A stretch of 64,000 nucleotides of DNA from Minisyncoccota bacterium (GTDB taxonomy: Bacteria; Patescibacteriota; Minisyncoccia; 2-02-FULL-40-12; GWA2-44-9), in assembly GCA_035620375.1 (NCBI GenBank), contig DASPGX010000028.1:2974-66973 (forward strand). The letters run 5' to 3'. Below, one piece after another: positions 1-64,000 of the stretch. The notes below the pieces were generated by a model that saw nothing but the letters and a program-made list of their open reading frames with translations, was not told where the DNA came from and made no database searches. The translations under genes and the position numbers were made by a program. Within the stretch, counting starts at the first letter, position 1; each line of letters begins with the position of its first letter.

Positions 1-4
1 AACA

Positions 5-3000
5 TTGTTTATCCTTCCCTCGCTGTTCGGTACGGCGGATATTGATACGCCCACCCTCACCTTCAATAACGACCGCGATACCGGTATTGCTCACGAGGGC
101 TCGAATGCTCCGAACAAGCTGTTCTTCGTGACCGCGGGTAACGCGAGCGTCATGATTGATGGGAGCGGAAATCTGGTGCTTGATGAGAACCTGGTCTTCG
201 GTTCAACCGGCGCTGCGAAGCTGGACGTAGAGGGTAACGCCGGTGCGAATCTCATCGTGAATTTTGCCTCCAGTTCGGGCGCGCGCGCATTTCTTATCGG
301 TCCGAACCGGGCAATGGTTGCGGGTGGGGGTGCGTACGCGGCCGCGGACGATTTCCATCAGTTCAACACGGATTCCGGCAACAATAACCCGAACCGTTCG
401 GAAATCGGCGGATTAGACGACCTGTTCATCTCGGGCGACCTGGAGCTTGACGGTATCATTGATATTGCGGGTGACGCATCGGTATCGGGCGATATAGAGA
501 TGCAGACCAATGCGACGTACCTGATTCTCCCGTCCCTTGTCAGCTCGGCCGAAATTGATACGCCCCTGATGACGTTCAATAATGACCGCGACACGGGCAT
601 CGCGCACGAGGGCACGAATGCGCCGAACAAGCTGTTCTTCGTGACCGCGGGTAACGCGAGTGTCATGATTGATGGGAGCGGAAATCTCGTTTTGGACGAG
701 AATATGGTGTTCAGCACGGCGGGAGCCGCAAAACTGGATGTGGAAGGCAATGCCGGCGCGAATCTTATCGTGAATTTCGCCTCCAGCTCCGCGGCGCGTG
801 CGTTCCTTATCGGACCGAACCGGGCGGTGACAATCGGTGGTGCGGCGTACAACGCTGCAGACGATTTCAACCAGATTAACGACGATGCCACGAACAATAA
901 TCCCGGCAGGGCGGAAATCGATTCCATTACCGACCTGTTTATCGCGGACGACGTCGAGATCGACGGCATTTTGGACGTCGGCGGCGCCGCATCCATTTCG
1001 GGCCAACTGGAAGTCGGCACGACATTTAACCGGGAAACCCTGAAGGTGAAGGGCAATAACGGCACGAACGTTTCAACGGCGAATATCACGTTCGTTGACG
1101 ACCCGGATACCGGGTTTGCGAACCTCAGTCAGAACGGCGGCCCGGACAAGATATTCGTGGTGAACGGTGGCTCCGCCAATGCCGTCTTTGATGACGACGG
1201 AGACCTGCTTCTGCGTGACGGCCTGGCGTGGAACACGTCCGACGGCGATGCGAAACTTCACGTCATCAGTGCGGGGAGCGAGAATATTTTCATTGCGGCA
1301 TCCACTTCGGCGTCAACGTTTACCCTTACGAAGTACGGCGTATTTGTCCTCGGCGATGCAACATTCAACGCGAACCTGGAAACGTTCAACCAGTTTAATG
1401 ACGAAACGACGAACACGAACCCTGGCCGCAGTGAAATCACCGATGAAGAGGATCTGTTCATCGCCGGAGACCTGGAGATTGACGGGATACTGGATATTGG
1501 GGGATTCGCATCGATTTCCGGCGACCTGGAGGTCGGTACAAGTAATGAGTTCTTTGTGGACGTCTCGGCGAACAACGTCGGCATCAATACCAGTGCGCCG
1601 ACGGCCACGCTGCACGTCAGCAACCTGACGGCATCCCAGGACATCGTGAATATTTACGACAACACGACCGAGGTATTCAGTATTCTGGACGGCGGTAATG
1701 TCGGGGTGAACGTGACCGATCCGGTTGCCCGGTTCGCGGTGAGCAACGGTGCGGGTGCGCAGGACATATTCAACCTTTTTGACAACACGACCGAGGTCAT
1801 GACGGTTCTGAACGGAGGAAATGTCGGTATCGGCGCCACCGGACCGGAAATGCTGCTGGAGGTGGGCGGGAACATCCTGGCCTCCAATTCGGGCAATATC
1901 TATATCGGAACCGGATTGTTCCAGGTCAGCGGCGTGACGGCTGCGGCGTACAACCGTTTCGGGACCGGCACTACCGGTCATGCGTTGTCCGGCCAGAGCG
2001 ACGTACTGGTGAGCGATGACCTTGAAGTGGATGGTGTTCTGTTCGCCGACGGCGGCGCGACCATGGGCGGGACACTGAACCTGAACAGCAACAACATCAC
2101 GAACGGCGGCACGATTACCGGTACGACCATCACCGGAACAAGCTTCTCGGGCGGGTCATTCAGCGGTTCCAGCCTCTCGGTCAGCGGCGGCGTGAGCGGT
2201 GCGGGAGCGTCGTTCTCCGGAAACATTGAGGTCGCGGGCATCGCCAAACTATCCGCCGGTTCGGCGGGTGCCCCCTCGTATACCTTTACCAGTCAGACGA
2301 ATACGGGAATGTTCCGCAGCGGCACCAGCGTCGGCATCTCCGCCGCGGGAACCCAAATCGGCCTCTTCAGCACGGCCGGGCTTACCGTAACTGGGACCAT
2401 AGAGGCAAGCGGCGGTTTTATCGACAACGGCAACGCCGGCATCGACACGGACTGTGCGGCCAATGAATTCCTCGGCAACCAGACCACCTCGGGCGGCATC
2501 GTGACCGCCGGCTCCTGTGAGACGGACGACGTGGACTATGCCGAGCGCTTCTACGCGGGCGAATCCGGCATCGCTCCCGGTGACGTCATCGTCGCCGACC
2601 CGCGCGGCGCCGTTGATATCGGCGTCCCCGGCGCCGACTACAACCAGGCGGTCGTCCGCAGCACCACAGCCTACCAGGGCTCCACCATCGGCATCATCTC
2701 CACCATGCCCGGACTCATCATCGGCGCCAAAGGCACGGCGGAGCATCCCACCGTGGAAGTCGCCCTCGCCGGCCGCGTCCCCGTGAAGGTCAACGACCAG
2801 AACGGCCCCGTATCCGTGGGAGACATGCTCACCAGCTCCGATGAGCCCGGCATCGCCATGCGCGCCAACCGCGCCGGCATGGTCGTCGGTACCGCCCTGA
2901 CCGAACCCTACGCCTCCGGCTCCCAGCAGTATGTCATCGCCTTCGTGAACCCGCAGTTCTGGATGCCCACCGTCGGCGAAACCGACGACCTCTTCCCGAC

Positions 3001-3541
3001 GGCCGAGGAAGCGGGACTGTTTGAGCGGTTTGTGGGGTATCTGCGGGAACTGCTGGATATCACGCTGGAGAAAGGACTGATTGCGACCATCAAGGGAGTG
3101 TTCACCGAGGTCGTGACCGAGCGGCTCTGTCTGGAGGATGTATGTATCACCAAGGACGAGCTGCGCGGCCTCCTGGATTCCGGCGGAATCGTCCCCGTGG
3201 ACGGGTCCGGCGGACAACCGTCAGATGAGCCGGAAGACGAACAGGACGGGAGTGCGGATGGCGGGGCATCAGGAGGCGATACCTCAGACGGGCAGGATGA
3301 AGGGGAAGAGGTTACGGAAACCGTCGATGACGCCGGAACGGACGACGATGAGAATACTGCCGACGATTCAGGCAATCAGTCCGCGGATGAGACGTCGGAA
3401 ACCGAAGGCGGTGATGCCGGGGAGGGAGCGTCGGCAGATACAGCGGAAGACAGTTCTGCAGGGGAGACCGGTGACAGCGGAACGGAGGCCGGTCCCGATT
3501 CCGGGTCATCGTCATCGGGCGAAAGTGGTGATACGGAGTAA
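5..3541 (+). CDS. Giant repetitive extracellular protein (adhesin/tail-fibre-like). Has ~170-aa tandem repeats, a Gly/Thr/Ser-rich fibre region, and a ~110-aa acidic D/E/S/G low-complexity C-terminal tail. Probably continues upstream of the window.
   Basis: 1178-aa ORF. The protein repeat IDTP(T/L)(L/M)TFNNDRDTGIAHEG(S/T)NAPNKLFFVTAGNASVMIDGSGNLVLDEN... occurs twice nearly identically and a third time diverged. The underlying DNA repeat has a 510-nt period (e.g. 121-175 vs 631-685). Ends in an SDEPEDEQDGSADGG...GESGDTE tail. No catalytic motif recognised. Confidence 0.6.
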   Translation: MFILPSLFGTADIDTPTLTFNNDRDTGIAHEGSNAPNKLFFVTAGNASVMIDGSGNLVLDENLVFGSTGAAKLDVEGNAGANLIVNFASSSGARAFLIGPNRAMVAGGGAYAAADDFHQFNTDSGNNNPNRSEIGGLDDLFISGDLELDGIIDIAGDASVSGDIEMQTNATYLILPSLVSSAEIDTPLMTFNNDRDTGIAHEGTNAPNKLFFVTAGNASVMIDGSGNLVLDENMVFSTAGAAKLDVEGNAGANLIVNFASSSAARAFLIGPNRAVTIGGAAYNAADDFNQINDDATNNNPGRAEIDSITDLFIADDVEIDGILDVGGAASISGQLEVGTTFNRETLKVKGNNGTNVSTANITFVDDPDTGFANLSQNGGPDKIFVVNGGSANAVFDDDGDLLLRDGLAWNTSDGDAKLHVISAGSENIFIAASTSASTFTLTKYGVFVLGDATFNANLETFNQFNDETTNTNPGRSEITDEEDLFIAGDLEIDGILDIGGFASISGDLEVGTSNEFFVDVSANNVGINTSAPTATLHVSNLTASQDIVNIYDNTTEVFSILDGGNVGVNVTDPVARFAVSNGAGAQDIFNLFDNTTEVMTVLNGGNVGIGATGPEMLLEVGGNILASNSGNIYIGTGLFQVSGVTAAAYNRFGTGTTGHALSGQSDVLVSDDLEVDGVLFADGGATMGGTLNLNSNNITNGGTITGTTITGTSFSGGSFSGSSLSVSGGVSGAGASFSGNIEVAGIAKLSAGSAGAPSYTFTSQTNTGMFRSGTSVGISAAGTQIGLFSTAGLTVTGTIEASGGFIDNGNAGIDTDCAANEFLGNQTTSGGIVTAGSCETDDVDYAERFYAGESGIAPGDVIVADPRGAVDIGVPGADYNQAVVRSTTAYQGSTIGIISTMPGLIIGAKGTAEHPTVEVALAGRVPVKVNDQNGPVSVGDMLTSSDEPGIAMRANRAGMVVGTALTEPYASGSQQYVIAFVNPQFWMPTVGETDDLFPTAEEAGLFERFVGYLRELLDITLEKGLIATIKGVFTEVVTERLCLEDVCITKDELRGLLDSGGIVPVDGSGGQPSDEPEDEQDGSADGGASGGDTSDGQDEGEEVTETVDDAGTDDDENTADDSGNQSADETSETEGGDAGEGASADTAEDSSAGETGDSGTEAGPDSGSSSSGESGDTE

Positions 3542-3644
3542 AAATATGTCCGAGAGCGGCGCTGGAAGCCCCAATATAACGATTTTTCCGAATGTCTGAC
3601 GAAAAAGACCCGTTCTGAGCGTGTGAGCGATATTGGAGGGATGA

Positions 3645-3668
3645 CTTTTTCCACAGCTGTGGAAAAAG
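3645..3668. terminator. Perfect palindrome ctttttccacagctgtggaaaaag downstream of the giant protein gene (terminator-like hairpin)
   Basis: 24-nt self-complementary sequence with A/T runs on both sides, lying between the 3541 stop and the next gene start. Confidence 0.4.
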
Positions 3669-3757
3669 TCGGTTGGCGTTCGTCCGAAGCGGTTGGTATG
3701 CTTTCGCCAACGTAATATTTGCCGGGATTTTCGGAGGGACCGGCGTCTGAAGCTCAC

Positions 3758-4468
3758 ATGAAAGTCGTATCAAAATTGCTTGCGGGTCTGATTCTTGTCG
3801 CGGCCATCGCCGGAGGCGGCTGGTATTTCTTCAATAAGGGTAAGCAGGAGTTCGTCATCAAGCCGGGTGAGAAACTTTCCGAGGAGCAGGTGTCGCGGCT
3901 GGTCCAGCGCGTCGGACGGTTCCTCGTGCTTCCGGACAACGAGGAGCCCTCGGTCGCGGCCATCGTTGACGCCGCCGCGCTCGCCGAACGCCAGTCGTTC
4001 TACCAAGGCGCAAAGGACGGCGATATTCTTCTGGTCTACTCCAACAAAGCCATCATCTATGACGCGGTTGAAGATAAACTGGTGAATGTCGGACCCATCG
4101 TGCGCACGGACGAGCCGGTTGCGCCGGTCGCCAGCGGAAGCGGAACTCCGCTGCCGGAGGCAAGCGCGACGCCTGCTCCCGAGCCGACCGAGCCCGTCAC
4201 TATTGAAGTCCGCAACGGCACGACGACCGCCGGCCTCGCCGGAGCGATGCGCGACGAGCTGAAGAAGAACGAGCTGTTCAACGTGACCTCCGTCGGCGAC
4301 GCGACGGGCAGTTACACGGAAACGTTCATCGTTGACCTGACAGGCGGCAAGAAGTTCGCGACCGTCCAGGCGCTGCAGCAGGAGCTGAAGACCGCGAAGC
4401 TGGTGACGGCGCTTCCTCAGGGCGAGCGCTCCACGACGGCAGAAGTTCTCGTTCTTATCGGGAAGTAG
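3758..4468 (+). CDS. Membrane-anchored protein with LytR_C (LytR/CpsA/Psr C-terminal) domain
   Basis: N-terminal TM segment KLLAGLILVAAIAGGGWYFF. C-terminal IEVRNGTTTAGLAG...ELKKNELFNVTSVGDA...TFIVDLTGGK...VLVLIGK is typical of LytR_C. The ORF-track start at 3719 is TTG; the ATG at 3758 is preferred. Confidence 0.55.
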   Translation: MKVVSKLLAGLILVAAIAGGGWYFFNKGKQEFVIKPGEKLSEEQVSRLVQRVGRFLVLPDNEEPSVAAIVDAAALAERQSFYQGAKDGDILLVYSNKAIIYDAVEDKLVNVGPIVRTDEPVAPVASGSGTPLPEASATPAPEPTEPVTIEVRNGTTTAGLAGAMRDELKKNELFNVTSVGDATGSYTETFIVDLTGGKKFATVQALQQELKTAKLVTALPQGERSTTAEVLVLIGK

Positions 4469-4484
4469 CCGCCCCGAAAGCCCT

Positions 4485-4529
4485 CCTATATACTGAACGG
4501 CTCATCATATGAGCCGTTCAGTATATAGG
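4485..4529. repeat. Intergenic palindromic element copy 1 (core AACGGCTCAT-cat-ATGAGCCGTT)
   Basis: 45-nt near-perfect palindrome cctatatactgaacggctcat-cat-atgagccgttcagtatatagg. Shares its core with elements at 14824, 46536 and 62251. Confidence 0.6.
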
Positions 4530-4649
4530 TACGGTGAATTCTAAAGTTATCTACATACCACTTGCGGAGGGTATGCTATCATCCAAGTGCAACCTGGTAA
4601 CGCAAAAGCGCTTGTGAACCAAGCGTTTTTGCGTTTTAATGAGGAAACG

Positions 4650-7091
4650 ATGGAGCGCTCGTACGACCCTTCTTCCCTTGAGAAGAAGTGGCACGAACAG
4701 TGGCAGGACGCCGGACTCTACAGGACTCCCGATTCCGAAAAGGAGCGGGAGAATTTCATGTTGCTGACGGAATTTCCGTATCCGTCGGGCAATCTCCATA
4801 TCGGACACTGGTACGCCTTCGCGTTGCCGGACATGCTCGCGCGGTATTTGCGCATGACCGGCAGGAACGTCCTGTATCCCATCGGCTTTGACGCGTTCGG
4901 ATTGCCGGCCGAGAACGCCGCCATCCAGCGCGGCGTTCATCCGGAGGCGTGGACCCGGGAAAATATCGCGACCATGACGGAGCAGCTCCGCTCCATGGGG
5001 GCGTCGTTCGACTGGTCGCGGGCGGTTTCCACCATTGACCCGGCATATTACCGGTGGACGCAGTGGATGTTCCTCCGCTTTTTTGAAAAGGGCCTTGCCT
5101 ACAGGGCACGGACGACGGTCAACTGGTGTCCGAAAGACAAAACTGTCCTTGCCAATGAGCAGGTCGTCGACGGCGCCTGTGACCGGTGCGGCACGGCGGT
5201 TCAGCAGCAGGAGCGCGAACAGTGGATGCTCAAGACGACGGCGTACGCGGCTGAATTGGCTTCGGACCTTCAGGGGCTGGATTATCCCGAATCCACCAAA
5301 GCCGCCCAGCGGAACTGGATAGGGCCGAGCGAGGGCGCGGAAATCATTTTCCGGCTCAATGTACCGGGCCAGGACGACGGAAAGCACAGCGTGGCCGTCT
5401 TCACGACGCGGCCCGACACGCTGTTCGGCTGTACCTACCTTGCGGTTTCTCCCGAGCTGGCGAAGAAGTGGATGGACGTCGGGTGGGAAGCCCCGGACGC
5501 GGTCCGGGCGTACGTGGACGATGCGTTATCGCGGCGCGAGCTGGAACGCCTTGAGCGGGAAAAGACGGGCGTGGACAGCGGAGTAGCCGCCATCAACCCC
5601 GTTAACGGCGGGAAGGTGCCGGTCTGGGTTGCTGATTACGTGTTGGGCTCCTACGGTACCGGCGCCATCATGGCCGTTCCGGCGCACGACGAACGCGATT
5701 TTGAGTTCGCGGAGAAATTCGGCCTGCCCGTACGACAGGTAATCGAACCGGCCGGAGGAGACGATTCGTCCGGGGGCTCCGTCTATGCCGGAGAAGGCGT
5801 GCTTACGAACTCTGGGCCGTATGACGGTTTGGATTCCGCGCAGGCGCGAACGAAGATTACCGCAGAACTCGCTTCCAAGGGTCACGGTTCAGCCCGCACG
5901 ACATACCGTCTCCGCGATTGGATATTGTCCCGTCAGCGCTACTGGGGGTGTCCGATTCCGCTCATTTCGTGCAAGGAGTGCGGATTTGTCCCTGTTCCCG
6001 ACGAACAGCTGCCCGTCGAACTTCCTCCGCTGGACGACTTCAGGCCCGCCGATGACGGACGCTCTCCGCTCGCCAAGGCCGCGGGGTGGGTGAAAGCCGC
6101 ATGTCCGAAGTGCGGCGGAGACGCCGAGCGTGAAACCGATACGATGGATACCTTCGTGGATTCCTCGTGGTACTTCCTCCGGTACGCCGACCCGGACAAT
6201 GGCGGACGGTTCGCCGGTGAGGATAAAATCGGGGCATGGCTTCCCGTGCCGATGTACGTCGGCGGAGCGGAACACAATACGATGCACCTGCTGTATTCGC
6301 GGTTCTGGACGCGTGCGCTGAACGGCCTGGGCCTGGTGCCGTTCGCCGAGCCGTACCTGGCGCGGAGGAACCACGGCGTAATCCTCGGTCCGGACGGGCA
6401 GAAGATGTCCAAGTCGCGCGGGAACGTTATCGACCCCGACGAGCAGGTGGCCAAGTACGGCGCGGACACGGTGCGTATGTACCTGGCGTTCATGGCGCCG
6501 TACGAGCAGGGCGGACCGTGGGATCCCAAGGGCATCACCGGGGTGCACCGGTTCCTCAAGCGCTTCTGGGCGTTCGTCCATGACCGCTGGGAAAGCGCGG
6601 ACGGAGCGGACAGCGAAGATGCCGCAAAGGCGGTTCACCGGGCGAACCGGGACATCGGCGACGATTTGGCGAACCTCCGCTTTAATACGGCGGTTTCTTC
6701 GGCGATGATAATGCTCAATGCGCTTGAGACGGAAACAAAAGTCTCGCGGGACCTTCTCCGCCGGATGGTGCGCATCCTCGCGCCGATGGCCCCGCATATG
6801 GCCGAGGAACTCTGGCGTGGGACGCTCGGCGAACATGAGTCGGTCCACGTACAGAAATGGCCGGAGCCCGAGGAGGACATTCTGCGGGAGGACGAGTACG
6901 AACTGCCGGTTCAGGTGAACGGGAAACTGCGGGGGAGAATCGTCGTCGGACGCACCGATGACGAACGGACGGCGGTCGCGAAAGCGCTGCAATCCCCTGA
7001 TATTTTGCGGATTATCGGGGAGCAGTCCCCGAAAAAGACCGTATTTGTCGCCGGACGGATGCTCAATATCCTTGTGGATGAGAGCCATTGA
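4650..7091 (+). CDS. leuS: Leucyl-tRNA synthetase
   Basis: NLHIGH and KMSKS class I signatures with LeuS-specific editing/CP1 architecture. GAGGA RBS 6 nt upstream of the ATG at 4650. The ORF-track start at 4587 is an upstream in-frame extension. Confidence 0.95.
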   Translation: MERSYDPSSLEKKWHEQWQDAGLYRTPDSEKERENFMLLTEFPYPSGNLHIGHWYAFALPDMLARYLRMTGRNVLYPIGFDAFGLPAENAAIQRGVHPEAWTRENIATMTEQLRSMGASFDWSRAVSTIDPAYYRWTQWMFLRFFEKGLAYRARTTVNWCPKDKTVLANEQVVDGACDRCGTAVQQQEREQWMLKTTAYAAELASDLQGLDYPESTKAAQRNWIGPSEGAEIIFRLNVPGQDDGKHSVAVFTTRPDTLFGCTYLAVSPELAKKWMDVGWEAPDAVRAYVDDALSRRELERLEREKTGVDSGVAAINPVNGGKVPVWVADYVLGSYGTGAIMAVPAHDERDFEFAEKFGLPVRQVIEPAGGDDSSGGSVYAGEGVLTNSGPYDGLDSAQARTKITAELASKGHGSARTTYRLRDWILSRQRYWGCPIPLISCKECGFVPVPDEQLPVELPPLDDFRPADDGRSPLAKAAGWVKAACPKCGGDAERETDTMDTFVDSSWYFLRYADPDNGGRFAGEDKIGAWLPVPMYVGGAEHNTMHLLYSRFWTRALNGLGLVPFAEPYLARRNHGVILGPDGQKMSKSRGNVIDPDEQVAKYGADTVRMYLAFMAPYEQGGPWDPKGITGVHRFLKRFWAFVHDRWESADGADSEDAAKAVHRANRDIGDDLANLRFNTAVSSAMIMLNALETETKVSRDLLRRMVRILAPMAPHMAEELWRGTLGEHESVHVQKWPEPEEDILREDEYELPVQVNGKLRGRIVVGRTDDERTAVAKALQSPDILRIIGEQSPKKTVFVAGRMLNILVDESH

Positions 7092-7206
7092 CACGGCCCC
7101 GCATGAGTTGCTATAATAATAGGTAGCGGTCGTACGACATCTAATCTGTCCGCCGATGGCGGAGCGTGCCACAGGGCATGCACCGGCCGCCGGCAGACCT
7201 TCCGAA

Positions 7207-7548
7207 ATGGAGGACAATGACCGGCAGTTCGTAGAATACGTAATCAAGTCCATCGTGACGCATCCGGACGACGTGAAAGTCGACCGGACCGTGGACGAAC
7301 TCGGCGTCCTGCTGACCGTGAAGGTGCACCGGGACGACATGGGTCTGCTCATCGGCCGCAGCGGCGCGACGGCGAAGTCCATCCGCACGCTGGCCCGCAT
7401 CGTGGGCATGCGCAACAACTCGCGCGTGAACATGAGGATTGAGGAGCCCGAAGGCGGACGCATGGAAAAGCCCGTCGGTTCCGGCAGCGTCCTGACCGAG
7501 GACGGCAAGAGCAAGGACATCGCGGACGTCTTGGGTGATTTGCAGTAA
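7207..7548 (+). CDS. KH-domain RNA-binding protein (KhpA/YlqC-like) with C-terminal extension
   Basis: VKVHRDDMGLLIGRSGATAKSIRTLARIVG contains the KH GxxG loop. The start could instead be the upstream in-frame ATG at 7156. Confidence 0.6.
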   Translation: MEDNDRQFVEYVIKSIVTHPDDVKVDRTVDELGVLLTVKVHRDDMGLLIGRSGATAKSIRTLARIVGMRNNSRVNMRIEEPEGGRMEKPVGSGSVLTEDGKSKDIADVLGDLQ

Positions 7549-7564
7549 TCGCTTCACGAAAGCA

Positions 7565-7596
7565 CCGCCCGCCTGAGTGAGGCGGGCTTTCGTTCA
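7565..7596 (+). terminator. Rho-independent terminator after the KH-domain gene
   Basis: GC-rich stem ccgcccgcc / ggcgggc followed by tttcgtt. Confidence 0.55.
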
Positions 7597-7750
7597 GCTC
7601 CGGGATTGGCTATTTCACCCGGTACCGTCGTTGCCGCTGCGCGCTTCGCGAGACGTACGTTGAGTACGCCTCGCTCCAGTGCTCGCTCTGCGCCTCGGTC
7701 TCGGGCGAAATATCTCAATCCGTGGTAGAACCACTACGGAGGCACAAACT

Positions 7751-8395
7751 ATGCTGAAGTTTGAGATTATCACCATCTTTCCGGACATATTCACGGGATT
7801 TCTACAGGAGTCCCTGATTTCCAAGGCGCAGAAGAAGCGTCTGATTTCCATTCGCACGCATTACCTGCGTAAATGGACCACCGACCGTCATCAGACCGTG
7901 GACGGCAAGCCCTACGGCGGGGGTCCGGGTCTGGTGATGAAGGTGGAGCCGCTCTATAAGGCCGTGCGTGACATCACGAAGCGGAAGACCGGGAAGACCC
8001 GCGTCGTTCTGTTTTCGCCGCGCGGAAAGCAACTGGACCAGAAAACGGTCCGGCGTTGGGCGAAGCTGGACCGTCTGGTGTTCATCTGCGGGCGCTACGA
8101 GGGCGTGGACGAGCGGGTCGCCGACCATGTCGCCGACGAGGTCGTCTCCGTCGGGCCGTACGTGCTCAACGGCGGCGAGGTCGCGGCGATGGCCGCGATA
8201 GAGGCGGTATCACGGCTGGTTCCCGGATTCATGCATGATGAAGACAGCCAGACCAAGGAGGATCACCCGCAGTTCACCAAGCCGGAAGTGTTCAGCCCGG
8301 AGTCCGGAGTGCGGTGGCGCGTCCCCAAGGTTCTGCTCTCGGGCAACCACGCGGAAATCGCCCGGTGGCGGCAAAAGCGTCTCAAAAAGAACTGA
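7751..8395 (+). CDS. trmD: tRNA (guanine37-N1)-methyltransferase
   Basis: MLKFEIITIFPDIF...KPYGGGPGLVM... is the TrmD SPOUT signature. GGAGG RBS upstream of the ATG at 7751. Confidence 0.9.
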   Translation: MLKFEIITIFPDIFTGFLQESLISKAQKKRLISIRTHYLRKWTTDRHQTVDGKPYGGGPGLVMKVEPLYKAVRDITKRKTGKTRVVLFSPRGKQLDQKTVRRWAKLDRLVFICGRYEGVDERVADHVADEVVSVGPYVLNGGEVAAMAAIEAVSRLVPGFMHDEDSQTKEDHPQFTKPEVFSPESGVRWRVPKVLLSGNHAEIARWRQKRLKKN

Positions 8396-8439
8396 TTCCG
8401 TGTGCATAGCGGCATCCGGGGGTCTGGTATACTGACAGT

Positions 8440-8694
8440 ATGGTATCGGACGCCCACCACCGTTTCGCCGCGCTCGTTTCGGGCTCTGCGCTTTCCGACG
8501 ACGACAAGTCGGCGTGGCTGGATTTCGCCGACATGCTCGGCGGAAGCGACGTTGCGGCACTGCTTGAGCGCGCGGAAAGCGCGCCCGGCGCCCTGAAGGA
8601 GATGAACGATGAGCTGAAACTGAAGCAGGAATATATCCGGACGGGCGACTCCGCGGTTCTGGAGCGGATGTCCGGCCAATCCCATGCCGAATAA
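8440..8694 (+). CDS. Hypothetical small protein
   Basis: 84-aa ORF with ordinary composition. The antisense ORFs in this region are R/S-rich and look spurious. Confidence 0.3.
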   Translation: MVSDAHHRFAALVSGSALSDDDKSAWLDFADMLGGSDVAALLERAESAPGALKEMNDELKLKQEYIRTGDSAVLERMSGQSHAE

Positions 8695-9616
8695 GAGCGA
8701 ACAACCGCAGGCGGTCCCGCAAACTGAATCCGTTGCTCCGGCGCGCGCGCGGGAGCGTGAAGAGAATCTCGAGCGGGCGGCTTCACGTACCGGCGAACTG
8801 GTGACCGCCGATATTAAAGCCGCTGACGAGGTGCCGGTCCGCCGCCGGGGTAACCGTCTCCGTTCCGCGGTTCTGCTGACGACAATGGCCGTCACCGGGT
8901 TCATCTCTGAGACGATGGGAGTGAAGCCTGCGGAGGCCGGACAGGGCCACGGGCGGGAAACGGCGCGTGAGCTGATGTGGGAAGGGAGCTATTTCGCAAA
9001 CCAGATAGTGGACCGGAATCTGTATGACTCCATCATGCGGATTCAGAACGCCCAGGAGCGCATGCGGCAGATTGAGTACCAGCTGCAGGACGCCCAGCGC
9101 CAGCGGAGCGAGAACGCCGGCGAACTCGGGCGGATAAACAGCGAGCTTGCCGGTCACATGAATACGCTTGCCGCAAAACCGGGCTACCTTGAATACGCGA
9201 CCCAGCACGAGCGGTACCTGACCCTCGGGCACATGCGGACTGAACTTGCCACGGCGCTGTACGGCGGCAATGCGCTGGGGGCCATGGCCGCCATTCAGCA
9301 GCGCGTGAAGGAGATTGATGACGAGCGGGCTGCAATCAGCAGGCAGCTGAAAAAGATTGCCGCGCAGCATTCCATCGACGAGCATCAGAACCAGCCGTGG
9401 GAGCTGGTGGAGCATATGAATCTGGTCAACGAGCAGTACCGGCGGATTTCCGAGCAGATGCGGCTGACGAAGGCGATGGAGCTGTGGACGGTGGAACTCC
9501 AGGGGGCGTCCGGAGCATTGTCCGATGCCGAGAGTTCACGCCGGAGGAATGAACTTCTCCGGGCGGGAATTCAGGTCGGGACCACGGTCCTGGACACGAT
9601 TTTGCGGCCCCGGTAG
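8684..9616 (+). CDS. Hypothetical coiled-coil protein
   Basis: 310-aa ORF rich in Q/E/R/L heptad-like stretches. Composition is plausible, unlike the antisense L-rich ORF 8783..9415. Confidence 0.4.
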   Translation: MPNKSEQPQAVPQTESVAPARAREREENLERAASRTGELVTADIKAADEVPVRRRGNRLRSAVLLTTMAVTGFISETMGVKPAEAGQGHGRETARELMWEGSYFANQIVDRNLYDSIMRIQNAQERMRQIEYQLQDAQRQRSENAGELGRINSELAGHMNTLAAKPGYLEYATQHERYLTLGHMRTELATALYGGNALGAMAAIQQRVKEIDDERAAISRQLKKIAAQHSIDEHQNQPWELVEHMNLVNEQYRRISEQMRLTKAMELWTVELQGASGALSDAESSRRRNELLRAGIQVGTTVLDTILRPR

Positions 9617-9633
9617 GCCCGTTTTCCGGGCTA

Positions 9634-9662
9634 TTGACGGTTTCTGGGATGCCGAGTATACT
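9634..9662 (+). promoter_or_regulatory. Candidate sigma70-type rRNA promoter (TTGACG-17-TATACT)
   Basis: ctaTTGACGgtttctgggatgccgagTATACTgg sits ~200 nt upstream of the 16S 5' end. Confidence 0.45.
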
Positions 9663-9821
9663 GGCGGCACTCCTATGAGGGATGTCATAGAAGCATAAAA
9701 ACCACCCTATTCTGCGGTACACCCGCGTTTGCCCCCATCCGGAGGCAAACGCGGTTGTATTGTGAGGTCACCGAAGGTGACCGAAACCCCGAGCATCGTC
9801 GAGGGGTGCTCTACAGCCGGG

Positions 9822-9838
9822 GACCTTGTCAATTTGAT
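9822..9838 (+). other. 16S leader half of a long-range processing stem (pairs with 11542..11558)
   Basis: atttgatatagccaatc is the exact reverse complement of gattggctatatcaaat, which lies 178 nt past the 16S 3' end. This is the classic RNase III-type stem bracketing the mature 16S. Confidence 0.6.
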
Positions 9839-9865
9839 ATAGCCAATCAGTTCCATTCCTATTAA

Positions 9866-11364
<1,499 letters not shown>

Positions 11365-11541
11365 ATTCAAGCTTTCCCTCTCCGGAGGGGAACGGATAGA
11401 AGGTAAATGTCGATGTAGGATATGCGCTGGCTTCTCAGCAATGGGAAGCGGGCTTAACCGCCACGGCGCATGAACTACGGCGGGTCCGACGCATAAATCG
11501 GAGGCCTTATACCGGTTCGGCCAAAAACACCGGTGGTGGAC

Positions 11542-11558
11542 GATTGGCTATATCAAAT
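11542..11558 (+). other. 16S trailer half of the processing stem (pairs with 9822..9838)
   Basis: See the 9822 entry. A 17-bp perfect complement, extended by a further ccttg/caagg. Confidence 0.6.
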
Positions 11559-11587
11559 ATGCAAGGCCCTTCCTGCCGTAAGGCAGA

Positions 11588-11617
11588 CACAACACCCGCC
11601 GTATGGCGGGTGTTGTG
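11588..11617 (+). terminator. Hairpin closing the 16S transcription unit
   Basis: cacaacacccgcc-gtat-ggcgggtgttgtg is a 13-bp stem. No 23S follows it. Confidence 0.45.
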
Positions 11618-11629
11618 GTAAAATAAGGC

Positions 11630-11893
11630 ATGCAGCCGGAACTGCCGACGTATCTTCCGGACATCGGGGCGGCCGGCCTGGGCCTGCCTCTGCGGCTTTC
11701 GGCTTCCTCCGAACTTATCGTGCTCGCATTCGCCCTTACGGTCGTATTCTGGGGGGTCATGGCGGCCATTTTCATATACCATTGGCGGCGGTTCCCGTTT
11801 GACCGCGAGCGTCTCGTGTTCGGTGAGCGCCTGTTCTTCTCGGTGTCGGCCGCCGCGATACTCGTCGCGCTCGGCGGCGTGCTCACGCTGTAG
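11630..11893 (+). CDS. Small membrane protein (YdbS-partner-like)
   Basis: Two hydrophobic helices. Its stop abuts the start of the next PH-domain gene. Confidence 0.4.
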   Translation: MQPELPTYLPDIGAAGLGLPLRLSASSELIVLAFALTVVFWGVMAAIFIYHWRRFPFDRERLVFGERLFFSVSAAAILVALGGVLTL

Positions 11894-11895
11894 CC

Positions 11896-12414
11896 ATGTA
11901 TATACCCCTTGAACAAGGCGAGCGCGTCGTCATAAAAGTTCACCGGCACTGGTTCTTTCTGGCCACTCACGCGCTGCTTATCGTGCTGGTTCTTGTGCTC
12001 CCGTTCGCGGCGTACCGTTCGCTTATCGCGTACGGCGCGCTGGCTCCCGGGGGCGTTTCCGCCGGGGCGGCGTGGACCCTCGGTGCGCTGTGGTTCCTCG
12101 TCGGGTGGACGTTGTATTTCAAATTCTGGACCCTGTATTGGCTGGACATCTGGGTTGTCACGGACCGGCGGCTTATAGATATTGATTACCGGCACCTCTT
12201 TGACCGGGACATCGCCATCCTGCGTCTGGATAAGATTCAGGACGTGCAGGTCCGCGTGACGGGGGTTCTCGGAAATCTCCTGAAGTTCGGCGCGGTTTCG
12301 GTTCAGACCGCGGGGGAGTCGCGGGAGTTCGTCATTGACCAGATTGCCGAGCCCGAGGCGCTCCGTGACGCAATCGTGAAGGGGTCCGGCGCATCATCGC
12401 GGGTATCGGGATAG
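11896..12414 (+). CDS. Bacterial PH-domain (bPH_2 / YdbS-YdbT-like) membrane protein
   Basis: Two N-terminal TM helices, then the DRRLIDIDYRHLFDRDIAILRLDKIQDVQV... fold typical of DUF304/bPH_2. Confidence 0.55.
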   Translation: MYIPLEQGERVVIKVHRHWFFLATHALLIVLVLVLPFAAYRSLIAYGALAPGGVSAGAAWTLGALWFLVGWTLYFKFWTLYWLDIWVVTDRRLIDIDYRHLFDRDIAILRLDKIQDVQVRVTGVLGNLLKFGAVSVQTAGESREFVIDQIAEPEALRDAIVKGSGASSRVSG

Positions 12415-12457
12415 AAAAAAAGCGGCCGCCATGGGGCGACCGCCTCGCGTCTCACCT

Positions 12458-13591
12458 TCAGCCGAGGTCAGCACGGATGTTTATCCAGCGTCCGACCTCT
12501 GTCAGGTACTCTTTCCGCCGGTCGGCATTCAGTGCCTTCTCGGGCGTCAGAACGCCGTTCAGGGTTCTGCCCTGCGCCTGCATGCGGGCGAGTGCTGCGG
12601 CGGAAAATCCGGTCGTCCGTTCCATGGCCGAGAGACCTGATCTCGGGTCAAAGCGGTCCAGGAGACGGTAGGAGAGGTATTCGCCGGAAAGCGTCTCCGC
12701 GGTAACCCGCATGAACGCCACGTCAGGATGTGCGTGGTCGGTGCGGGGCAGACGTTCGATGACCTCGCGGAACTGTTCGCGTGAGAGGCCCTGGAACGTG
12801 TCCACGAATCCGGGCCAACGCAGCGTAAGCTCGTCAAACCGGTAGACGCCCTGCGCTGCGAAGTTCCACGGTGCCACTGACGCTCCCGATGAGGAGAACG
12901 CCTCCACCGACATGAACTGCGGACAGACGTCGGTCAGTTCCTGCAGCGGAAACCGGTGGATGACGTCAAACGGATTGATTTCCACGACCTTCCGGTCGCG
13001 CACGACCGGCGCGGGGTCGTAGCACATGTGCTCCAGACCCTCCGCCGAGTAAATGAGCTGGTAGTTGGACGGTTCCTCCGGCTTCTGCGGCAGGCCGCCG
13101 GCGGCGATGACGACCTTCTTCGCTGCCGTGGTGTTCAGGCGGTCCAGAAGGTCCTGCGCCATGACGACGCCCAGTCCGGGCATCAAACCGCAATCCGGAA
13201 TGATGGAGACCCCGAATCCCTCCGCCAGAGCATGCATGCCGAGCATGTCACGCGTTACCGGAACGACGCCGCCGAGTTCGCAAAAGTGCCTGCCGCATTC
13301 CATGGCATTTTGCGCAAGCCACATGCTGTACTTTGCCGGCAGCGCGCTGATGATGACGTCGTGCGGCCCAAACACGTCGTGCAGATTGCCCTGCTCCACG
13401 TTGAGCGCGCGGGCCCGTACGGATACCCGCCGGTGCTCCTTGCCGGGCCGGATGTCGTCGGCCACGCTGAACGCCCGCTCTTCGGAGATGTCCGTGAGCA
13501 TGACGTGCTCCGTGTCTTCCTGGCGGGCGAGCCACCACGCGATGGCCTTGCCGACGCCGGTTCCCAGGACCAGGTAGCGGTATTTCCCCAT
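12458..13591 (-). CDS. Saccharopine dehydrogenase family NAD(P)-binding protein (carboxynorspermidine/homospermidine/saccharopine DH-like)
   Basis: N-terminal Rossmann loop MGKYRYLVLGTGVGKAIA and length consistent with the family. AAGGAG RBS 7 nt upstream of this ATG. The ORF-track start at 13693 is an upstream extension. Confidence 0.6.
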   Translation of the reverse strand: MGKYRYLVLGTGVGKAIAWWLARQEDTEHVMLTDISEERAFSVADDIRPGKEHRRVSVRARALNVEQGNLHDVFGPHDVIISALPAKYSMWLAQNAMECGRHFCELGGVVPVTRDMLGMHALAEGFGVSIIPDCGLMPGLGVVMAQDLLDRLNTTAAKKVVIAAGGLPQKPEEPSNYQLIYSAEGLEHMCYDPAPVVRDRKVVEINPFDVIHRFPLQELTDVCPQFMSVEAFSSSGASVAPWNFAAQGVYRFDELTLRWPGFVDTFQGLSREQFREVIERLPRTDHAHPDVAFMRVTAETLSGEYLSYRLLDRFDPRSGLSAMERTTGFSAAALARMQAQGRTLNGVLTPEKALNADRRKEYLTEVGRWINIRADLG

Positions 13592-13752
13592 GACGGAACT
13601 CCTTGGATTTGAATGGACCTGTCCTGCCGACAGGCGGACGGGAACACTATGCCAAAGCGTCCGATAAAGGGCAACGATACGCCACGCTGTCAATTGTGCT
13701 GTATGTTCATGCGTGATAGGGAAAGGTGTTCCTCACATCATAGGAGGTAGTG

Positions 13753-14733
13753 ATGGCAACGGTAAATCGCGAGCAGGTCAGCCGTGTGGCGGCCTATCTG
13801 AAGGCAAACCCACCCGAGGGTTCCGGCCTGAATTTCTACAGTGTGCAGACGCCCAAGGGCGAGCTTGTTCTGGACCGGATGTACCCGCCGGTGAACCATC
13901 CGCATGCCGTCGACTTCTTTTTCCTGGCGTGCCTGCACCAGTACGGGTTCTGGTGGGGAGATTCCCGGGGTTACCGTGAGCCGATGTACGGGAATCTCGG
14001 CGAAAAGCGCCTGAAGGGCTCGGATCTTCTGTGGGGCCTATTCCTACGGGCTTTGGATTCCGAAGAGCTCTGGGACCCGAAGTACCTTGCGGATATTACC
14101 CCGCGCCAGCTGGCCGATGTCATGTCCGACGACGAGGCGACACCATGGCCGAATTTTGAGGAGCGGGTGCATCTCACTCAGCGCTACGGTCGGTGGCTCG
14201 CGAGCCGCAACCTGAACCCGCTGAACATCGTGGCCCAGGCGAACAGCACCAATAGCCCGCTTCGGGGCTTCCGTCTTATCATGGACATGGACCGTGGCCT
14301 GAACCCGTGGGCGGACGACCGGCTGGAGAAGAAGCAGCTTCTTCTGGCGATGGCGTTGGCCAACCGTCCCGAGCGGTTCCTCAAGGTTGCGCCCGGCGAG
14401 GAATGGCCGCCTATCGTGGACTACCACCTCATGCGGGTGTGTCTGCGTCTGGGATTCGTGGACATCGGCTCCGCGAACATCGCCCGGAACACTGAGCGGC
14501 TCTGGGCATCGGCCGAAGAGGAGCAAGCGATACGTGTGGGGACCCGTGATGCCGTAGAGCAACTCATCCGGGAATCGGGCCTGACGATGGCCCAGGTGGA
14601 CGAAACGCTCTGGATGGCGCGCAAGTACTGTCCGGAGACGGAGAGTCCCGACTGCGACAAGTGTCTGTTCGGTTCGGTCTGTCCCCGATGGACCGGGCTC
14701 TTCCAGCCGGTCATCCGCACGACGGCCTACTGA
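13753..14733 (+). CDS. HhH-GPD-like glycosylase superfamily protein with EndoIII-type [4Fe-4S] cluster loop (C-x6-C-x2-C-x5-C)
   Basis: C-terminus CPETESPDCDKCLFGSVCP carries the four-Cys spacing of the EndoIII/MutY FCL motif. AGGAGG RBS 5 nt upstream of the ATG at 13753. Confidence 0.45.
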   Translation: MATVNREQVSRVAAYLKANPPEGSGLNFYSVQTPKGELVLDRMYPPVNHPHAVDFFFLACLHQYGFWWGDSRGYREPMYGNLGEKRLKGSDLLWGLFLRALDSEELWDPKYLADITPRQLADVMSDDEATPWPNFEERVHLTQRYGRWLASRNLNPLNIVAQANSTNSPLRGFRLIMDMDRGLNPWADDRLEKKQLLLAMALANRPERFLKVAPGEEWPPIVDYHLMRVCLRLGFVDIGSANIARNTERLWASAEEEQAIRVGTRDAVEQLIRESGLTMAQVDETLWMARKYCPETESPDCDKCLFGSVCPRWTGLFQPVIRTTAY

Positions 14734-14739
14734 CGGCAA

Positions 14740-14772
14740 CGCCCTCCGCATTTCGCGGAGGGCGTCTTCGTT
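14740..14772 (+). terminator. Rho-independent terminator
   Basis: cgccctccgc-atttc-gcggagggcg followed by tcttcgttt. Confidence 0.5.
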
Positions 14773-14823
14773 TCAACGGCTCACGTCTCGGCGAGGGTCC
14801 CGTGAGGGTCGCCCCGAGGGGCT

Positions 14824-14870
14824 CCCAAATAAATCAACGGCTCATCTCATGAGCCGTTGATTTATTTGGG
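14824..14870. repeat. Intergenic palindromic element copy 2 (core AACGGCTCAT-ctc-ATGAGCCGTT)
   Basis: cccaaataaatcaacggctcat-ctc-atgagccgttgatttatttggg has perfect 22-bp arms and lies between convergent genes. Confidence 0.6.
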
Positions 14871-14921
14871 ATACGGGTGGCGACCCCACTTGGGTCGCTG
14901 TCGAGCCGTTGAACGGGTGGG

Positions 14922-15665
14922 CTACTTAATCTGCCATGTCAGCGTTACGTTCACGCTGATTTCGTTTTCGCCCACGGGAATCTCCGGCAGGGGGGCGGTT
15001 CCGCCGCCGATATCCATGGCATCAGACTCCAAGGCGCGGAACATCACCGGATATCCGCCGGTGTCCTCGCCGAAATTGATGATGCGGCCCAGACGGATGC
15101 CCAGCTGACGCTCGAGCGCCTTTGCCTTGTCCTTGGCGTCGGCGATTGCCAGCGCCCGTGCTTCCTCGCGGAGCTTATCCGGGTCGTCGATGGTCAGCTG
15201 CAGATTGTTCACCTGGTTCGCCCCGGCACCGACCACGCCGTCCAGAATGACGTCGGTTTCCTCAAGGTTGCGGATTTTCACCTCAATGCTCTGGTTCACC
15301 TGGTATCCGGTGATGACGGGCTGGCCGCCCCGCGGATACGTATACTGCGGGTAGATGTTGTATCCGGACGTTTTGATGTCGCGCTCTTCAATGCCCCGGT
15401 CACGGAGAAACTTCACGACCGCCTCGGACCTGCGGCTGTTCTCATTCTGGGCTGATTCCGAGTTAGCCGCTTCCGTCACGATGGACAGGCTGACGACGGC
15501 CACGTCGGGAGCGGCGTTCACCGTTCCCGTCCCGGAGAACGAGACAGTGTTCGTCGTGGTCGCCGTGTTCAGCGTCCGGCTCGTCAGGACCCCGAGGAAC
15601 AGCACCCCGACAACCGAAAGGGCGATGACCGTCCATCCGAGAATCTTCTTCTGCAGTGGTTCCAT
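14922..15665 (-). CDS. SIMPL-domain (DUF541 / BP26-like) secreted protein
   Basis: Signal anchor followed by the GYQVNQSIEVKIRNLEE...ARALAIADAKDKAKALERQLG... SIMPL pattern. Confidence 0.65.
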   Translation of the reverse strand: MEPLQKKILGWTVIALSVVGVLFLGVLTSRTLNTATTTNTVSFSGTGTVNAAPDVAVVSLSIVTEAANSESAQNENSRRSEAVVKFLRDRGIEERDIKTSGYNIYPQYTYPRGGQPVITGYQVNQSIEVKIRNLEETDVILDGVVGAGANQVNNLQLTIDDPDKLREEARALAIADAKDKAKALERQLGIRLGRIINFGEDTGGYPVMFRALESDAMDIGGGTAPLPEIPVGENEISVNVTLTWQIK

Positions 15666-15721
15666 TGCGAAATTGGTTATGATGTCCTAATACGAGGACT
15701 ATCGTAGCAAAACGTCGGCCC

Positions 15722-16351
15722 GTGAGAATACCCCACAAGACATTGGAACGCAGCCTGCTGAGCGGGGGTTACCGCTCGGTCATCGGCGTGGATGAGGTCG
15801 GCATGGCGTGTCTTGCCGGTCCGGTGACCGTTTGCGCGGTCATGCTGGGCCCGGAGTTTTTCCGGAGCCGCCACGACGGCCTCCGGGGACTGCGCGACTC
15901 AAAGCTGCTCAGGCCGCATCAGCGCGAGGCCTATGCCGCCGAGCTGAAGCGGGAGCCGTCATTGCGGTTCTGTATCGCAAGCGCCATGCCCCGCACGATA
16001 GACCGGCTGAACATCTTCTGGGCCGCCCGTCTGGCGATGCGCCGCGCCGTCCGCCGGCTCGCCGGGCCGGACGACGGGTGCATGGTGCTGGTGGACGGCA
16101 ATCTTCCGGTCCGGGGACTGGGGATGGAGCAGCTGCCGGTCGTGAAAGGGGACCGGAAAGTCTTCACCATCGCATGCGCGTCCGTCATCGCCAAGGTTCA
16201 CCGTGACGGACTGATGACCCGCTACGCCCGCCGGTATCCCGGATACGGATTTGAGGTGCATAAAGGGTATCCGACGCGCATGCACCGTGAACGGCTTGCG
16301 GCGCTCGGCGCGACGGAATTGCATCGCAGGACATTTAGTGGTATAATATAA
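15722..16351 (+). CDS. rnhB: Ribonuclease HII
   Basis: VIGVDEVGMACLAGPV DE(A/V)G active-site block, later D and RYPGYG/HKGYPT motifs. Confidence 0.85.
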   Translation: MRIPHKTLERSLLSGGYRSVIGVDEVGMACLAGPVTVCAVMLGPEFFRSRHDGLRGLRDSKLLRPHQREAYAAELKREPSLRFCIASAMPRTIDRLNIFWAARLAMRRAVRRLAGPDDGCMVLVDGNLPVRGLGMEQLPVVKGDRKVFTIACASVIAKVHRDGLMTRYARRYPGYGFEVHKGYPTRMHRERLAALGATELHRRTFSGII

Positions 16352-16381
16352 AATCGTTCATCAACAGCGGAGGGTCTCGGG

Positions 16382-17170
16382 ATGCAGACGTTCGCATGGT
16401 TCTGCGTCATCATGGCGCTTGTGCTCCTGTACGGCATGCGCATCAGGAGCGTCATCGGGTACGTCCGTTCGCCGCTCATGCACTGGTATGTCGGCGCGAC
16501 GCTCGGCGTTGGCCTGTTCCTGGGCGCGGTTCTGACCGCCAAGCTCGGACTGAGCATGCCGCGTGACGCGGCGGTCGCCCTCCACGGCGTCGTGATGTTC
16601 GTCGGGGCATGGCTGGGTTTGCGCTACTGGAGCGTATGGCGGCCGTGGGACGTTCCCGCGGCGGTACTTGCGCTGGTACTGGTGGCGTTCTACTTCACCG
16701 ACCCCCGGACGTACAACAACATCATGTTCGGCGCGGTGACGCTCGGCTGTGCGGTGGGCGGATACTACGTGACCAAGCGCTGGCTGGTCGCGTTCTCGCT
16801 CGTCATGGCCTGCTTCGACGGCTATGCCGTGTGGGGTTCGGACATCATGGAGCAGCTCATTGAGCAGAAGCCCGGTCCGTTTCCGACCGAACTGCTCGTG
16901 GCGAGCTTCTTCCCGCGCCACTTTTCCATCGGGGTCATGGACGCGCTCCTTGCGGCCATGATTATCGTCGGATTGGTGCATCACCGCGGTATCGGCAGGG
17001 CGGCAATGTTCGCACTCGCCTACGCCGGCTCTATCTTCGCCGTGGGCGTCATCGCCCTGCGTTTGGCGAACATGGGGAACACGCTGTTCGCCCATGTGCC
17101 GATGCTCGTCATCCTCGCGCCGCTGGCATGCGGCTTCCTCCTTCTCAGCCCTCGGGGCCAGGCGCCCTGA
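16382..17170 (+). CDS. Polytopic membrane protein, presenilin/signal-peptide-peptidase-like (FDGYAVWG and G-x-x-D motifs), paralogue 1
   Basis: At least 7 predicted TM helices. ACFDGYAVWGSDIM and SIGVMDALLAAMI align with the FDGFAVWGSDLM and GIGAGDVLFAAIA motifs of the neighbouring paralogue. Confidence 0.45.
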   Translation: MQTFAWFCVIMALVLLYGMRIRSVIGYVRSPLMHWYVGATLGVGLFLGAVLTAKLGLSMPRDAAVALHGVVMFVGAWLGLRYWSVWRPWDVPAAVLALVLVAFYFTDPRTYNNIMFGAVTLGCAVGGYYVTKRWLVAFSLVMACFDGYAVWGSDIMEQLIEQKPGPFPTELLVASFFPRHFSIGVMDALLAAMIIVGLVHHRGIGRAAMFALAYAGSIFAVGVIALRLANMGNTLFAHVPMLVILAPLACGFLLLSPRGQAP

Positions 17171-17238
17171 GGGCGCTTTCTTTTTTCGGAAACGGAGGCT
17201 ATCATCCCGAAAGCGTCTTAAATCCATAGGGAGGCCGG

Positions 17239-18144
17239 GTGTACCCCATTATCTGGTTCGCACTGGTGACGGCGTTGGCCGTCGCATACGCTGTGCGGGC
17301 CGACACAACGTGGGGTCCGCAAAAGCGTTTCTACATCGAATGGCCCCACGCCGTCGCCATCGCGCTGGCAGTCATCGTCGCCGGTCTGCTTATCGGCCGC
17401 GGCGTGCCTGAGGCGGTTACGCCCCAGCCGGCCGTGAAGCCGGCCACGACGACCGCTCCCGCCGTACCCCCGCCGGTTTCGGTGCCTGCGCCCGGCCACG
17501 CGCCCGGAAAGACCCCGACGCCGGCGACGCACGACGCGAAGCCCGGGCCGGCCATACCGCCCGAGGCATTCGTGGCATTCCATGCCGTCGGCATTGCCTA
17601 TGCGGCCTTTGCCGGACTCGTGCTCTGGCGGCGTGAAAATTGGTCTCCGTACGCTGCGGCATTCGCCGCCATGGCCGTTACGGTCGCTTACTTCACCTGG
17701 TCCGGCGTCCATGAAGTCGGCAATACCGTGCTTCTGTTGGTCGCGCTGGGATTCTCGTTGCTTGGCCGGACGGCCACGCAGAAAGGGTTCATCGTCGCAT
17801 ACATCCTACTGATGCTGTTCGACGGTTTCGCGGTCTGGGGCTCGGATCTCATGAACCGCATCGCGTTGCACTACCCCGAGGCGTTCCCGAAGTTTCTGCG
17901 GATGGCGGGTTACGGCGGCCTGGCAACGGGCATCGGCGCGGGTGATGTGCTGTTCGCGGCAATCGCGTGCAACCACATTCATCAGCACCGGGGCTTTCGG
18001 AGAGCCGTATTTTTCGCCGTCGCGTGCACGGTCGGCGTCCTCGTCGGCATCCTGATGCCGGGGCAGACGCCGTTGCTTATCTTCGTGACCCCCGTGGCGA
18101 TTGCCGCCCTGCTCATCCCGCAAGGCTGGCTGCGCATCGACTAA
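17239..18144 (+). CDS. Polytopic membrane protein, presenilin/SPP-like (FD ... GxGD), paralogue 2, with Pro/Ala-rich extracytoplasmic linker
   Basis: LLMLFDGFAVWGSDLM and GGLATGIGAGDVLFAAIA (GxGD). The 60-aa P/A/T-rich segment is absent from paralogue 1. Confidence 0.45.
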   Translation: MYPIIWFALVTALAVAYAVRADTTWGPQKRFYIEWPHAVAIALAVIVAGLLIGRGVPEAVTPQPAVKPATTTAPAVPPPVSVPAPGHAPGKTPTPATHDAKPGPAIPPEAFVAFHAVGIAYAAFAGLVLWRRENWSPYAAAFAAMAVTVAYFTWSGVHEVGNTVLLLVALGFSLLGRTATQKGFIVAYILLMLFDGFAVWGSDLMNRIALHYPEAFPKFLRMAGYGGLATGIGAGDVLFAAIACNHIHQHRGFRRAVFFAVACTVGVLVGILMPGQTPLLIFVTPVAIAALLIPQGWLRID

Positions 18145-18195
18145 GTATCAACATGCTCAATCGGTGCGCATTTTGTTTGGTATAATGGACGTACC

Positions 18196-19230
18196 ATGGC
18201 CACCAATATTGCAATCAACGGTTTCGGGCGTATCGGACGGGCGTTTTTCAAGCTGGCGCTGACGAAGCCGGAGCTGAATATCGTGGCCATCAATGACCTC
18301 GGCGACCCCGAGAACCTCGCGTATCTCCTCAAGTTTGATTCCGCGTACGGCCGTTACGGCCACGAGGTCTCGGTAAAGGAGGCCGAAGGGTCCAAATACC
18401 TGGTGGTCGGAGGGCAATCGTTCCTGTTCATTCAGGAGAAAGAACTGGCGAAGCTTCCCTGGAAGGATTTGGGCGTGGATGTTGTCGTGGAGGCGACTGG
18501 CGTGTTCACGAAATACGAACAGGTGCAGTCCCATGTGGATGCGGGCGCAAAGCGCGTCGTGCTGACCGCCCCGGCAAAGGACGAGGACGGCCCGGACGCC
18601 AAGACGGTGCTCATGGGCATCAACGCCGAGGAGCTGAAGACGTGCACGCTGTCATCCAACGGCTCGTGCACCACGAATTCGGCATCACCGGTGCTGCAGA
18701 TTCTTACCGAGACCGTCGGGGTGGAAAAGGCATTTTTGAACACGACGCACGGTTATACGGCGACGCAGGCGCTCATCGACGGGCCGACCAAGGGCAAGGA
18801 CTACCGCAAAGGGCGCGCAGCTGCGGCGAACATCATCCCTGCGACGACCGGCTCCGCCATTGCGGTCGGCCGTGCGGTCCATGCGGTAACGGGCAAGTTT
18901 GACGGTATCGCGATGCGGGTGCCCGTCCTGACCGGCTCGCTGTCCGCCATCGTTTTCGTTTCTTCAAAGAAAACGAATGCGGAGGAAATCAACGAGATTC
19001 TGCGCAAAGCGGCCGTGGAGTCCCGCTGGGCCGGTATCTTCAGGGCGTCCGACGAGCAGCTGGTATCCAGCGATATCGTCGGGGACCCCTATGCCGCTAT
19101 CGCCGACCTGACGCTGACGACGGTCGTGGATGGTAACCTGTGCGCCGTATACTCCTGGTATGACAACGAATTCGGATACACGAACTCGTTGGTCATGCAC
19201 GTGTTGGAGGTGGCGAAAGCCCTTGCATAG
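18196..19230 (+). CDS. gap: Glyceraldehyde-3-phosphate dehydrogenase
   Basis: NGFGRIGR NAD loop and S-C-T-T-N catalytic block (SSNGSCTTNSASP). Confidence 0.95.
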   Translation: MATNIAINGFGRIGRAFFKLALTKPELNIVAINDLGDPENLAYLLKFDSAYGRYGHEVSVKEAEGSKYLVVGGQSFLFIQEKELAKLPWKDLGVDVVVEATGVFTKYEQVQSHVDAGAKRVVLTAPAKDEDGPDAKTVLMGINAEELKTCTLSSNGSCTTNSASPVLQILTETVGVEKAFLNTTHGYTATQALIDGPTKGKDYRKGRAAAANIIPATTGSAIAVGRAVHAVTGKFDGIAMRVPVLTGSLSAIVFVSSKKTNAEEINEILRKAAVESRWAGIFRASDEQLVSSDIVGDPYAAIADLTLTTVVDGNLCAVYSWYDNEFGYTNSLVMHVLEVAKALA

Positions 19231-20093
19231 TGAGCGAATATATCTCCGAAAAGAAGATAAAGGAGCTGGAGAAGAAGGCCAACGATATCCGGCAGGATAT
19301 CGTGAGTATGCTTGTGGAGGCCGGCTCCGGCCATACGGCGGGTCCGCTTGGTCTGGCGGACATCTATACGGCGTTCTATTTTCACATCCTTAACCACGAC
19401 CCCAAGCGGCCCGACTGGGAGGAGCGTGACCGGTTTATTGTATCCAACGGGCATACGTGCCCCGTCTGGTACGCGACCCTGGCGCACGCGGGGTACTTTC
19501 CGAAAGAGGAACTGAAGACGTTGCGGAAACTGGGTACGCGTCTGCAGGGCCATCCCGAGCGCGGCCATCTTCCCGGCATTGAGAACACCTCGGGTCCTCT
19601 GGGCCAGGGATTGGGTCAGGCAGCCGGCATGGCGTATGCGGCGCGCATGGATGCGCGGAAGTTCCGCGTCTACTGTCAGATGTCCGACGGAGAGCAGGAA
19701 TCGGGCGTGCTCTGGGAGTCGGCGATGTTCGCGGGCAAAAACAAGCTCAACAACCTGACCGCGTTCATTGACCGCAATAACATCCAGATCGACGGGATGA
19801 CGGAGGACATCATGCCCCTGGAGCCTCTCCGGGACAAATGGGAGGCGTTCAACTGGAACGTGCTGGAGGTGGACGGGCACAACATTGAAGCGTTCGTGGA
19901 CGCGGTGCAGGAGGCTAAGGCGACGTACGAGAAACCGACCGTCATCATCGCGCATACGATACCCGGTAAGGGCATCAAGGAGATTGAATTTGACTACAAA
20001 TGGCATGGGATTCCCCCCAAGCCCGACCAGGCCAAGGCGTTTCTGCAGGAACTGCGGACGTTGGGCGGAAAGATTACGAGCGAGCATGAATGA
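19230..20093 (+). CDS. Transketolase, N-terminal (TPP-binding) subunit of a split enzyme
   Basis: GSGHTAGPLGLADIYTAFYF...GHTCP...LGQGLGQAAG TPP motifs. GTG start overlaps the gap stop (TAGTG). Confidence 0.9.
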   Translation: MSEYISEKKIKELEKKANDIRQDIVSMLVEAGSGHTAGPLGLADIYTAFYFHILNHDPKRPDWEERDRFIVSNGHTCPVWYATLAHAGYFPKEELKTLRKLGTRLQGHPERGHLPGIENTSGPLGQGLGQAAGMAYAARMDARKFRVYCQMSDGEQESGVLWESAMFAGKNKLNNLTAFIDRNNIQIDGMTEDIMPLEPLRDKWEAFNWNVLEVDGHNIEAFVDAVQEAKATYEKPTVIIAHTIPGKGIKEIEFDYKWHGIPPKPDQAKAFLQELRTLGGKITSEHE

Positions 20094-20241
20094 CCTGTAC
20101 GGCATGGAACAGCACCAGACTTCAGCGGTCAGGCCCGTTCACGGTATGGGCCGGCGCATGGTTTTGTGGACGATTATCGTGGTGACCGTCGGCGCCATCC
20201 TGATACTATTGTCCGGAGGGCGGGTTTTCTGAAACCGGATC

Positions 20242-20673
20242 ATGCTACGCGATATCACAATGATAATCTCGGTCATGGTGTCCATCGGCTCCATCGGTTT
20301 CGGGTTCTACAAGAATATCGAGGCATCCAACAACCGTGCGTTCATCTACGAACAGGCGTACCGCATTGTGGGACAGATTAATGACGCTCCCATTTCCGAA
20401 CAGGCGAAAACGCAGCTGACGACGGATGCGCTTTCCGGATTGTCCGCACCGCCGCCGGTCATCGACCTGTCGCAGTCCAGCGCCGATGTCGGCGACGACG
20501 GCGTCTGCACGCCCAACGAGGAGTCGTTCTGTACGCAACTGGCGGACCGGCTGGGACGGGAGAACGTCGCCTGTGCGCGCGGCAATGAGCCGACCGGACC
20601 CGTCTGTGCGCAGGCGGCACGGACGAGGACTGAGATACTTCAGGAGGGCTGTTTTCTCTGCTTTGCGCCATGA
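20242..20673 (+). CDS. Small membrane-anchored Cys-rich protein, paralogue A (inserted between the transketolase halves)
   Basis: N-terminal TM, shared SGL(S/P)APPPV(I/L)(D/G)(L/I)(D/S)FS block, then a C-terminal Cys cluster. Its stop overlaps paralogue B's start. Confidence 0.45.
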   Translation: MLRDITMIISVMVSIGSIGFGFYKNIEASNNRAFIYEQAYRIVGQINDAPISEQAKTQLTTDALSGLSAPPPVIDLSQSSADVGDDGVCTPNEESFCTQLADRLGRENVACARGNEPTGPVCAQAARTRTEILQEGCFLCFAP

Positions 20674-21044
20674 ACGTACGTCTTGCATTCCCGGTGACCA
20701 TGTTCGTCCTCGCGGGCGTATCGTTCGGCTACGGCGCCTGGCAGCATCTCGCGGCGCGGAGCGCGCGTGCGGCGGACGCGAGCCGGTTGGCGTACATCCT
20801 GCAGACGATTGAGCATTCCGACCTGTCCCGTGCGGGCAAGCAGGATTTGTACGTTTCCATCGCATCGGGCCTGCCGTCGGCGCCTCCGGTTCTGGGTATA
20901 GATTTTTCCGGCTCATTCGCGGCCCTTCCGGGAGGAGATTCGTGCGTGAGCGACGGCCAGCGTGCGTTGTGCCGTGCGCTGATTACCACCGGAGCCGATG
21001 ACGCAACGCGCGGTGCGGTATGCGGCGGGTGCAGCCCCGAATAG
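20670..21044 (+). CDS. Small membrane-anchored Cys-rich protein, paralogue B
   Basis: Same architecture as 20242..20673. Stop TAG is 2 nt before the start of the transketolase C-subunit. Confidence 0.45.
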   Translation: MNVRLAFPVTMFVLAGVSFGYGAWQHLAARSARAADASRLAYILQTIEHSDLSRAGKQDLYVSIASGLPSAPPVLGIDFSGSFAALPGGDSCVSDGQRALCRALITTGADDATRGAVCGGCSPE

Positions 21045-21046
21045 AC

Positions 21047-22063
21047 ATGAGCCTGAACGCAAAATACAACCTGGCGTTCCCTGAAAACCCCGCCGATGCG
21101 GAAATGGTTCCCACGCGGGACGGGTTCGGCAAAGGGCTCGTCCGGGCGGGCGAGCAGGACGAGCGGGTCGTCGCGTTGTGCGCCGACCTGACCGAGTCCA
21201 CGCGCACCCAGTGGTTCGCCGAAAAATTCCCCGGACGTTTTGTACAGGTCGGGGTCGCGGAGCAGAACCTTGCGGTTCTGGCCTCCGGCATGGCGAATTA
21301 CGGCAAGATTCCGTTCATCACCTCGTATGCGACGTTCAGCCCGGGCCGGAACAACGAGCAAATCCGGACGACGGTCTGCATCAACAACGTGCCCGTGAAA
21401 ATCGCGGGTTCCCATGCGGGCGTTTCCGTGGGACCTGACGGCGCCACGCACCAGGCTTTGGAGGATATCGCGCTCATGCGGGTCATCCCGCGGATGGTCG
21501 TGGTCGTTCCCGCGGACGCTCCGCAGGCGCAAAAAGCGACGTTCGCCGCCGCATTCAACGGCTCGCCCACATATATCCGGCTGGGAAGGGAAAAAATGCC
21601 GGTATTCACGACCGACGATACGCCTTTTGAAATCGGAAAAGCACAGGTACTGCGGGACGGTTCGGATGTTGCGATAGTCGCTTGCGGCGCGCTGGTTTAT
21701 GAAGCGCTTCTGGCGGCCCGCCGTCTGGCGGATGATGGCATTGAATGCACAGTCATCAATAACCACACCGTGAAACCGATGGATGCACGGACTATCGCAG
21801 ATGCCGCGAGGGCCTGCGGCGCCGTGGTCACCGCGGAGGAACACCAGATTGCGGGGGGCATGGGCTCGGCCGTGGCCGAAGTTCTTGCCGCCTCGGGACC
21901 CGTTCCCGTGGAGTTTGTGGGGATGCAGGACCGTTTCGGCGAGTCCGGGCCCCCGGCGGACCTGATGAAACATTTCGGCCTTGATGCGGATGGTATCATC
22001 CAGGCCGTTCACCGCGTCATGAAGCGGAAGAAGAAGAGCCGCGCCGCGAAACCGAAGAAATGA
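21047..22063 (+). CDS. Transketolase, C-terminal (pyrimidine-binding + C-terminal domain) subunit
   Basis: FVQVGVAEQNLAVLASGMA and later transketolase C-domain blocks. The ATG at 21047 is preferred because the ORF-track start at 21020 overlaps the preceding gene. Confidence 0.9.
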   Translation: MSLNAKYNLAFPENPADAEMVPTRDGFGKGLVRAGEQDERVVALCADLTESTRTQWFAEKFPGRFVQVGVAEQNLAVLASGMANYGKIPFITSYATFSPGRNNEQIRTTVCINNVPVKIAGSHAGVSVGPDGATHQALEDIALMRVIPRMVVVVPADAPQAQKATFAAAFNGSPTYIRLGREKMPVFTTDDTPFEIGKAQVLRDGSDVAIVACGALVYEALLAARRLADDGIECTVINNHTVKPMDARTIADAARACGAVVTAEEHQIAGGMGSAVAEVLAASGPVPVEFVGMQDRFGESGPPADLMKHFGLDADGIIQAVHRVMKRKKKSRAAKPKK

Positions 22064-22090
22064 AAATGACCTCCGGGGAGGTCATTTTCA

Positions 22091-22639
22091 TTAGGCTTCC
22101 GAGTTGCTTTTCAGGAGGTCCCTGAGCTTCGCGAAGTCCGCTTCCAGGAGGCTTTTCACCGAAGGATCCTTGAGAGCCTTGGACGGGCTCATCGTCGGGA
22201 GAAGCTTGAACGTTCCGAGAGGGAATGTTCTGCCGTGCACGTTCTCGACGGGGATACGCAGACCGACGCCGTTCAGCGCGAGGTTGCCGAGGGTAACCAC
22301 GACCTCGGGATTCACGCTGCGTATTTCATCCTTCAGGAACGACGCGTGCGAACGGATTTCCTTGGGCGTCGGGAGCTTGTCGTCGTCGGGTCGGTATTTG
22401 ACCACGTTGGTCACATACACCTTTTTGCTGTCGATTCCTGCGCTCCGGAGGAGGCGGTTGAGTTCCTTGGCATGATTGCCTCCCATCGGCTTGCCCTCAC
22501 GCTCGCCGTCCTGGTCCAAAACCTCGTTGACGAACACGATACGGGCGCCGACGGTCCCTTTCCCGAAGACGAGCTTTTTCCCCTTGAATTTTTCTTTCAA
22601 GGCCGTGTTTACGCTCTTGAGTGTCTTGGGGTCCGACAT
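22091..22639 (-). CDS. Uracil-DNA glycosylase superfamily protein, divergent family-4-like (no GE(A/G)PG motif, no Fe-S cysteines)
   Basis: Aligns with family-4 UDG through ...GKPMGGNHAKELNRLL...VYVTNVVKYRP...PEVVVTLGNLA. The catalytic motif-A position reads VNEVL, and C is replaced by Y in VKYRP. Confidence 0.55.
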   Translation of the reverse strand: MSDPKTLKSVNTALKEKFKGKKLVFGKGTVGARIVFVNEVLDQDGEREGKPMGGNHAKELNRLLRSAGIDSKKVYVTNVVKYRPDDDKLPTPKEIRSHASFLKDEIRSVNPEVVVTLGNLALNGVGLRIPVENVHGRTFPLGTFKLLPTMSPSKALKDPSVKSLLEADFAKLRDLLKSNSEA

Positions 22640-22728
22640 GGCTGAAACAGTAGCATAAATGGCTGACTTTGGCAATACCTGAACCATAAAAGGCCCGCTA
22701 CGGCAGGCCCTCTATGGCATACGGTTTG

Positions 22729-22800
22729 TGGGCGGCATAGGAATCGAACCTATGACCTCTGTCTTATCAGGACAGCGTTCTACCACTGAACTAGCCGCCC
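22729..22800 (-). tRNA. tRNA-Ile (anticodon GAU)
   Basis: Reverse complement folds as a cloverleaf: acceptor GGGCGGC/GCCGCCC, anticodon loop CUGAUAA, T-loop TTCGATT, discriminator A. No encoded CCA. Confidence 0.85.
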
Positions 22801-22804
22801 TCGG

Positions 22805-22860
22805 CCCGGATATACTATACAAAAATCTGGATATAATCAAGATTTCGTGCTATAATGTGT
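22805..22860. promoter_or_regulatory. AT-rich divergent promoter region between the two tRNA genes
   Basis: Two TATAAT hexamers (22833-22838, 22851-22856) on the + strand and TATAGT-like hexamers on the - strand, in an otherwise GC-rich genome. Confidence 0.3.
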
Positions 22861-22890
22861 CGTTATGCGGCGTTGAAGCCGTCGGCTGAC

Positions 22891-22963
22891 GGGCCCGTAG
22901 CTTAGTTGGTAGAGCGCCTCATTTGCAATGAGGAGGTCACCGGTTCGAATCCGGTCGGGTCCA
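22891..22963 (+). tRNA. tRNA-Ala (anticodon UGC)
   Basis: Cloverleaf with the G3:U70 alanine identity pair, anticodon loop TTTGCAA, T-loop TTCGAAT, discriminator A. No encoded CCA. Followed by the hairpin gcccgcc-tctgac-ggcgggt. Confidence 0.85.
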
Positions 22964-23020
22964 CCTGAAAATCGCACAGCGCCCGCCTCTGACGGCGGGT
23001 GCCGTGGTAGGATGAGCCCA

Positions 23021-23563
23021 ATGCGACACGAGGTACCGTTCATCTCTCAATATCAGGGAATCACCGACCCGGCCTGGCAGTGGCGGGGGTGCGGAATTAC
23101 TGCCCTGAAAATGGTCATGGATTTCTGGCATGCCGGGGATTCCGGCAACCGGACAACGGACATGGAAACATTGTTCCGTGAGGGTACGCGGAGCGGAGCG
23201 TACCGTGAAGGCGTCGGATGGTCGCATGCCGGCCTGGTCGCGCTTGCCCGCGCCTTCGGGTATGAGGCGTACAACCGTGACTGGGCACCCAAGGGTCCGA
23301 CACCGAAGGAACCCGGGGCGGCGTTTACGGAGCTCATCAGGGAGCTTGAGTCCGGACCCGTTCTGGTATCGGTATTCAGCGGGCTGAACCCCGCCCGCGG
23401 CGGGGGGCATATTGTTGTGATGACCGGAACGGAGAGCGGCCTCGTATACTTCAGCGATCCCGAACAGCTCAACGAGCGCGAGGGAGTCCGTGTGTTGGCT
23501 GCGGAGGCGTTCGCACAGGCGTTCAAGGCGCGGTACGTCGTGGTCAGGCCGGCTCAACGGTGA
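23021..23563 (+). CDS. Papain-like peptidase C39-like domain protein
   Basis: QWRGCGITALKMVMDFW supplies the Cys and GGGHIVVMTG the His, matching Peptidase_C39_2-like proteins. The alternative start is 23012. Confidence 0.5.
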   Translation: MRHEVPFISQYQGITDPAWQWRGCGITALKMVMDFWHAGDSGNRTTDMETLFREGTRSGAYREGVGWSHAGLVALARAFGYEAYNRDWAPKGPTPKEPGAAFTELIRELESGPVLVSVFSGLNPARGGGHIVVMTGTESGLVYFSDPEQLNEREGVRVLAAEAFAQAFKARYVVVRPAQR

Positions 23564-25230
23564 CTGACGAAGGGAGACGGTTCCTCGGGTGGTCCGGGAG
23601 GCCCGGCGGGAGGCTCCGGTTTCTTGTGTACTGCCCGCCAGACAAGCGCGCCGATAACGACAACGGCGCCGGCACCGGCCAGAACATGCGGCAGGTAGGT
23701 GAACAACAGCTCCAGGAACGGCGTGGATTTCTTGTGCGTTGCGGGTGCTCCGACTTTTTCAAATACGCCGTCGCCGTTGTCGGCATATATGACGATACGC
23801 GCGCCGTCAGGCAGGTTTGCCAGCAGGAGCGAGGTGTCATGGGTGTAGAGCGTTTCTATGAGCTGGCCGTCCGCGCCGATGATGTCCACGCGGTAGCCGT
23901 TCGACGGCGCGCCTGATGCCGGTTCCTGCCACTGTATCGTCTGTCCGTCGCCGTCTCCGGAGGGACCGATACTGATAGTCGGCGTAGGGGCGGGCGGAGG
24001 TGTCGGTGTGCCGCCCGGTCCCGGACCGGGGGTCGGCGCAGCCACCGTTGAGAACGTGAATTCAACAGCCGATTCGTTTCCGGAAGCGTCTCCGCTCCGC
24101 ACGACCGCCGTATACGAGGACTGCTGCGCGAGGTCGCTGACAGGGATGAGGTGTTCCAGCTCCAGGGTACTGTCGGAACCGCCCCCGACGGTGATTTTAT
24201 CCACGCCCTGCTGGATGACCACGAGGGAGTTCGCCGCTTCGTTCGTCGTCCACGCGATGCTGACGCTCTCATGCGTCACGTTGACCGCCCGCGCGTTGGT
24301 GATTACCGGGGGCGTCGTGTCCGGCGGCGGGGTCGGTGCCGGTGTTCCGGTCGGCGGCGGGGTAGTCGGGCCGGGAGTCGGCGAGACGCTGGTTCCGGCG
24401 CTCGTGAATTGGCCGTTAACCTGGGTAACGTTGCCCCAGACGTCCTTGGCGGTGAGGGTGAACTCGTGCGCGGTGCCGGGGTCGGATATCGTCAGGAGGA
24501 CGGAACACGACTGAACGGAGAGCGGACAGCTGGTGTACGAACCCGAGTACGGCACGGTGTACGCCTGACCTTGGCCCTGGGGACCATACTGCACCGACGC
24601 ATCCACGGGCTCGGACGCATTGAACGACAACCGGACGCTCTGTACGGAAAGAATTTCGGCGGAAACGTTTGTCAGGACGGGGTCGGTGCTCTCGGTATTC
24701 TCATACAGGGCGGACTTGAAGGCGAACTCCCGCTCCTCACCGCCGATACGGGACAGGCCGCCGGTGTAAGCCGCCTGCGGGGGTGCGTTATGCGGCAGGA
24801 CCTGCTGTTGGGCCGCGTAATAGATGCGCAACGAAGGCATTGCAGTGCTGATGCGCACAACATATGGCTGATTTGCGGTGACCGCGACCTGGGACGGGAG
24901 GGCAATCTTCAGCCGCATGCCTCCCGAGCTTTCGGCGATGGCCGGAACCGTGACGACCCTGCTGGAGATGAGGGTCGAGGACGGGTTATACAGCTGGAAT
25001 GTCGCCGTGCCCGACGTACCGTTGGTGCTGACCCACACGTCAAAGCCGCTCAAATGGTCGTTCAACGGGAGAAAAACCTGCTCCACCGGCTGCGGAGACG
25101 AGGCGACGAGCAGGCTTTCCGCAAAATCCGGGTTGAACTCAAAGTACAGTGCATCCGCAAAGACCGTTTCCGGGGAGAAAAACAGCGCGGCCAGGAGAAA
25201 TACGGTCACAAGCGCTCTCACAATATGCAT
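23554..25230 (-). CDS. Secreted cell-surface protein with fibronectin-III-like domain(s), Pro/Thr-rich linkers and C-terminal TM anchor
   Basis: Signal peptide MHIVRALVTVFLLAALFFSPETVFA. PTPGPTTPPPTGTPAPTPPPDTTPP linker followed by ITNARAVNVTHESVSIAWTT (FN3-like). C-terminal hydrophobic helix plus KK. Confidence 0.55.
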   Translation of the reverse strand: MHIVRALVTVFLLAALFFSPETVFADALYFEFNPDFAESLLVASSPQPVEQVFLPLNDHLSGFDVWVSTNGTSGTATFQLYNPSSTLISSRVVTVPAIAESSGGMRLKIALPSQVAVTANQPYVVRISTAMPSLRIYYAAQQQVLPHNAPPQAAYTGGLSRIGGEEREFAFKSALYENTESTDPVLTNVSAEILSVQSVRLSFNASEPVDASVQYGPQGQGQAYTVPYSGSYTSCPLSVQSCSVLLTISDPGTAHEFTLTAKDVWGNVTQVNGQFTSAGTSVSPTPGPTTPPPTGTPAPTPPPDTTPPVITNARAVNVTHESVSIAWTTNEAANSLVVIQQGVDKITVGGGSDSTLELEHLIPVSDLAQQSSYTAVVRSGDASGNESAVEFTFSTVAAPTPGPGPGGTPTPPPAPTPTISIGPSGDGDGQTIQWQEPASGAPSNGYRVDIIGADGQLIETLYTHDTSLLLANLPDGARIVIYADNGDGVFEKVGAPATHKKSTPFLELLFTYLPHVLAGAGAVVVIGALVWRAVHKKPEPPAGPPGPPEEPSPFVSHR

Positions 25231-25281
25231 ATTCTACCACAAAGAGGCCCCGAAGGGCCTCTTTGTATGCTGACCGAGAAA

Positions 25282-25737
25282 CTACCGGACGACTTCGATG
25301 GTCTCGCCGAGTTCGGCGAACGGGGCGCGGACGTTAATCCGTCCGTTCGCGTCGCGGTACACCTGATAGCCGGTGGAGGCGACGGTGCCGTTCGTGGTCG
25401 GGTCAACGACCATCGTGGACAGGTACGTCGGTTGGACGCACGCCGCGAGGTCGAAGTTACCGGAACCCGAGCCGACAACCGTGTAGGTGCTCGGCAACGC
25501 CGGACAACCGCCCGTGGTGGGCCAGTTACCGCGGTTGTCAGCCAACCGCTGACCGATGGCGTTCAGCACGGTGTTAATGTTGCTCCAGCGCTGACTGTTC
25601 CGCGCCTGGGCGAACTGCCGGGCGGGGTTCAGAGCCACGATAACGACCGCGGCCAGGATGGCGATGATACCGATGACGACCAGAATCTCGATAAGGGTGA
25701 AACCCTTACGGGTCCGGCCGATATTCCCTCTTTTCAT
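25282..25737 (-). CDS. Type IV pilin (major pilin candidate)
   Basis: Class III signal KGFTLIEILVVIGIIAILAAVV (G/FTLIE prepilin cleavage/methylation motif). Confidence 0.8.
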   Translation of the reverse strand: MKRGNIGRTRKGFTLIEILVVIGIIAILAAVVIVALNPARQFAQARNSQRWSNINTVLNAIGQRLADNRGNWPTTGGCPALPSTYTVVGSGSGNFDLAACVQPTYLSTMVVDPTTNGTVASTGYQVYRDANGRINVRAPFAELGETIEVVR

Positions 25738-25882
25738 GTATGAATGTGTTGGTTAGTGAAATACGAAGATACTGTCTGGGGCGCCATGCATGGAGCGTCC
25801 CAGCTCCTATCGACCATAGGCACTATTGATTATACCAGCCGCAGCATCGGCGGTTATCCACACGAATTGAAGCTGATTGCCG

Positions 25883-27325
25883 TCATTTTATCTCGTTCCA
25901 GTTGATGGGAGTGTAATAGCTGGAGGTCTTGGGGAAACTCGGAGGAGGATAAAACAGGAGATTGGGGTCGTAGATGATGATGCGTTGCTGGTACCCGGTG
26001 CCGTCGCTCCAGGCGAATCCGTACCGCTCTTCAGAGCCGATCATCCCGTAGAGCGTGATTTTCTGGCGGACGTGGTTGGGAGAGCACCGTGGCTGGTTGC
26101 CGGAGGGCGGCCGGTAGTAGTAGCGGCCGACCCGGTTGCTCTGCGCCAGGAGCGCACCGTCAATCCGCAGGTCGTCCTCGCTGTCCCATCCGGCATTCAC
26201 ATTGCCCTGGGCTACGAGCGAAATAATATCCTGACCGTCGTAGTTCGTGTACAAAAGGTCCCGGTTGACGGTTATGTGCATCCGGTGGGCGGGATTTTCC
26301 GGGAAACGCCCTGTCGCAATGGTAATCCGGGCCGTATTTATCTGTCCGTCAATCCACACGTGGTCTTCAATGAAGATTATGCCGTTGTCCGGGAACGGAT
26401 AGTTACCGAGAAAGGTTTCGTCTTCAATGCTCCAGGTGTCCCAGTCCTGCTCGCCCAGAACGCTGACGCATCCGTTGGGCGCCTTGATGGTATCCGTCAC
26501 GTCGTAGAGGTCGAAGGTGTCGTTTGTTTTCAGGATGATGTGGTAGCCCTTGTTGCCGACCGTGTTCCGGTAGAAGCCGTCTGCTTGAGCGCTGGCTTTC
26601 AGGTTGGCGAGGTCCTGAGAGAGTCCGGCGAAATCGATGGGCGGAACGGGGAACTGTCTGCCTGCCTTGAAGACGTCCGGGCGGTTCGGCACGGCTGCAG
26701 GGGGGAGCGGGTCCTGCGGCGCGACGTGGGTATGGACGCCGAATTCATCCTGCCCGCTGTGGTCGGGGTCGTTGAACTCGGCGACCGCGCTGGTGACGAG
26801 ATTATGCGCGATGCCGTCGATGCGGACTCCGGAATTCGAGTGGACCGGTCCGAAGATTTCCGAGCCGGGCCCGAAGAACACGTACGAGCCGATGATGGCG
26901 GAGTATTTTGCGAAGGACGGAATGTCCATCTGTGCCTCAATGATTTTCTCGGCGTCCGGATTCACGGTCAGCGTCCCCGTAGACCGGATGGTCAGGAGCG
27001 TGGAGCCCGTTGCCGGAGGCGAAATATCGAGCGTGAACGTTCCGATGAGATTTCCGTCTTTATCGCGGTAGTCATGGACGTACGGCCCCGGAGCGCCGGT
27101 GCCGTCCTGGTAATCCTTGGGCGCATGCGCCAGGTGCCACCGGTAGTATTCAATGCCGGCCTCCGCGATGAGAAAGGCCTGCTCGGCGTCGCTGTCGCGC
27201 CACACCAGCCGGACGTTCGTGTCCGCCCACAGCACGAAGCCGGTCAGGATAATGATGGAAACCGCGCTGAAAATCAGAACCTGTACCGCAATCTGGCCCT
27301 TGTTCCGGTATCCGGTCATGCTCAT
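25883..27325 (-). CDS. Large PilX-like minor pilin / pilus-associated protein (480 aa)
   Basis: N-terminal hydrophobic PilX_N-like segment GQIAVQVLIFSAVSIIILTGFVLWA followed by a large extracellular domain. Overlaps the next gene by 4 nt. Confidence 0.5.
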   Translation of the reverse strand: MSMTGYRNKGQIAVQVLIFSAVSIIILTGFVLWADTNVRLVWRDSDAEQAFLIAEAGIEYYRWHLAHAPKDYQDGTGAPGPYVHDYRDKDGNLIGTFTLDISPPATGSTLLTIRSTGTLTVNPDAEKIIEAQMDIPSFAKYSAIIGSYVFFGPGSEIFGPVHSNSGVRIDGIAHNLVTSAVAEFNDPDHSGQDEFGVHTHVAPQDPLPPAAVPNRPDVFKAGRQFPVPPIDFAGLSQDLANLKASAQADGFYRNTVGNKGYHIILKTNDTFDLYDVTDTIKAPNGCVSVLGEQDWDTWSIEDETFLGNYPFPDNGIIFIEDHVWIDGQINTARITIATGRFPENPAHRMHITVNRDLLYTNYDGQDIISLVAQGNVNAGWDSEDDLRIDGALLAQSNRVGRYYYRPPSGNQPRCSPNHVRQKITLYGMIGSEERYGFAWSDGTGYQQRIIIYDPNLLFYPPPSFPKTSSYYTPINWNEIK

Positions 27326-27927
27326 ATTTCGCCCCTCAAATTACGGATGGTCGCGTCAATTGACTGCGTGAATCCTGCGGGCGGAAGCGTGGGGTCGTCG
27401 TCGACGGTGACGCGCATCCGGATGAGGCGTATCTGTGCGACCGGAACCGGCGCGGAGAGCGAGGCGGTGTTCCCGGTCCATGACAGCCCTTCCCAGTACG
27501 CAAAGATGTCCGGCCCTGGTACGACGGAGGTGATGACGTCCCGCACCTGTTCATCCACGGCAGGATACGTGGCCGGGTTTCCCGTCGGCTCGGTGACGCC
27601 TTTCCGTATCGTCGTTCCGTCCAGGAAGTACCGGATTTGTTCGAACGTTCCGTCTGCGTCCACGTCGGCATAGAACGTGATGCCGTTCGCCGCGGCGGCG
27701 GCAATCGGATAGCTTCCGTTCTCCGAGATGCTCATGGAACGCGCCTCCGAGATGAACGTCCGGAGCGTCCGCTCGACCCCGCGCTCCGAATCCAGCCGGC
27801 TCCCCAGGAGTGTGCCGAAAAAGTTCACGTCGAGGGCGAAATACGTGGCAAGCGTCATGACGCCGGTCGCGACGGCGATGGTGATGAGCAATTCCAGGAT
27901 TGTGACGCCGCGGCGGTGCATCGTCAT
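27322..27927 (-). CDS. Minor pilin / pseudopilin with prepilin-type N-terminal methylation domain
   Basis: RRGVTILELLITIAVATGVM. Confidence 0.65.
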   Translation of the reverse strand: MTMHRRGVTILELLITIAVATGVMTLATYFALDVNFFGTLLGSRLDSERGVERTLRTFISEARSMSISENGSYPIAAAAANGITFYADVDADGTFEQIRYFLDGTTIRKGVTEPTGNPATYPAVDEQVRDVITSVVPGPDIFAYWEGLSWTGNTASLSAPVPVAQIRLIRMRVTVDDDPTLPPAGFTQSIDATIRNLRGEI

Positions 27928-29717
27928 GGATTCAGGGGAACGGTAATACCCTGCCAGTCAGCGATAACGGGAACCTCCGCATTGTAATCGGAGAAACCGG
28001 ACTTTGTGACGGTGAGCGTGTACGTATCATTGGCAAGGCCGCTGAAGAACGCGTTTCCGCCGGGCAGGCATCCGGCGCGGTAGGTGATGCCGACCGCTTC
28101 CAGAGAGGGAGTGGCGTCCTGGTCCAGCGTCCGCATTTCTACCCGGTACCGGAGATAGCGGTTACCGTTGTGCAATGTGGGAAGGTTTCCGCCGGCGCCG
28201 GTATAGAAGGTTGCCGGAGTGCCGTCGGGCCCCGCATAGACCCAGGTAGCGTTGTCGTTGTTCGTGGCAATCTGGAGCCGGACGCTGTCGGTTCCGGTTT
28301 CGGACGGCTGGGACGACGGCGTCATGCCGGCCGAGAAGAATGAGATGCTCGCCGTCCCGAAATCGACGGTTTCCGATTCCAGCCACGCATAGCTTCCCGT
28401 TGCGTGGGGCCCGCCGGGCGGAATGAGCGTAAGTACGCCCGCAGAGGCGGTGTATATTCCGCCGCTCTGCTGGCTGAACTGGCCGCCGCTCCAGTCGCTT
28501 TGGGACCAGGTATTGCGTCCGCTGACGACCGTGACGTCGTACGCGCCGCTGGCAAGGCGCACCGCCGCGTCGTTTAACGGTGTGCCGCCCGGGCCGGTAA
28601 CCGTGACGAGCAGTGACGAGGGGTCCTTCGGCGCCATCAGCCAGGTGACCGCAAGTGACGAACCCGGATTAAGGGTGAACGGCGAGGGATGGCTGGTCCC
28701 GGCGATATCCCACGAAGCGTCCGTGGATCGGGCCGTGAAACTGTCCCATTCCAGCGGTGAGACCGACACGGTGCCGCCGGCGCCGGTCTGGTGCGAAACG
28801 GAGTATTTGGGGATATCCGGAGCGGAGCCGATGAGTTTGGAACCGGTCAGGAGAAAGTCAACGCCTGGTACGGTGCCGCACACCGCGCTCCGCGAGGTGA
28901 AGGCGACGTCACCCGTTACGTCGATGGAAAACGTCGCCACGGTCAGCTGCTCCGCAACGATGGTCAGGTCGGGCTTTGCGGGGTTCGGGTTCGAAGGCTC
29001 GCCGGGCGGATACGTGCGGTCCGTAGAGTAGCCCGCCTTGGTGACGGTCACCCGGTAGCCCGCGGAATCGGTCGCCAGGCCAATGAGCTGAAGGAGGCCG
29101 TCCGCATCCGAAGTGTCCGTGATGTTGACGGCGGGGGTCACTCCCGTGTTGGTGACCGTGATGGTCGCACCCGGCAGTGCGATACCCGAGCCGTCCAGAA
29201 CGCGCACCAGGAGGTACCCGGTCTTCGACGGGTCTTCCAGGTTGCGCGGAGCCAATGTCGTGGTCATCCGGATATCCGAGAACCGCGGGCATGAGGCACA
29301 CAAGATGCGCAGTTCGATGATTTTGTAGTCCGCCGGGTCGGTATCGCCCGGGGTGCCGTCCAGGAGGCCATCGAAGGGGTCGTCAATGTTCCTGACCGTC
29401 GTTTCGACGGTGAACGGCACGCCGCCCACGGTGACCGCCTTGGACGGCGGAAGCAGTCCGGGCGGCACGCCGCCGACCGTGCCGACGTCCTCGTAGCGCA
29501 TATTTCTGATAATCTCCACCTCGGATTCTATGATGTTTGCCGCCGTCGCGTGGTATTGTCCCGCAGTCACGATGTCGAGCGTGTTGCTGTACGACAGATA
29601 CAACCCCGAAGAAACAATGACCAGGATGGTCATGCCGATGAGCGTTTCCAGCAACGTAAAACCGGCCGGGACGCATCCGGCTTTTGTGCGGCCGTCCGTC
29701 GGTGCAAGTTTTCTCAT
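27924..29717 (-). CDS. Giant minor pilin (597 aa) with prepilin-type N-terminus
   Basis: AGFTLLETLIGMTILVIVSSGLYLSY followed by ~550 aa of beta-rich, T/S/G-rich extracellular domain. Confidence 0.6.
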   Translation of the reverse strand: MRKLAPTDGRTKAGCVPAGFTLLETLIGMTILVIVSSGLYLSYSNTLDIVTAGQYHATAANIIESEVEIIRNMRYEDVGTVGGVPPGLLPPSKAVTVGGVPFTVETTVRNIDDPFDGLLDGTPGDTDPADYKIIELRILCASCPRFSDIRMTTTLAPRNLEDPSKTGYLLVRVLDGSGIALPGATITVTNTGVTPAVNITDTSDADGLLQLIGLATDSAGYRVTVTKAGYSTDRTYPPGEPSNPNPAKPDLTIVAEQLTVATFSIDVTGDVAFTSRSAVCGTVPGVDFLLTGSKLIGSAPDIPKYSVSHQTGAGGTVSVSPLEWDSFTARSTDASWDIAGTSHPSPFTLNPGSSLAVTWLMAPKDPSSLLVTVTGPGGTPLNDAAVRLASGAYDVTVVSGRNTWSQSDWSGGQFSQQSGGIYTASAGVLTLIPPGGPHATGSYAWLESETVDFGTASISFFSAGMTPSSQPSETGTDSVRLQIATNNDNATWVYAGPDGTPATFYTGAGGNLPTLHNGNRYLRYRVEMRTLDQDATPSLEAVGITYRAGCLPGGNAFFSGLANDTYTLTVTKSGFSDYNAEVPVIADWQGITVPLNP

Positions 29718-30826
29718 CGTCCGAGTGACTGACTGATTTTGTAGATTGGCGTGATGATGGAAATGGCGACGAAACTTACGACCAATCCCATGGCCAGAAG
29801 CAGGAGCGGTTCCAGGATGTTGCTCATGGTCTTCGTCGCACCGTCCAGCTCGGACTCATAAAATGTTGCGAGGAATTCGAAGGTCTCGTCCAGCTTTCCC
29901 GTGCTTTCGCCGACGTTTGCCATTTGCGAGAACGTCGGCGGGAAGAATTCCGGACGTTCGATCATCAGCTTGCTCATCGTCTGACCCTGCTGGACCTCCT
30001 TCGCGATATCCTCCATCTGCTGCTGGTAGACCAGGTTCGTCAGCGACCGTCCGGAAATATTGATTGCTTCCACGATGCGGACGCCGCCTTTCAGAAGCAG
30101 GTTCATGGTGCGGGCCACGGTTATGATGTTGACGTCCATCACCATTGAGCCCACGAGGGGCATCCGGGTGAGCGAGCGGTGCCAGGCGAACCGGACCGCG
30201 CGTATGCGGAGCAGGAACATCCAGCCGATGCCCAGCACAACCAGTCCCAGAATCACCCAGAGGCCGTTGGCAATCATGAATTCGGAGAACGCGATGAATA
30301 TCCGCGTGGTCAGCGGAAGTTCCACATTGAGCGAGTTGAGCACGGGAAGGATGCGCGGAAAAATGAAGAACGTCATGATTCCCGTGATGCCGAACGTCGC
30401 CACGAGGATGACGATGGGGTAGACCATCGCGCCGACGACTTTCTTCTGCAGTTCCGCCTTCTTTTCCAGTTCCTGGGCAAGGTATTTGAAGTTCTCCGAC
30501 AATGTGCCGGACGTTTCACCGACCCGGACCAAGTTGATGATGAAATCGCCGAACACCTGCTTGTACCGTTCCATGCCGACCGAGAGGTAGTGGCCGTTCT
30601 TCACGTCGGCTATGAGGCTGTCCAGCACCTTCAGGAACGGACGGGACTTGGTCTGCTTCCGGAGAATTTCCAGCGATTCCAAAACCTGAAGTCCCGAGCG
30701 CGTCATCATCTCCATATGGCGCGCAAACAGCATCTTGTCTTTCAGGGACAGCCTGAAGAACAGGCTGCTGAAACCGCCCAGACTGCCGCCCTCGGTTTTC
30801 GGGGGTGTTTCGGTTCCGTTACTCAT
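29714..30826 (-). CDS. pilC: Type IV pilus assembly platform protein PilC (GspF family)
   Basis: Two T2SSF repeats and three TM segments. Overlaps both neighbours. Confidence 0.85.
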   Translation of the reverse strand: MSNGTETPPKTEGGSLGGFSSLFFRLSLKDKMLFARHMEMMTRSGLQVLESLEILRKQTKSRPFLKVLDSLIADVKNGHYLSVGMERYKQVFGDFIINLVRVGETSGTLSENFKYLAQELEKKAELQKKVVGAMVYPIVILVATFGITGIMTFFIFPRILPVLNSLNVELPLTTRIFIAFSEFMIANGLWVILGLVVLGIGWMFLLRIRAVRFAWHRSLTRMPLVGSMVMDVNIITVARTMNLLLKGGVRIVEAINISGRSLTNLVYQQQMEDIAKEVQQGQTMSKLMIERPEFFPPTFSQMANVGESTGKLDETFEFLATFYESELDGATKTMSNILEPLLLLAMGLVVSFVAISIITPIYKISQSLGR

Positions 30827-32570
30827 GAATGACGCGGAGGATTTCTTCGATGGTCGTCAGTCCCTTCAGCGCTTTCTGGAACCCGTCTTCCAGAAGCGTG
30901 GTCATGCCGTTCTTGATGGCGATTTTCTTGATTTCGCTCGCGTCGGCGTGGCGCATGATGGCTTCGCGGATGAAATCGTTGACCTCCAGGATTTCATAGA
31001 TGCCCATCCGGCCCTTGTACCCCGTATGACCGCACATGTCGCAGCCCTTGCCGATGTAGAAGTCGCGGTGGTCATCAAGGATTTCCGGGGTCAGGGAATC
31101 CTTCAGCGACATGAACTCTCCTTCGGTAATGCGCCGCGGCTCCTTGCAGTTCTCGCAAATCATGCGCACCAGCCGCTGGCCCATCGCCACGTTCACCGTG
31201 GATGCGACCAGGAACGGCTCGACGCCCATATCCAACAGGCGCGGCAACGTCGTTGCGGCGTCGTTCGTGTGCAGGGTGGACAGGAGCTTGTGGCCCGTCA
31301 GAGCCGCGTTGACGGCGATGGACGCCGTCTCTTCGTCGCGGATTTCGCCGACCATGATGATGTTCGGGTCCTGCCGGAGGATTGAACGCAGGCCGGCGGC
31401 GAACGTCAGTCCGGTGCGGTTGTTCACCTGAATCTGGTCGATGCCCTCCAGGGAGTACTCGATGGGGTCTTCAATCGTGATGATGGACACTTCGCGCGTG
31501 GAGAGTTCCTTGAGGATGGTGTACAGCGTCGTCGTTTTTCCGGAGCCGGTCGGTCCCGTCGCCAGAATCATGCCGTACGGCGTCTTCACCGCCTTGCGGA
31601 CCTTTTTCCGGTCGGCCTCGCTCAACGCCACGTCGTCCAGCGAATTGAGCTTGGTCTGTTCGGCCAGGAGCCGCAGGACTGCGTTCTCGCCGTAGTAGGT
31701 CGGGACGATGCTGACGCGGACGTCGAACTGCCGGTCGGAGTCCTGCATGCTGATGCGGAACCGGCCGTCCTGTGCCGCCTGGTGTTCGTCGGTCCGCATC
31801 GCACCCAGGACTTTGATGCGGGAGATGATGCCCGGATGGATGCCCTTGGGGAACGTGAACGAATCGCGCAGGATGCCGTCGATACGCAGGCGCGCGAGGA
31901 GGTTTTCTTCGGTCGGCTCAAGATGAATATCCGAAGCACGCGTGAGGAACGCGTATCCCATGAGCGTGTCCACGAGCGCGATAATCGATATCTCGGCTTC
32001 CGGCTTCGTGACAATCTGCTGAATCCGGTCTTTGAGGTCCTGAATCTGTTTGGGGTCCGCTCCCGCGACGTCCGACAAATCTTTGGGCTCCTTCGCGGAA
32101 GCCTTCGCTTTTCCGTTCCGTGCGGATTTCTTCGCGGGTTCCGTTTCGGGGGGCGCGGCCGGCGCCGGTCCGCCTCCTTTGGCCAGCCGCTGTGCCTCGG
32201 CGACGATATCGGAAACGGTGATGTCCCGCTTGACCATCACGGACTCAATGCCGCACGTTTGCGCCCGTTTGCGTTCGTTCTCGTCGTCCTTGTCGAACAG
32301 TACCAGCGCGGGGATGTGCCTCTCCTTTCTGGCGTCTTCGACGAGCTTGCAGTAGTCACCGCCCTCGTGGAGCGGAACGTCCACGACCAGCGCGTCCGGC
32401 GCGTTCTTCTTGAGCATCTGGCGCGCCTCATCGTCGGACGATGCGTGCGACGCCTCAAGCTCCGCCTTCTTGAGGCGTTCCATGAGCAGTTGTGCCATGA
32501 AAAAATTGTCCTCAACGAGGAGGACCCGTCTGCCGCCCGTAGTAGTAGTCCCGTTCTTCCGTGCCGACAT
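30819..32570 (-). CDS. pilB: Type IV pilus assembly ATPase PilB/GspE with N-terminal receiver (REC)-like domain
   Basis: Walker A GPTGSGKTTT, Asp box, His box and tetracysteine CxxC...CxxC (CENC...CDMC). The first ~120 aa (RRVLLVEDN...LVVDV...VMVKRD) resemble a CheY-like receiver. Confidence 0.85.
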   Translation of the reverse strand: MSARKNGTTTTGGRRVLLVEDNFFMAQLLMERLKKAELEASHASSDDEARQMLKKNAPDALVVDVPLHEGGDYCKLVEDARKERHIPALVLFDKDDENERKRAQTCGIESVMVKRDITVSDIVAEAQRLAKGGGPAPAAPPETEPAKKSARNGKAKASAKEPKDLSDVAGADPKQIQDLKDRIQQIVTKPEAEISIIALVDTLMGYAFLTRASDIHLEPTEENLLARLRIDGILRDSFTFPKGIHPGIISRIKVLGAMRTDEHQAAQDGRFRISMQDSDRQFDVRVSIVPTYYGENAVLRLLAEQTKLNSLDDVALSEADRKKVRKAVKTPYGMILATGPTGSGKTTTLYTILKELSTREVSIITIEDPIEYSLEGIDQIQVNNRTGLTFAAGLRSILRQDPNIIMVGEIRDEETASIAVNAALTGHKLLSTLHTNDAATTLPRLLDMGVEPFLVASTVNVAMGQRLVRMICENCKEPRRITEGEFMSLKDSLTPEILDDHRDFYIGKGCDMCGHTGYKGRMGIYEILEVNDFIREAIMRHADASEIKKIAIKNGMTTLLEDGFQKALKGLTTIEEILRVIHE

Positions 32571-32587
32571 GTTCCCTCCTTGGGAGG

Positions 32588-32977
32588 TCAGGCACCGACG
32601 AGCTCTTTAATCCGTCCGACGATGACGCTCAGGTCATCGGTCTTACGGATGTGGCCCAGGGCACCGATCTCCTTGGCGTACTTTTCGTCAATCCACGCGT
32701 TCTCGACCTCCTCTTCGCCGTAATTCGTCAGAAAGACTACCTTGATGTCGCGGAGGTTCTCGTCCGCCTTCATCGCCGAAACGGCCTCGACGCCGTTCAT
32801 GACCGGCATCTTTACGTCCATGATGACCAGGTCCGGTCGGTCCTTCTGGAGCATGTCCAGCGCCTGTTTGCCGTCCGCGGCTTCCCGTATCTCAAAACCC
32901 GCACCTTCAAGCTTGGCGCGGATGATGGTGCGCAGGTCCGCTTCGTCGTCCACGATGAGGATTTTCGCCGTTGCCAT
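32588..32977 (-). CDS. Stand-alone response-regulator receiver domain protein (CheY-like)
   Basis: KILIVDDEADLRTII...DLVIMDVKMPVMNG...VVFLTNYG...K has the canonical REC Asp/Thr/Lys positions. The ORF-track start at 33166 is an upstream extension. Confidence 0.75.
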   Translation of the reverse strand: MATAKILIVDDEADLRTIIRAKLEGAGFEIREAADGKQALDMLQKDRPDLVIMDVKMPVMNGVEAVSAMKADENLRDIKVVFLTNYGEEEVENAWIDEKYAKEIGALGHIRKTDDLSVIVGRIKELVGA

Positions 32978-33014
32978 TAGTGTAAGTATATCATACGCCC
33001 CGGGTTTGGCGCGC

Positions 33015-34652
33015 CTATGCGGCAGGGATAACGATGGTGAATACGCTGCCTTTGCCGGGACCCTCGGATGCGGCAGTAATGGTGCCCTGGTGGGCCAGTA
33101 CAATCTGCTTGGCGATATAGAGGCCAAGGCCCGTGCCCTCAATGCGCTTTGCAGCGTCCCGTTCACGGGTGAACTGCTCGAACAGCTGCGGGAGGAGGTC
33201 CGCCGGCATTCCGCGGCCGCTGTCGGACACGATGACGAAAATGTCGCTGCCGCGCCGCTCCGCGGCGACCTTCACCCACCCGGTCTCCGTGTACTTGATG
33301 GAATTGTCCACGAGATTCTGGATGACCTGCCGGAATTTTTCGGTGTCCAGCATGGCGTTCAGCTCGTCGTGTTCCGGCGTTTCATGCCGGAGTTCAAGAT
33401 TCTTACGCTCGGCGAGGGGCAACAGGTCGTTGACCACCTGCGTGACGAGGTTGGACATACTGACGCGGTCGAACGCGAACTGCATCCGGCCCTCCTCAAT
33501 GCGCCGGAGGTCCAGGAGGTTGTTCACCAGCGCAATCAGCCGGTCGGCCGATTCCTTGATTTTGCCCACCATTTCCGTGACCTTCTCCGGCACCGTGCCG
33601 TAGGTGCCGTCGCCGATGAGCTGGGCATAGCCCTTCACGACGCTCATCGGCGCCTTTACCTGGTGCGAGGCGAACGAAAGGAATTCGGAGCGGATGCGGT
33701 CCAGGCGCTTGAGCTTGATGTTCGCGTCCGTCAGCTCCCGGGTCATCTGTTCAAGGTGCTCCCGCTGGGATACCTCGCTGATGACGCTGCGGATGAGCAG
33801 GATGCCGAATGCCAGCACGAACGAGAACGTGCCGATGCGGATGAGCAGCGTGCCGACGTTGTCCGTCACGACAATCTCAGCGAGCAGTATTGCGCTGAGC
33901 ACGAAGGTCAGCAGCTCCGCGGCGATGGCTTTGACGTTCAGGAACTGGTACCGGCGGATGGCATGGGACGTGGCGAGGATGATGGGAAGGAAGAAAATGG
34001 GCGCGAGCGGGACGAATAGCAGCATGTCGAATGCCACGGGCAGAATGAGGTTGAACGTCAGGATGAGCAGGAATGTCAGCGCGGCGCCGGCGAGGATGAT
34101 TCTGGCCTGCGCCCGCTCAAGCGTCGCAGGTCCACCGGTACGCCGTACAAGCATCACGATACCGGCGACGACGAACACGGCCGCAACCATCCCGAATACG
34201 GGCAATGCCGGTCCGCGAATCGGGTCGGTCACGCCGCTCACGGCGACCGAGTCGACGCGCTCAAAGATGAACCGTGAAAGCGTCAGCAGGGAAGTCAGGA
34301 CCGCAGCGGGAAGCGCGACGAATTTGTACCATCGCGGGAAGGTGATTTCGGCGCGCGGAAAGATGTAGAACAGCGTGAAGAAGCTGAACGCGTGCCAGGT
34401 TGCGGTGAACAGCGTCAGCCGCAGAAGCCAGAGCACCTGCCACGGCTCCTGGACCTGGTAATTCAGGTAATTGAACGTGCCGTACGCGACCGTGGCCAGC
34501 GCGAAGACGAGGAATGCCCGGTTCGTGGCATTGCTGCGGTCGCTGAAATAGACCGCGAACCCCATAATGCCGATTGCCGCCACCGCGATGGCGATGGCGA
34601 TGAGGTCCAAATGGCGCAAGCCCGCCAGGAGGTCGGTGATGGCGAATTCCAT
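33015..34652 (-). CDS. Sensor histidine kinase with N-terminal multi-TM (7TM-type) sensor domain
   Basis: ~7 predicted TM helices in the first 300 aa, then the HisKA H-box SFASHQVKAP and HATPase_c N/G1/G2 boxes (NLVDNSIKYT, DSGRGM, GTGLGL). Confidence 0.8.
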   Translation of the reverse strand: MEFAITDLLAGLRHLDLIAIAIAVAAIGIMGFAVYFSDRSNATNRAFLVFALATVAYGTFNYLNYQVQEPWQVLWLLRLTLFTATWHAFSFFTLFYIFPRAEITFPRWYKFVALPAAVLTSLLTLSRFIFERVDSVAVSGVTDPIRGPALPVFGMVAAVFVVAGIVMLVRRTGGPATLERAQARIILAGAALTFLLILTFNLILPVAFDMLLFVPLAPIFFLPIILATSHAIRRYQFLNVKAIAAELLTFVLSAILLAEIVVTDNVGTLLIRIGTFSFVLAFGILLIRSVISEVSQREHLEQMTRELTDANIKLKRLDRIRSEFLSFASHQVKAPMSVVKGYAQLIGDGTYGTVPEKVTEMVGKIKESADRLIALVNNLLDLRRIEEGRMQFAFDRVSMSNLVTQVVNDLLPLAERKNLELRHETPEHDELNAMLDTEKFRQVIQNLVDNSIKYTETGWVKVAAERRGSDIFVIVSDSGRGMPADLLPQLFEQFTRERDAAKRIEGTGLGLYIAKQIVLAHQGTITAASEGPGKGSVFTIVIPAA

Positions 34653-34655
34653 AGT

Positions 34656-35762
34656 TCAGGCCGAGCGGTCGCCGGCGGGGCGTACGTCGGGCTCAAGTCG
34701 CGGCGTCCGTGCGCTCGGCTCGTCCGCGTGACCGATGCGGAACATGAATGCCAGAACGCCATCGGATAACTTAAGAACGGATGCGAGGCGGGCGTAAGCG
34801 TCCGCGACAATTGACGCATGGCGCTCGGCCAGGGTCCGGTCGCCGTCCGCAACGCGGTTCATCAGCAGGGGAATTCCCGTCAGTGGCTGCAGGTGCAGTC
34901 CCATGGATGTTACGGAGAGCCATACGCGTTCGAAGAGACGCCCCGCGGCGACATACTGGGTCGTATCTCGGTTGGGGATGACGATTGCGCCCATAGCCGC
35001 GCCGGTCATATAGATGCCGCCGTTCGTTTTCGCGACCATGGATGACAGGCCGACCGCATTGAGCGCGCGCAGTGCGGGAAAATGCCTGAATACGGCGAAT
35101 CCTGCGCGCACCGGCGGAGGAAGCTCAAACGTCTTGATGGAGAATCCGAGTTTTCGTGCTGCGTCCTGCTCATCCGTCCAGTTGATGTGCGAAAAGAAGA
35201 ACCGGTGCATGTTCCGGTCTTCGAACAGGACACGCTCGTTCAGCGCCAACAGGTTGCCCAGTTCCTGACGGCGCGCCGTATCGGTTACCAGAATAAGCTG
35301 CGGTCCGCTTTCGGCCGTCTTCATCAGTGCGTCATGTTGGACCGCGGTCAGCTCGGCGTTGCGGTACGGACGTCGGTTCGTCGCACGCTTCCAGATGGAC
35401 TCGTAGAGCGGATGCGCGGCCTGGGTCGCGCGCTCCAGATACGCCCGGGCAATCCAGTCAGGATCACTGGGGGTCGGCAGGACCTTCGCGGAAAGCCGGT
35501 AGCCACGCTGCGCGGCGGCAATGGACATGTTTTCCAGGACCGCGCCGTTGGCGATATACGAGGGCCGCTGCCCCCAGCTGTAGAGGGAATTGTCCCGCTC
35601 GGGAAGATTGAAGACGTCGATGAAACCGGGTCCGACTTCAAACCGCCATGGCTGGCAGTTGTCGCCCGATGGAGCCATCGTACCCGCGGTGATGATGTGC
35701 AGGACATCCTCATCGAGCGTCGGCGGCTTCTGGCTCATCATTGTCTTTAGTATATCACGCAT
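34656..35762 (-). CDS. Nitroreductase-family (FMN) oxidoreductase, long form
   Basis: APSGDNCQPWRF nitroreductase signature near the N-terminus. About 370 aa, so probably tandem/extended nitroreductase folds. GGAAG RBS upstream of the ATG at 35762; the ORF-track start at 35924 would overlap the upstream gene by 100 nt. Confidence 0.7.
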   Translation of the reverse strand: MRDILKTMMSQKPPTLDEDVLHIITAGTMAPSGDNCQPWRFEVGPGFIDVFNLPERDNSLYSWGQRPSYIANGAVLENMSIAAAQRGYRLSAKVLPTPSDPDWIARAYLERATQAAHPLYESIWKRATNRRPYRNAELTAVQHDALMKTAESGPQLILVTDTARRQELGNLLALNERVLFEDRNMHRFFFSHINWTDEQDAARKLGFSIKTFELPPPVRAGFAVFRHFPALRALNAVGLSSMVAKTNGGIYMTGAAMGAIVIPNRDTTQYVAAGRLFERVWLSVTSMGLHLQPLTGIPLLMNRVADGDRTLAERHASIVADAYARLASVLKLSDGVLAFMFRIGHADEPSARTPRLEPDVRPAGDRSA

Positions 35763-35824
35763 GCTGGTCTTCCGTGCCGCGTTCATACACAGAAGAAACC
35801 CCGCGTTGTGCGGGGTTTCGGGAC

Positions 35825-36988
35825 TCAGATGCCGAGTTTCGTCTTGAGCATGTCGGCGAGGCGTTTCCGTTCGCGGACCGCGATGTCCGAGGAATAGCCG
35901 GGGTCCAGGTTTTCGTCCAGACACAGGTGGTACCGTCCGCTTGGCATGGCGTCGCCCGCAACGATCCCCCTGATGAGATAGGTGACGGCGGATGCGCCTA
36001 TGAGCGCAGTGCCACCGAGCTGCGGAACGGATACGAGTGTTTCCCCGATGGCGGGAAGCGAACGTATCATGCGTACCGGATGATGCTCGGCGCCGATAAG
36101 CCGGGCGATGGTCCTTATCGTTTCCTGTTTATTCCCCCGCAACGCTGAAAAGCGGGCGACGTCGGTTGTGCCCAGCCGCCCGAGGAAATAGGGCGTACGG
36201 CCCAGGTCGTGCCGCTCAACGTCAATGGTGCTCCGGTCGCCGTTGTCGGCCGCTGACAACAGCGGTATGCGCTGCTTCCGGGCGAGTTCGCGCAGACGCT
36301 GTTTGATGACGAAGTCGTCCATTTCGTCCACGACGACATCCAGTCCGCGCATGAACGAAGCGACGTTCGTTGCATTCAGTCCGCGGTCGAAAATGCCCAC
36401 ATGGGCGTAGGGGTTTATTTCCCAGATCCGGCGCGCGATGACGGTGGTCTTCGGAAGGCCGAGCTGGTGGACTCCCGCGATGAGGCGGTTCGTGTTGGAC
36501 AGTTCGAGCTCGTCGAAATCGGCAAGGCGGATGCGCCGGGCTCCGCCGGCAAGCACCACGGAAAGTGCAACGTTGCTGCCCACAGACAGTCCGGCGACAC
36601 CGACGACCGTGTCATAAAACTTCTTCTGTTCCGCGAAGGTGATAAGATTCGCGTTTCTGCTGGTACGGACCCGGTTGAACTCGGGTTCCGCAAGTACGTG
36701 CACAAGGGTGTTCAGCCACGGATAGTGCACCCATCGTCCCTGGCGGATCAGAGGTCCGCGTCGGGTCCGTCCGGCGATGAATGCACCGACGGCTTCGGCA
36801 ATCTTTTCCTTCGGAAGCCGGATGAGCCCCGGCTGTTCGACGAGCGCGAGTTCCGCCAGCTGACCGGCGTACGTGTCGACGATTCCCGGTTTCCGGAGTC
36901 CGGAACGCAGGCGTCCGAACGCGCGCCACGAAGCGGCGGCGGCGGGATTGAATATCTTCGGTTGTTCCCGTTTCTCCATGAGGTTCAT
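35825..36988 (-). CDS. E1-like (ThiF/MoeB/HesA family) protein with N-terminal ~120-aa extension and degenerate nucleotide loop
   Basis: VVGVAGLSVGSNVALSVVLAGGARRIRLADFDELELSNTNR matches the ThiF Rossmann plus D-x-D ... SNLNRQ block, but GxGxxG is degenerate (GVAGLSVG). Confidence 0.65.
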   Translation of the reverse strand: MNLMEKREQPKIFNPAAAASWRAFGRLRSGLRKPGIVDTYAGQLAELALVEQPGLIRLPKEKIAEAVGAFIAGRTRRGPLIRQGRWVHYPWLNTLVHVLAEPEFNRVRTSRNANLITFAEQKKFYDTVVGVAGLSVGSNVALSVVLAGGARRIRLADFDELELSNTNRLIAGVHQLGLPKTTVIARRIWEINPYAHVGIFDRGLNATNVASFMRGLDVVVDEMDDFVIKQRLRELARKQRIPLLSAADNGDRSTIDVERHDLGRTPYFLGRLGTTDVARFSALRGNKQETIRTIARLIGAEHHPVRMIRSLPAIGETLVSVPQLGGTALIGASAVTYLIRGIVAGDAMPSGRYHLCLDENLDPGYSSDIAVRERKRLADMLKTKLGI

Positions 36989-38520
36989 TCCTTGATAAGG
37001 TACTTCGGCTTAAGTCCCGGGCGGAAATGCTCCGGGTCCTGGTAGTTTTTCAGAATCACCCTCGGGGTCAAATCTTTGCCGAGATGGTTCCAGAGAAAGT
37101 CGTATTCCATGTTGATTCTGCGCAGCACTCCGACGACATGCCGCGAAAGCGCGCGGGCGAGTGACGCGGCCGGCCGCTTGCCGGGCTGAAGTTCAATGTT
37201 GAGCTCAAGGAAGGCCTCATGTTTACGGTCGTATCCCTTGCGCAGGGCGAACTTCCCGGTGATGTCGCCGAGGAATTTCTCCGCGTTCAGCGCCGCATGG
37301 ACGTGCTCGGGATAGATGTTCGCGGCATAGAATACGAGAGTATGGTCGCTGCGCCCTTTGAGCGCAATGAACGGCAGTTTCCACGAACCGGCCGGCACAG
37401 TACGGCCGGATTTCCGCAGCGCCGCAACACCGTCGGCATATGGGATAACGGTTCCCGCGTCGTGGAGGTTGAACCGGATGAGCGGAATACCGCTGTCGGA
37501 GGTGAACAACAGTTCCCCGTTCAGCCGGGCGACATGGCGGAGCAACGGATTGTACTGGAACAGGTTCGGTACGGTCGCGGAAGCGAAGAGGTTCCCGCAC
37601 AATTCCGGGTCGGCCGATGCGGCACGGCGGAGGGCGACGGTCAGCGGCGTTTCGTGGCCGATGAGCAACGTCTCCGACGAACCGTACGTGTTCATGGCCG
37701 CGACCGCGTCGGCCGCAAGACCCGCGGCGCGGTTCAGATACGAACGCCAGGCCTCACTGAATCCTTCACTGCAAAAAAGCATCCGGAGGCCCGACTTCCG
37801 CCAGGAGAGGCCTGCGCGCTTGCCGGACTCCACGACGTCTTTCACGAAGAACGGATGTCCGATGAGCAGGACCTGGTCATAGTTGCGCCGGAGTTTGCCG
37901 ATGACGTTGAGCGCCTGGTCCTTGTTGTTTCCGACGCTCACGGCGGTAAGCGGATAGCCGCGCTGGGCCGTGAGCCATGTCGGCAGGAGCGTGGCAACGC
38001 CGGAAACATAGACGCCCATCGGAAAGCCGATGACGGCGAGCGTGGATTTGCGGTGGATGCCGAACAGCGTCCGGTAGGCGAGTTCATGAATGAGCGTCGC
38101 CTCCATTTCCTGGCGCTGGCCCCGGGGCCAGAACTTCGGTTCGCCGCTCGTACCCGAGCTCACCGCGATGAGCGATGCGTTCCGGAGTTTTCCGTCCCAG
38201 CACCGCGCCGCCAGCGGATACCGGTTCACATAGTTTGCCTTGTCGGTGAAGGGCACGCCGTCCAGGTCGGCGGCAGTACGTACGGCACGACCGTTGATGC
38301 GGTGCCGCCGGAGGAAGTCGCGGTACGCCGGGACGCGTTCGGCCGCGGCATGGAAGAGGGCGAGCGCGCGGCGGTCGCCCTGGCGCACCCACCGCCCGGG
38401 CGCATCGCGGCGGAGCGATGACTCCATCGCCGCAATGTCCGTGCGCCAATAGTCCGCGATGCCGGCGCGGAACAGAGGCGCTGCCGCGAGCGTGTTCCAG
38501 GTGTCCCGTTTCGTACTCAT
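36985..38520 (-). CDS. Adenylate-forming enzyme, GH3-like / PaaK(F390-synthetase)-like acyl-AMP ligase
   Basis: SSGTSGEPKFWPRG P-loop-like adenylation motif. At 511 aa it is closer to GH3-type amido synthetases than to PaaK. 4-nt overlaps with both neighbours. Confidence 0.6.
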   Translation of the reverse strand: MSTKRDTWNTLAAAPLFRAGIADYWRTDIAAMESSLRRDAPGRWVRQGDRRALALFHAAAERVPAYRDFLRRHRINGRAVRTAADLDGVPFTDKANYVNRYPLAARCWDGKLRNASLIAVSSGTSGEPKFWPRGQRQEMEATLIHELAYRTLFGIHRKSTLAVIGFPMGVYVSGVATLLPTWLTAQRGYPLTAVSVGNNKDQALNVIGKLRRNYDQVLLIGHPFFVKDVVESGKRAGLSWRKSGLRMLFCSEGFSEAWRSYLNRAAGLAADAVAAMNTYGSSETLLIGHETPLTVALRRAASADPELCGNLFASATVPNLFQYNPLLRHVARLNGELLFTSDSGIPLIRFNLHDAGTVIPYADGVAALRKSGRTVPAGSWKLPFIALKGRSDHTLVFYAANIYPEHVHAALNAEKFLGDITGKFALRKGYDRKHEAFLELNIELQPGKRPAASLARALSRHVVGVLRRINMEYDFLWNHLGKDLTPRVILKNYQDPEHFRPGLKPKYLIKE

Positions 38521-40121
38521 CCGGAAAAGAGTGGGGATATGCGCGGGGTACGCCAGGCGACATCCAGACCTGCGCCGGCCCTGATGAGGTCGGTGACCGC
38601 GGGGAGCTCATCCACCAGAACCCGGTCTTTGGTGACCGCGGGGAATACACGGCGCACGGCGCGGTACAATTCCGACGCCGCGGGCGAAAGCCGCCGCGTC
38701 GCCCGCATGACGTCGGTCGCCTGGGCGAGCGTGATGAGTTCCACGGCGCACAGGATGCGCAGGTCCTCGGCCGTTTTCATCGTCAGCAGTGCCGAGTCGG
38801 TGCCCATACTCACGACGTCCTGGTTGTCGGCATTCGTGGACATGGAGTGAACGCGGTGCGGATACGCCATGGACTGGGCGTGTGACGCGGTGGAGGTCGC
38901 CACGAACTGCAGGCCCTGCAGGGAAAGGTTCAGGCCGGCGGTCGCCAGATTCAGAAACGGCGGCAATCTTCGGTTCACGTTCCGGTTCAGGAAGAAATTA
39001 ATCTGTCGCTCCGCCAGCAGCGTCAGTTTCGCCATCGCCGCGCGGAGTTCGTCGGCAGCCTGTGCGACGTATTCGCCGTGAAAGTTCCCGCCGTGCAGGA
39101 ATTTTCCCGACACCGGGTCCACGATGGGATTGTCGGTAACGGAGTTTATCTCCGTCTCAACCGTCTCCCGGGAGCGGGCCAACACGTCCAGCGACGGGCC
39201 GACAATCTGGGGGATACACCGGAAGGAATAGATTTCCTGCACGTCCTCGTCGATGAACCGTGTCGCTTCCGTGATGCGGTGCTTGCGTTGGAAAGCCTCG
39301 CGCTGCTTGATGAGCCGGGAGCCGGCGGTGAGTTCGCGCAGGGCAAGGCCGACGGTCAGCTGGCCGCGGTGCGGACGCAGTTCGTGCAGGCGTTCGGACA
39401 GTCCGTCCGCGAACGCGCCGATGAGTTCCAGAGCCCAGGCGCCCGAGCGGACGGCGACCGAGAGCAGGCGGTCGGCGTCGCGGCAGGCGACCGCCATGAT
39501 GCCGGCCATGAACGAAGTGCCGTTGATGACCGCGAGCCCGTCGCGCGGGATGAGGCGGTACGGCTCAAGTCCCGCAAGTTTCAGTGCCCGCGCGGCCGGC
39601 ATGCGTTCATCGCGGTACCGCACATGCCCCTCACCGATAAGCGCCAGTCCGACATGCGCGAGCTGTACGAGGTCGCCGCTCGTGCCCACGGCCCCGTGTT
39701 CGGGAACTTCGGGAATGATGCGGTGGTTGATGACCGCCGCGAGCGCGTGCAACAGCTCGGCGGAGACCCCCGACATGCCGCGGGCAAGCGTGTTGAGCCT
39801 GACCAGCATGGCGGCAAGCACCAACGGGTCCGGCACCGGCGCGCCCATGCCGACCGCGTGGCTCCGGATGAGGTTCGTCTGCAACTCCGTCAGCGCTTTG
39901 CGGGAAATGAGGTGCGAGGCCATCGGTCCGAATCCCGTGTTCACGCCGTAGATGACTTTGCTGGTCAGGTTCTTCTCCAGCATCATCCGGCTTTCCTGCG
40001 TCCGCGCAAAAACATCGTCGTCAATAACCGCCGACATTTTCGGGTCGGCGACAAATGCCCAGATGCGCCTGATGTCCAGGTCGCCGCCGGTGATGAGCAA
40101 TGTGCGCGGCATGTTGTGCAC
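38517..40121 (-). CDS. Aromatic amino-acid ammonia-lyase/aminomutase (HAL/PAL/TAL family, MIO cofactor; T-S-G triad variant)
   Basis: GVNTGFG, the MIO-forming GTSGDLVQLAH (TSG rather than ASG), NGTSFMAG and SVTDNP blocks. Confidence 0.8.
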   Translation of the reverse strand: MHNMPRTLLITGGDLDIRRIWAFVADPKMSAVIDDDVFARTQESRMMLEKNLTSKVIYGVNTGFGPMASHLISRKALTELQTNLIRSHAVGMGAPVPDPLVLAAMLVRLNTLARGMSGVSAELLHALAAVINHRIIPEVPEHGAVGTSGDLVQLAHVGLALIGEGHVRYRDERMPAARALKLAGLEPYRLIPRDGLAVINGTSFMAGIMAVACRDADRLLSVAVRSGAWALELIGAFADGLSERLHELRPHRGQLTVGLALRELTAGSRLIKQREAFQRKHRITEATRFIDEDVQEIYSFRCIPQIVGPSLDVLARSRETVETEINSVTDNPIVDPVSGKFLHGGNFHGEYVAQAADELRAAMAKLTLLAERQINFFLNRNVNRRLPPFLNLATAGLNLSLQGLQFVATSTASHAQSMAYPHRVHSMSTNADNQDVVSMGTDSALLTMKTAEDLRILCAVELITLAQATDVMRATRRLSPAASELYRAVRRVFPAVTKDRVLVDELPAVTDLIRAGAGLDVAWRTPRISPLFSG

Positions 40122-40185
40122 TCATTGTATCGGAATCGGTGATAGAATGATTGTGTATTACGTATTCACTCATTCGTTCATCGTT

Positions 40186-40602
40186 ATGACATACGACGTA
40201 GCAATCAATATATGGACCGTGGTCGGCGCCGCGGCCGCGAGTTTCGTGGTCGGCATGCTCTGGTACGGTCCGGTCTTCGGAAAAACCTGGATGAAGCTCT
40301 CGGGGATTTCCCGGGCGGACATGAAATCCATGCCGTTGACTCCCGTGCAGGCCATGGTGGGCGGCGCGGTTACGGCCCTGCTGATGGCCTATGTGCTCGC
40401 CTGGCTGGCGCAAGCCCTGATTCTGCTTTCGGCGAGTGACGCGATGCGGATGGCGTTCTGGCTCTGGCTCGGATTCTTCGTCCCGCTGACCGCGGGTTCG
40501 TGGTTGTGGGAGGGCAAGCCGTTGAGGCTCTTCCTTTTTAACGCTGCGCATTGGCTTGTCGCGCTCTCGGCGATGAGCTACGTCGTCGTCCGCTGGATGT
40601 AG
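40186..40602 (+). CDS. DUF1761-like small membrane protein (divergent from the biosynthetic operon)
   Basis: MTYDVAINIWTVVGAAAASFVVGMLWYGPVFGKTW and ~4 TM helices. The long ORF-track version (from 39952) is an unlikely extension. Confidence 0.45.
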   Translation: MTYDVAINIWTVVGAAAASFVVGMLWYGPVFGKTWMKLSGISRADMKSMPLTPVQAMVGGAVTALLMAYVLAWLAQALILLSASDAMRMAFWLWLGFFVPLTAGSWLWEGKPLRLFLFNAAHWLVALSAMSYVVVRWM

Positions 40603-40717
40603 GATTCCGGCCGCAAGATCATCACCCCGGTTCCGTACGGAGCCGGGGTGATTGGTATATGAAACGGTCAGCGCCCTGCGGTTTCCATGAGAAACAGATA
40701 TACCAACATGGCAAGTT

Positions 40718-41257
40718 TTGTCGTTTTCGGCCTGTGATAGGATTGAGGCGATGGACCCGAAGGATACAGAACCGTTCCCGTTGTCCCCGGAACCCGGTCG
40801 TTCCGTAATCCGGCACGGCTCCGGAGACATCACGAGCATAGAGGAAAAGACCGAGGACGAGTTTGTGCGCTACGACGAGCGGATGAAGCTCTGGGGCTGG
40901 CTCTCCAGGGAATTCGGGGCGAAGTGGGAGATGATGAGCCAGCAGCAGCGGGAGGCGACCGTCCAGAAATACATCGTCACCATCATTGAAGAACTCAAGG
41001 CCATGGCCGGCGGACTGTGGGACCAGCTCTCTCCGGAAAATAAGCGTGAGTTGTTCCACGCCCGCTTCATTGACCGCACCGCGCCTCCGGTACCCGTCCG
41101 TCCCGCAAAGCCGCCGGTCCGGAAGGCGGGCCCTGAAGGGAAAACCGAACACCGCGCGACGGGATTCGTGGATTGGGTCGCGCGGAACGCCGGCCGTCTT
41201 CCGGCGGACTGGGGAGAACGGAGAAAGATGTATCTTGAAGAAACGGGCGGTGAGTAA
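40718..41257 (+). CDS. Hypothetical protein
   Basis: Balanced composition (W/Y/K/E present). The antisense 403-aa ORF is L/R/H-rich and rejected. The start may be the ATG at 40751. Confidence 0.4.
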   Translation: MSFSACDRIEAMDPKDTEPFPLSPEPGRSVIRHGSGDITSIEEKTEDEFVRYDERMKLWGWLSREFGAKWEMMSQQQREATVQKYIVTIIEELKAMAGGLWDQLSPENKRELFHARFIDRTAPPVPVRPAKPPVRKAGPEGKTEHRATGFVDWVARNAGRLPADWGERRKMYLEETGGE

Positions 41258-41272
41258 TAACCAATTCTCATT

Positions 41273-41866
41273 ATGAGCGAATCGAACCGCGAGCCGGCAA
41301 TACGCAGGGAGATGGGCGGCCACGAGGATTACGGTGCCTATGAGCGCAAGGTGCGCCAGGAAATGTGGGAGCAGTACAAGGACATGTTGCGCGAGCTTCC
41401 CACTCATGACGACCGTGAGGAGGCGGTTCGGAAGCTGGCCAAGCAGGAGATGGCGCGCCGGGCGAGCGCGAAGGTGAAGGCCGAGAGCCGGGAACCGGAA
41501 CCGGCCGGGAAAAAGACGGAACAGGGTCCGGCCCCCGCCGCATCCGTGGAGAAGCCCCTGGGAATCCTGGATGCCGGTCCGTGGCTCAAATGGGACGACG
41601 TCGTCTATGCCGAGGGCAAGTTCCACGTGTTCACGTCGGAATTCGTCCCTGCGCTTGTTGAGGCGCTCGGTGAACTGTCCAGCGACATGCAGGTGCGCAC
41701 GCGCCAGATGAACATGATACGCAATCTGTATCAGGGCAAGCTGTTCCGCATGTACGCGAACCAGTATCCCGACCGTCCGGCGGACGAGTTGCGCGAGAAC
41801 GTGCAGGGATGGCTGGACGAGCGGTGGGAGCAAACGCTTGCCGCCGCGCGGCGCCTGGCGTCATAG
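41273..41866 (+). CDS. Hypothetical protein
   Basis: 197-aa ORF with plausible composition and a charged N-terminal half. No motif recognised. Confidence 0.4.
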   Translation: MSESNREPAIRREMGGHEDYGAYERKVRQEMWEQYKDMLRELPTHDDREEAVRKLAKQEMARRASAKVKAESREPEPAGKKTEQGPAPAASVEKPLGILDAGPWLKWDDVVYAEGKFHVFTSEFVPALVEALGELSSDMQVRTRQMNMIRNLYQGKLFRMYANQYPDRPADELRENVQGWLDERWEQTLAAARRLAS

Positions 41867-41878
41867 TCCTGAGCGACC

Positions 41879-42877
41879 ATGGAGAGTTACGTCATTATCG
41901 GACTGCTGGTGGTCCTGTGCGGCGCCGTACTCTATGCGGCGCGTTCGTTGCGCCGTCCGGCCGACACGAAACCTGACCAGTCCGTGCTGATGCTTTCCCA
42001 GCGCGTCGAAGCGCTCTCGCACCAGCTCTCGCATCAAATGGAGCAGTCGCGGCAAGCCACCGAGCGCTCGGGGGCCAGCGTCTTCTCGCAGGTGCAGGCG
42101 TTCACGCAGGGGATGACTGAGCTGCGCGAGTCGGTCAAGCAGGTGCGCGAGTCGGTCAAGGATGTCGCCTCGTTCCAGGAGATGTTCCGGTCCCCCAAAC
42201 TCCGGGGCCAATGGGGGGAGTTGTCTCTGGGGGCCATTCTCAAGGAGTATTTCCCCAAAGGCGGGTACGAGGAACAGCACTACTTTGCAGGCGGTGAGGC
42301 GGTAGACGCTGTTGTCCGGCTCCCGAACGGCCTGCTCCTGCCTATCGATTCAAAATTCAATTGGGACAATTTCAAGAAGATGACGGAAAGCGAGAGCGAG
42401 ACTGCCCGGGCTGCCTACCGCAAACAATTTCTGTCCGACGTGAAAAAGAAGGTGGACGAAATCGCGACTAAGTACGTCCTGCCCAGCGAGGGGACGGTGG
42501 ATATGGCGCTCATGTATATGCCCGCAGAGAGCATCTACTACGAGGTTGTCCAGAATGTCCGGGAAGAGGATGTCGCCGAATACGCGCGCAAGCGCAAGGT
42601 ATACCTCACCTCGCCGAACACGTTGTATATCACGCTGTCTGCCGTCATTCACTGGTTCAAGGACTCGCAGTTACAGAGCCAGACGCGGGCCATCATGAAG
42701 CGGTTGGAAACCGTGATTAAAGATGCCGGAACGCTGGCGAACGAGTTCCGCAAGCTCGGAGATCACCTATCCGATGCCTCTTCCGCCTATGAACGGACCG
42801 ACAAGAAGCTCGGCCACCTTGTCGAGCGGACACAGAAGGTGATAGAAATGAGTGAGCAGGAGAATTTGCTTTCGTAA
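41879..42877 (+). CDS. rmuC: DNA recombination protein RmuC
   Basis: N-terminal TM, coiled coil, then the RmuC block RGQWGELSLGAILKEYFP...LPIDSKF... Confidence 0.8.
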   Translation: MESYVIIGLLVVLCGAVLYAARSLRRPADTKPDQSVLMLSQRVEALSHQLSHQMEQSRQATERSGASVFSQVQAFTQGMTELRESVKQVRESVKDVASFQEMFRSPKLRGQWGELSLGAILKEYFPKGGYEEQHYFAGGEAVDAVVRLPNGLLLPIDSKFNWDNFKKMTESESETARAAYRKQFLSDVKKKVDEIATKYVLPSEGTVDMALMYMPAESIYYEVVQNVREEDVAEYARKRKVYLTSPNTLYITLSAVIHWFKDSQLQSQTRAIMKRLETVIKDAGTLANEFRKLGDHLSDASSAYERTDKKLGHLVERTQKVIEMSEQENLLS

Positions 42878-42888
42878 TACCGCGAACC

Positions 42889-43557
42889 ATGCCCGACGAA
42901 GAATTGCCAGCGATGCCCGAGCTCCCTGTTGCGCCGGTTGAGAAGCCGGATGTTTCCGCGTCGCCTGACCGTCCGAAAGCTCCCGAGGCCCCCAAGCGGT
43001 CCATAGCCGCCGAGGACAAGCCGGTGCCGCGTCCGGAGCGCAAGACCGCCCCGGCTACAGCGCCCCGCGCTCCCGAGCGCACCATCGTTTCCGGGGACGC
43101 GCCGGCAGGCGCGGAAGGTGAACCCAAAAGCGGTGAGCGCAAAGAGGGTACGCCGGAGAAGGGCGGACTTGAACGGGATATGGAGAAAAAAGCGGCAGAG
43201 CGTGGACTTGCTCCGGAAGAGAAAAAGAGCTGGTGGACGGAAAAGGTTCCTATCACGTCCAACGCCGCGAAGGGTCCGAAAGAGCCGCTTTCGTTCGGTC
43301 AGCGGTTGTGGCGCGGCATCAAGGGCGGCGCGCTGATGTATCCCGTAGGTATCTTGACGACCGTGGGTATGGGCATCTGGGGGAGCCTGGGGAAAATCGC
43401 TGAGAATGTGGCGACCTATGGGACCACGTATGTGCCCTGGGCCCAGTGGTTCGGCGCTTCGCTGACTCATCCCATAACTCTTGGGGTCGTCGGCGCAGGG
43501 TTCGCCGCGGGCTTCTTGACCCATTGGTTCCGTAAGCGGCGGGAGCAGAAGAAATAG
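42889..43557 (+). CDS. Hypothetical membrane-anchored protein with Pro/Lys/Glu-rich N-terminal region
   Basis: Low-complexity PKAPEAPK-type segment, then three hydrophobic helices and a basic tail. Confidence 0.4.
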   Translation: MPDEELPAMPELPVAPVEKPDVSASPDRPKAPEAPKRSIAAEDKPVPRPERKTAPATAPRAPERTIVSGDAPAGAEGEPKSGERKEGTPEKGGLERDMEKKAAERGLAPEEKKSWWTEKVPITSNAAKGPKEPLSFGQRLWRGIKGGALMYPVGILTTVGMGIWGSLGKIAENVATYGTTYVPWAQWFGASLTHPITLGVVGAGFAAGFLTHWFRKRREQKK

Positions 43558-43700
43558 CCGGACCTCTTTCCTTTTTCCGCGGTTTCCGTATAATCGGGTC
43601 TGTATTTTTGAATACACTTCGCCTATGCGGAGTGTATTCGTCCCGAGGAGCCGCGCCCGTGTGCCCGGCGACGGGATTTCACGCTTTTCCGTAAACCGGT

Positions 43701-45689
43701 ATGGATATTTTCCTCGTATCTCTCATCGCGGCGGTTGTTGCGCTTGTGTATGGCGCGTTTCTTGCATGGACCGTACTGAAGCAGCCTGCGGGTGATGAGC
43801 GTATGCAGAGCATTGCGCGCGCCATTCAGGAGGGTGCGTCTGCATATCTGAAGCGCCAGAACCGGACCGTCATCATCGTGGGCGTGCCGGTAACGGTCGC
43901 ACTGTACTTCCTGCTCGGATGGGGCACGGCCGCCGGGTTCGTCGTCGGCGCGTTCGCTTCCGCGCTTGCGGGCTGGCTCGGCATGGCGGTGGCGGTACGC
44001 GCGAATGTCCGCGTCGCGGAGCAGGCGAAGTACGGCATGGCCCCGGCGTTCTCCCTGGGATTTAAGGGCGGTGCGGTCACCGGATTCGCGGTGGTCGGTC
44101 TCGCCCTGCTCTCGCTGACCGTTTTCTATTGGCTCACCGGTGACGTCATTGCGTTGATTGGCCTCGGTTTCGGCGCCTCGCTTATCTCGGTCTTTGCGCG
44201 TTTGGGCGGCGGCATCTTCACCAAGGGCGCCGACGTCGGCGCCGACCTGGTGGGCAAGATTGAAGCGGGAATCCCCGAAGACGACCCGCGAAATCCGGCG
44301 GTTATCGCCGACAACGTCGGCGATAATGTCGGCGACGATGCGGGCATGGCAGCGGACCTCTTTGAAACATACGTGGTCTCGGCGATTTCCGTCATGCTCC
44401 TGACGCATCTTCTGCTTCCGCAGTTCCCCGAACTGGTCAAACTTCCTCTGCTCATCGGCGCCGCCGCGGTCGTCGCGTCCGTCGTCGGTTCGTTCTTCGT
44501 GCGTCTGCGGGGAAGCATCATGGGTGCGCTGTACCGCGGCGGCATCGTGACGGCCGGCGTCGCCGCCGCGCTGTTCTGGGCGATGACGAAGTATGCGCCG
44601 GTCATTACCGAACTCGGCGAAGAGGCGGGCACGGTAATCTTTTGGTCGCTTATCATCGGTATCGCGGTCACCGCGTTGATGGTTCTCATCACCGAGTACT
44701 ACACGTCCAAGCGGTTCCGCCCTGTCCGTGCCATCGCTGAGGCGAGCACCACGGGCCATGGCACAAACGTCATCATGGGACTGGCCATGAGCATGCAGGC
44801 CACGGCGCTTCCGCTGGTCGTCATCGGCGGGGCCATGCTCGGTGCGTACCAGCTTGCCGGTCTGTACGGCATCGCACTGGCGACCATGAGCATGCTGTCG
44901 CTGACGGGTATGGTCGTCGCCATTGATGCGTTCGGACCCATCACCGACAATGCCGGCGGCATCGCGGAGATGGCGAAGCTTCCCCAGGAAGTCCGCGACG
45001 TCACCGACCCGCTGGACGCGGTCGGAAACACGACCAAGGCGGTCACCAAGGGGTACGCCATCGCGTCGGCCGGCCTTGCCGCGCTGGTGCTGTTCGCCGC
45101 CTACACGCAGGAACTGCAGGCCGCGGGCCGGTTCGTACTGTTCATGCTTGCCGATGTGCGCGTGCTCGTCGGCCTGCTCATCGGCGGCATGATGCCGTAT
45201 CTGTTCGGCTCGTTCGCGATGCAGGCGGTTTCCAAGGCGGGCTCGGCGGTCGTGGACGAAGTTCGCCGTCAGTTCCGCGAGAAGCCCGGCATCATGACCG
45301 GCACCGACAAGCCGGATTACGGTTCGGCCGTGGACATCGTCACTAAGGCGGCCATCCGCGAAATGATTATTCCGGCGCTCATTCCGGTCGTCTTTCCCAT
45401 CGCCGTCGGTTTCCTGCTGGGGCCTGAGGCGCTCGGCGGTCTGCTGGTCGGAACCATCGTGACGGGTCTGTTCGTCGCCATCTCCATGACCTCGGGCGGT
45501 GGTGCATGGGACAACGCGAAGAAATACATTGAAGAGGGCAATCACGGCGGCAAGGGCTCCGACGCCCACAAGGCCGCAATCACCGGAGACACCGTGGGCG
45601 ACCCGTATAAGGATACGGCAGGGCCGGCGATTAATCCGATGATTAAAGTCGCCAACATTGTGGCTCTCTTGATAGCCCGCTTCATCTAA
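43701..45689 (+). CDS. hppA: Membrane-bound H+(or Na+)-translocating pyrophosphatase
   Basis: [33 protein letters not shown] and DNAGGIAEM signature blocks. 662 aa and multi-TM. Confidence 0.95.
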
Positions 45690-45744
45690 GAGTATCTCCA
45701 CACCAAACACCCCGCTCCGGCGGGGTGTTTGGTATAATGAGGAC

Positions 45745-46512
45745 ATGACGAACGGAGCTCCGGATTTCGCGCAACGTCAGTCCATTCCGTCCGTGCCGGC
45801 CGCCCAGCCGCGGCACGCAGCGAACATCGGAAGCGTGCGCGATGTCATGACGACCGACGTGCTCGCCATCGCTGCCGACGACACGCTGGATATCGTGGCG
45901 GGTCTCTTTGAGAAGTACGACTACGACGGCATGCCCGTCGTGGACGCCGGCTACAAACTGCTCGGCGTGATTACGGCGTACGACATGGTCCTGCAGTCCT
46001 CCGGCATGCACCTGCCGACGGTTATCGGCATCATGGAGAACATCGCCAAGGGGAAGGGCGACCGCCGCCAGCTGGACGAGCAGTTCGGCAAACTCAAGGA
46101 GATTTCGGCGACCAGCATCATGAACACCAAGCCGCTGACCGTCGGCCCCGACGCGCCGCTCTCCGATGCCGCCGGACTCTTCGCCCAGCACCCCAAGGTC
46201 AACCCGCTCTGCGTCGTGGACGCCCAGGGCAAGCTCGTCGGAGTCATTTCGCGCTATGACATCCTGAAATTCTTCAACGAGAAGTATTTCAACAAGGTCG
46301 TGCAGGACGTGAACGAGGGCGATCCGTTCAAGGCGTTTCCGACCCGTTCCGCCCGCAAGGCCGAGGAAGCGCTGGGCGAGGTGGAGAAGGAGTTTTTGCT
46401 GGTGACCAAGCGGCGTCCGCTCATCTGGAAGTACGTGGCAATTGCCATGTTCGCCGCGGGCCTTATCGTCGCCACAGCGTTGATTATCCGCATCGTGCAG
46501 CGGGGCGGATGA
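45745..46512 (+). CDS. CBS-domain pair protein with C-terminal TM helix
   Basis: Two CBS repeats (VRDVMTTDVLAI..., TSIMNTKPLTVGP...) and a terminal hydrophobic helix. Confidence 0.6.
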   Translation: MTNGAPDFAQRQSIPSVPAAQPRHAANIGSVRDVMTTDVLAIAADDTLDIVAGLFEKYDYDGMPVVDAGYKLLGVITAYDMVLQSSGMHLPTVIGIMENIAKGKGDRRQLDEQFGKLKEISATSIMNTKPLTVGPDAPLSDAAGLFAQHPKVNPLCVVDAQGKLVGVISRYDILKFFNEKYFNKVVQDVNEGDPFKAFPTRSARKAEEALGEVEKEFLLVTKRRPLIWKYVAIAMFAAGLIVATALIIRIVQRGG

Positions 46513-46535
46513 GGCTGGGGTAGAAAGGAGGGGGT

Positions 46536-46578
46536 CCAAATTTTAACGGCTCACTTGGTGAGCCGTTAAAATTTGATT
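46536..46578. repeat. Intergenic palindromic element copy 3 (core AACGGCTCAC-ttg-GTGAGCCGTT)
   Basis: ccaaattttaacggctcac-ttg-gtgagccgttaaaatttg(a). The core has a compensatory T-to-C / A-to-G change that keeps pairing. Lies between convergent genes. Confidence 0.6.
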
Positions 46579-46592
46579 GGCCGGTCTGCGCG

Positions 46593-46721
46593 CTACTTAT
46601 TCACCTGCTTCCAGAGCCAGGCGATGAGCAGGGCGCCGATGACGACGAGCTCAATCTGGAACAGTGACCCGAAGACGAGTCCGCCGCCCCAACCGCCCAT
46701 CATGCCTTCATATCCCATCAT
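46593..46721 (-). CDS. Candidate 42-aa Met/Gly-rich single-TM mini-protein immediately downstream of copB
   Basis: Minus-strand ORF MMGYEGMMGGWGGGLVFGSLFQIELVVIGALLIAWLWKQVNK. Too short for the ORF track. Mx2-3M motifs resemble Cu(I)-binding Met motifs. Confidence 0.3.
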   Translation of the reverse strand: MMGYEGMMGGWGGGLVFGSLFQIELVVIGALLIAWLWKQVNK

Positions 46722-46737
46722 GGATGAAGATATTAGG

Positions 46738-48861
46738 TTAGTACAACGACTGCCGCTTCAATAATACCGCATTGAACGCAACGATGACCGTGGACACCGA
46801 CATCAGAATTGCCGCCACGGCCGGTTGGAGCAGAATGCCCCGTGATGCCAATACTCCCGCCGCCAGCGGTATAGCGACGATGTTATATCCTGCCGCCCAC
46901 CAGAGATTCTGGACCATTTTCGCATAGGTCAGGCGCGAGAGCCGGACGATGCGCGGGATATCGCGCGGGTCGTTCCGTACGAGGATGATGCCCGCGGACT
47001 CTATGGCGACGTTCGTTCCCGCACCGATGGCGATTCCGACGTCGGCCTGCGTCAGGGCCGGCGCGTCATTGATGCCGTCACCGACCATGGCAACCTGCGC
47101 TCCGCGCGCCTGCAGCTCCCTGACCCTTGCCGATTTCTCATCAGGTTTGACGCGGGCGAAGTACTCGTCAATCCCGAGTTCCTCGGCGACCCAGGATGCG
47201 ACCTCGTCCGCATCCCCGGTCACCATGGCGACCTTCACCCCGAGCTGTTTCAGCTCGGCCACCGCTTCACGGGATTCGCGGCGGATGACGTCTGCGAACG
47301 CAAATGCACCGATGAACGAGCCGTCGTGGAGTACATAGATTACGGTTTTTCCCTTGGACGCTTCCGCCTTCATGGCCGCCTGCAGTTCCGCCGGTATATC
47401 CTGGGTCCCAATGACGCCGTGTCCGCCGATAGTGATGTCAGAGCCGGAAACGCGTGCCTGAGAACCCTTCCCGGGCAAGCGTCGGAAATCTTCAGCATCG
47501 GGAAGCGTGATGCCCATCTCCTGCGCTCGCGCGACAAGCGCCTTCGCAATGGGGTGCTCTGACCGCGCATCCGCAGCAGCGCCGAGCATGATGAGCGTCC
47601 GCTTATCCGTTCCGGGCGCCGGCCAAGCATCCGTCATGCCGTATGTGCCCGTCGTCAACGTCCCGGTCTTATCAAACAGGACCGTGTCAATACTCCGTGC
47701 GGCCTCCAGTGCGAGGCGCTGGCGGACGAGGAAACCATTCTGCGCGGCCTTCGTGGTGGAGATGGATGCGACCAGCGGAACGGCAAGTCCCAGCGCATGC
47801 GGGCAGGCGATGACCAGCACCGCTACGAAGCGTTCCACGGCGAATCCCGCACCTGCGCCGGCGGCGAGCCATCCCGCAAGCGTCGTGGAGCCTCCGATGA
47901 CCGCGACATAGGTGAGCCACAGTGCGGCACGGTCTGACAGTATCTGAAGCCGGGACTTGGATGCCTGCGCCTCGGCGACCAGGCGCATAACGCCGGCCAG
48001 GAAGGTATGCTCTCCGATAGCTTCTACGCGGACGGTGAGCGGACCGTCACCGTTGACCGTACCGGCGATGACCATATTGCCCCTTGTCTTCGGTACCGGC
48101 CGTGATTCGCCGGTTGCAAGCGATTCGTTCACGTCGGAATTCCCTTCGGTTACCTGTCCGTCCGCGGGAATCTTTCCTCCCGGCCGTACGAGGACAAGGT
48201 CGTCCTTCGTAAGTTCACTGAGCGGAATTTTTACAGTTCTTCCGTTCCGGATAATCTCCGCAGTGTCCGGCAAAAGTTTCGACAACTCCTTCAATGCGCC
48301 TTGTGCGCCCTTGACCGCGCGCATCTCCAGCCAGTGGCCCAGAAGCATGACGGTGATAAGCGTGGCAAGTTCCCAGAAAAGGGTTTCCGTATTGCCCAGG
48401 AGCGTATTGACCGCGCTGTAGCCGAACGCCGCGGTGATGGCGATGGCGATGAGGGTCATCATACCCGGCAGACGGGCACGCAGCTCGCGCCATGCGCTGG
48501 CCAGGAAGACCCATCCTCCGATGAAGAAGATGAGCGTGCCGAGCGCGGCGGGAACATATGCTGAGCCGGGGAAGTCCGGAGGCGACCAGCCGGTGAGCGT
48601 CGGAACAATATCCGAGTAGAGGACCACGGGAATGCTCAATATGAGCGATGTCCAGAACTTCCGTTTGAATGCATCGGTGCTGTGGCCGGCGTGCTTGCCG
48701 TGTACGCCGGCTGCCCCCTCGTGCGCCCGCTCATCGGGTGAGGCGGGAACAAGGCTCATTCCGCATTCGGGGCACATGCCCGGCCGTTCCTGGCGGATTT
48801 CCGGGTGCATGGGACACGTATAGTCTTTCGTGTGCATGATGATTGGGATTATACCCCGCAC
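46738..48861 (-). CDS. copB: Copper-translocating P1B-type ATPase, CopB-like (CPH motif) with N-terminal CxxxHP...CPxCGM metal-binding domain
   Basis: N-terminal YTCPMHPEIRQERPGMCPECGM. TM6 reads ACPHALGLA (CPH). DKTGTLT phosphorylation site. GDGINDAP hinge. Confidence 0.9.
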   Translation of the reverse strand: MRGIIPIIMHTKDYTCPMHPEIRQERPGMCPECGMSLVPASPDERAHEGAAGVHGKHAGHSTDAFKRKFWTSLILSIPVVLYSDIVPTLTGWSPPDFPGSAYVPAALGTLIFFIGGWVFLASAWRELRARLPGMMTLIAIAITAAFGYSAVNTLLGNTETLFWELATLITVMLLGHWLEMRAVKGAQGALKELSKLLPDTAEIIRNGRTVKIPLSELTKDDLVLVRPGGKIPADGQVTEGNSDVNESLATGESRPVPKTRGNMVIAGTVNGDGPLTVRVEAIGEHTFLAGVMRLVAEAQASKSRLQILSDRAALWLTYVAVIGGSTTLAGWLAAGAGAGFAVERFVAVLVIACPHALGLAVPLVASISTTKAAQNGFLVRQRLALEAARSIDTVLFDKTGTLTTGTYGMTDAWPAPGTDKRTLIMLGAAADARSEHPIAKALVARAQEMGITLPDAEDFRRLPGKGSQARVSGSDITIGGHGVIGTQDIPAELQAAMKAEASKGKTVIYVLHDGSFIGAFAFADVIRRESREAVAELKQLGVKVAMVTGDADEVASWVAEELGIDEYFARVKPDEKSARVRELQARGAQVAMVGDGINDAPALTQADVGIAIGAGTNVAIESAGIILVRNDPRDIPRIVRLSRLTYAKMVQNLWWAAGYNIVAIPLAAGVLASRGILLQPAVAAILMSVSTVIVAFNAVLLKRQSLY

Positions 48862-49823
48862 GCGCCTCCGCTGCGACCTTGGACCGGTTCAACTTCGCTC
48901 AAGATGTTCCGGTAGCCGGTTCCGCTGGAGAACTGTGCGCCCAGAAGTTCACGGGGGTCAGCTGACTCCCAGGTCCGCCCCTTCATGTCCAGGTATTTTG
49001 CGATGGTCAGGTACGTGTCGGGGAACCAATACGCGTTCACCTGCAGGGCGACGCGGTACATCTCCTCCTCGCCCGCGCCGTTCGCGGCCATCAGTTCCAA
49101 CAGGCCCAGCATCGCCATGCCGTGATTACAGTCGGGGAAGTACGTGGAATTCCCGCAGCACGGGCGGTAGACGTTTCGCGCAACTGATTCCACGAGGGCC
49201 TGCTGTTCCGAGGTCAGTTTCACGTAGCGGTGTCCGGAATAGTGGTCCATCGCGTCGCCCACGGCGATGCTCCAGCCGCCCGTCGAAGCAAACCGGCCCG
49301 CACCGCCGTATTGGGGGTCCGTCATCGGACCTTCTTCAAGAACGGGATTTGTGTTCGCCAGCCCGAACGCCCAGAGCAGGTTCAGGATGATTCCCGCGTT
49401 GTTGGCGTCCATGCGGATGGTGTCGGCCCGTCCCTCCAGGAGGGTCCGTTCGTAGGGATTCAGACCTCCGCGCGACTCATACAAGGCTTCAAATGCCTGC
49501 CGGTCAATGACGCCGTCGGCGACCATCCGGGCGCCCAGGTCTCCCCATGAGATGGGCAATGCAATGCCGTCCCGGGGAAGGACCGTCTCCTCGAATGCGG
49601 CGCTTTCAGGCGCCGTCGTACGGTCACCCCGCGGGGCGTACGGCAAAAGCCACGCGCCGCCTATGACGGCGGCCCCGGCCAGTGCGCCGAACAGAAACGT
49701 CGTCATCGGTTTCGGTGCCGGCCGTTGCGCGCCGGACGCGGAGGAATGTTCCGCGCAATGTTCATTAATTCTCTCTGACTGCAGATTCCCGCCCTCGGCT
49801 GATTCATGGTGCATACAATGCAT
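48849..49823 (-). CDS. Hypothetical exported protein with His/Cys-rich N-terminus and CCGNSTYFPDCNHGMAM cluster (putative metal-binding)
   Basis: MHCMHHESAEGG...EHCAEH, then a hydrophobic signal-like helix. Several internal Cys/His/Met clusters. Sits inside the copper/redox island. Confidence 0.4.
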   Translation of the reverse strand: MHCMHHESAEGGNLQSERINEHCAEHSSASGAQRPAPKPMTTFLFGALAGAAVIGGAWLLPYAPRGDRTTAPESAAFEETVLPRDGIALPISWGDLGARMVADGVIDRQAFEALYESRGGLNPYERTLLEGRADTIRMDANNAGIILNLLWAFGLANTNPVLEEGPMTDPQYGGAGRFASTGGWSIAVGDAMDHYSGHRYVKLTSEQQALVESVARNVYRPCCGNSTYFPDCNHGMAMLGLLELMAANGAGEEEMYRVALQVNAYWFPDTYLTIAKYLDMKGRTWESADPRELLGAQFSSGTGYRNILSEVEPVQGRSGGACGV

Positions 49824-49832
49824 GGTGGTGAT

Positions 49833-50201
49833 TTAACAACATTCCTTGAGCTTTCGTTCCGCTTCCGCGACGGACCAGTTCCTCACCGTCCCCGGATGTC
49901 CGCGTCGCTCCGTGAACGCGACGGTGATGAGCGCGGCTCCTATCACGGCCAGGGCCGCGAAATGCCATGCCTGAACGGCGGCCGCATACGCGGCGGCCAG
50001 ACCGGCAGGAACGAAGACCAGCATGAAGGCCGTGCGGCGTGCCGCCGCCGTGCGCTCACGGAGCAGATAGGCGATGCCGACCGCGGAACCGCCTATCAAT
50101 GTAGCAATGAGCGCGGCATCCACGGCATGACCGTCCGCCCGCCAGAGCAACAGCGCAATCCAGGTACCCGAGACGATAGTGCATATCGGACAGATTTTCA
50201 T
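49833..50201 (-). CDS. Small multi-TM membrane protein ending in Cys-Cys
   Basis: MKICPICTIVSGTWIALLLW... has three hydrophobic helices. This start abuts the ccdA stop. C-terminus ...KLKECC. Confidence 0.35.
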   Translation of the reverse strand: MKICPICTIVSGTWIALLLWRADGHAVDAALIATLIGGSAVGIAYLLRERTAAARRTAFMLVFVPAGLAAAYAAAVQAWHFAALAVIGAALITVAFTERRGHPGTVRNWSVAEAERKLKECC

Positions 50202-50203
50202 GG

Positions 50204-50983
50204 TCAGAGGATAAGGATGAGTACGCCCAGTCCGAGCATGGCGATTCCCGTCCACAGCCGCATTGACCGGACATTGGACTTCTTCCATGCCTCCAGCCGT
50301 TCCACGACCGTCCGGTTCCCCGCGATGGCGAGAACAACCAGGAGCGGGAATACGAAGACCGCATTGTACAACAGGAGATAGCTGAATCCTTTCAGATAGG
50401 TCGCCGAATCATGCAGGAGCCCGAGCACCATCAGGTACGGGCCGCCGGTGCAGGGGAATTCGCAAAGTCCGACCAGCGCGCCGAGTCCGAACGCGGCGGG
50501 TAGCGACGCCCGGCCCATCAGTTCCGCCATCTTCCGGTGCGCCGCATGCGGCACGCGCAGTTTGATGGGGAATGCGGGGAAGAACTCATTGACGATGTTC
50601 ACGATGCCCCAGGCGATGAGCAAACCCGCGCCGACCTTCCCCATGAAATGGGGCGTGTTGAACAGGTGGAGGGTGCCCAGGAGTCCGAGTCCGATGGCCA
50701 GATAGGAGAGGAAGATGCCTGCCACGTACGCTCCGCCGACGGCGAACAGGCGCCCGCGCACCACCCCGAGCCCCAAGAGGACCGCGATGGTTACCAGGAG
50801 GATGGCGAACGCGCACGGATTGATGCTGTCCAGGAGCGCCGAGATGAGTACAAGCGGAAGCAGGACCGTTCCGCCGTCGCTGATGCTCCATGCGAACCGT
50901 GTTCCGAGGTCGCCGCGGAGGAACAGGACGACTGCGGCAAGCGCGACAGCGGCGCTGATTGCAGCGATGAGTTTCCGGTTCAT
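50204..50983 (-). CDS. ccdA: Cytochrome c-type biogenesis / thiol-disulfide electron transporter CcdA (DsbD family)
   Basis: SINPCAFAIL (first redox Cys) and LCEFPCTGGPY (second) with 6 TM helices. Confidence 0.8.
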   Translation of the reverse strand: MNRKLIAAISAAVALAAVVLFLRGDLGTRFAWSISDGGTVLLPLVLISALLDSINPCAFAILLVTIAVLLGLGVVRGRLFAVGGAYVAGIFLSYLAIGLGLLGTLHLFNTPHFMGKVGAGLLIAWGIVNIVNEFFPAFPIKLRVPHAAHRKMAELMGRASLPAAFGLGALVGLCEFPCTGGPYLMVLGLLHDSATYLKGFSYLLLYNAVFVFPLLVVLAIAGNRTVVERLEAWKKSNVRSMRLWTGIAMLGLGVLILIL

Positions 50984-50984
50984 G

Positions 50985-51482
50985 CTACGGGGTCACGTTC
51001 GCCGTGAACGAAACGACGACGGGTGTGCCCGCATCGTTTTCCATGGTGACCGTGCGTTGTATCGGTCCGACGCCCGACGGGCCGTGTGCGGCCGGGTCAA
51101 ACGTGATGATGAGCGAGGCGGTATCCTGCGGAGCGACGGATGCGTTGACGCGGGGGATGAATCCGTGCCCGAGCATTCCGTACGGTCCGTACTTGCGTCC
51201 GGCATGGTCAAGGGAGACTGACGTGCACATGCATGACGTGTACGTCTTGCCGAGGGTTACCGATGAGGCGCCGGTATTGGTGACCGCTATGCGGTGCCGG
51301 ACGGTTCCGGCGGCCATGGAGATGGTTCCGAAGTCAAACGACGTTTCCGACGGTTCCAGGGGACCAGGAGCGGCGATATCCGACATGGGCGTCGCCAGCG
51401 GAGTACCGCCGGGACGCGCCGCCCATGCCAGAATCCCGGCGGCCGCCAGGGTTCCGATAAGGACGAAGAGGATTGTTTTCAT
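50985..51482 (-). CDS. DUF1573-domain secreted protein
   Basis: Signal peptide, then FDFGTISMAAGTVRHRIAVTNTGASSVTL...SCMCTS, which follows the DUF1573 consensus. Confidence 0.6.
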   Translation of the reverse strand: MKTILFVLIGTLAAAGILAWAARPGGTPLATPMSDIAAPGPLEPSETSFDFGTISMAAGTVRHRIAVTNTGASSVTLGKTYTSCMCTSVSLDHAGRKYGPYGMLGHGFIPRVNASVAPQDTASLIITFDPAAHGPSGVGPIQRTVTMENDAGTPVVVSFTANVTP

Positions 51483-51567
51483 GATGCATGGTGGGTTGAT
51501 ACGACAAACAAACCCCGGAAGGGGTCTGTGGACGCACGCCGAAGGAGGGATACGTTTCCGGCGTGCG

Positions 51568-51951
51568 CTACACGCCTGTTGGGCTGTGGTTCAGGCGGAT
51601 GTTCCAGCGGAAAACCGGAAATCGGGAGAGCGACGCCTCAAACGGAAGGGTCCGGACGAGGGATGTATGCCACAAACCGCCATCGGCTCGTACCGGGGAG
51701 ACCCGCCAAATCAATACCGCACCGAACGCCGCGAGAAGTAGGGTCAGAGCCGACAGGACGGGAACGGATGCCAGAACGCGCTGCAGAGAGCTGAGGTGCT
51801 GGGCCGCCGAACCGATGGAAAGACACGGCAATGCGGAAATAGAGGAGAGGAAACAATCAGTCCCATGCGCGAGATTTTCGCTCATGGCGAACGGACCGGC
51901 GATGCCGACGACGGTGAGCGCAAGGATGACGAATAGGGAGAGCGTTTTCAT
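51568..51951 (-). CDS. Hypothetical small membrane protein
   Basis: MKTLSLFVILALTVVGIAG signal-like N-terminus and a second hydrophobic helix. Weak. Confidence 0.25.
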   Translation of the reverse strand: MKTLSLFVILALTVVGIAGPFAMSENLAHGTDCFLSSISALPCLSIGSAAQHLSSLQRVLASVPVLSALTLLLAAFGAVLIWRVSPVRADGGLWHTSLVRTLPFEASLSRFPVFRWNIRLNHSPTGV

Positions 51952-51967
51952 GAATATGGCCATTATA

Positions 51968-52534
51968 TCATGATTTCAGTGCGTGAACCAGTCGGATTTC
52001 GCAGTCCTTGAAGACTGCTTTGAGCGTTTCCTGTTCCTTCGGGGTGAACTTTTTGAGCACGTAGTCGCGTACCCATTCGTCGCGCTTTTTGTCGGATTGT
52101 GCGCGGGCCTTGTCCAAGGCGCGGGAACCAAGACCGATGCGCACGCGCCAGAACTTCTTGGTCTTCAGCGCAGACATGATGCTCTCCACCCCGCGGTGTC
52201 CGCCGGAGTTCTTTTCAAAGGAGAGTTTGCAGTTGCCGAAGGGGATATCCAGGTCGTCCTGAACGACGACGACATCCTCGTTCTTCGCCTTCGCCCAGCG
52301 CTTTGCCGCCGCGGCGGTCTGTCCGGATTTGTTCACGTACGTCTGCGGTTTGACCAGCCATGTCTTGATGCCGTCCACCTCGCACTTGGCCGCCTGCGCA
52401 AAAATCTTCTTCTCGTCCGTGAAGTCCGCGCCTTTGTGCTTCTTGATGAGCCAGTCCAAAAATTGCCAGCCGACGTTATGGCGGGTGGCGAGGTACTCTT
52501 CGTCCGGATTGCCGATGCCGATGATGAGCTTCAT
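51968..52534 (-). CDS. pth: Peptidyl-tRNA hydrolase
   Basis: MKLIIGIGNPDEEYLATRHNVGWQ... Confidence 0.85.
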   Translation of the reverse strand: MKLIIGIGNPDEEYLATRHNVGWQFLDWLIKKHKGADFTDEKKIFAQAAKCEVDGIKTWLVKPQTYVNKSGQTAAAAKRWAKAKNEDVVVVQDDLDIPFGNCKLSFEKNSGGHRGVESIMSALKTKKFWRVRIGLGSRALDKARAQSDKKRDEWVRDYVLKKFTPKEQETLKAVFKDCEIRLVHALKS

Positions 52535-52600
52535 ATACGGGAGTATAGAAAAGCGCGCGGAAAAAGAAAACGGCCGCCAGGCGGGCTGGCGGCCGTGGGC

Positions 52601-55207
52601 CTACTTCCGGTTCAGGAACTCGCTGATGACCGTGCGGTCCCTGCGGTACCACGCGGCCCGGGTGCGGATGCGTTCCAGCGATTCCGCGATGGCACGGGTC
52701 GCGCTCGGCGCGGGGTGTTCGGCGAAGAACCGTTCCACGGCGCCGGCGTCTTCGTCGCGGTTGAATCCGCTGATGGGCAGTTCGATGATCCGCCCCAGCA
52801 TCTTCAGTCCGCCGCCGGAGTACCGTTCGCTGACCTGCTCCCAGTTGGCGGTGATGAACTCCCATGCCGACCGGCGGCCCTGGGCATGCGTGCCCATTCC
52901 GGCGAGCACGTAGATGAAGTCCCCGGAACGGACCTGCCGGGGGTCGAATGCGAACTCCAGAACCTTCGCGAGAATGCCCCGGTCGGTGAATCGTCCCATG
53001 GCGTTGAGCAGACGGACCCGCTCTTCCTGGAGAGTCGCGGAGCCGTACAATTGCTGGAAGATGTGCAGGTCCGACCAGAGGTTCTGCTTCGCGACCGTGG
53101 CGTACACCGCTGCCCGCAGGTTGGGGTTCAGCGTCCTTCTGCCGGCGAAGTGTCCGGCGAACGCGCTTACGGCCGCTTCCGTCGTCGCCCGGTCGCCGTA
53201 GGCGCCCAGGGCGCCCATAATCTGGCCCCGCAGGAGTTTGGTCGTGTGAGCCTCGCTCCTCCGTTCGGTCCAGCCGAGCTTCGCGGCGACGGAAGAAAGG
53301 ACCGAGCAGGCGAACGCGTCGTAACGCCGTTCGCTCGCGGTCTCCTCCACGAGATTGGCGACGGCGCCCAAGGCGCCGAGCGCGGCGTTCCAGACCGTGT
53401 AGTCGGTCTCGTTCAGGTACGACGCCAGCAGGTTCAGGAGCTCTCCCGTCGGCAGCCGGCCGGCACGCGCGAGCGAGAGCGCGTCGCTGATGAGTCCGTA
53501 GCGGTCCGCGGGAGGCAGCGCGTTCTCGCGGAGTGATTCCGCGAGCCGCCCCCACTGTTCCGGCGGATAGTTCACCCGCGCGAGCGTAATCTGCCCCGCG
53601 TTGAGCTTCGTGACGGCGGTCGCCGGCATGTCCGTCTTCACCGTGAACGACCTTCCGCTGCAGCTGAAGCGCGGCAACGGCTTGGATGAACCGCCGGTGA
53701 GCACGGTCAGTGCGACCGGAATGTCCCATGTCTGCCGGGACTCCGCGTCGGTGAGCGTTTCGCCGCCGGACAGGAACCGCTCCTGGGACAGTTCCAGCGA
53801 ACCGTCCCCGGCAGCCCGGACCGTGATGAGCGGGTATCCCGCCTGCTTGGTCCAGGTGTCCATGATGTCGCGCACGGGCTTGCCCGATGCCTCCGCCAGG
53901 GCTTCCCAGAGGTCTTCCGTGGTCGCGTTGGCGTACGCATGCCGGCGCAGATAGTTCTGCAGGCCCGTCCGGAATGCGTCGGGGCCGATGAAGTCGTGAA
54001 TCATCCGGATGACGCTTGCCCCCTTGGAGTAACTGATGGAGTCGAAAATCTGGCTGATTTCGTTGGGATGTCCGACCTCCACCTCGATGGCGTGGCTGGA
54101 ACGGAGGCCGTCCAGGGACAGCGCGCTGGCGTACTCGTCGCCGACGAACTGCGTCCAGATGTCCCACTCGGGGAACAGCGCGTCCATGGCGAGGCTGGCC
54201 ATCCATGTCGCGAAGCCCTCGTTCAGCCAGAGGTGTGTCCACCACTGCATGGTCACGAGGTTTCCGAACCACTGATGCGCCAGCTCGTGTGCGACGACTT
54301 CGGCGACCCGCTGATACGCAGCGGACGCCGAATGCTCGGGGTCGATGAGCAGCGCGTTCTCGCGGTACGTCACCAGGCCCCAGTTCTCCATCGCGCCTGC
54401 GGCGAAGTCGGGAATCGCCACCATGTCCAGCTTCGGGAGCGGGTACGGAATGCCGAAGTATTCGTTGTAGAACTCCAGGACGCGGATTGCCGTCTCCAGA
54501 GCGAACCGGCCGTGCTCCTTCTTGCCCGGTACGGTGTACACGCGTACCCGCGTCCCGTTGTTCGTGGTTCCCTCGATGAACTCCAGCTCGCCGACGATGA
54601 ATGCCAGCAGATAGCTGGACATCACCGGCGAACGGTCGAACGTGAATTTGGCCAGCCCTTCCGGGGTGACGCTCTGGGCGCGGACCGGCATGTTCGACAG
54701 GGCGGTCAGTCCCGGCGGAACGGAGAGGGTGACGTCGAACGTCGCCTTCAGGGCCGGCTCGTCCCCGCAGGGGAGCGCCCGGCGTGCGTCCGTCGCCTCG
54801 AACTGCGTCGCCGCCAGGTGGCGCTCCACGCCGTCCGGTCCGACGAACCGGCTCCGGTAGAAGCCGGCCATCTTGTCGTTGAGCGTCCCGGAGTACCCGA
54901 TTTCGAGGACCGCGCCTCCCGCGGGAATCTCGTCCGTGAACGTCAGGACCGCGGTCTGGGCTTCGGCGTCCAGTTGTATACCGGCCGGCTGGACCGATTC
55001 CGCTCCGTCGGGGTGCAGGAGCACGTTCTCCCGGGCGACTGCCAGGTCGGCCGCGTGAAGCGTAATGGTGCGGACGGGCCGGCGGACCGTGAGATTCACG
55101 GAAACGGTTCCGGCGAACGTGAACGCCTTCAGGTCAGGCGTCAGGGCGACGTCGTAGTTGTTGTACGCGACGTCGTCGGGAATCAGGCATCCTGCCTTCT
55201 CGGTCAT
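52601..55207 (-). CDS. pepN: Aminopeptidase N (M1 family)
   Basis: GAMENWGL exopeptidase motif and HELAHQWFGNLVTMQWW...WLNEGFATW zinc site. GGAGG RBS before the ATG at 55207. Confidence 0.9.
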   Translation of the reverse strand: MTEKAGCLIPDDVAYNNYDVALTPDLKAFTFAGTVSVNLTVRRPVRTITLHAADLAVARENVLLHPDGAESVQPAGIQLDAEAQTAVLTFTDEIPAGGAVLEIGYSGTLNDKMAGFYRSRFVGPDGVERHLAATQFEATDARRALPCGDEPALKATFDVTLSVPPGLTALSNMPVRAQSVTPEGLAKFTFDRSPVMSSYLLAFIVGELEFIEGTTNNGTRVRVYTVPGKKEHGRFALETAIRVLEFYNEYFGIPYPLPKLDMVAIPDFAAGAMENWGLVTYRENALLIDPEHSASAAYQRVAEVVAHELAHQWFGNLVTMQWWTHLWLNEGFATWMASLAMDALFPEWDIWTQFVGDEYASALSLDGLRSSHAIEVEVGHPNEISQIFDSISYSKGASVIRMIHDFIGPDAFRTGLQNYLRRHAYANATTEDLWEALAEASGKPVRDIMDTWTKQAGYPLITVRAAGDGSLELSQERFLSGGETLTDAESRQTWDIPVALTVLTGGSSKPLPRFSCSGRSFTVKTDMPATAVTKLNAGQITLARVNYPPEQWGRLAESLRENALPPADRYGLISDALSLARAGRLPTGELLNLLASYLNETDYTVWNAALGALGAVANLVEETASERRYDAFACSVLSSVAAKLGWTERRSEAHTTKLLRGQIMGALGAYGDRATTEAAVSAFAGHFAGRRTLNPNLRAAVYATVAKQNLWSDLHIFQQLYGSATLQEERVRLLNAMGRFTDRGILAKVLEFAFDPRQVRSGDFIYVLAGMGTHAQGRRSAWEFITANWEQVSERYSGGGLKMLGRIIELPISGFNRDEDAGAVERFFAEHPAPSATRAIAESLERIRTRAAWYRRDRTVISEFLNRK

Positions 55208-55314
55208 GGGGCCTCCGTAGTAGTGATGGGTTGTCGATGAACAACGCCGCTGAAAATACAATATGATACGAATGCGTCAAGAAACACGAAACCCCCGGGG
55301 GAAGGGGGTTCGGC

Positions 55315-55605
55315 CTATGGCAGGCCTTTGAGCGTGGGCAGGCGGAGCGTCTGTCCGGGATGCGTGAGGTTCAGGTGCGTCAGGAGTTTGAGCTCCCGTT
55401 CCAGATTCCGGCCGCACCCAAGACAGCATACCGCTCTGCACAACGGCCGGTGCGTCATGTCCTGGATGTACCACAGTTCATCGTCCCCGCGGATGATGAG
55501 CACGGTTTCCGGGTCCAGCACGCCGACTTGTGCGGCTTTCGCCAGTTCATCGCACCGGTGCGCAAGATGCATCCGGTCCACGATGGGAGCACGGGCGATG
55601 GTCAT
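55315..55605 (-). CDS. Hypothetical Cys-rich small protein
   Basis: MTIARAPIVDRMHLAHRCDE...CRAVCCLGCGRN. No recognised family. Competing overlapping ORFs exist. Confidence 0.25.
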   Translation of the reverse strand: MTIARAPIVDRMHLAHRCDELAKAAQVGVLDPETVLIIRGDDELWYIQDMTHRPLCRAVCCLGCGRNLERELKLLTHLNLTHPGQTLRLPTLKGLP

Positions 55606-55658
55606 GATGTGACCTCCTACTATTATTATACAATATAATTCACGTATCGCCAATAGCG

Positions 55659-56360
55659 TTGCAGAGCGCCAAAAACTATGATAATATGCGACATTCCTTG
55701 ATTTCACCCATGTCAGAGCAGCCCAATCTGGCCGGACAACCGACGACCGAGGAGACCGAAGCGCAGACCCCGCCATCCCGTGGCGGGCGTATCGCGTCCG
55801 AAGTTTTCGAGTTCATCTGGGAGACGGTCAAGGTCGTCCTCATCGCGCTGGTCATCATCCTGCCGGTGCGGTACTTCCTTATCCAGCCGTTCTTCGTGAA
55901 GGGCGAATCCATGTTCCCGACGTACCACGACAAGGAGTACATCCTCGTGGACAAGTGGACCTACCGGACCGCCCGGCCCCAGCGCGGCGACGTCATCGTG
56001 TTCAAAGCGCCGACCGACGTGAACGACTACTTCATCAAGCGCATTGTCGGGCTTCCGGGCGAGCGCGTCGTCGTGCAGAACAACACCGTCCGCGTCTTTA
56101 ACGCGGAATTCCCCGACGGGTTCACGCTGAACGAGAAGGTCTACCTGCCCGATTCGCATATCACGGAGGGCACCGATGACCGCCTGCTGGAGGATGACGA
56201 GTACTACGTGCTCGGCGACAACCGCCAGCACAGCAGCGACTCGCGTGCGTTCGGACCGGTGCGGCGCGAGCTGTTCTCCGGCATGTCGTGGCTGCGTCTG
56301 TGGCCTCTGGAACGCATTGATTTCCTGGAACGCACCACGTACCCGCCTGTTATCGAGTAA
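55659..56360 (+). CDS. lepB: Signal peptidase I
   Basis: GESMFPT (Ser box) and VLGDNRQHSSDSRAFGPV (box E), with an N-terminal TM. The start could be the internal ATG (MSEQPN...). Confidence 0.85.
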   Translation: MQSAKNYDNMRHSLISPMSEQPNLAGQPTTEETEAQTPPSRGGRIASEVFEFIWETVKVVLIALVIILPVRYFLIQPFFVKGESMFPTYHDKEYILVDKWTYRTARPQRGDVIVFKAPTDVNDYFIKRIVGLPGERVVVQNNTVRVFNAEFPDGFTLNEKVYLPDSHITEGTDDRLLEDDEYYVLGDNRQHSSDSRAFGPVRRELFSGMSWLRLWPLERIDFLERTTYPPVIE

Positions 56361-56378
56361 CCTGAAACCACTAACCCT

Positions 56379-57683
56379 ATGGGAAAGCGCAAACCGTTGC
56401 TGGTCACCCTGCCGGAAGGCATCACCGAAATCGTCCCTGATGACGAGAAGTATTGGCATGCGGTGTTCCGTAAGGTGAACGGCCTGTTGGCGGACTACAG
56501 CTTCATGCGCATCGACCTTGCGCCGCTGGAGCACGCCGACCTGTTCATCCGCGCCTGTGGGTCCGGCGACGAGGGCGTGGAAAAGCGCCTGGTCACGACG
56601 CGGACGAAGGACGGGGTGACACTGGCACAGCGCTATCAGATGGCGCCGTCGTTCATGCGCGCGTACCTCCAGCACGGCATGCACGCGCTCGCCCAGCCGG
56701 TGAAGATGTTCGCGACGTCGCAAATCGTCCGGCACGGCGCCGACGGCATGCAGTCGGCGCTCAAGCTCGGCATCCAGACCATCGGCGACGACAACGAGGC
56801 GGTGGAAGCGGAGCTCATCTTCCTCGGATGCCGCATCCTGGAGTCGCTCAACCTCGGGCCGTTCACGGTCCGGATGAACACCATCGGCGACTCGCAGTCC
56901 CGCGTCACCTATGCCCGTGCATTGCGGGAGTACTACCGGTCCCGCGGAAAGAAGCTGTGCGCCAAGTGCCGCTCGTTCCAGCGCGAAAGCATTCTGATGG
57001 CGCTGGAATGTACGCAGGAGGAGTGCCGCGACGTGAATAAGGACGCTCCGCAAATCCTTGACCATTTGAGCGAGGAGGCGCGGGCCCACTTCAAGCGCCT
57101 GCTGGAGTTTTTGGACGAGGGCAAGGTGCCGTACATCCTGGAACCGTACCTGGTGCGGCATGAGGACTATGCGGCGAAGACCGTGTTTGAATTCGTGCTG
57201 GACGGTGAGCCCGACGCGGAGGGCAAGCCCACCGACGGGAAGACCGTCATCAAGGGCGGGCGCTTTGACCGGCTCTCGGACCTCATCGGCGGTTCGCGCA
57301 ACCTGCCGGCAGCGGGATGGTCGTTGGACGTCCGCGCGCTGGTGGACCGGCTCATCGCCAGGAACGCCGCGGTTCCCGAGCTCGGCGGCCGGCCCAAGGT
57401 GTTCCTGTCCCAGCTTGGCGAGGCGGCCAAGCGCAAGTCGCTCATGCTCTTTGAGGAAATCCGCAAGTCGGGCATCGACGTGCGATACTCGTTGAGCCGC
57501 GACACCATCAAGGGCCAGCTCCGTATGGCGGCGAAGCTCGGCGTCCGGTACGCGCTCATCTTCGGGCAGAAGGAAGCGCTGGAAGGAACCGTCATCGTCC
57601 GCGAAGTGGAGACCGGTATTCAGGAAACCATTCCGCAGGAGAAAATCATCGACGCGCTCAAGAAGCGCCTGAAGTCCAAATGA
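56379..57683 (+). CDS. hisS: Histidyl-tRNA synthetase (divergent N-terminal region)
   Basis: Class II motif 3 GGRFDRLSDLIGG...PAAGWSLDVRAL and a C-terminal HGTP anticodon-binding domain. The N-terminal motif 1/2 region is unusual. Confidence 0.7.
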   Translation: MGKRKPLLVTLPEGITEIVPDDEKYWHAVFRKVNGLLADYSFMRIDLAPLEHADLFIRACGSGDEGVEKRLVTTRTKDGVTLAQRYQMAPSFMRAYLQHGMHALAQPVKMFATSQIVRHGADGMQSALKLGIQTIGDDNEAVEAELIFLGCRILESLNLGPFTVRMNTIGDSQSRVTYARALREYYRSRGKKLCAKCRSFQRESILMALECTQEECRDVNKDAPQILDHLSEEARAHFKRLLEFLDEGKVPYILEPYLVRHEDYAAKTVFEFVLDGEPDAEGKPTDGKTVIKGGRFDRLSDLIGGSRNLPAAGWSLDVRALVDRLIARNAAVPELGGRPKVFLSQLGEAAKRKSLMLFEEIRKSGIDVRYSLSRDTIKGQLRMAAKLGVRYALIFGQKEALEGTVIVREVETGIQETIPQEKIIDALKKRLKSK

Positions 57684-58024
57684 TTGACGACGTGTTCTGC
57701 AAGATTCTGAACGGCGAAATGAAAGGAGAGTTCGTGTATCGTGATGACGAGGTGGCGGTGCTCAAAGATATCCGTCCCCAGGCTCCCGTTCACCTTCTGG
57801 TCATGCCGGTGAAGCACTATTCGGGAATCGGCGATTTCCTGGAACACGACGGTCCGGTGCTGGAGAAACTTCTGCGGGTGGCGGACCGGGTGGCGGGCGA
57901 ACAGGGACTGGAGAAAGGATACCGGCTCATCATCAACGAAGGCGATGACGGCGGAAAACTGGTTCCGCATCTGCACCTTCACCTTCTTGGCGGCAAGCGT
58001 CTGGGGGCGAAAATTGTCGGATAG
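57680..58024 (+). CDS. HIT-family (histidine triad) protein
   Basis: HLHLHLLGG. ATGA overlap with hisS. Confidence 0.85.
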   Translation: MIDDVFCKILNGEMKGEFVYRDDEVAVLKDIRPQAPVHLLVMPVKHYSGIGDFLEHDGPVLEKLLRVADRVAGEQGLEKGYRLIINEGDDGGKLVPHLHLHLLGGKRLGAKIVG

Positions 58025-58119
58025 GATGAGAGTTTACAGCTTATAGTTCGGAAGGACGGCCTTTCTGGCTACAAGCTGCAAGCTATCAGCTTCAGCATTC
58101 ATAGAAGGGAGGTACCATC

Positions 58120-58386
58120 ATGGTAGAAGTCAAAAGAAAACCCAACGAATCCACCGGCAGTTTGCTCCGCCGGTTCTCCCGCTTCGTTCAGCAGAGCGGC
58201 GTTTTGCTGCGCGCCAAGAAGCAGAAGTTCCGCACCAAAAAGATGACGGAGCGCCAGGAGCGCAATGCGGCAATCATGGGCATGCACCTGCAGAAGCTCC
58301 GCGAGAATCTCCAGAAGCTCGGCAAGTACGACGAAGACACCTTCAACGAAGCAAAGCGCCGGATGAAGCAGGAAATAGAACTGTAA
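58120..58386 (+). CDS. rpsU: Ribosomal protein S21 (with C-terminal extension)
   Basis: VEVKRKPNESTGSLLRRFSRFVQQSGVL matches the S21 N-terminus. GGGAGG RBS. Followed by yqeY, as in many bacteria. Confidence 0.7.
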   Translation: MVEVKRKPNESTGSLLRRFSRFVQQSGVLLRAKKQKFRTKKMTERQERNAAIMGMHLQKLRENLQKLGKYDEDTFNEAKRRMKQEIEL

Positions 58387-58387
58387 T

Positions 58388-58882
58388 ATGCTCAAAGACA
58401 CGCTCAAGGACGACATGAAGGCGGCGATGAAGTCGGGCGACGCAAGGGCGAAGTCAACCATCGCCATGTTGCTGTCCGCGGTGAAGAACCGCGAGCTGGA
58501 CAAGCGCTCCAAGCTCGCCAAGGCGGGGACGCCCGACGCGGAACTGGACGCCTCCAGCGCGCTGACGGACGAAGAGGTCGTGGAGGTCATCGGCAGCGAA
58601 ATCAAAAAGCGCAAGGAATCCATCGCGACGTTCGAACAGGCCGGCCGCGCTGAACTCGCTGAAGGCGAAAAGGCGGAGATGGAGGTCCTGGTCAAATATC
58701 TGCCCGAACAGATGGGAGAGGACGAAGTCCGCAAGCTCGTCACCGAGGCCGTCGCCGAAACGGGCGCCGCTACGCCAAAGGATATGGGCAAGGTCATGGC
58801 GAAAGTAAGCCCGAAGACGAAAGGACGTTTTGACGGTTCCCGCCTCGCCGAACTCGTAAAAGAATCGCTAATGGCAAAGTAA
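58388..58882 (+). CDS. yqeY: GatB/YqeY-domain protein
   Basis: LKDDMKAAMKSGD...TDEEVVEVI...KDMGKVMAKV pattern. Confidence 0.8.
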   Translation: MLKDTLKDDMKAAMKSGDARAKSTIAMLLSAVKNRELDKRSKLAKAGTPDAELDASSALTDEEVVEVIGSEIKKRKESIATFEQAGRAELAEGEKAEMEVLVKYLPEQMGEDEVRKLVTEAVAETGAATPKDMGKVMAKVSPKTKGRFDGSRLAELVKESLMAK

Positions 58883-58946
58883 GAATGGCAAATGGCGAAC
58901 GGTATTTCGGACTTCGCCATTCGGAACTCTTACTTCTTACTTTCGC

Positions 58947-59405
58947 TTGAGCGAGTTTGACCTCGTATTCCGCGACCTGACCCGGAAGCGGGACCCGGTT
59001 CTGCGCCGGGCTCTTGTGGTACGCGCATTGCGCGCGGCCTCGGGCGCGCTCCGTGTGCCACGCGGCATCACGGCGGAGATTGCCGTCACGGTTGTCGGGC
59101 CGCGGCGGATGCGTTCGCTGAACCGGAAATGGCGGAAGGTGGACAATCCGACCGATGTATTGGCTTTTCCACTTCATCCGCGCACGCCGAAAGGCTATAC
59201 TTCGGTATCATTGGGGGATATCTTCATCTGTCCCGATGTGGTGCGGCTCAAAGCCCGTCAGGCGGGAAATCCGTACTCCGGGCAGGCGAAGTGGTCGCTG
59301 GTGCACGGCATTCTGCATCTGGCCGGTTATGACCACGAGAAAAGCACGGCCGCGGCAAAGCGGATGGAGGCGCAGGAGCGGAAGATTTTAAGAAGCCTAA
59401 AGTAG
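58947..59405 (+). CDS. ybeY: Endoribonuclease YbeY (rRNA maturation factor)
   Basis: HGILHLAGYDHE zinc motif. TTG start codon. Confidence 0.85.
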   Translation: MSEFDLVFRDLTRKRDPVLRRALVVRALRAASGALRVPRGITAEIAVTVVGPRRMRSLNRKWRKVDNPTDVLAFPLHPRTPKGYTSVSLGDIFICPDVVRLKARQAGNPYSGQAKWSLVHGILHLAGYDHEKSTAAAKRMEAQERKILRSLK

Positions 59406-59573
59406 GATGCGAACTGTTTGCCCAAGTCCAAGGCGTGAGCGAGCATCGGAGCGAGTCGTACCTGGAGGTACGGCGAGCGAGAAGCACAGCGGCAACGCAG
59501 GAATTGGGCAAACCTGAAAGGCGCGATGCCGTCCGGATTTGAGGGACGGCTGCGCAGGCGCATTCCGGGAACC

Positions 59574-60815
59574 ATGGCACAACATCACATCATCTGCGGC
59601 ATAGATATCGGCAATACTCAGACGAAAGTCGTCGTCGCCAAGCCGTCCCAGGACGGTTCGCGTCCGCAGATTATCGGCGTCGGTACGGCATCTTCCACGA
59701 GCGCCGTCCGGAACAGCGTTATCGTGGACATGCAGGAGGCGACGAATAATCTTCGTCTCGCCATTCACCAAGCCGAGCAGATGGCCAGCGTTCCGGTCCA
59801 GCGCGCGTATCTTGCCGTCAGCGGCGACCACATCCGTTCGCAGATTTCCCGCGGAGTCGTCGCCGTTTCCCGCGCGGACCAGGAGATTTCGCAGAGCGAT
59901 GTTGACCGCGTCATCCAGGCGGCATCGGCGCTGAACCTGCCGCCGAACCGCCGCGTCATTCACACCATCCCGCGCGAATTCATCGTGGATGAGCGCGATT
60001 CCGTGCGCGACCCCGTCGGCATGAAGGGCGTCAGGCTCGAAGTGGACGTGCACATCGTGGACGGATTTGACCCGCACCTGCAGAAGCATCAGCGCTGCGT
60101 GCAGGAGCAGGGCATCCAGGTCGCGGAAATGGTCTATGCGCCGCTGGCCGCCTCGCTGACCGCCCTGGACCGACACCAGAAGGAATTCGGCGTCGTGCAT
60201 CTGGATTTCGGCGGCGCGACGGCGTCGCTGTCGGTATTCCATGAGGGCGAGCTCATCCATACGGCGGTGCTTCCCATCGGGTCCCGGCATATCACGAACG
60301 ACCTGGCGGTGCTGTTGCGCACCTCGCCCGACAACGCGGAGCGGGTGAAGCTGGAACTGGGAACGACAGGAGAGGCCGACGACCGCAGGCGCCGCGACCA
60401 GCTGGATTTGTCCCAGTACGTCGGCGAGGACCTGCAGGTTCCGCGCCGGACATTCGTCGGCGCCATTGACGCGCGCATGGACGAGCTCATGGAGAAGGTC
60501 CGCGACGAACTCAAGAAATCGGGGATGTCAGGACAGCTGCCGTCAGGCGTCGTCGTCTCCGGCGGCGGTTCGTTGCTTCCGGGATTCGCGCTCCGCGTCC
60601 GGGACGAGGCGCGCCTTGCGGTCCGCGCGGTCCGTCCGATGAACGTGGATGCGGCCGTCGATGCGGTATTGGACCCTGCATACACGGTTGCGCTGGGCCT
60701 TGTCGTCTGGGGATTCGGCCGCGAAGAGGACCGTATCGGCCGTCAGGGGCCAAAGATGGCCGCGCCGGAGTGGATGAAGAAGTCGTTCTCCTGGCTCAAA
60801 AACTTCGCGCCGTAG
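59574..60815 (+). CDS. ftsA: Cell division protein FtsA
   Basis: Actin-like ATPase blocks GIDIGNTQTKVVVA and LDFGGATASLSV. Lies upstream of ftsZ. The ORF-track start at 59526 is an upstream extension. Confidence 0.85.
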   Translation: MAQHHIICGIDIGNTQTKVVVAKPSQDGSRPQIIGVGTASSTSAVRNSVIVDMQEATNNLRLAIHQAEQMASVPVQRAYLAVSGDHIRSQISRGVVAVSRADQEISQSDVDRVIQAASALNLPPNRRVIHTIPREFIVDERDSVRDPVGMKGVRLEVDVHIVDGFDPHLQKHQRCVQEQGIQVAEMVYAPLAASLTALDRHQKEFGVVHLDFGGATASLSVFHEGELIHTAVLPIGSRHITNDLAVLLRTSPDNAERVKLELGTTGEADDRRRRDQLDLSQYVGEDLQVPRRTFVGAIDARMDELMEKVRDELKKSGMSGQLPSGVVVSGGGSLLPGFALRVRDEARLAVRAVRPMNVDAAVDAVLDPAYTVALGLVVWGFGREEDRIGRQGPKMAAPEWMKKSFSWLKNFAP

Positions 60816-60894
60816 AGTTATCCACATCCTTGTACACAGTCTGTTATGCGCGGTTTGCGCGCGTTTTTTTATTGTGATAGACCGCAGGTGAACC

Positions 60895-62064
60895 ATGACG
60901 CAGATAAGGCCTCAATTCGAGACATTCGCGCGCATTAAGGTGTGCGGCGTCGGCGGGTCGGGAAATAACGCGCTGATGCGGATGATTGAATCGCGCATTC
61001 AGGGCGTTGAATTCATCGCCATTAATACCGACGCGCAGGCCCTGCACAACAACCCGGCCTCGGTGAAAGTGCACGTCGGCCGGTCGCTTACGCGCGGACT
61101 GGGCGCGGGCATGAACGCGGAAATCGGCCGCCAGGCGGCGATTGATACGAAGGAAGACATCCAGGCAGCGCTCAAGGGCGCGGACATGGTGTTCATCGCG
61201 TGCGGCCTGGGAGGCGGCACGGGCACCGGCGCCTCGCCCGTGGTCGCGGACATCGCGCGCGAGCTCGGCGCGTTGGTCGTCGCGGTGGTGACGAAACCGT
61301 TCCTCTTTGAGGGCGCCCAGCGCATGCGGGTCGCCGAAGAGGGCCTGAACATCCTCAAGGACAAGGTGGATTCGCTCATCACTATTCCGAATGACCGCAT
61401 CCTCTCCATCATCGACCGGAACACGCCCATGACGCAGGCATTCCAAATCGTGGACGACGTGCTCCGGCAGGGCGTCCAGGGCATCTCGGACCTCATCACG
61501 GACCATTCGCTCATCAACCTGGACTTCGCGGACGTCAAAGCCGTCATGCTCAATTCGGGCCCGGCGCTCATGGGCATCGGCCTGGCGACAGGAGACGACC
61601 GCGCCATTGAGGCGGCAAAGCAGGCGATTTCCTCCCCGCTGGTTGAGGTATCCATAGAAGGTGCCAAAGGAGTCCTGCTGAACGTTTCCGGCGGTGCCGA
61701 CCTGACCATGTCCGAAGTCAACGACGCGGCGCGGGTCATCACCGAGCACGTGGACCGCGACGCGAAAATCATCTTCGGTGCCGGCATCACGGAGAAGCTT
61801 AAGAAGGGCGAGGTGAAGGTCACCGTGGTCGCAACCGGATTTTCGGGCGATTATCAGCCCTCCGCGCGGACGGTGGTTGCCGGCGGCTCCTCCCCGGCGC
61901 CCGACACGGACTATCTGCGTGCCGAACGGCCGTCGTTCCAGCCGGCCGCGGCTCCTCAGCGTCCCAACGGAGGCGAGCAGCCCCGTAGGCAGATAGTGGA
62001 CGAGAAGGCGACGGATGAATTCGACATCGATATTCCGGCGTTCATCAGGCGAAAAATGAGGTAG
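60895..62064 (+). CDS. ftsZ: Cell division GTPase FtsZ
   Basis: GVGGSGNNALMRM, the tubulin signature GLGGGTGTGASPVVA, and NxDFAD. Confidence 0.95.
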   Translation: MTQIRPQFETFARIKVCGVGGSGNNALMRMIESRIQGVEFIAINTDAQALHNNPASVKVHVGRSLTRGLGAGMNAEIGRQAAIDTKEDIQAALKGADMVFIACGLGGGTGTGASPVVADIARELGALVVAVVTKPFLFEGAQRMRVAEEGLNILKDKVDSLITIPNDRILSIIDRNTPMTQAFQIVDDVLRQGVQGISDLITDHSLINLDFADVKAVMLNSGPALMGIGLATGDDRAIEAAKQAISSPLVEVSIEGAKGVLLNVSGGADLTMSEVNDAARVITEHVDRDAKIIFGAGITEKLKKGEVKVTVVATGFSGDYQPSARTVVAGGSSPAPDTDYLRAERPSFQPAAAPQRPNGGEQPRRQIVDEKATDEFDIDIPAFIRRKMR

Positions 62065-62250
62065 AACTCCGCGGAGATATCCTTGTGCGGGCACGAATCA
62101 ACAAGCCCCCGTCGGGGCTTTGTTGTTCTCCTTCTCGCTTCCGGCATTGCTATGTCTCGGCTGCGAAAGTCCCTTACAAGGACATCCCCGCGCCGTTCAA
62201 TCGGCGTCGGGGAGGGTGAGGTGTACTGAATGTAGCCCGCCAAGGCGGGC

Positions 62251-62284
62251 CTTTTGACGGCTCATCTGATGAGCCGTTAAAAAA
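62251..62284. repeat. Intergenic palindromic element copy 4 (core GACGGCTCAT-ctg-ATGAGCCGTT)
   Basis: cttttgacggctcat-ctg-atgagccgttaaaaaa. Preceded by a second hairpin, gcccgcc-aag-gcgggc. Lies between convergent genes. Confidence 0.6.
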
Positions 62285-62345
62285 TAAGAAACAAAAATGC
62301 GTTCGTGCCGGTTGGGGGTCGGCACGAACGCGTTGGGAGAGCTGT

Positions 62346-62636
62346 TCAGAACGCTCCGGTCATGCGGGCGAGGGTCAGGGCGGCGACGAGCGAAACGCCC
62401 GTGCCGGTGATGACCGCGTATCCGAGCAGGCCGGCGTCCGGCCGGTTTGCCCGCTTCGCCATGACTGCGATGACCAGCGCCAGAGGACCGCTCGGGAGTC
62501 CGAAAGCGACCAGGAAGGCGCTATCGGAGATGAGTCCGACGGCGCAGAGGAGTACGCACAGGATGCGTACTATCACAACCTGCGTGAACAGGCTGCCCGG
62601 CTTTCCGTCGGTGCCCGACGTCGTCTGCTCGCTCAC
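62346..62636 (-). CDS. Small membrane protein (Asp23-operon-associated type)
   Basis: Two or three hydrophobic helices. Adjacent to the Asp23-like gene. Confidence 0.35.
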   Translation of the reverse strand: MSEQTTSGTDGKPGSLFTQVVIVRILCVLLCAVGLISDSAFLVAFGLPSGPLALVIAVMAKRANRPDAGLLGYAVITGTGVSLVAALTLARMTGAF

Positions 62637-62649
62637 GTTCGCGTGCCGT

Positions 62650-62985
62650 TCAGTGAACGTATGCCCGCGGGGTCTGCGGTGCGGGCACGTCGATTTCCTG
62701 CACGACCAGCGACACCGTTCCGGTCATCCCGTACGCCGCGAGGGCTTCACGGACCAGGGCGGTGATGTTCTTGTACGTGTCCGAGTTCAGCTGACGGGGG
62801 GCGCTCGCTTCCACGATGACGCCGTACCCCAGCACGGCGCTCCGGTGGGCGATGGCCTGCAGGGGAAGGCCGTTCACGGGGATGACCTGACCGCGGTCCA
62901 TGGAGTCCCTGACGACCGGACCGATGCCCTCGGTCTCGGTCTTCAGACTGTCGGCCTCGATGCCGATCCACAACGACTTGCTCAT
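62650..62985 (-). CDS. Asp23/Gls24-family (alkaline shock protein-like) protein
   Basis: ...SAVLGYGVIVEASAP...NITALVREALAAYGMTGTVSLVVQEID resembles the Asp23 C-terminal pattern. Flanked by small membrane proteins, as Asp23 operons typically are. Confidence 0.45.
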   Translation of the reverse strand: MSKSLWIGIEADSLKTETEGIGPVVRDSMDRGQVIPVNGLPLQAIAHRSAVLGYGVIVEASAPRQLNSDTYKNITALVREALAAYGMTGTVSLVVQEIDVPAPQTPRAYVH

Positions 62986-62995
62986 GCGGCCTCCT

Positions 62996-63256
62996 TCAGA
63001 AGTTCCCGGCTGCCCAGCCGCTCAAGACCCAGATGGCGGCGATGGTTGCCAGGATGGTTATGGCGAGCACCGCCCCTGACGGGACGCGCTCACAAATGGT
63101 GTCCAGGACCGTCTCCGCGCGGTCGCTCCACGTGGGCGCGGGCATCGGCCGGGCCTTCCCGTGCCAGGGGAAGTTCCCCGTGAGCACTTTCGCGCGGCCC
63201 TCGGTGGGCGATCGTCGCCAGTCGCGGTGCAGGGGAGTGAAGGTTCCGTACTCCAT
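62996..63256 (-). CDS. Small membrane protein (DUF2273-like position)
   Basis: C-terminal hydrophobic helix LAITILATIAAIWVLSGWAAGNF. Confidence 0.35.
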   Translation of the reverse strand: MEYGTFTPLHRDWRRSPTEGRAKVLTGNFPWHGKARPMPAPTWSDRAETVLDTICERVPSGAVLAITILATIAAIWVLSGWAAGNF

Positions 63257-63370
63257 GTCCGCTTAGCCTTTCTTTTCAACGATGTACTATTATACAACAC
63301 ATCCACCGAATCATCAAGGTCCCGGTTTTCGCCTATCCTCTCGCTTTTCGTACGCTTCGTTATCAACATT

Positions 63371-63398
63371 GCGGACCACCGGAACCGGGGCGTATAAT
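63371..63398 (+). promoter_or_regulatory. Candidate promoter for nrdJ (TTGCGG-18-TATAAT)
   Basis: cattGCGGaccaccggaaccggggcgTATAAT. Followed by a ~75-nt leader carrying a perfect 8-bp hairpin, gaccacgc-aagg-gcgtggtc. Confidence 0.35.
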
Positions 63399-63477
63399 GA
63401 AGTCCCTCAAAGGGGTATATTACCCGGAACAACTCTTTGACGACCACGCAAGGGCGTGGTCGCAACATCCTCACCGG

Positions 63478-64000
63478 ATGATGACGAAGGGTGCTTCCGG
63501 AATCGCCATGGACGAAGCGTTGGCGTCCCGGGCGACGCAGAACCCGCCCGACACGCAGGGCGAGGTGAACGGCAGATCCGCCGGCCGGCACACGGACCGG
63601 CAGGCAAGAGGTCTGCCGTGGGAGCGTCGCTTCGGTGATCCGGTAAAGCATCCGTATGACGAGGTAACGTGGGAGCTCCGCGATGCGCGCATCACGCGCG
63701 CGGACGGGACGGTGGTGTTTGAGCAGAAAGGCATAGAAGTTCCGGCGTTCTGGAGCCAGACCGCGACCGATATCGTCGCGTCCAAATATTTCCGCGGCCG
63801 CCTGGATTCCCCCGAGCGTGAACGCTCGGTGAAGCAGATGCTGGACCGCGTCGCAAAGACGCTCGGGTTCTGGGGGCTCAAGGGCGGGTATTTCGCCTCC
63901 GCGGATGACGCCGAGCGGTACGTGCAGGATTTGACCTGGCTGCTCCTGAACCAGTACGCGTCGTTCAACAGCCCGGTATGGTTCAACGTCGGCATGTACG
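63478..64000 (+). CDS. nrdJ: Ribonucleotide reductase, class II (adenosylcobalamin-dependent) NrdJ-like, 5' fragment running off the window
   Basis: YDEVTWELRDARITRADGTVVFEQKGIEVPAFWSQTATDIVASKYFRG matches the class II RNR N-terminal region. The start could also be the in-frame ATG at 63397. Confidence 0.7.
   Translation, partial: MMTKGASGIAMDEALASRATQNPPDTQGEVNGRSAGRHTDRQARGLPWERRFGDPVKHPYDEVTWELRDARITRADGTVVFEQKGIEVPAFWSQTATDIVASKYFRGRLDSPERERSVKQMLDRVAKTLGFWGLKGGYFASADDAERYVQDLTWLLLNQYASFNSPVWFNVGMY

Follow-up and report, generated by a model that had tools for sequence, protein, structure and literature searches.

A candidate five-gene module for an aromatic, likely oxazolone-type small molecule, encoded together with a sensor kinase in Patescibacteria

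Analysis of a stretch of DNA of 64,000 nucleotides (here called the window) from a Minisyncoccota bacterium, a member of the CPR/Patescibacteria with a tiny genome (GCA_035620375.1, contig DASPGX010000028.1), revealed four translationally coupled minus-strand genes specifying an MIO lyase, a PaaK-family enzyme, a ThiF-like enzyme and a nitroreductase-superfamily flavoenzyme, followed by a sensor histidine kinase gene that counts, by its conservation, as a fifth module member. We see about an even chance that this five-gene module, which is usually accompanied by a REC-only response regulator, needs only amino acids and ATP to generate an aromatic small molecule, likely of the oxazolone type, and is linked to the kinase in function. 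If true, this would represent a previously undescribed route from aromatic amino acids to an oxazolone-type molecule.

Organisation and conservation of the module

The module and the genes downstream of it comprise the following features.

38517..40121, minus strand: MIO-dependent aromatic amino-acid ammonia-lyase, probably a tyrosine ammonia-lyase (PF00221, NCBIfam models and motifs)
36985..38520, minus strand: divergent PaaK-family (ANL superfamily) adenylate-forming ligase (511 aa; AF2 fold)
35825..36988, minus strand: predicted ThiF-like ATP-dependent cyclase (387 aa; 384 aa in the public gene call)
35795..35819, minus strand: G+C-rich hairpin of 10 pairs within the 38 nt that separate the ThiF gene from the flavoenzyme gene
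34656..35786, minus strand: nitroreductase-fold flavoenzyme, FDO (NF011424, NF005901)
33015..34652, minus strand: sensor histidine kinase with an N-terminal HisKA_7TM membrane domain (Pfam HisKA_7TM, HisKA, HATPase_c)
32588..32977, minus strand: REC-only (single-domain) response regulator (PF00072, E = 2.5e-23; 129 aa in the public call)
30819..32570, minus strand: PilB-like type IV pilus assembly ATPase with an N-terminal receiver domain (Response_reg and T2SSE)

The ligase gene shares 4 nt with the lyase gene on one side and 4 nt with the ThiF gene on the other, and 3 nt separate the stop of the flavoenzyme gene from the start of the downstream histidine kinase gene. The likely start of the lyase is the ATG at 40112 (531 aa), while the flavoenzyme most likely starts with the ATG at 35786, which yields 376 aa from an ORF spanning 34656-35924. 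The hairpin is the top-scoring terminator-like site in the region 29000-41000, where the total of such sites was not above chance level. The four gene identities proposed in a first-pass annotation of the sequence were right, as judged from profile matches and a PaaK-like fold, and the operon-like overlapping arrangement described there is borne out by the minus-strand coordinates and the 4-nt overlaps; YcaO, NRPS and PKS genes are, as also remarked there, absent.

Conservation of the cassette had been a guess, and the arrangement was indeed found in 105 distinct related loci in other genomes and metagenomes, almost all of them from Patescibacteria. Many of the contigs originate, according to their names, from groundwater metagenomes. 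The gene order ligase, ThiF, FDO and 7TM histidine kinase is constant, and immediately before the ligase gene 70 of 80 loci carry a lyase gene and four of the 80 one for a ScyB-like aromatic amino-acid dehydrogenase, the latter arrangement being present also at loci L052, L118/L119, L123, L124 and L132. Across the loci the lyases fall into three subtypes, TAL-like, HAL-like and PAL-like (F-L switch). With a variable lyase or dehydrogenase at a constant gene order, the first step, from an aromatic amino acid to a carboxylic acid, therefore appears to be filled by non-orthologous enzymes. Both the lyase and the FDO are missing from L047 and a few other loci, and the core chemistry may therefore not always finish as an unsaturated oxazolone. 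Optional methyltransferases are present at some loci, in parallel with the clusters of methyltransferase, ThiF and nitroreductase genes by which stieleriacines are made (PMC12479983). At one locus an ABC exporter is located inside the module.

Proposed pathway and the sensor kinase

In the proposed pathway L-tyrosine would be converted to p-coumarate by the MIO lyase, the family of which is established while its substrate is read from active-site motifs. The PaaK-like enzyme would then adenylate p-coumarate and pass the acyl group to the alpha-amino group of a probably aromatic amino acid, thereby yielding an N-(arylacryloyl)-amino acid and doing the work that every known oxazolone pathway assigns to an acyl-CoA-dependent N-acyltransferase. 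Homology to TrzS, TyzB, OxzB and TcdA suggests that the carboxylate of this intermediate is adenylated by the ThiF-like enzyme and that the amide oxygen closes a 5(4H)-oxazolone ring, following which C-alpha/C-beta desaturation by the flavoenzyme would furnish a conjugated arylidene-oxazolone or, after hydrolysis, an N-acyl-dehydroamino acid, with a SAM methyltransferase possibly adding a methyl group in some lineages. The product, likely hydrophobic and membrane-partitioning, may be sensed by the co-encoded polytopic kinase, as synteny would suggest, and the kinase would phosphorylate the REC-only regulator and, in the window genome, possibly the REC-PilB pilus ATPase. Of the two biochemical readings offered previously, the evidence essentially favours the first, in which deamination, adenylation and amide formation precede redox tailoring, the ThiF-like enzyme and the flavoenzyme now being the predicted halves of an oxazolone synthetase.

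A kinase is encoded downstream of the module in 44 of the 55 loci with at least 5.5 kb of downstream sequence. The adjacency of a co-directional sensor kinase and pilus locus had been pointed out before and is correct for the window; the kinase, however, is a conserved module member rather than merely a neighbour, while the pilus locus accompanies the module in few lineages. The gene for the PilB-like ATPase (Response_reg at residues 16-115, 36 bits; T2SSE at residues 194-579, E = 2.9e-119) adjoins the module only in the window and at L004, L021 and L043, with other forms at L047 and L121, and REC-only regulators flank the module in approximately 14 of 45 genome loci. Genes for distant ThiF relatives are followed by those of 7TM kinases (L047, L048, L051, L052 and one JGI contig) or, at L049, by one for a GAF-GGDEF-EAL protein, and ThiF relatives of other phyla also adjoin 7TM kinases or GGDEF-EAL proteins. 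The constant company of the kinase hints that the product is a signal, for which we propose the kinase as receptor; a kinase that only controls, or answers to, something else would produce the same synteny. In CqsA/CqsS, LuxM/LuxN and agr a signal synthase and a membrane receptor kinase are encoded together, and the layout of the module may be likened to these systems. Independently, the authors of the TrzS study remarked that the trzAS genes adjoin c-di-GMP genes and that oxazolones resemble signalling molecules (PMC12856293).

The most serious rival explanation, which we consider unlikely but worth weighing, retains the same aromatic N-acyl amino acid/oxazolone chemistry for a product that is not a signal but a pigment or antioxidant, an antimicrobial acting against host or competitors, or a target-acylating azlactone, with the kinase controlling an unrelated output or answering stress. 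Oxazolones have been linked to oxidative stress, antibiotic induction and antimicrobial N-acyl tyrosines (PMC12856293; PMC10404671), a coumaroyl-arylidene-oxazolone would on chemical grounds be strongly conjugated and electrophilic, and besides a TrmB-like protein in four loci no recurrent DNA-binding regulator was found in the module. Such tight and very broadly conserved coupling of enzymes, polytopic kinase and REC-only regulator (44 of 55 loci) would nevertheless be unexpected in a plain pigment or toxin pathway, and the coupling to sensor proteins recurs with other partner enzymes in other phyla.

The ThiF-like enzyme and the flavoenzyme

The ThiF-like enzyme and the flavoenzyme appear to constitute a split version of the oxazolone synthetase represented by Rv1355c/TrzS, OxzB and TyzB/TyzC, with the former probably equivalent to the N-terminal and the latter to the C-terminal half of an enzyme of the Rv1355c/TrzS type. 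We make this assignment because the two proteins match the two halves of the Rv1355c-family model NF005901 (297 bits, residues 7-367 on model positions 10-345, for the ThiF-like protein; 181 bits, model positions 368-713, for the flavoenzyme), because they occur as one fused protein of 726-747 aa within the module at L009, L032 and L038, because the ATP site is invariant, and because TcdA, the oxazolone-forming ct6A dehydratase, is the closest solved sequence to the ThiF-like protein. The latter (AF2 model with pLDDT 96) matches PF00899 with E = 1.3e-22, and other NCBIfam models of the ThiF/MoeB type score at most 79 bits. R108, G130, S132, G134, D154, D156, N162, N164, R165 and K177 are invariant in 78 relatives and D221 is near-invariant, while the Gly loop, previously called degenerate, is a family-invariant variant (G-L-S-V-G) with every ATP-site residue retained. 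The flavoenzyme, for which we propose the role of C-alpha/C-beta desaturase, obtains 29 bits against PF00881 Nitroreductase and much more with NCBIfam models, namely 193 bits for NF011424 and 142 bits for an Acg-family FMN oxidoreductase model in addition to its NF005901 match; Acg 2ymv is its closest solved structure.

Rv1355c is TrzS, which cyclises and then desaturates N-acyl-Trp (PMC12856293), and the split TyzB/TyzC and the fused OxzB perform the same chemistry on N-acyl-Tyr or Phe (PMC10404671; bioRxiv 10.1101/2020.06.11.147165). The first-pass view that the gene combination was undescribed was thus only half right, as the ThiF and nitroreductase pair belongs to this known family. These known systems employ an acyl-CoA N-acyltransferase, whereas the cassette has none and possesses instead a deaminating enzyme and a PaaK-like ligase. 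Characterised FDOs consume O2 (PMC10404671, PMC12856293); this use of O2, set beside the groundwater derivation of many contigs, may count against an oxazolone route.

An improbable explanation is that the module modifies a protein or peptide, either in a RiPP-like manner, the second of the earlier readings, or, as in photoactive yellow protein, with the ligase putting p-coumarate as a chromophore on a protein, possibly the kinase, and the ThiF-like enzyme activating a protein C-terminus. Characterised ThiF-like enzymes outside primary metabolism are mostly peptide-acting (PMC12596934), and the N-terminal extension of the present protein had been read as the peptide-binding RRE of a RiPP or microcin E1. 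This reading is unsupported: the extension has no Pfam match, RRE and PqqD signatures did not turn up, nor did a conserved short ORF in or near the module, alignment to MccB and PaaA is confined to the adenylation domain, and the extension falls inside the match to the model named for Rv1355c, an enzyme with a small-molecule substrate. Moreover, the acid varies, the first enzyme sometimes being a PAL-type lyase or a dehydrogenase. A TAL and a coumarate ligase supply photoactive yellow protein with its chromophore, and the genes for chromophore synthesis often share operons with photoreceptor kinases and REC-only regulators; but the membrane domain of the kinase lacks any invariant Lys or Cys, and the groundwater from which many contigs derive is presumably dark and so speaks against a photoreceptor.

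The lyase and the ligase

The lyase matches PF00221 Lyase_aromatic with E = 1.9e-152, and among NCBIfam models it scores highest with that of the flexirubin TAL FlxA (540 bits), compared to 438 bits for the HAL subfamily model, 432 for the HutH equivalog, 382 for the Phe mutase and 349 for TAM (Tyr 2,3-mutase), the FlxA, HAL and TAM scores each lying under the model's own equivalog cut-off. The T-S-G triad noticed earlier is present (GAVGTSGD) and invariant in 42 relatives, across which Y58, 'R-S-H' and 'NxDNQDVVSMG' are invariant or near-invariant. The 'RSH' and 'NQDVVSMG' motifs match the tyrosine enzyme SgTAM, whereas HAL carries 'NQEDHVSMG' with a Glu that is missing from the lyase, and the substrate, as far as active-site motifs indicate, is probably tyrosine. 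The substrate-pocket motifs common to SgTAM, and the aminomutase AdmH as second-best solved match (288 bits), would also suit a 2,3-aminomutase, the beta-amino acid product of which would then be activated and cyclised, in line with the beta-amino-acid branch of the first-pass reading; we regard this as very improbable in view of the lower scores of both mutase models relative to FlxA, and of other lineages in which this position is taken by a PAL-type lyase or a dehydrogenase, both of which remove rather than move the amino group.

The ligase has no Pfam match in a profile search. Its AlphaFold (AF2) model (pLDDT 93.3) was matched by Foldseek to PaaK1 (2y27; E = 1.5e-23; TM-scores of 0.68 for the query and 0.81 for the target), and also to the PaaK-family proteins NatL2, 'PaaK family AMP-ligase' 6six, AjiA1 and ClxA, the NatL2 entry being titled 'in complex with two molecules of salicylic acid' and 6six belonging to the same release. 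From the original suggestion of a GH3-like or PaaK-like enzyme, the PaaK fold is therefore retained and the GH3 fold discarded. We take NatL2, AjiA1 and ClxA to be enzymes in which an amine or a hydroxyl attacks the acyl-adenylate itself, with no CoA intermediate. No recurrent acyltransferase was present among the clustered ORFs of 45 genome loci, and tblastn with a single weak GNAT-like query found no match in 80 metagenome loci. Because an acyltransferase is missing and such PaaK-family enzymes exist, we infer that the ligase couples the lyase product to an amino acid by amide formation; it could instead be a CoA ligase partnered with an unlinked transferase. A catabolic or salvage role, in which the deaminated acid becomes an acyl-CoA, the ThiF and nitroreductase proteins have no part in it or serve as redox helpers, and the kinase detects the substrate, agrees with the PaaK fold and the JGI annotation as phenylacetate-CoA ligase but is the least credible of the explanations, given a score of only 47 bits against TIGR02155 PaaK (cut-off 646), clustered ORFs of genome loci that contain no recurrent downstream catabolic genes, a ThiF and FDO pair of a biosynthetic family that is fused at some loci, and methyltransferase tailoring at others. 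The ligase gene constantly adjoins the ThiF gene and the lyase (or dehydrogenase) gene, and the SSGTSGEPKF motif already spotted in the 511-aa protein was confirmed, its residues S121, S122, G123, T124 and G126 being invariant in 88 relatives.

Organisation of the module

The four-gene, minus-strand cassette that the first-pass annotation had described was borne out, with ORFs for a lyase, a PaaK-like ligase, a ThiF-like protein and a nitroreductase-fold flavoenzyme found at its coordinates, and a histidine kinase gene follows as the fifth of five packed genes.

Genes and features of the module and its downstream neighbours in the window
38517-40121, minus strand: lyase, first of the five packed genes
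36985-38520, minus strand: PaaK-like ligase, 511 aa
35825-36988, minus strand: ThiF-like protein
35795-35819, minus strand: G+C-rich hairpin, 10 bp, GAAACCCCGC-ACAAC-GCGGGGTTTC, between the ThiF and flavoenzyme genes
34656-35924, minus strand: ORF of the nitroreductase-fold flavoenzyme; 376 aa from its likeliest start, the ATG at 35786
33015-34652, minus strand: histidine kinase, fifth packed gene
32588-32977, minus strand: REC-only response regulator, downstream of the kinase
30819-32570, minus strand: PilB-type ATPase with an N-terminal receiver domain, followed by PilC and pilin-like genes

The lyase, ligase and ThiF genes are joined by 4-nt overlaps, and the kinase gene starts 3 nt past the flavoenzyme stop. 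The hairpin occupies the sole real intergenic gap within the operon and, as its T-tail is weak, its role may lie in stoichiometry or mRNA stability and not in termination; a promoter and terminator scan of the module region returned site counts no higher than chance. The upstream flank is divergent and encodes DUF1761, two hypothetical proteins and RmuC; RmuC lies near the module in three close relatives only and the other three in no other locus, and for this lack of recurrence all four were rejected as module parts. The pilus locus was likewise rejected, as it adjoins the module only in the window, its three close relatives and two further related loci (L047 and L121), and it would at most be a lineage-specific output. 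In the window PilB a receiver domain at residues 16-115 replaces the usual MshEN-type N-terminus, which suggests, from the domain architecture, that pilus assembly is under direct phosphorylation control; REC-PilB fusions also occur in L004, L021 and L043.

Elsewhere in the window a complete 16S rRNA gene is located at 9860-11362 on the plus strand, and as neither 23S nor 5S rRNA genes are present in the 64 kb the rRNA genes are unlinked, while tRNA genes are found at 22729-22800 (minus strand) and 22891-22963 (plus strand). Two long ORFs, at 40622-41833 (minus strand, 403 aa) and 37219-38421 (plus strand, 400 aa), have Arg/His-rich low-complexity translations, run antisense to real genes and are high-G+C artefacts, not genes.

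Assignment of the enzymes

The lyase is covered end to end by PF00221 (model positions 1-465 of 466, E = 1.9e-152), and T147-S148-G149, Y58, N200, Y298, R301 and H88 are invariant across 42 lyase relatives; the full-length fold, the X-S-G triad and the catalytic Tyr, Asn and Arg of an MIO ammonia-lyase are all present. NCBIfam scores are highest for FlxA, the tyrosine ammonia-lyase of the flexirubin pathway (540 bits, equivalog cut-off 700), HAL scoring 438 bits with the subfamily model, and no equivalog cut-off is reached among the FlxA, HutH and mutase models. Residue-level alignment to solved structures established that its motifs LIRSHAVG and NADNQDVVSMG match LVRSHSAG and NGDNQDVVSMG of SgTAM, whereas the HAL counterpart, NQEDHVSMG, contains a Glu that the window lyase is without, and phenylalanine mutase AdmH has INAVATNVG. 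The extra Glu of HAL presumably corresponds to Glu414 in Pseudomonas putida, which is reported to be responsible for recognition of the imidazole ring. Owing to the scores below the equivalog cut-offs, the substrate can be read solely from the motifs shared with SgTAM and the missing HAL Glu, and on this basis it is most likely tyrosine. An ordinary HutH of a hut operon, which the first-pass annotation had held out as the reading that would undo its own, was rejected, since the HutH equivalog score (432 bits) is under the cut-off of 539, the HAL Glu is absent and the gene context is different.

The lyase is not the only enzyme found in the first position. In the related loci L052, L118/L119, L123, L124 and L132 an ELFV-family dehydrogenase takes its place, followed by a diverged PaaK-like ligase (29-38% identity), ThiF, flavoenzyme and kinase; the L052 dehydrogenase, the sole one scanned, has the tryptophan dehydrogenase ScyB as its best NCBIfam match (277 bits). 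The lyase itself also varies, with a HAL-like subtype carrying an A-S-G triad in L055-L057 and a PAL-like subtype in L121, which has Phe-Leu where the window enzyme has Ser-His. At this position a switch that governs substrate selectivity has been described in RsTAL (His89) and in PALs. The first position of the module thus appears, from family assignments, to be held by non-orthologous enzymes that each make a carboxylic acid from an aromatic amino acid, and their presence ahead of a fixed ligase-ThiF-flavoenzyme-kinase order is as expected if the first enzyme makes the acid for the ligase.

The ligase has no Pfam match at E <= 0.01 and scores 47 bits against the PaaK model TIGR02155, where the equivalog cut-off of 646 is not reached. 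Its AlphaFold model, built from an alignment of 88 relatives (pLDDT 93.3), has the PaaK-type two-domain ANL fold and matches PaaK1 in Foldseek with E = 1.5e-23 and TM-scores of 0.68 and 0.81; the P-loop motif SSGTSGEP is conserved, and S121, S122, G123, T124 and G126 as well as K504, the catalytic Lys near the C-terminus, are invariant in the 88 relatives. Where a GH3-like or PaaK-like enzyme had initially been proposed, the second alternative stands and the first was rejected, there being no PF03321 match and no GH3 structure among the 50 best Foldseek matches. Further PaaK-family matches are NatL2, 6six ('PaaK family AMP-ligase'), AjiA1 and ClxA. NatL2, AjiA1 and ClxA are presumably enzymes of benzoxazole biosynthesis (nataxazole, AJI9561 and closoxazole), in which an aryl acyl-adenylate would be joined directly to an amine or hydroxyl with no CoA step, and we take 6six to condense an aryl acyl-adenylate with such a group in the same way. 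The three enzymes share the PaaK fold with the window ligase (Foldseek E = 1e-14 to 1e-20), but at only 13-19% identity they are no closer to it than PaaK itself; the window ligase is some 80 residues longer, and substrates would differ. PDB titles give aryl-acid ligands only, namely salicylic acid for NatL2 and 3-amino-4-hydroxybenzoate with its adenylate for ClxA.

The ThiF-like protein matches PF00899 (E = 1.3e-22), and its residues 7-367, including the N-terminal extension of about 105 aa, align to positions 10-345 of the Rv1355c model NF005901 with 297 bits; other NCBIfam models of the ThiF/MoeB type give at most 79 bits. In 78 relatives R108, G130, S132, G134, D154, D156, N162, N164, R165 and K177 do not vary, and at least 90% of them keep E219 and D221, so that the ThiF ATP site expected of an oxazolone synthetase is intact, with a putative counterpart of D217 of TrzS (Rv1355c). 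The Gly loop, G-L-S-V-G, had been described as degenerate, but it is a trait of the family and not decay. The closest solved protein by sequence is TcdA, which is also ThiF-like and forms the oxazolone ring of ct6A (PMC12596934). By structure the best match is PDB 9egb, AclA of Tenacibaculum discolor, deposited under the title 'in complex with substrate' in 2025; no paper on AclA was found in the open-access literature and bioRxiv, and its substrate might be informative for the window ThiF family. As to an anti-phage E1/Cap2 system, PADLOC returned generic E1-domain matches of at most 50 bits against 297 for the Rv1355c family, and such a system may for practical purposes be regarded as excluded.

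[quoted passage not shown] The split pair thereby occupies complementary halves of the Rv1355c model, 297 and 181 bits giving a rough sum of 478, and the cut-off of 476, being that of the fused protein, is out of reach for either half by itself. In L009, L032 and L038 the module itself contains ThiF and FDO as one fused protein of 726-747 aa. By homology, then, the window ThiF and flavoenzyme appear to be a split member of the oxazolone synthetase group. For this group, the Mycobacterium smegmatis homologue of TrzS was reported to cyclise N-acyl-tryptophan with ATP and then desaturate it with O2 to tryptazolone in vitro (PMC12856293), the split TyzB/TyzC and the fused OxzB perform like reactions on N-acyl-Tyr or Phe (PMC10404671; bioRxiv 10.1101/2020.06.11.147165), and, according to a 2025 review, OxzB alone among ThiF-like enzymes is known to have a small-molecule substrate (PMC12596934). 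Each described system couples ThiF/FDO with an N-acyltransferase that uses acyl-CoA, namely OxzA, TyzA, TrzA or NasY (PMC12479983). No such partner was seen here: no acyltransferase family recurs among the neighbours in 45 genome loci, tblastn with a GNAT-like query found no acyltransferase in 80 metagenome loci, and the position beside ThiF/FDO is taken by the PaaK-like ligase.

Conservation and coupling to sensor proteins

Scanning of species-representative genomes with the ligase alignment gave 45 loci, which are from Patescibacteria but for one or two and include Doudna-, Kaiser- and Lloydbacteria, Paceibacterota and Parcubacteria. From a metagenome scan the best 80 of 455 relatives were kept, and removal of duplicates left 105 distinct loci, across which co-occurrence of the genes was found, contrary to the prospect that the combination might be confined to the window. 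Directly upstream of the ligase an MIO lyase is present in 70, and an amino-acid dehydrogenase in 4, of the 80 loci with at least 1.7 kb of upstream sequence; where at least 5.5 kb is available downstream, ThiF follows in 52/55 loci, the flavoenzyme in 48/55 and the histidine kinase in 44/55. All five genes are present in 36 of the 52 loci with both flanks. The biosynthetic genes are thus conserved beside a polytopic sensor kinase, an arrangement like that of signal synthase and receptor kinase cassettes. About a third of the 45 genome loci have REC-only regulators at the flanks of the module, and a class I SAM methyltransferase is encoded between flavoenzyme and kinase in several loci, with a second methyltransferase-like protein in others. 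The Gottesmanbacteria locus L047 retains ligase, ThiF and a HisKA_7TM-GAF kinase only, amid pilus genes. Conservation across many Parcubacteria lineages implies that the module probably does something important for them.

Individual loci depart from this pattern. In L011 a second, diverged PaaK-like/ThiF pair (15206-17482; 33% and 45% identity) lies about 4 kb downstream of a complete first copy, the module being duplicated inside this genome. L055 carries an MsbA-like ABC exporter half-transporter (11760-13007, minus strand) between the flavoenzyme and the methyltransferase-kinase pair, and export of the module product is a possible role for it. In L034 (DATDHK010000034.1), from a MAG labelled Bryobacteraceae (Acidobacteriota), a lyase-ligase pair has no ThiF, flavoenzyme or kinase downstream; the locus is CPR sequence put in the wrong bin or else a fragment gained by transfer.

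Among distant ThiF relatives (34-39% identity) a sensor protein is found immediately downstream in six of the eight contexts examined, the exceptions being L050 and L053; the 525-aa neighbour of the fused ThiF-FDO in L050 was considered as a ligase and rejected, as it is not PaaK-like. One JGI contig has a ThiF relative followed by a 729-aa kinase. Two Gram-negative metagenome contigs, L048 (8001-13117) and L051 (7001-12507), share a different module without a flavoenzyme, in which a ThiF relative (34-35% identity), preceded by a divergent REC gene, is followed by a small protein (232 or 270 aa, the one in L048 weakly GNAT-like), a histidine kinase of the 7TMR-DISM type and a REC-HK hybrid; judged from this gene content the arrangement looks like a sister system with an acyltransferase instead of the ligase. 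In the mycolate-type contig L049, which carries TtfA, genes for a 263-aa protein and a P450 in the region 5618-11830 are followed by that of a 654-aa ThiF-FDO fusion, the stop of which is overlapped by the gene for a GAF-GGDEF-EAL protein; this is the trzAS/Rv1354c arrangement with an extra P450. That arrangement has been noted before for trzAS of M. tuberculosis, in a study that considers a signalling role possible (PMC12856293, Discussion). A word-based search with the kinase sensor domain returned only four proteins; the single one whose context was examined, a Taylorbacteria kinase, is not beside a module and, with 26% identity, is too distant to inform.

Proposed chemistry and possible signalling role

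In the pathway that we propose, tyrosine would be deaminated by the lyase, whose family membership is firm, to p-coumarate, which the PaaK-like ligase may convert to coumaroyl-AMP and then use to acylate the amino group of an amino acid. By homology with the oxazolone synthetases, ThiF would adenylate the carboxylate of this amide with ring closure to an oxazolone, the flavoenzyme would put in the C-alpha/C-beta double bond, with a 4-arylidene-oxazol-5-one as the predicted product, and methylation could optionally follow. The product may then act on the 7TM kinase, and through it on the REC-only regulator and here perhaps also on REC-PilB, a step suggested by synteny. To our knowledge CPR organisms are mostly without fatty-acid and CoA metabolism, and a pathway whose requirements would not go beyond amino acids, ATP, FMN and an electron acceptor suits them. 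We hold the chemistry to be fairly probable; for the signalling role we put the chances at even or a little under, and for chemistry and signalling module taken as one explanation at about even.

The module resembles OxzAB of Pseudoalteromonas rubra, TyzACB and TrzAS (Rv1356c/Rv1355c) of M. tuberculosis in its ThiF-like ATP-dependent cyclase and nitroreductase-superfamily FDO, the pair having the Rv1355c model as its best family match and aromatic-amino-acid-derived substrates being proposed or known on both sides. [quoted passage not shown] The M. tuberculosis cluster, like the module, adjoins signalling genes. The module differs in that OxzA, TyzA, TrzA or NasY is absent and, in place of a fatty acyl-CoA donor, an aryl acid is apparently made in situ by the MIO lyase or dehydrogenase and activated by the PaaK-like ligase; also unlike the known systems, it occurs in Patescibacteria and is almost always joined to a 7TM histidine kinase.

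That the chemistry stands but the product is a pigment, toxin or reactive acylating agent instead of a signal seems unlikely, though not far-fetched. Modification of a protein or peptide is improbable. [quoted passage not shown] This RiPP reading found no support, in that the extension lies inside the match to the model of Rv1355c (TrzS), whose substrate is a small molecule, its 106 aa have no Pfam match at E <= 0.1 and no RRE or PqqD-like signature or structural match (predicted topology beta-alpha-beta-alpha-alpha-alpha-beta-beta-alpha), MccB and PaaA align over just 263-271 of 384 columns, the span of plain ThiF, and the suggested search for precursor peptides found no conserved short ORF in or beside the module in the related loci. 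A chromophore like that of photoactive yellow protein (PYP) belongs to the same reading. FlxA/FlxY of flexirubin biosynthesis and TAL/pCL of PYP, like the module, combine a TAL-like MIO enzyme with an adenylating enzyme for its product, and FlxA is the lyase's best NCBIfam match, but FlxY gives only 15.8 bits on the window ligase, polyketide/aryl-polyene machinery and a PYP gene are absent from the module, and the acid is proposed to form an amide, not a thioester. Against such a chromophore or other protein modification, the acid varies between loci, the kinase membrane domain is without an invariant Cys or Lys, and many contigs are of groundwater, presumably dark, origin. An aminomutase route, for which the lyase scores 349 bits with the Tyr 2,3-mutase model (cut-off 501) and 382 bits with that of D-beta-Phe mutase, is very improbable. 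Least probable is catabolism via a CoA ligase; paa genes are absent from all loci examined for context.

Discovery of the oxazolone synthetase pair dates from as recently as 2020-2021, and we know of no function for its products. The chemistry of ThiF and the flavoenzyme is of an already known kind; new are the making of the substrate by a lyase or dehydrogenase and a PaaK-like ligase instead of an acyltransferase, the host group, and the near-obligate coupling to a 7TM kinase. No description of the module was found in open-access papers and bioRxiv, though one could exist elsewhere; in the same sources oxazolone or tyrazolone together with a CPR term gave none among the top-ranked matches, and Patescibacteria with ammonia-lyase or phenylacetate-CoA ligase nothing on-topic by title or abstract among the matches listed. 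If the proposal is correct, it adds a second, acyl-CoA-independent entry route to oxazolones, via an amino-acid-derived aryl acid and an ATP-dependent ligase, and a new product class with both halves derived from amino acids.

In CqsA/CqsS, LuxM/LuxN, agrBDCA and comQXPA the signal synthase genes lie beside, or in an operon with, a polytopic membrane histidine kinase and a regulator. The module has the same layout of biosynthetic genes and kinase, and in those cassettes too the enzymes vary by lineage around a constant architecture; there is, however, no sequence relationship, and the module's putative signal class would be new. Patescibacteria (CPR) have minimal genomes and a host-attached lifestyle. 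As a tentative and, taken whole, rather doubtful proposal, CPR might carry a dedicated aromatic-oxazolone or N-arylacyl-dehydroamino-acid signalling system, in which amino acids would, at the expense of ATP, be turned by lyase or dehydrogenase, PaaK-like ligase, ThiF cyclase and flavoenzyme into autoinducer-like ligands for the 7TM kinase encoded alongside, with an acid moiety diversified by lineage (coumaroyl, cinnamoyl, arylpyruvoyl) and type IV pilus activity as the output in some lineages; by extension, mycobacterial and proteobacterial oxazolones would likewise be signals for adjacent sensor proteins. The repeated coupling of the ThiF family to sensor kinases, and to GGDEF-EAL in the mycolate-type contig, provides the first broad comparative support for oxazolone signalling, and with the co-encoded kinase as a concrete receptor candidate the question of oxazolone function becomes directly testable.

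A tryptophanyl-tRNA synthetase gene is located near the module, mostly downstream of the kinase, in L016, L018, L019, L030, L032, L036 and L037, which may reflect clade synteny or may hint at the acceptor amino acid.

Follow-up and report, generated by a model that had tools for sequence, protein, structure and literature searches.

The ScsABCD (suppressor of copper sensitivity) systems of Salmonella, Proteus, and Caulobacter employ ScsB, a membrane electron transporter of the DsbD superfamily, to maintain the envelope thiol proteins ScsC and ScsD in the reduced state; one of these two is a tight Cu(I) binder (PMC10907172, PMC3322552, PMC8900818). In Staphylococcus aureus, the copB-copL (copBL/copXL) locus encodes a P1B-3 CPH-type pump and, adjacent to it, a membrane-tethered extracellular copper-binding protein (PMC10233261, PMC5947656). 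The window analysed here, a 64,000-nucleotide stretch from a Candidatus Paceibacterota (CPR) MAG, carries a gene cluster that appears to resemble both systems in function, mostly through new protein families. Like Scs, it is a copper-linked operon in which tolerance is presumably tied to envelope redox homeostasis. In contrast to Scs, the window lacks homologues of the thioredoxin-fold proteins ScsC and ScsD, and its minimal, CcdA-like transporter does without the domains that ScsB has in the periplasm. The proteins presumed to be thiol clients (DUF1573, c4, and CysHis) have unrelated folds, and the module is physically linked with a P1B pump. As in copB-copL of S. aureus, whose cell has no outer membrane, the pump lies beside the gene for a tethered extracellular protein. 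CopL, however, is a DUF1541 lipoprotein to which CysHis has no detectable similarity (no Pfam match), and the copBL operon has no thiol-reductant module.

The cluster can also be compared with four further precedents. It recalls the CcdA/DsbD transporters (CcdA-ResA, DsbD alpha domain) in having a polytopic protein with one Pro-Cys per half next to an anchored Ig-like protein (DUF1573) with a redox-type Cys pair, the alpha domain of DsbD being an Ig-fold as well. It differs from them in that the window protein is best matched by Pfam SfLAP ('GAP family') and that genes for cytochrome c maturation are missing. CopG (DUF411) is likewise an extracytoplasmic Cys-rich (CxCC) protein found beside copper pumps, and in related CPR loci it fills the DUF1573/CcdA slot; it is absent from the window, none of whose proteins resembles it in sequence. 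Mer proteins (MerT, MerF, MerA) are marked by vicinal CC pairs and by CC at the C-terminus. By analogy with the Mer relay, which hands over a thiophilic metal, the cluster has paired membrane-interface cysteines and a Cys-bearing flexible C-terminal tail, but Pfam reveals no homology, and metal and transport direction may differ. SHOCT-tailed small membrane proteins encoded in related clusters (L031, L003, L079) match with their N-terminal half the Met/Gly-rich N-terminus and TM helix of the 42-aa mini-protein. Met clusters are classical Cu(I) ligands (PcoE/SilE, Ctr1 'Mets' motifs), whereas the window peptide lacks both a SHOCT domain and His, and its copper binding is putative.

Organization of the cluster

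The conserved cluster is composed of eight tightly packed co-directional genes, which run from c4 to the mini-protein gene and end at a hairpin (Table 1). The initial annotation had described seven consecutive minus-strand genes; all seven ORFs lie where it placed them, but the conserved cluster counts eight. The first gene of the conserved operon, c4, was absent from that description, and with its inclusion the region should reach about 51951. Neighbouring genes of the operon are separated by gaps or overlaps of at most 16 nt, except for one 85-nt gap, and a Shine-Dalgarno motif is absent from every one of them. The term island, also used initially, finds no compositional basis, as GC is 0.617-0.618 at the cluster versus 0.56-0.66 across the window.

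Upstream of c4, the pth gene probably belongs to the same transcript in this genome, and a strong terminator-like site (52570-52596) precedes it. None of 80 related loci has a pth homologue near the cluster, which places this gene outside the conserved unit. At the other end, the hairpin has a minimum free energy of -28 kcal/mol (z = -5.6), and none of 200 shuffles folds as well; it is probably a bidirectional terminator closing the operon. Within the window there is no CsoR, CopG, or other copper regulator.

Table 1. Positions of the cluster genes and flanking features in the window
Feature	Position	Strand	Basis
Hairpin, perfect 19-bp	46536..46576	.	between convergent mini-ORF and CBS-domain gene
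Mini-protein, 42 aa	46593..46721	-	NCBI VD862_04590, 'hypothetical protein'; 16 nt after ATPase stop
P1B-3 (CopB-type) heavy-metal ATPase	46738..48861	-	TIGR01511, HMBD PF19335, CPH/GYN(X)4P/MSVST
CysHis protein	48849..49823	-	orphan family; invariants from 117 representatives
CCmem, 4-TM protein	49833..50201	-	NCBI VD862_04605, 122 aa; CxxC and C-terminal CC
CcdA-like polytopic membrane protein, DsbD/LysE superfamily	50204..50983	-	SfLAP match, two Pro-Cys motifs
DUF1573 protein	50985..51482	-	Pfam PF07610; N-terminal membrane anchor, then Ig-like beta-sandwich
c4, small 2-TM protein, 127 aa	51568..51951	-	NCBI VD862_04620; HMM E = 4.5e-14
Peptidyl-tRNA hydrolase (pth) gene	51968..52534	-	ORF and spacing; co-directional, 5 nt upstream of c4

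The pump and the cysteine-bearing proteins

The ATPase starts at GTG 48861 or else at ATG 48837. It scores 576 bits against the copper-translocating ATPase model TIGR01511 (cut-off 397). Its motifs are DKTGT, CPH (VIACPHALGLAV), GYNIVAIP, and MSVST, which make up the full P1B-3 (CopB) signature CPH/GYN(X)4P/MSXST (PMC5552934), and from these motifs we infer its specificity for copper. The CPH transmembrane motif and the N-terminal CPMHP...CPECGM module noticed initially are both there. The latter corresponds to Pfam HMBD (42.2 bits, cut-off 23.6) and is zinc-ribbon-like, and a short His-rich stretch is also present.

Five proteins besides the ATPase contain invariant cysteine pairs, and the invariant Cys of c4, DUF1573, the CcdA-like protein, CCmem, and CysHis are the basis of the thiol link. 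Most parts of the operon are new protein families, and several of its cysteine-rich envelope proteins are unstudied. The initial assignment as CcdA is supported only in part. The CcdA-like family has invariant P56-C57 and P177-C178 and DsbD_TM matches in 6 of 16 members (best E = 2e-6), but the best Pfam match is SfLAP (36.7 bits versus a cut-off of 35), and the NCBI name is 'GAP family protein'. As the protein also falls below the DsbD NCBIfam cut-off and matches no PDB sequence, hence no solved CcdA, it could be a LysE-superfamily transporter that exports small molecules. The DUF1573 protein was correctly recognized together with its conserved Cys pair. It scores 40.6 bits against PF07610 (cut-off 26.1), also matches the HYDIN/VesB-like Ig domain and weakly the OS_HP2 (seleno)protein family, and its AF2 model is a generic beta-sandwich. 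C84 and C86 of the motif T-S-C-x-C-T (TSCMCT here) are invariant in 52 of 52 sequences; selenocysteine-containing relatives carry a UGC motif (PMC9312934). The c4 protein matches nothing in Pfam or NCBIfam. An HMM built on 45 syntenic homologues recognizes it. It has a His-rich extracytoplasmic loop with C-x9-C and a conserved His; C33, C43, and W116 are invariant (46/46) and H52 nearly so (45/46).

The small membrane protein ending in -CC is real, with its start moved to the internal MKICPIC. In 20 CCmem sequences, C4, C7, W14, G37, G42, C121, and C122 are invariant; the CxxC (CPIC) opens the first helix and the Cys-Cys is at the C-terminus. CCmem and c8 are both CC-terminated, occupy the same slot, and never occur together (p = 0.002). 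A natural CCmem-CysHis fusion was seen once, inside a canonical operon (P0130/L084). From this fusion and the mutual exclusion of CCmem and c8, we infer a partnership between CCmem and CysHis. The fusion and helix counting also indicate that the cysteines of CCmem most likely face the cytoplasm.

CysHis is a new orphan family: it has over 5,000 members, and neither a relative nor a matching fold is known. A database search returned 5,546 matches, every one named 'hypothetical', in 720 clusters at 50% identity, and neither Pfam and NCBIfam (no family) nor PDB (neither fold nor sequence) gave a match. The protein begins with a variable cytoplasmic tail, in this genome rich in His and Cys; a single TM anchor follows, and then an extracytoplasmic domain of about 245 aa that is helical (AF2 pLDDT 80). 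The 117 representatives share the core R-P-C-C-x-N-x5-D-C-N-H-G (R220-P-C222-C223-x-N225...D231-C232-N233-H234-G235), one Cys in the Gly-rich C-terminal tail (C322), and three Trp. Met236 (76%) and Met238 (55%) are not invariant. Of the two clusters for which the protein was first described as Cys/His-rich and exported, both are present, but MHCMHHE...EHCAEH is N-terminal of the membrane anchor and therefore cytoplasmic, is unconserved, and lies outside any exported metal site. A metal assay on the N-terminal peptide would thus miss the invariant centre of the family. Cytoplasmic His-rich tails have arisen repeatedly among CysHis relatives. The whole 245-aa domain is very highly conserved (52-63% identity over 24 aligned homologues), which suggests an enzyme rather than a metal sponge, and the Cys3-His(+Cys) site may just as well hold structural Zn or serve redox catalysis alone.

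Synteny and functional interpretation

We inspected 80 loci from different CPR genomes, with CysHis on the plus strand in all, and found as neighbours the CcdA-like gene in 51, a P1B ATPase in 50, DUF1573 in 46, and c4 in 45. In a well-flanked subset (33 loci flanked by 5 kb or more on each side; same-strand neighbours within 5 kb), the CcdA-like gene occurs 27 times, the ATPase 26, c4 24, and DUF1573 23. Pump and redox genes occur together in 22 of the 33 loci and both are missing from only one, while about one fifth have no ATPase within 5 kb. The order recurring across the phylum is c4, DUF1573, CcdA-like, CCmem or c8, CysHis, and ATPase. This same-strand recurrence in dozens of distant genomes is a grouping beyond chance, and the conservation of the Cys/His gene beside copB, on which the initial annotation depended, is borne out by the 26 loci with a P1B neighbour.

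Our favoured reading, at a probability of about 0.58, is that the cluster is a modular envelope operon, Patescibacteria-wide and specific to CPR, that couples copper defence to thiol maintenance, with its biochemistry deduced from sequence throughout. The idea of an integrated periplasmic copper-handling and disulfide-reduction system is thereby kept in substance, given the pump-thiol synteny, the CsoR genes, and the CopG swaps; 'periplasmic' is doubtful in CPR and 'extracytoplasmic' is safer. The copper link is strengthened by three features of the related loci. Neighbouring ATPases are of the CPH, CPC/HMA, or CPD type, and these three Cu-type subtypes point to repeated recruitment of Cu pumps. 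In 28 loci there is a gene for a CsoR-family repressor (PF02583, 82.8 bits). CopG (DUF411) and c16 never occur with the CcdA-like gene (Fisher p = 3e-6) or DUF1573 (p = 3e-5), a mutual exclusion implying interchangeable modules; in Vibrio, copper induces CopG/DUF411 as part of the CueR regulon (PMC12341060).

In the proposed mechanism, the CopB-type pump would drive copper out of the cytoplasm, while reducing equivalents would cross the membrane via the two Pro-Cys motifs of the CcdA-like protein. Electron delivery by the latter would keep the tethered extracytoplasmic thiol proteins reduced at their putative sites, namely the CxC of DUF1573, the C-x9-C/His loop of c4, and the Cys-Cys, Cys, and His centre of CysHis with its additional Cys on a flexible Gly-rich C-terminal arm. 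Once reduced, these proteins may bind or pass on expelled Cu(I), or reverse copper-catalysed disulfides. CCmem would serve as the membrane partner of CysHis, its CxxC and terminal CC most likely on the cytoplasmic side. The mini-protein, with its Met-rich N-terminus outside the cell, may be a low-affinity Cu(I) acceptor or buffer by the pump.

The most serious competitor, to which we give roughly one chance in five, is that c4, DUF1573, the CcdA-like protein, CCmem, and CysHis together make up a general thiol-disulfide pathway, reductive or isomerising, that operates outside the cytoplasm of CPR cells. CysHis would then be a thiol-dependent enzyme with Arg220-Pro-Cys-Cys as active site and the C-terminal Cys as a 'swinging arm' for resolution (compare MsrA or thioredoxin reductase), and the pump would merely be co-located or co-regulated because copper and thiol stress coincide. 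The redox genes are linked to CysHis at least as often as the pump, some loci being pumpless; the invariant residues and domain-wide identity of CysHis, whose Met residues vary, also fit an enzyme, and the only hint from fold searches, which is not significant, points to CcmH, a thiol oxidoreductase (probability 0.38). Against this reading, three Cu-ATPase subtypes, CsoR-family regulators, CopG/DUF411, the Met-rich proteins that recur in related clusters, and the His-rich tails were all recruited independently to the same kind of cluster. Moreover, it is a copper protein, CopG, that takes the place of the CcdA/DUF1573 module, and the window encodes no thioredoxin-fold partner.

It is unlikely that the metal is another thiophilic or borderline one (Ni, Co, Zn, Cd, Ag, or Hg), with CCmem and CysHis acting as a Mer-like Cys-pair relay. 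The CC pairs would suit such a relay, most CsoR-like regulators of the related loci show x-C-H-H, a fingerprint that resembles RcnR more than the x-C-H-C of classical Cu(I)-CsoR, and some neighbouring pumps bear CPD, a motif without assigned specificity (PMC5552934). Against this, the pump of the window carries every P1B-3 motif and scores above the cut-off of the copper ATPase model, no Mer family is matched in Pfam, CopG occurs in related loci, and the same cluster type includes CPC/HMA CopA-type pumps together with classical x-C-H-C regulators, which are found only beside CPC pumps.

Equally improbable is that the 42-aa ORF is no gene and arose by chance within the 3' UTR of the pump gene. 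The peptide consists of a Met/Gly-rich N-terminal part (MMGYEGMMGGWGGG), a single TM helix, and a basic end (LWKQVNK). For the chance reading speak its very small size and low complexity, a database search with the peptide that returned only itself, and the lack of such an ORF directly downstream of most orthologous pumps. The initial description as Met-rich, with one TM and adjoining the ATPase downstream, holds, but the ORF is not unannotated. Its want of a Shine-Dalgarno motif is common to all operon genes, and it lies inside the transcription unit, with the terminator hairpin after it rather than after the pump. Close relatives sharing its architecture (MMGYG..G/M-rich..TM..LW[KQ]Q[IV]NK) are encoded in loci L062, L074, and L002, from genomes of 41-51% GC versus 62% here. 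Loci L029, L033, L005, and L008 encode longer relatives, and there are also longer versions that bear signal peptides or SHOCT tails. Of 12 HMM matches, 11 lie within 200 bp of core cluster genes.

P1B pumps can serve cuproprotein assembly, and thioredoxin-like or Sco-like genes (Trx11, Trx15) occur in some related clusters, but it is very improbable that the operon supplies copper to an extracytoplasmic cuproenzyme (by Sco/PCuAC-like proteins or a CopB/CtpA-type assembly pump) instead of detoxifying it, since neither the window nor the 80 clusters hold a conserved cuproenzyme gene, and CopG, like repressor-controlled pumps, typically marks a resistance system.

Gene content and limits of the operon

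Relatives of the Cys/His-rich orphan protein (CysHis) number at least 575 when one genome per species is counted, and 80 loci, all from CPR-type MAGs, were kept for comparison. The seven minus-strand ORFs that the initial annotation had placed at 46593-51482 are all present in the window. An eighth conserved gene, VD862_04620 (c4 HMM, E = 4.5e-14), encodes the small protein c4, and c4 is the opening gene of the conserved cluster in 45 of the 80 loci. The operon genes overlap or are separated by no more than 16 nt, with the single exception of an 85-nt gap between c4 and the DUF1573 gene. In this gap, the only sizeable one, a T-rich run comes after short GC-rich hairpins (ACCCCTTCCGGGGTTTGTTTG), and the gap could act as an attenuator or internal terminator.

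The peptidyl-tRNA hydrolase gene pth is located 5 nt upstream of c4, and a strong terminator-like site is found upstream of the operon, after pepN. At the other end, a perfect 19-bp hairpin (z = -5.6) lies between convergent genes, 16 nt past the stop codon of the ORF encoding the 42-aa mini-protein. Because the hairpin comes after this stop, the mini-ORF is placed inside the transcription unit. The Shine-Dalgarno motif is absent from every operon gene, and its absence before the mini-ORF is therefore uninformative. No convincing promoter emerged from a scan of the operon, and an Rfam search of the operon region returned no regulatory RNAs. A membrane pyrophosphatase-like ORF and a tandem-CBS protein with a C-terminal TM helix converge on the operon terminator. 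The pyrophosphatase has a match nearby in only one of the 80 related loci, hence this neighbourhood is not conserved; pth, pepN, and the CBS gene do not recur near related clusters either. These non-conserved flanking genes mark the true limits of the unit. The term "island" is rejected in the sense of horizontally acquired DNA, as GC does not stand out here and housekeeping genes flank the operon.

Two further features of the window were recorded. A complete 16S rRNA gene was identified (Rfam, 1373 bits); no 23S or 5S rRNA match occurs across the 64 kb, so the rRNA genes appear unlinked. Several products of a co-directional gene run begin like type IV pilins (e.g. GFTLIEILVVIGIIAIL), and on sequence inspection the run is probably a cluster for pili or competence.

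Coordinates of features in the window and of examples from related loci (L numbers)
Feature	Sequence	Coordinates	Strand
16S rRNA gene	window	9860-11362	+
Co-directional gene run	window	23554-32570	-
Pilin-like ORF within the run	window	25282-25737	
Membrane pyrophosphatase-like ORF	window	43701-45689	+
Tandem-CBS protein	window	45745-46512	+
Mini-ORF	window	46593-46721	-
P1B ATPase	window	46738-48861	-
CysHis	window	48849-49823	-
CCmem (122 aa)	window	49833-50201	-
CcdA-like protein	window	50204-50983	-
DUF1573 protein	window	50985-51482	-
c4/DUF1573 gap	window	51483-51567	-
c4	window	51568-51951	-
Terminator-like site	window	52570-52596	
CsoR, x-C-H-H	L078	10884-11156	
CsoR, x-C-H-C	L002	3916-4173	
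CsoR, x-C-H-C	L037	3088-3363	
CsoR, x-C-H-C	L058	3512-3793	
CsoR, x-C-H-C	L065	5470-5769	
CPD pump	L077	5893-8130	
CPD pump	L012	12212-14584	
CPD pump	L043	16506-18860	
CPD pump	L021	8252-10546	
c8	L049	11635-12141	
c9	L020	8376-8825	
c10	L028	11213-11677	
c16	L037	7502-8035	
c4-like ORF and CysHis homologue	L081	362-685, 820-2631	

The P1B ATPase and the mini-protein

The 707-aa ATPase has the P-type core, with DKTGTLT in its translation and matches to PF00122 (3e-52) and PF00702 (5.7e-37). Both motifs originally reported for it, CPH and CPMHP...CPECGM, are present. The latter corresponds to the Cys4 ribbon of the Pfam domain HMBD (PF19335; 42.2 bits against a cut-off of 23.6), which is the main N-terminal module. 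A His-rich N-terminal metal-binding domain is also a trait of CopB-type pumps, and here the first 120 residues contain only six histidines (ERAHEGAAGVHGKHAGHS). The transmembrane helices carry CPH (VIACPHALGLAV), GYNIVAIP, and MSVSTVIVAFN. The P1B-3/CopB signature (PMC5552934) places CPH in the TM helix that binds the metal, GYN(X)4P in the helix after it, and MSXST in the final one; judged by these motifs, the window ATPase carries the complete signature and is of CopB type, as the initial annotation had it. The ATPase also passes the curated copper-ATPase model TIGR01511 (576 bits, cut-off 397), and this match is the sole indication that copper would be the metal transported.

Three kinds of pump adjoin CysHis. 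The CPH type with HMBD is found in 21 loci and in the window, the CPC type with an HMA domain in 18 loci, and the CPD type with HMBD in about 11 loci, four of them checked. Copper-type pumps have therefore been recruited repeatedly. In the CPD pumps, CPD replaces CPH/CPC in the metal-binding helix, the N-terminus is an HMBD, the last helix has MSASS, and some members possess long Cys/His-rich N-terminal extensions. A CPD subtype is mentioned as "P1B-3a" in PMC5552934.

The mini-ORF had been described as unannotated; it is in fact annotated as VD862_04590 in the source MAG, which exact-sequence look-up showed to be labelled Candidatus Paceibacterota (phylum Minisyncoccota, the CPR/Patescibacteria). 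A database search with its product found only itself, and one with CCmem, the 4-TM membrane protein ending in Cys-Cys, found itself and one relative. Since these searches returned few sequences, both families were characterised via the 80 loci. To collect relatives of the mini-protein, the regions downstream of the pumps were inspected directly, and every ORF of at least 25 aa in the loci was then searched with an HMM. L062, L074, and L002 encode close relatives, the one in L062 directly following the pump; L029, L033, L005, and L008 encode longer ones that have a signal peptide or a Cys/His tail. In L031, L003, and L079 the relatives carry a SHOCT tail; the window mini-protein resembles these only in its N-terminal half, as it stops directly behind its TM helix and no Pfam model matches it, SHOCT (PF09851) included. 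The conserved pattern comprises MMGYG, a G/M-rich stretch, the TM helix, and LW[KQ]Q[IV]NK. Relatives thus recur, and 11 of 12 HMM matches, from genomes of 41-58% GC, lie within 200 bp of a core cluster gene. We regard the mini-ORF as a real gene. By the positive-inside rule, the Met-rich N-terminus of its product would face outward.

CysHis and its partner proteins

CysHis (324 aa) matches no Pfam or NCBIfam family. A word-indexed search collected 5,546 proteins at E <= 0.001; the best of these are 52-67% identical, and all are "hypothetical" and devoid of Pfam domains. An exhaustive profile search gave 720 clusters at 50% identity, of which 277 have E <= 1e-30. Among 24 aligned homologues from several candidate CPR groups, identity is 52-63%, and the alignment displays a variable cytoplasmic N-terminus, a single TM anchor, and a domain of ca. 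245 aa. We defined the family by three features, namely membrane anchoring or export by a TM helix or signal peptide, respectively, a helical domain that contains R-P-C-C-x-N-x5-D-C-N-H-G, and a cysteine in the last eight residues. The window protein has all three, and its core is at least 95% conserved in 117 representatives. Specifically, the residues conserved at this level are R220, P221, C222, C223, N225, D231, C232, N233, H234, G235, A237, and L239, together with G104, W151, G154, A179, G183, W184, L203, W266, G303, and C322. Met236 and Met238 are less uniform (76% and 55%). The terminal cysteine is found among the final eight residues of 113 of 116 sequences.

The AlphaFold model of CysHis (pLDDT 80, mostly above 90 in the domain) is mainly helical, with lower confidence at the CC loop and the C-terminal tail. 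Foldseek against PDB and BFVD gave nothing with E < 0.7, the sole hint being a local match, below significance, to the thiol oxidoreductase CcmH, and a profile search of PDB sequences gave no match. The cluster MHCMHHE...EHCAEH, to which the initial annotation had drawn attention, precedes the membrane anchor; being cytoplasmic and not conserved, it was rejected as the functional metal site. His-rich N-terminal tails recur in a few members (P0093, L036, L052, and L007), and others begin with a multi-helix domain that contains GCxVCG and shows weak similarity to the c9 family of related loci. A BNR propeller in P0214 was the only known domain that Pfam scans detected in the N-terminal extensions of longer homologues.

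The start of CCmem was corrected to the internal MKICPIC by exact-sequence look-up; the membrane protein ending in CC is otherwise real. A natural CCmem-CysHis fusion, P0130, occurs in L084 within a canonical c4, DUF1573, and CcdA operon. In this fusion, the CysHis anchor is all that lies between the CC motif and the outside domain, and CxxC and CC are four helices apart. From this arrangement, we infer a cytoplasmic orientation for all four cysteines of CCmem.

In the small two-helix protein c4, the outer loop includes an invariant C-x9-C, a conserved histidine, and a stretch rich in His. The DUF1573 protein, noted for its conserved Cys pair, is a clear Pfam member (PF07610, 40.6 bits against a cut-off of 26.1), and T-S-C-x-C-T is invariant in 52 of 52 sequences; its single-sequence AF2 model (low confidence, pLDDT 63) matches only generic Ig/PapD-like sandwiches and cannot tell a DsbD alpha domain from a PCuAC copper chaperone. 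The assignment of CcdA held in part. P56-C57 and P177-C178 are invariant in 16 sequences, and six of the 16 homologues match DsbD_TM (PF02683; best E = 2e-6). The only Pfam match of the window protein is SfLAP (36.7 bits, cut-off 35), its score against NCBIfam DsbD is 20.5 bits (cut-off 330), and a profile search of PDB sequences with the family gave no match. Its NCBI name is "GAP family protein".

Interchangeable modules and proposed function

The recurrent same-strand order in the 80 loci is c4, DUF1573, and CcdA-like, followed by CCmem or the c8 family, an optional thioredoxin-like gene, CysHis, an optional c9-c10 pair, an optional DUF5676 gene, and the P1B ATPase. Neighbours on the same strand within 5 kb of CysHis were counted in the 33 loci having at least 5 kb on both sides. 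The CcdA-like gene is present in 27, the ATPase in 26, c4 in 24, and DUF1573 in 23; pump and redox genes are both present in 22, and neither in one. Co-occurrence of CysHis with a P1B pump, a check proposed at the outset for copB, is thereby borne out. CCmem (21 loci) and c8 (19 loci) are mutually exclusive (Fisher p = 0.002) and take the same position in the gene order, and each has Cys-Cys as its last residues. The c8 protein is soluble and helical, contains an EGEtWC motif, and has no Pfam family. CopG/DUF411 and its partner c16 (10-11 loci) never occur alongside CcdA (p = 3e-6) or DUF1573 (p = 3e-5). CopG is copper-induced and a member of the Vibrio CueR regulon (PMC12341060). Because CopG substitutes for it, the CcdA/DUF1573 module is argued to serve copper handling. 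Always found with CopG/DUF411, c16 is a membrane protein that has an AHCPLC motif and belongs to no Pfam family. Between CysHis and the pump, c9 and c10 come only as a pair (19 of 19 loci). Neither has a Pfam family; an SCC-HY motif lies in a helix of the partner that is a membrane protein, and the exported partner has conserved TH and GGHHR motifs.

The copper/thiol interpretation of the initial annotation is thus supported in outline, with several details corrected. The operon most likely represents copper efflux coupled to envelope thiol maintenance, a known theme, carried out by mostly uncharacterised CPR-specific families. In the mechanism that we infer, the pump would expel copper and the CcdA-like protein would move reducing equivalents outward. 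DUF1573, c4, and CysHis would be membrane-tethered thiol proteins kept reduced, which bind or pass on Cu(I), or repair copper-induced disulfides. CysHis would partner CCmem, its Gly-rich C-terminal cysteine serving as a mobile arm, and the mini-protein would supply Met ligands near the pump.

The evidence leaves room for a general thiol-redox pathway, or for CysHis being a thiol-dependent enzyme, as its conservation is enzyme-like. Readings other than copper defence also gain from the incomplete CcdA assignment and from the ca. 20% of clusters without a nearby pump; the repeated recruitment of copper-type pumps and the replacement by CopG speak for copper. The regulators bear on the same question. 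A CsoR-family repressor (PF02583) is encoded in 28 of the 80 loci, and most have the x-C-H-H rather than the x-C-H-C fingerprint; the window contains no CsoR homologue in its 64 kb and no other copper regulator, and both points likewise leave room for other readings. The x-C-H-C type is found only beside CPC/HMA (CopA-type) pumps, and the x-C-H-H type, which resembles RcnR, in other clusters. The two fingerprints may reflect sensing of a different metal or oxidation state.

Returning to copper/thiol defence, we tentatively give a probability of roughly one in four to a more specific proposal. CysHis with CCmem or c8 would be the core effector of a CPR-wide defence, representing a new fold and mechanistic class, in which a cytoplasm-facing Cys4 site (CxxC and the C-terminal CC) is coupled through the membrane to an extracytoplasmic Cys-Cys/Cys/His centre with a swinging C-terminal cysteine. 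This centre would be a copper-thiolate hand-off station, or a copper/disulfide reductase fed by interchangeable reductant modules (c4 with DUF1573 and CcdA, or CopG with c16).

The closest functional analogue, together with the copB-copL pair of S. aureus (PMC10233261), is the Scs system (PMC10907172, PMC3322552, PMC8900818). The new operon proteins are absent from Scs and not shared by copB-copL. Pfam and NCBIfam detected no ScsB-type or thioredoxin-fold (ScsC/ScsD, CxxC) domain in the eight operon proteins, and Pfam no DUF1541 (CopL) domain in CysHis. By domain content, the operon is an analogue of Scs, not a member. A literature search found no prior description of the operon or the CysHis family, which is not proof of novelty.

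CPR/Patescibacteria account for a large share of bacterial diversity. Because their reduced genomes still keep the operon, and because the 24 aligned CysHis homologues are 52-63% identical, an important envelope function is argued. Four "hypothetical proteins", namely c4, CCmem, CysHis, and the mini-protein, become a defined, testable system with invariant residues, a complex-predicting fusion, and interchangeable modules. Should CysHis turn out to be a thiol-dependent enzyme or a new copper-thiolate protein, bacterial metal/redox homeostasis would gain a new fold, and such a role would account for the way in which copper is managed by cells that lack the usual CopZ, CueO, or Cus machinery. 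One member of the family, encoded on a high-GC, apparently non-CPR contig (L081), combines a signal peptide with a C-terminal BNR/Asp-box propeller. On this contig, a small c4-like ORF (HGDTHDVQH...CPGLC) precedes it, no pump is nearby, and glycine reductase genes are among the neighbours.
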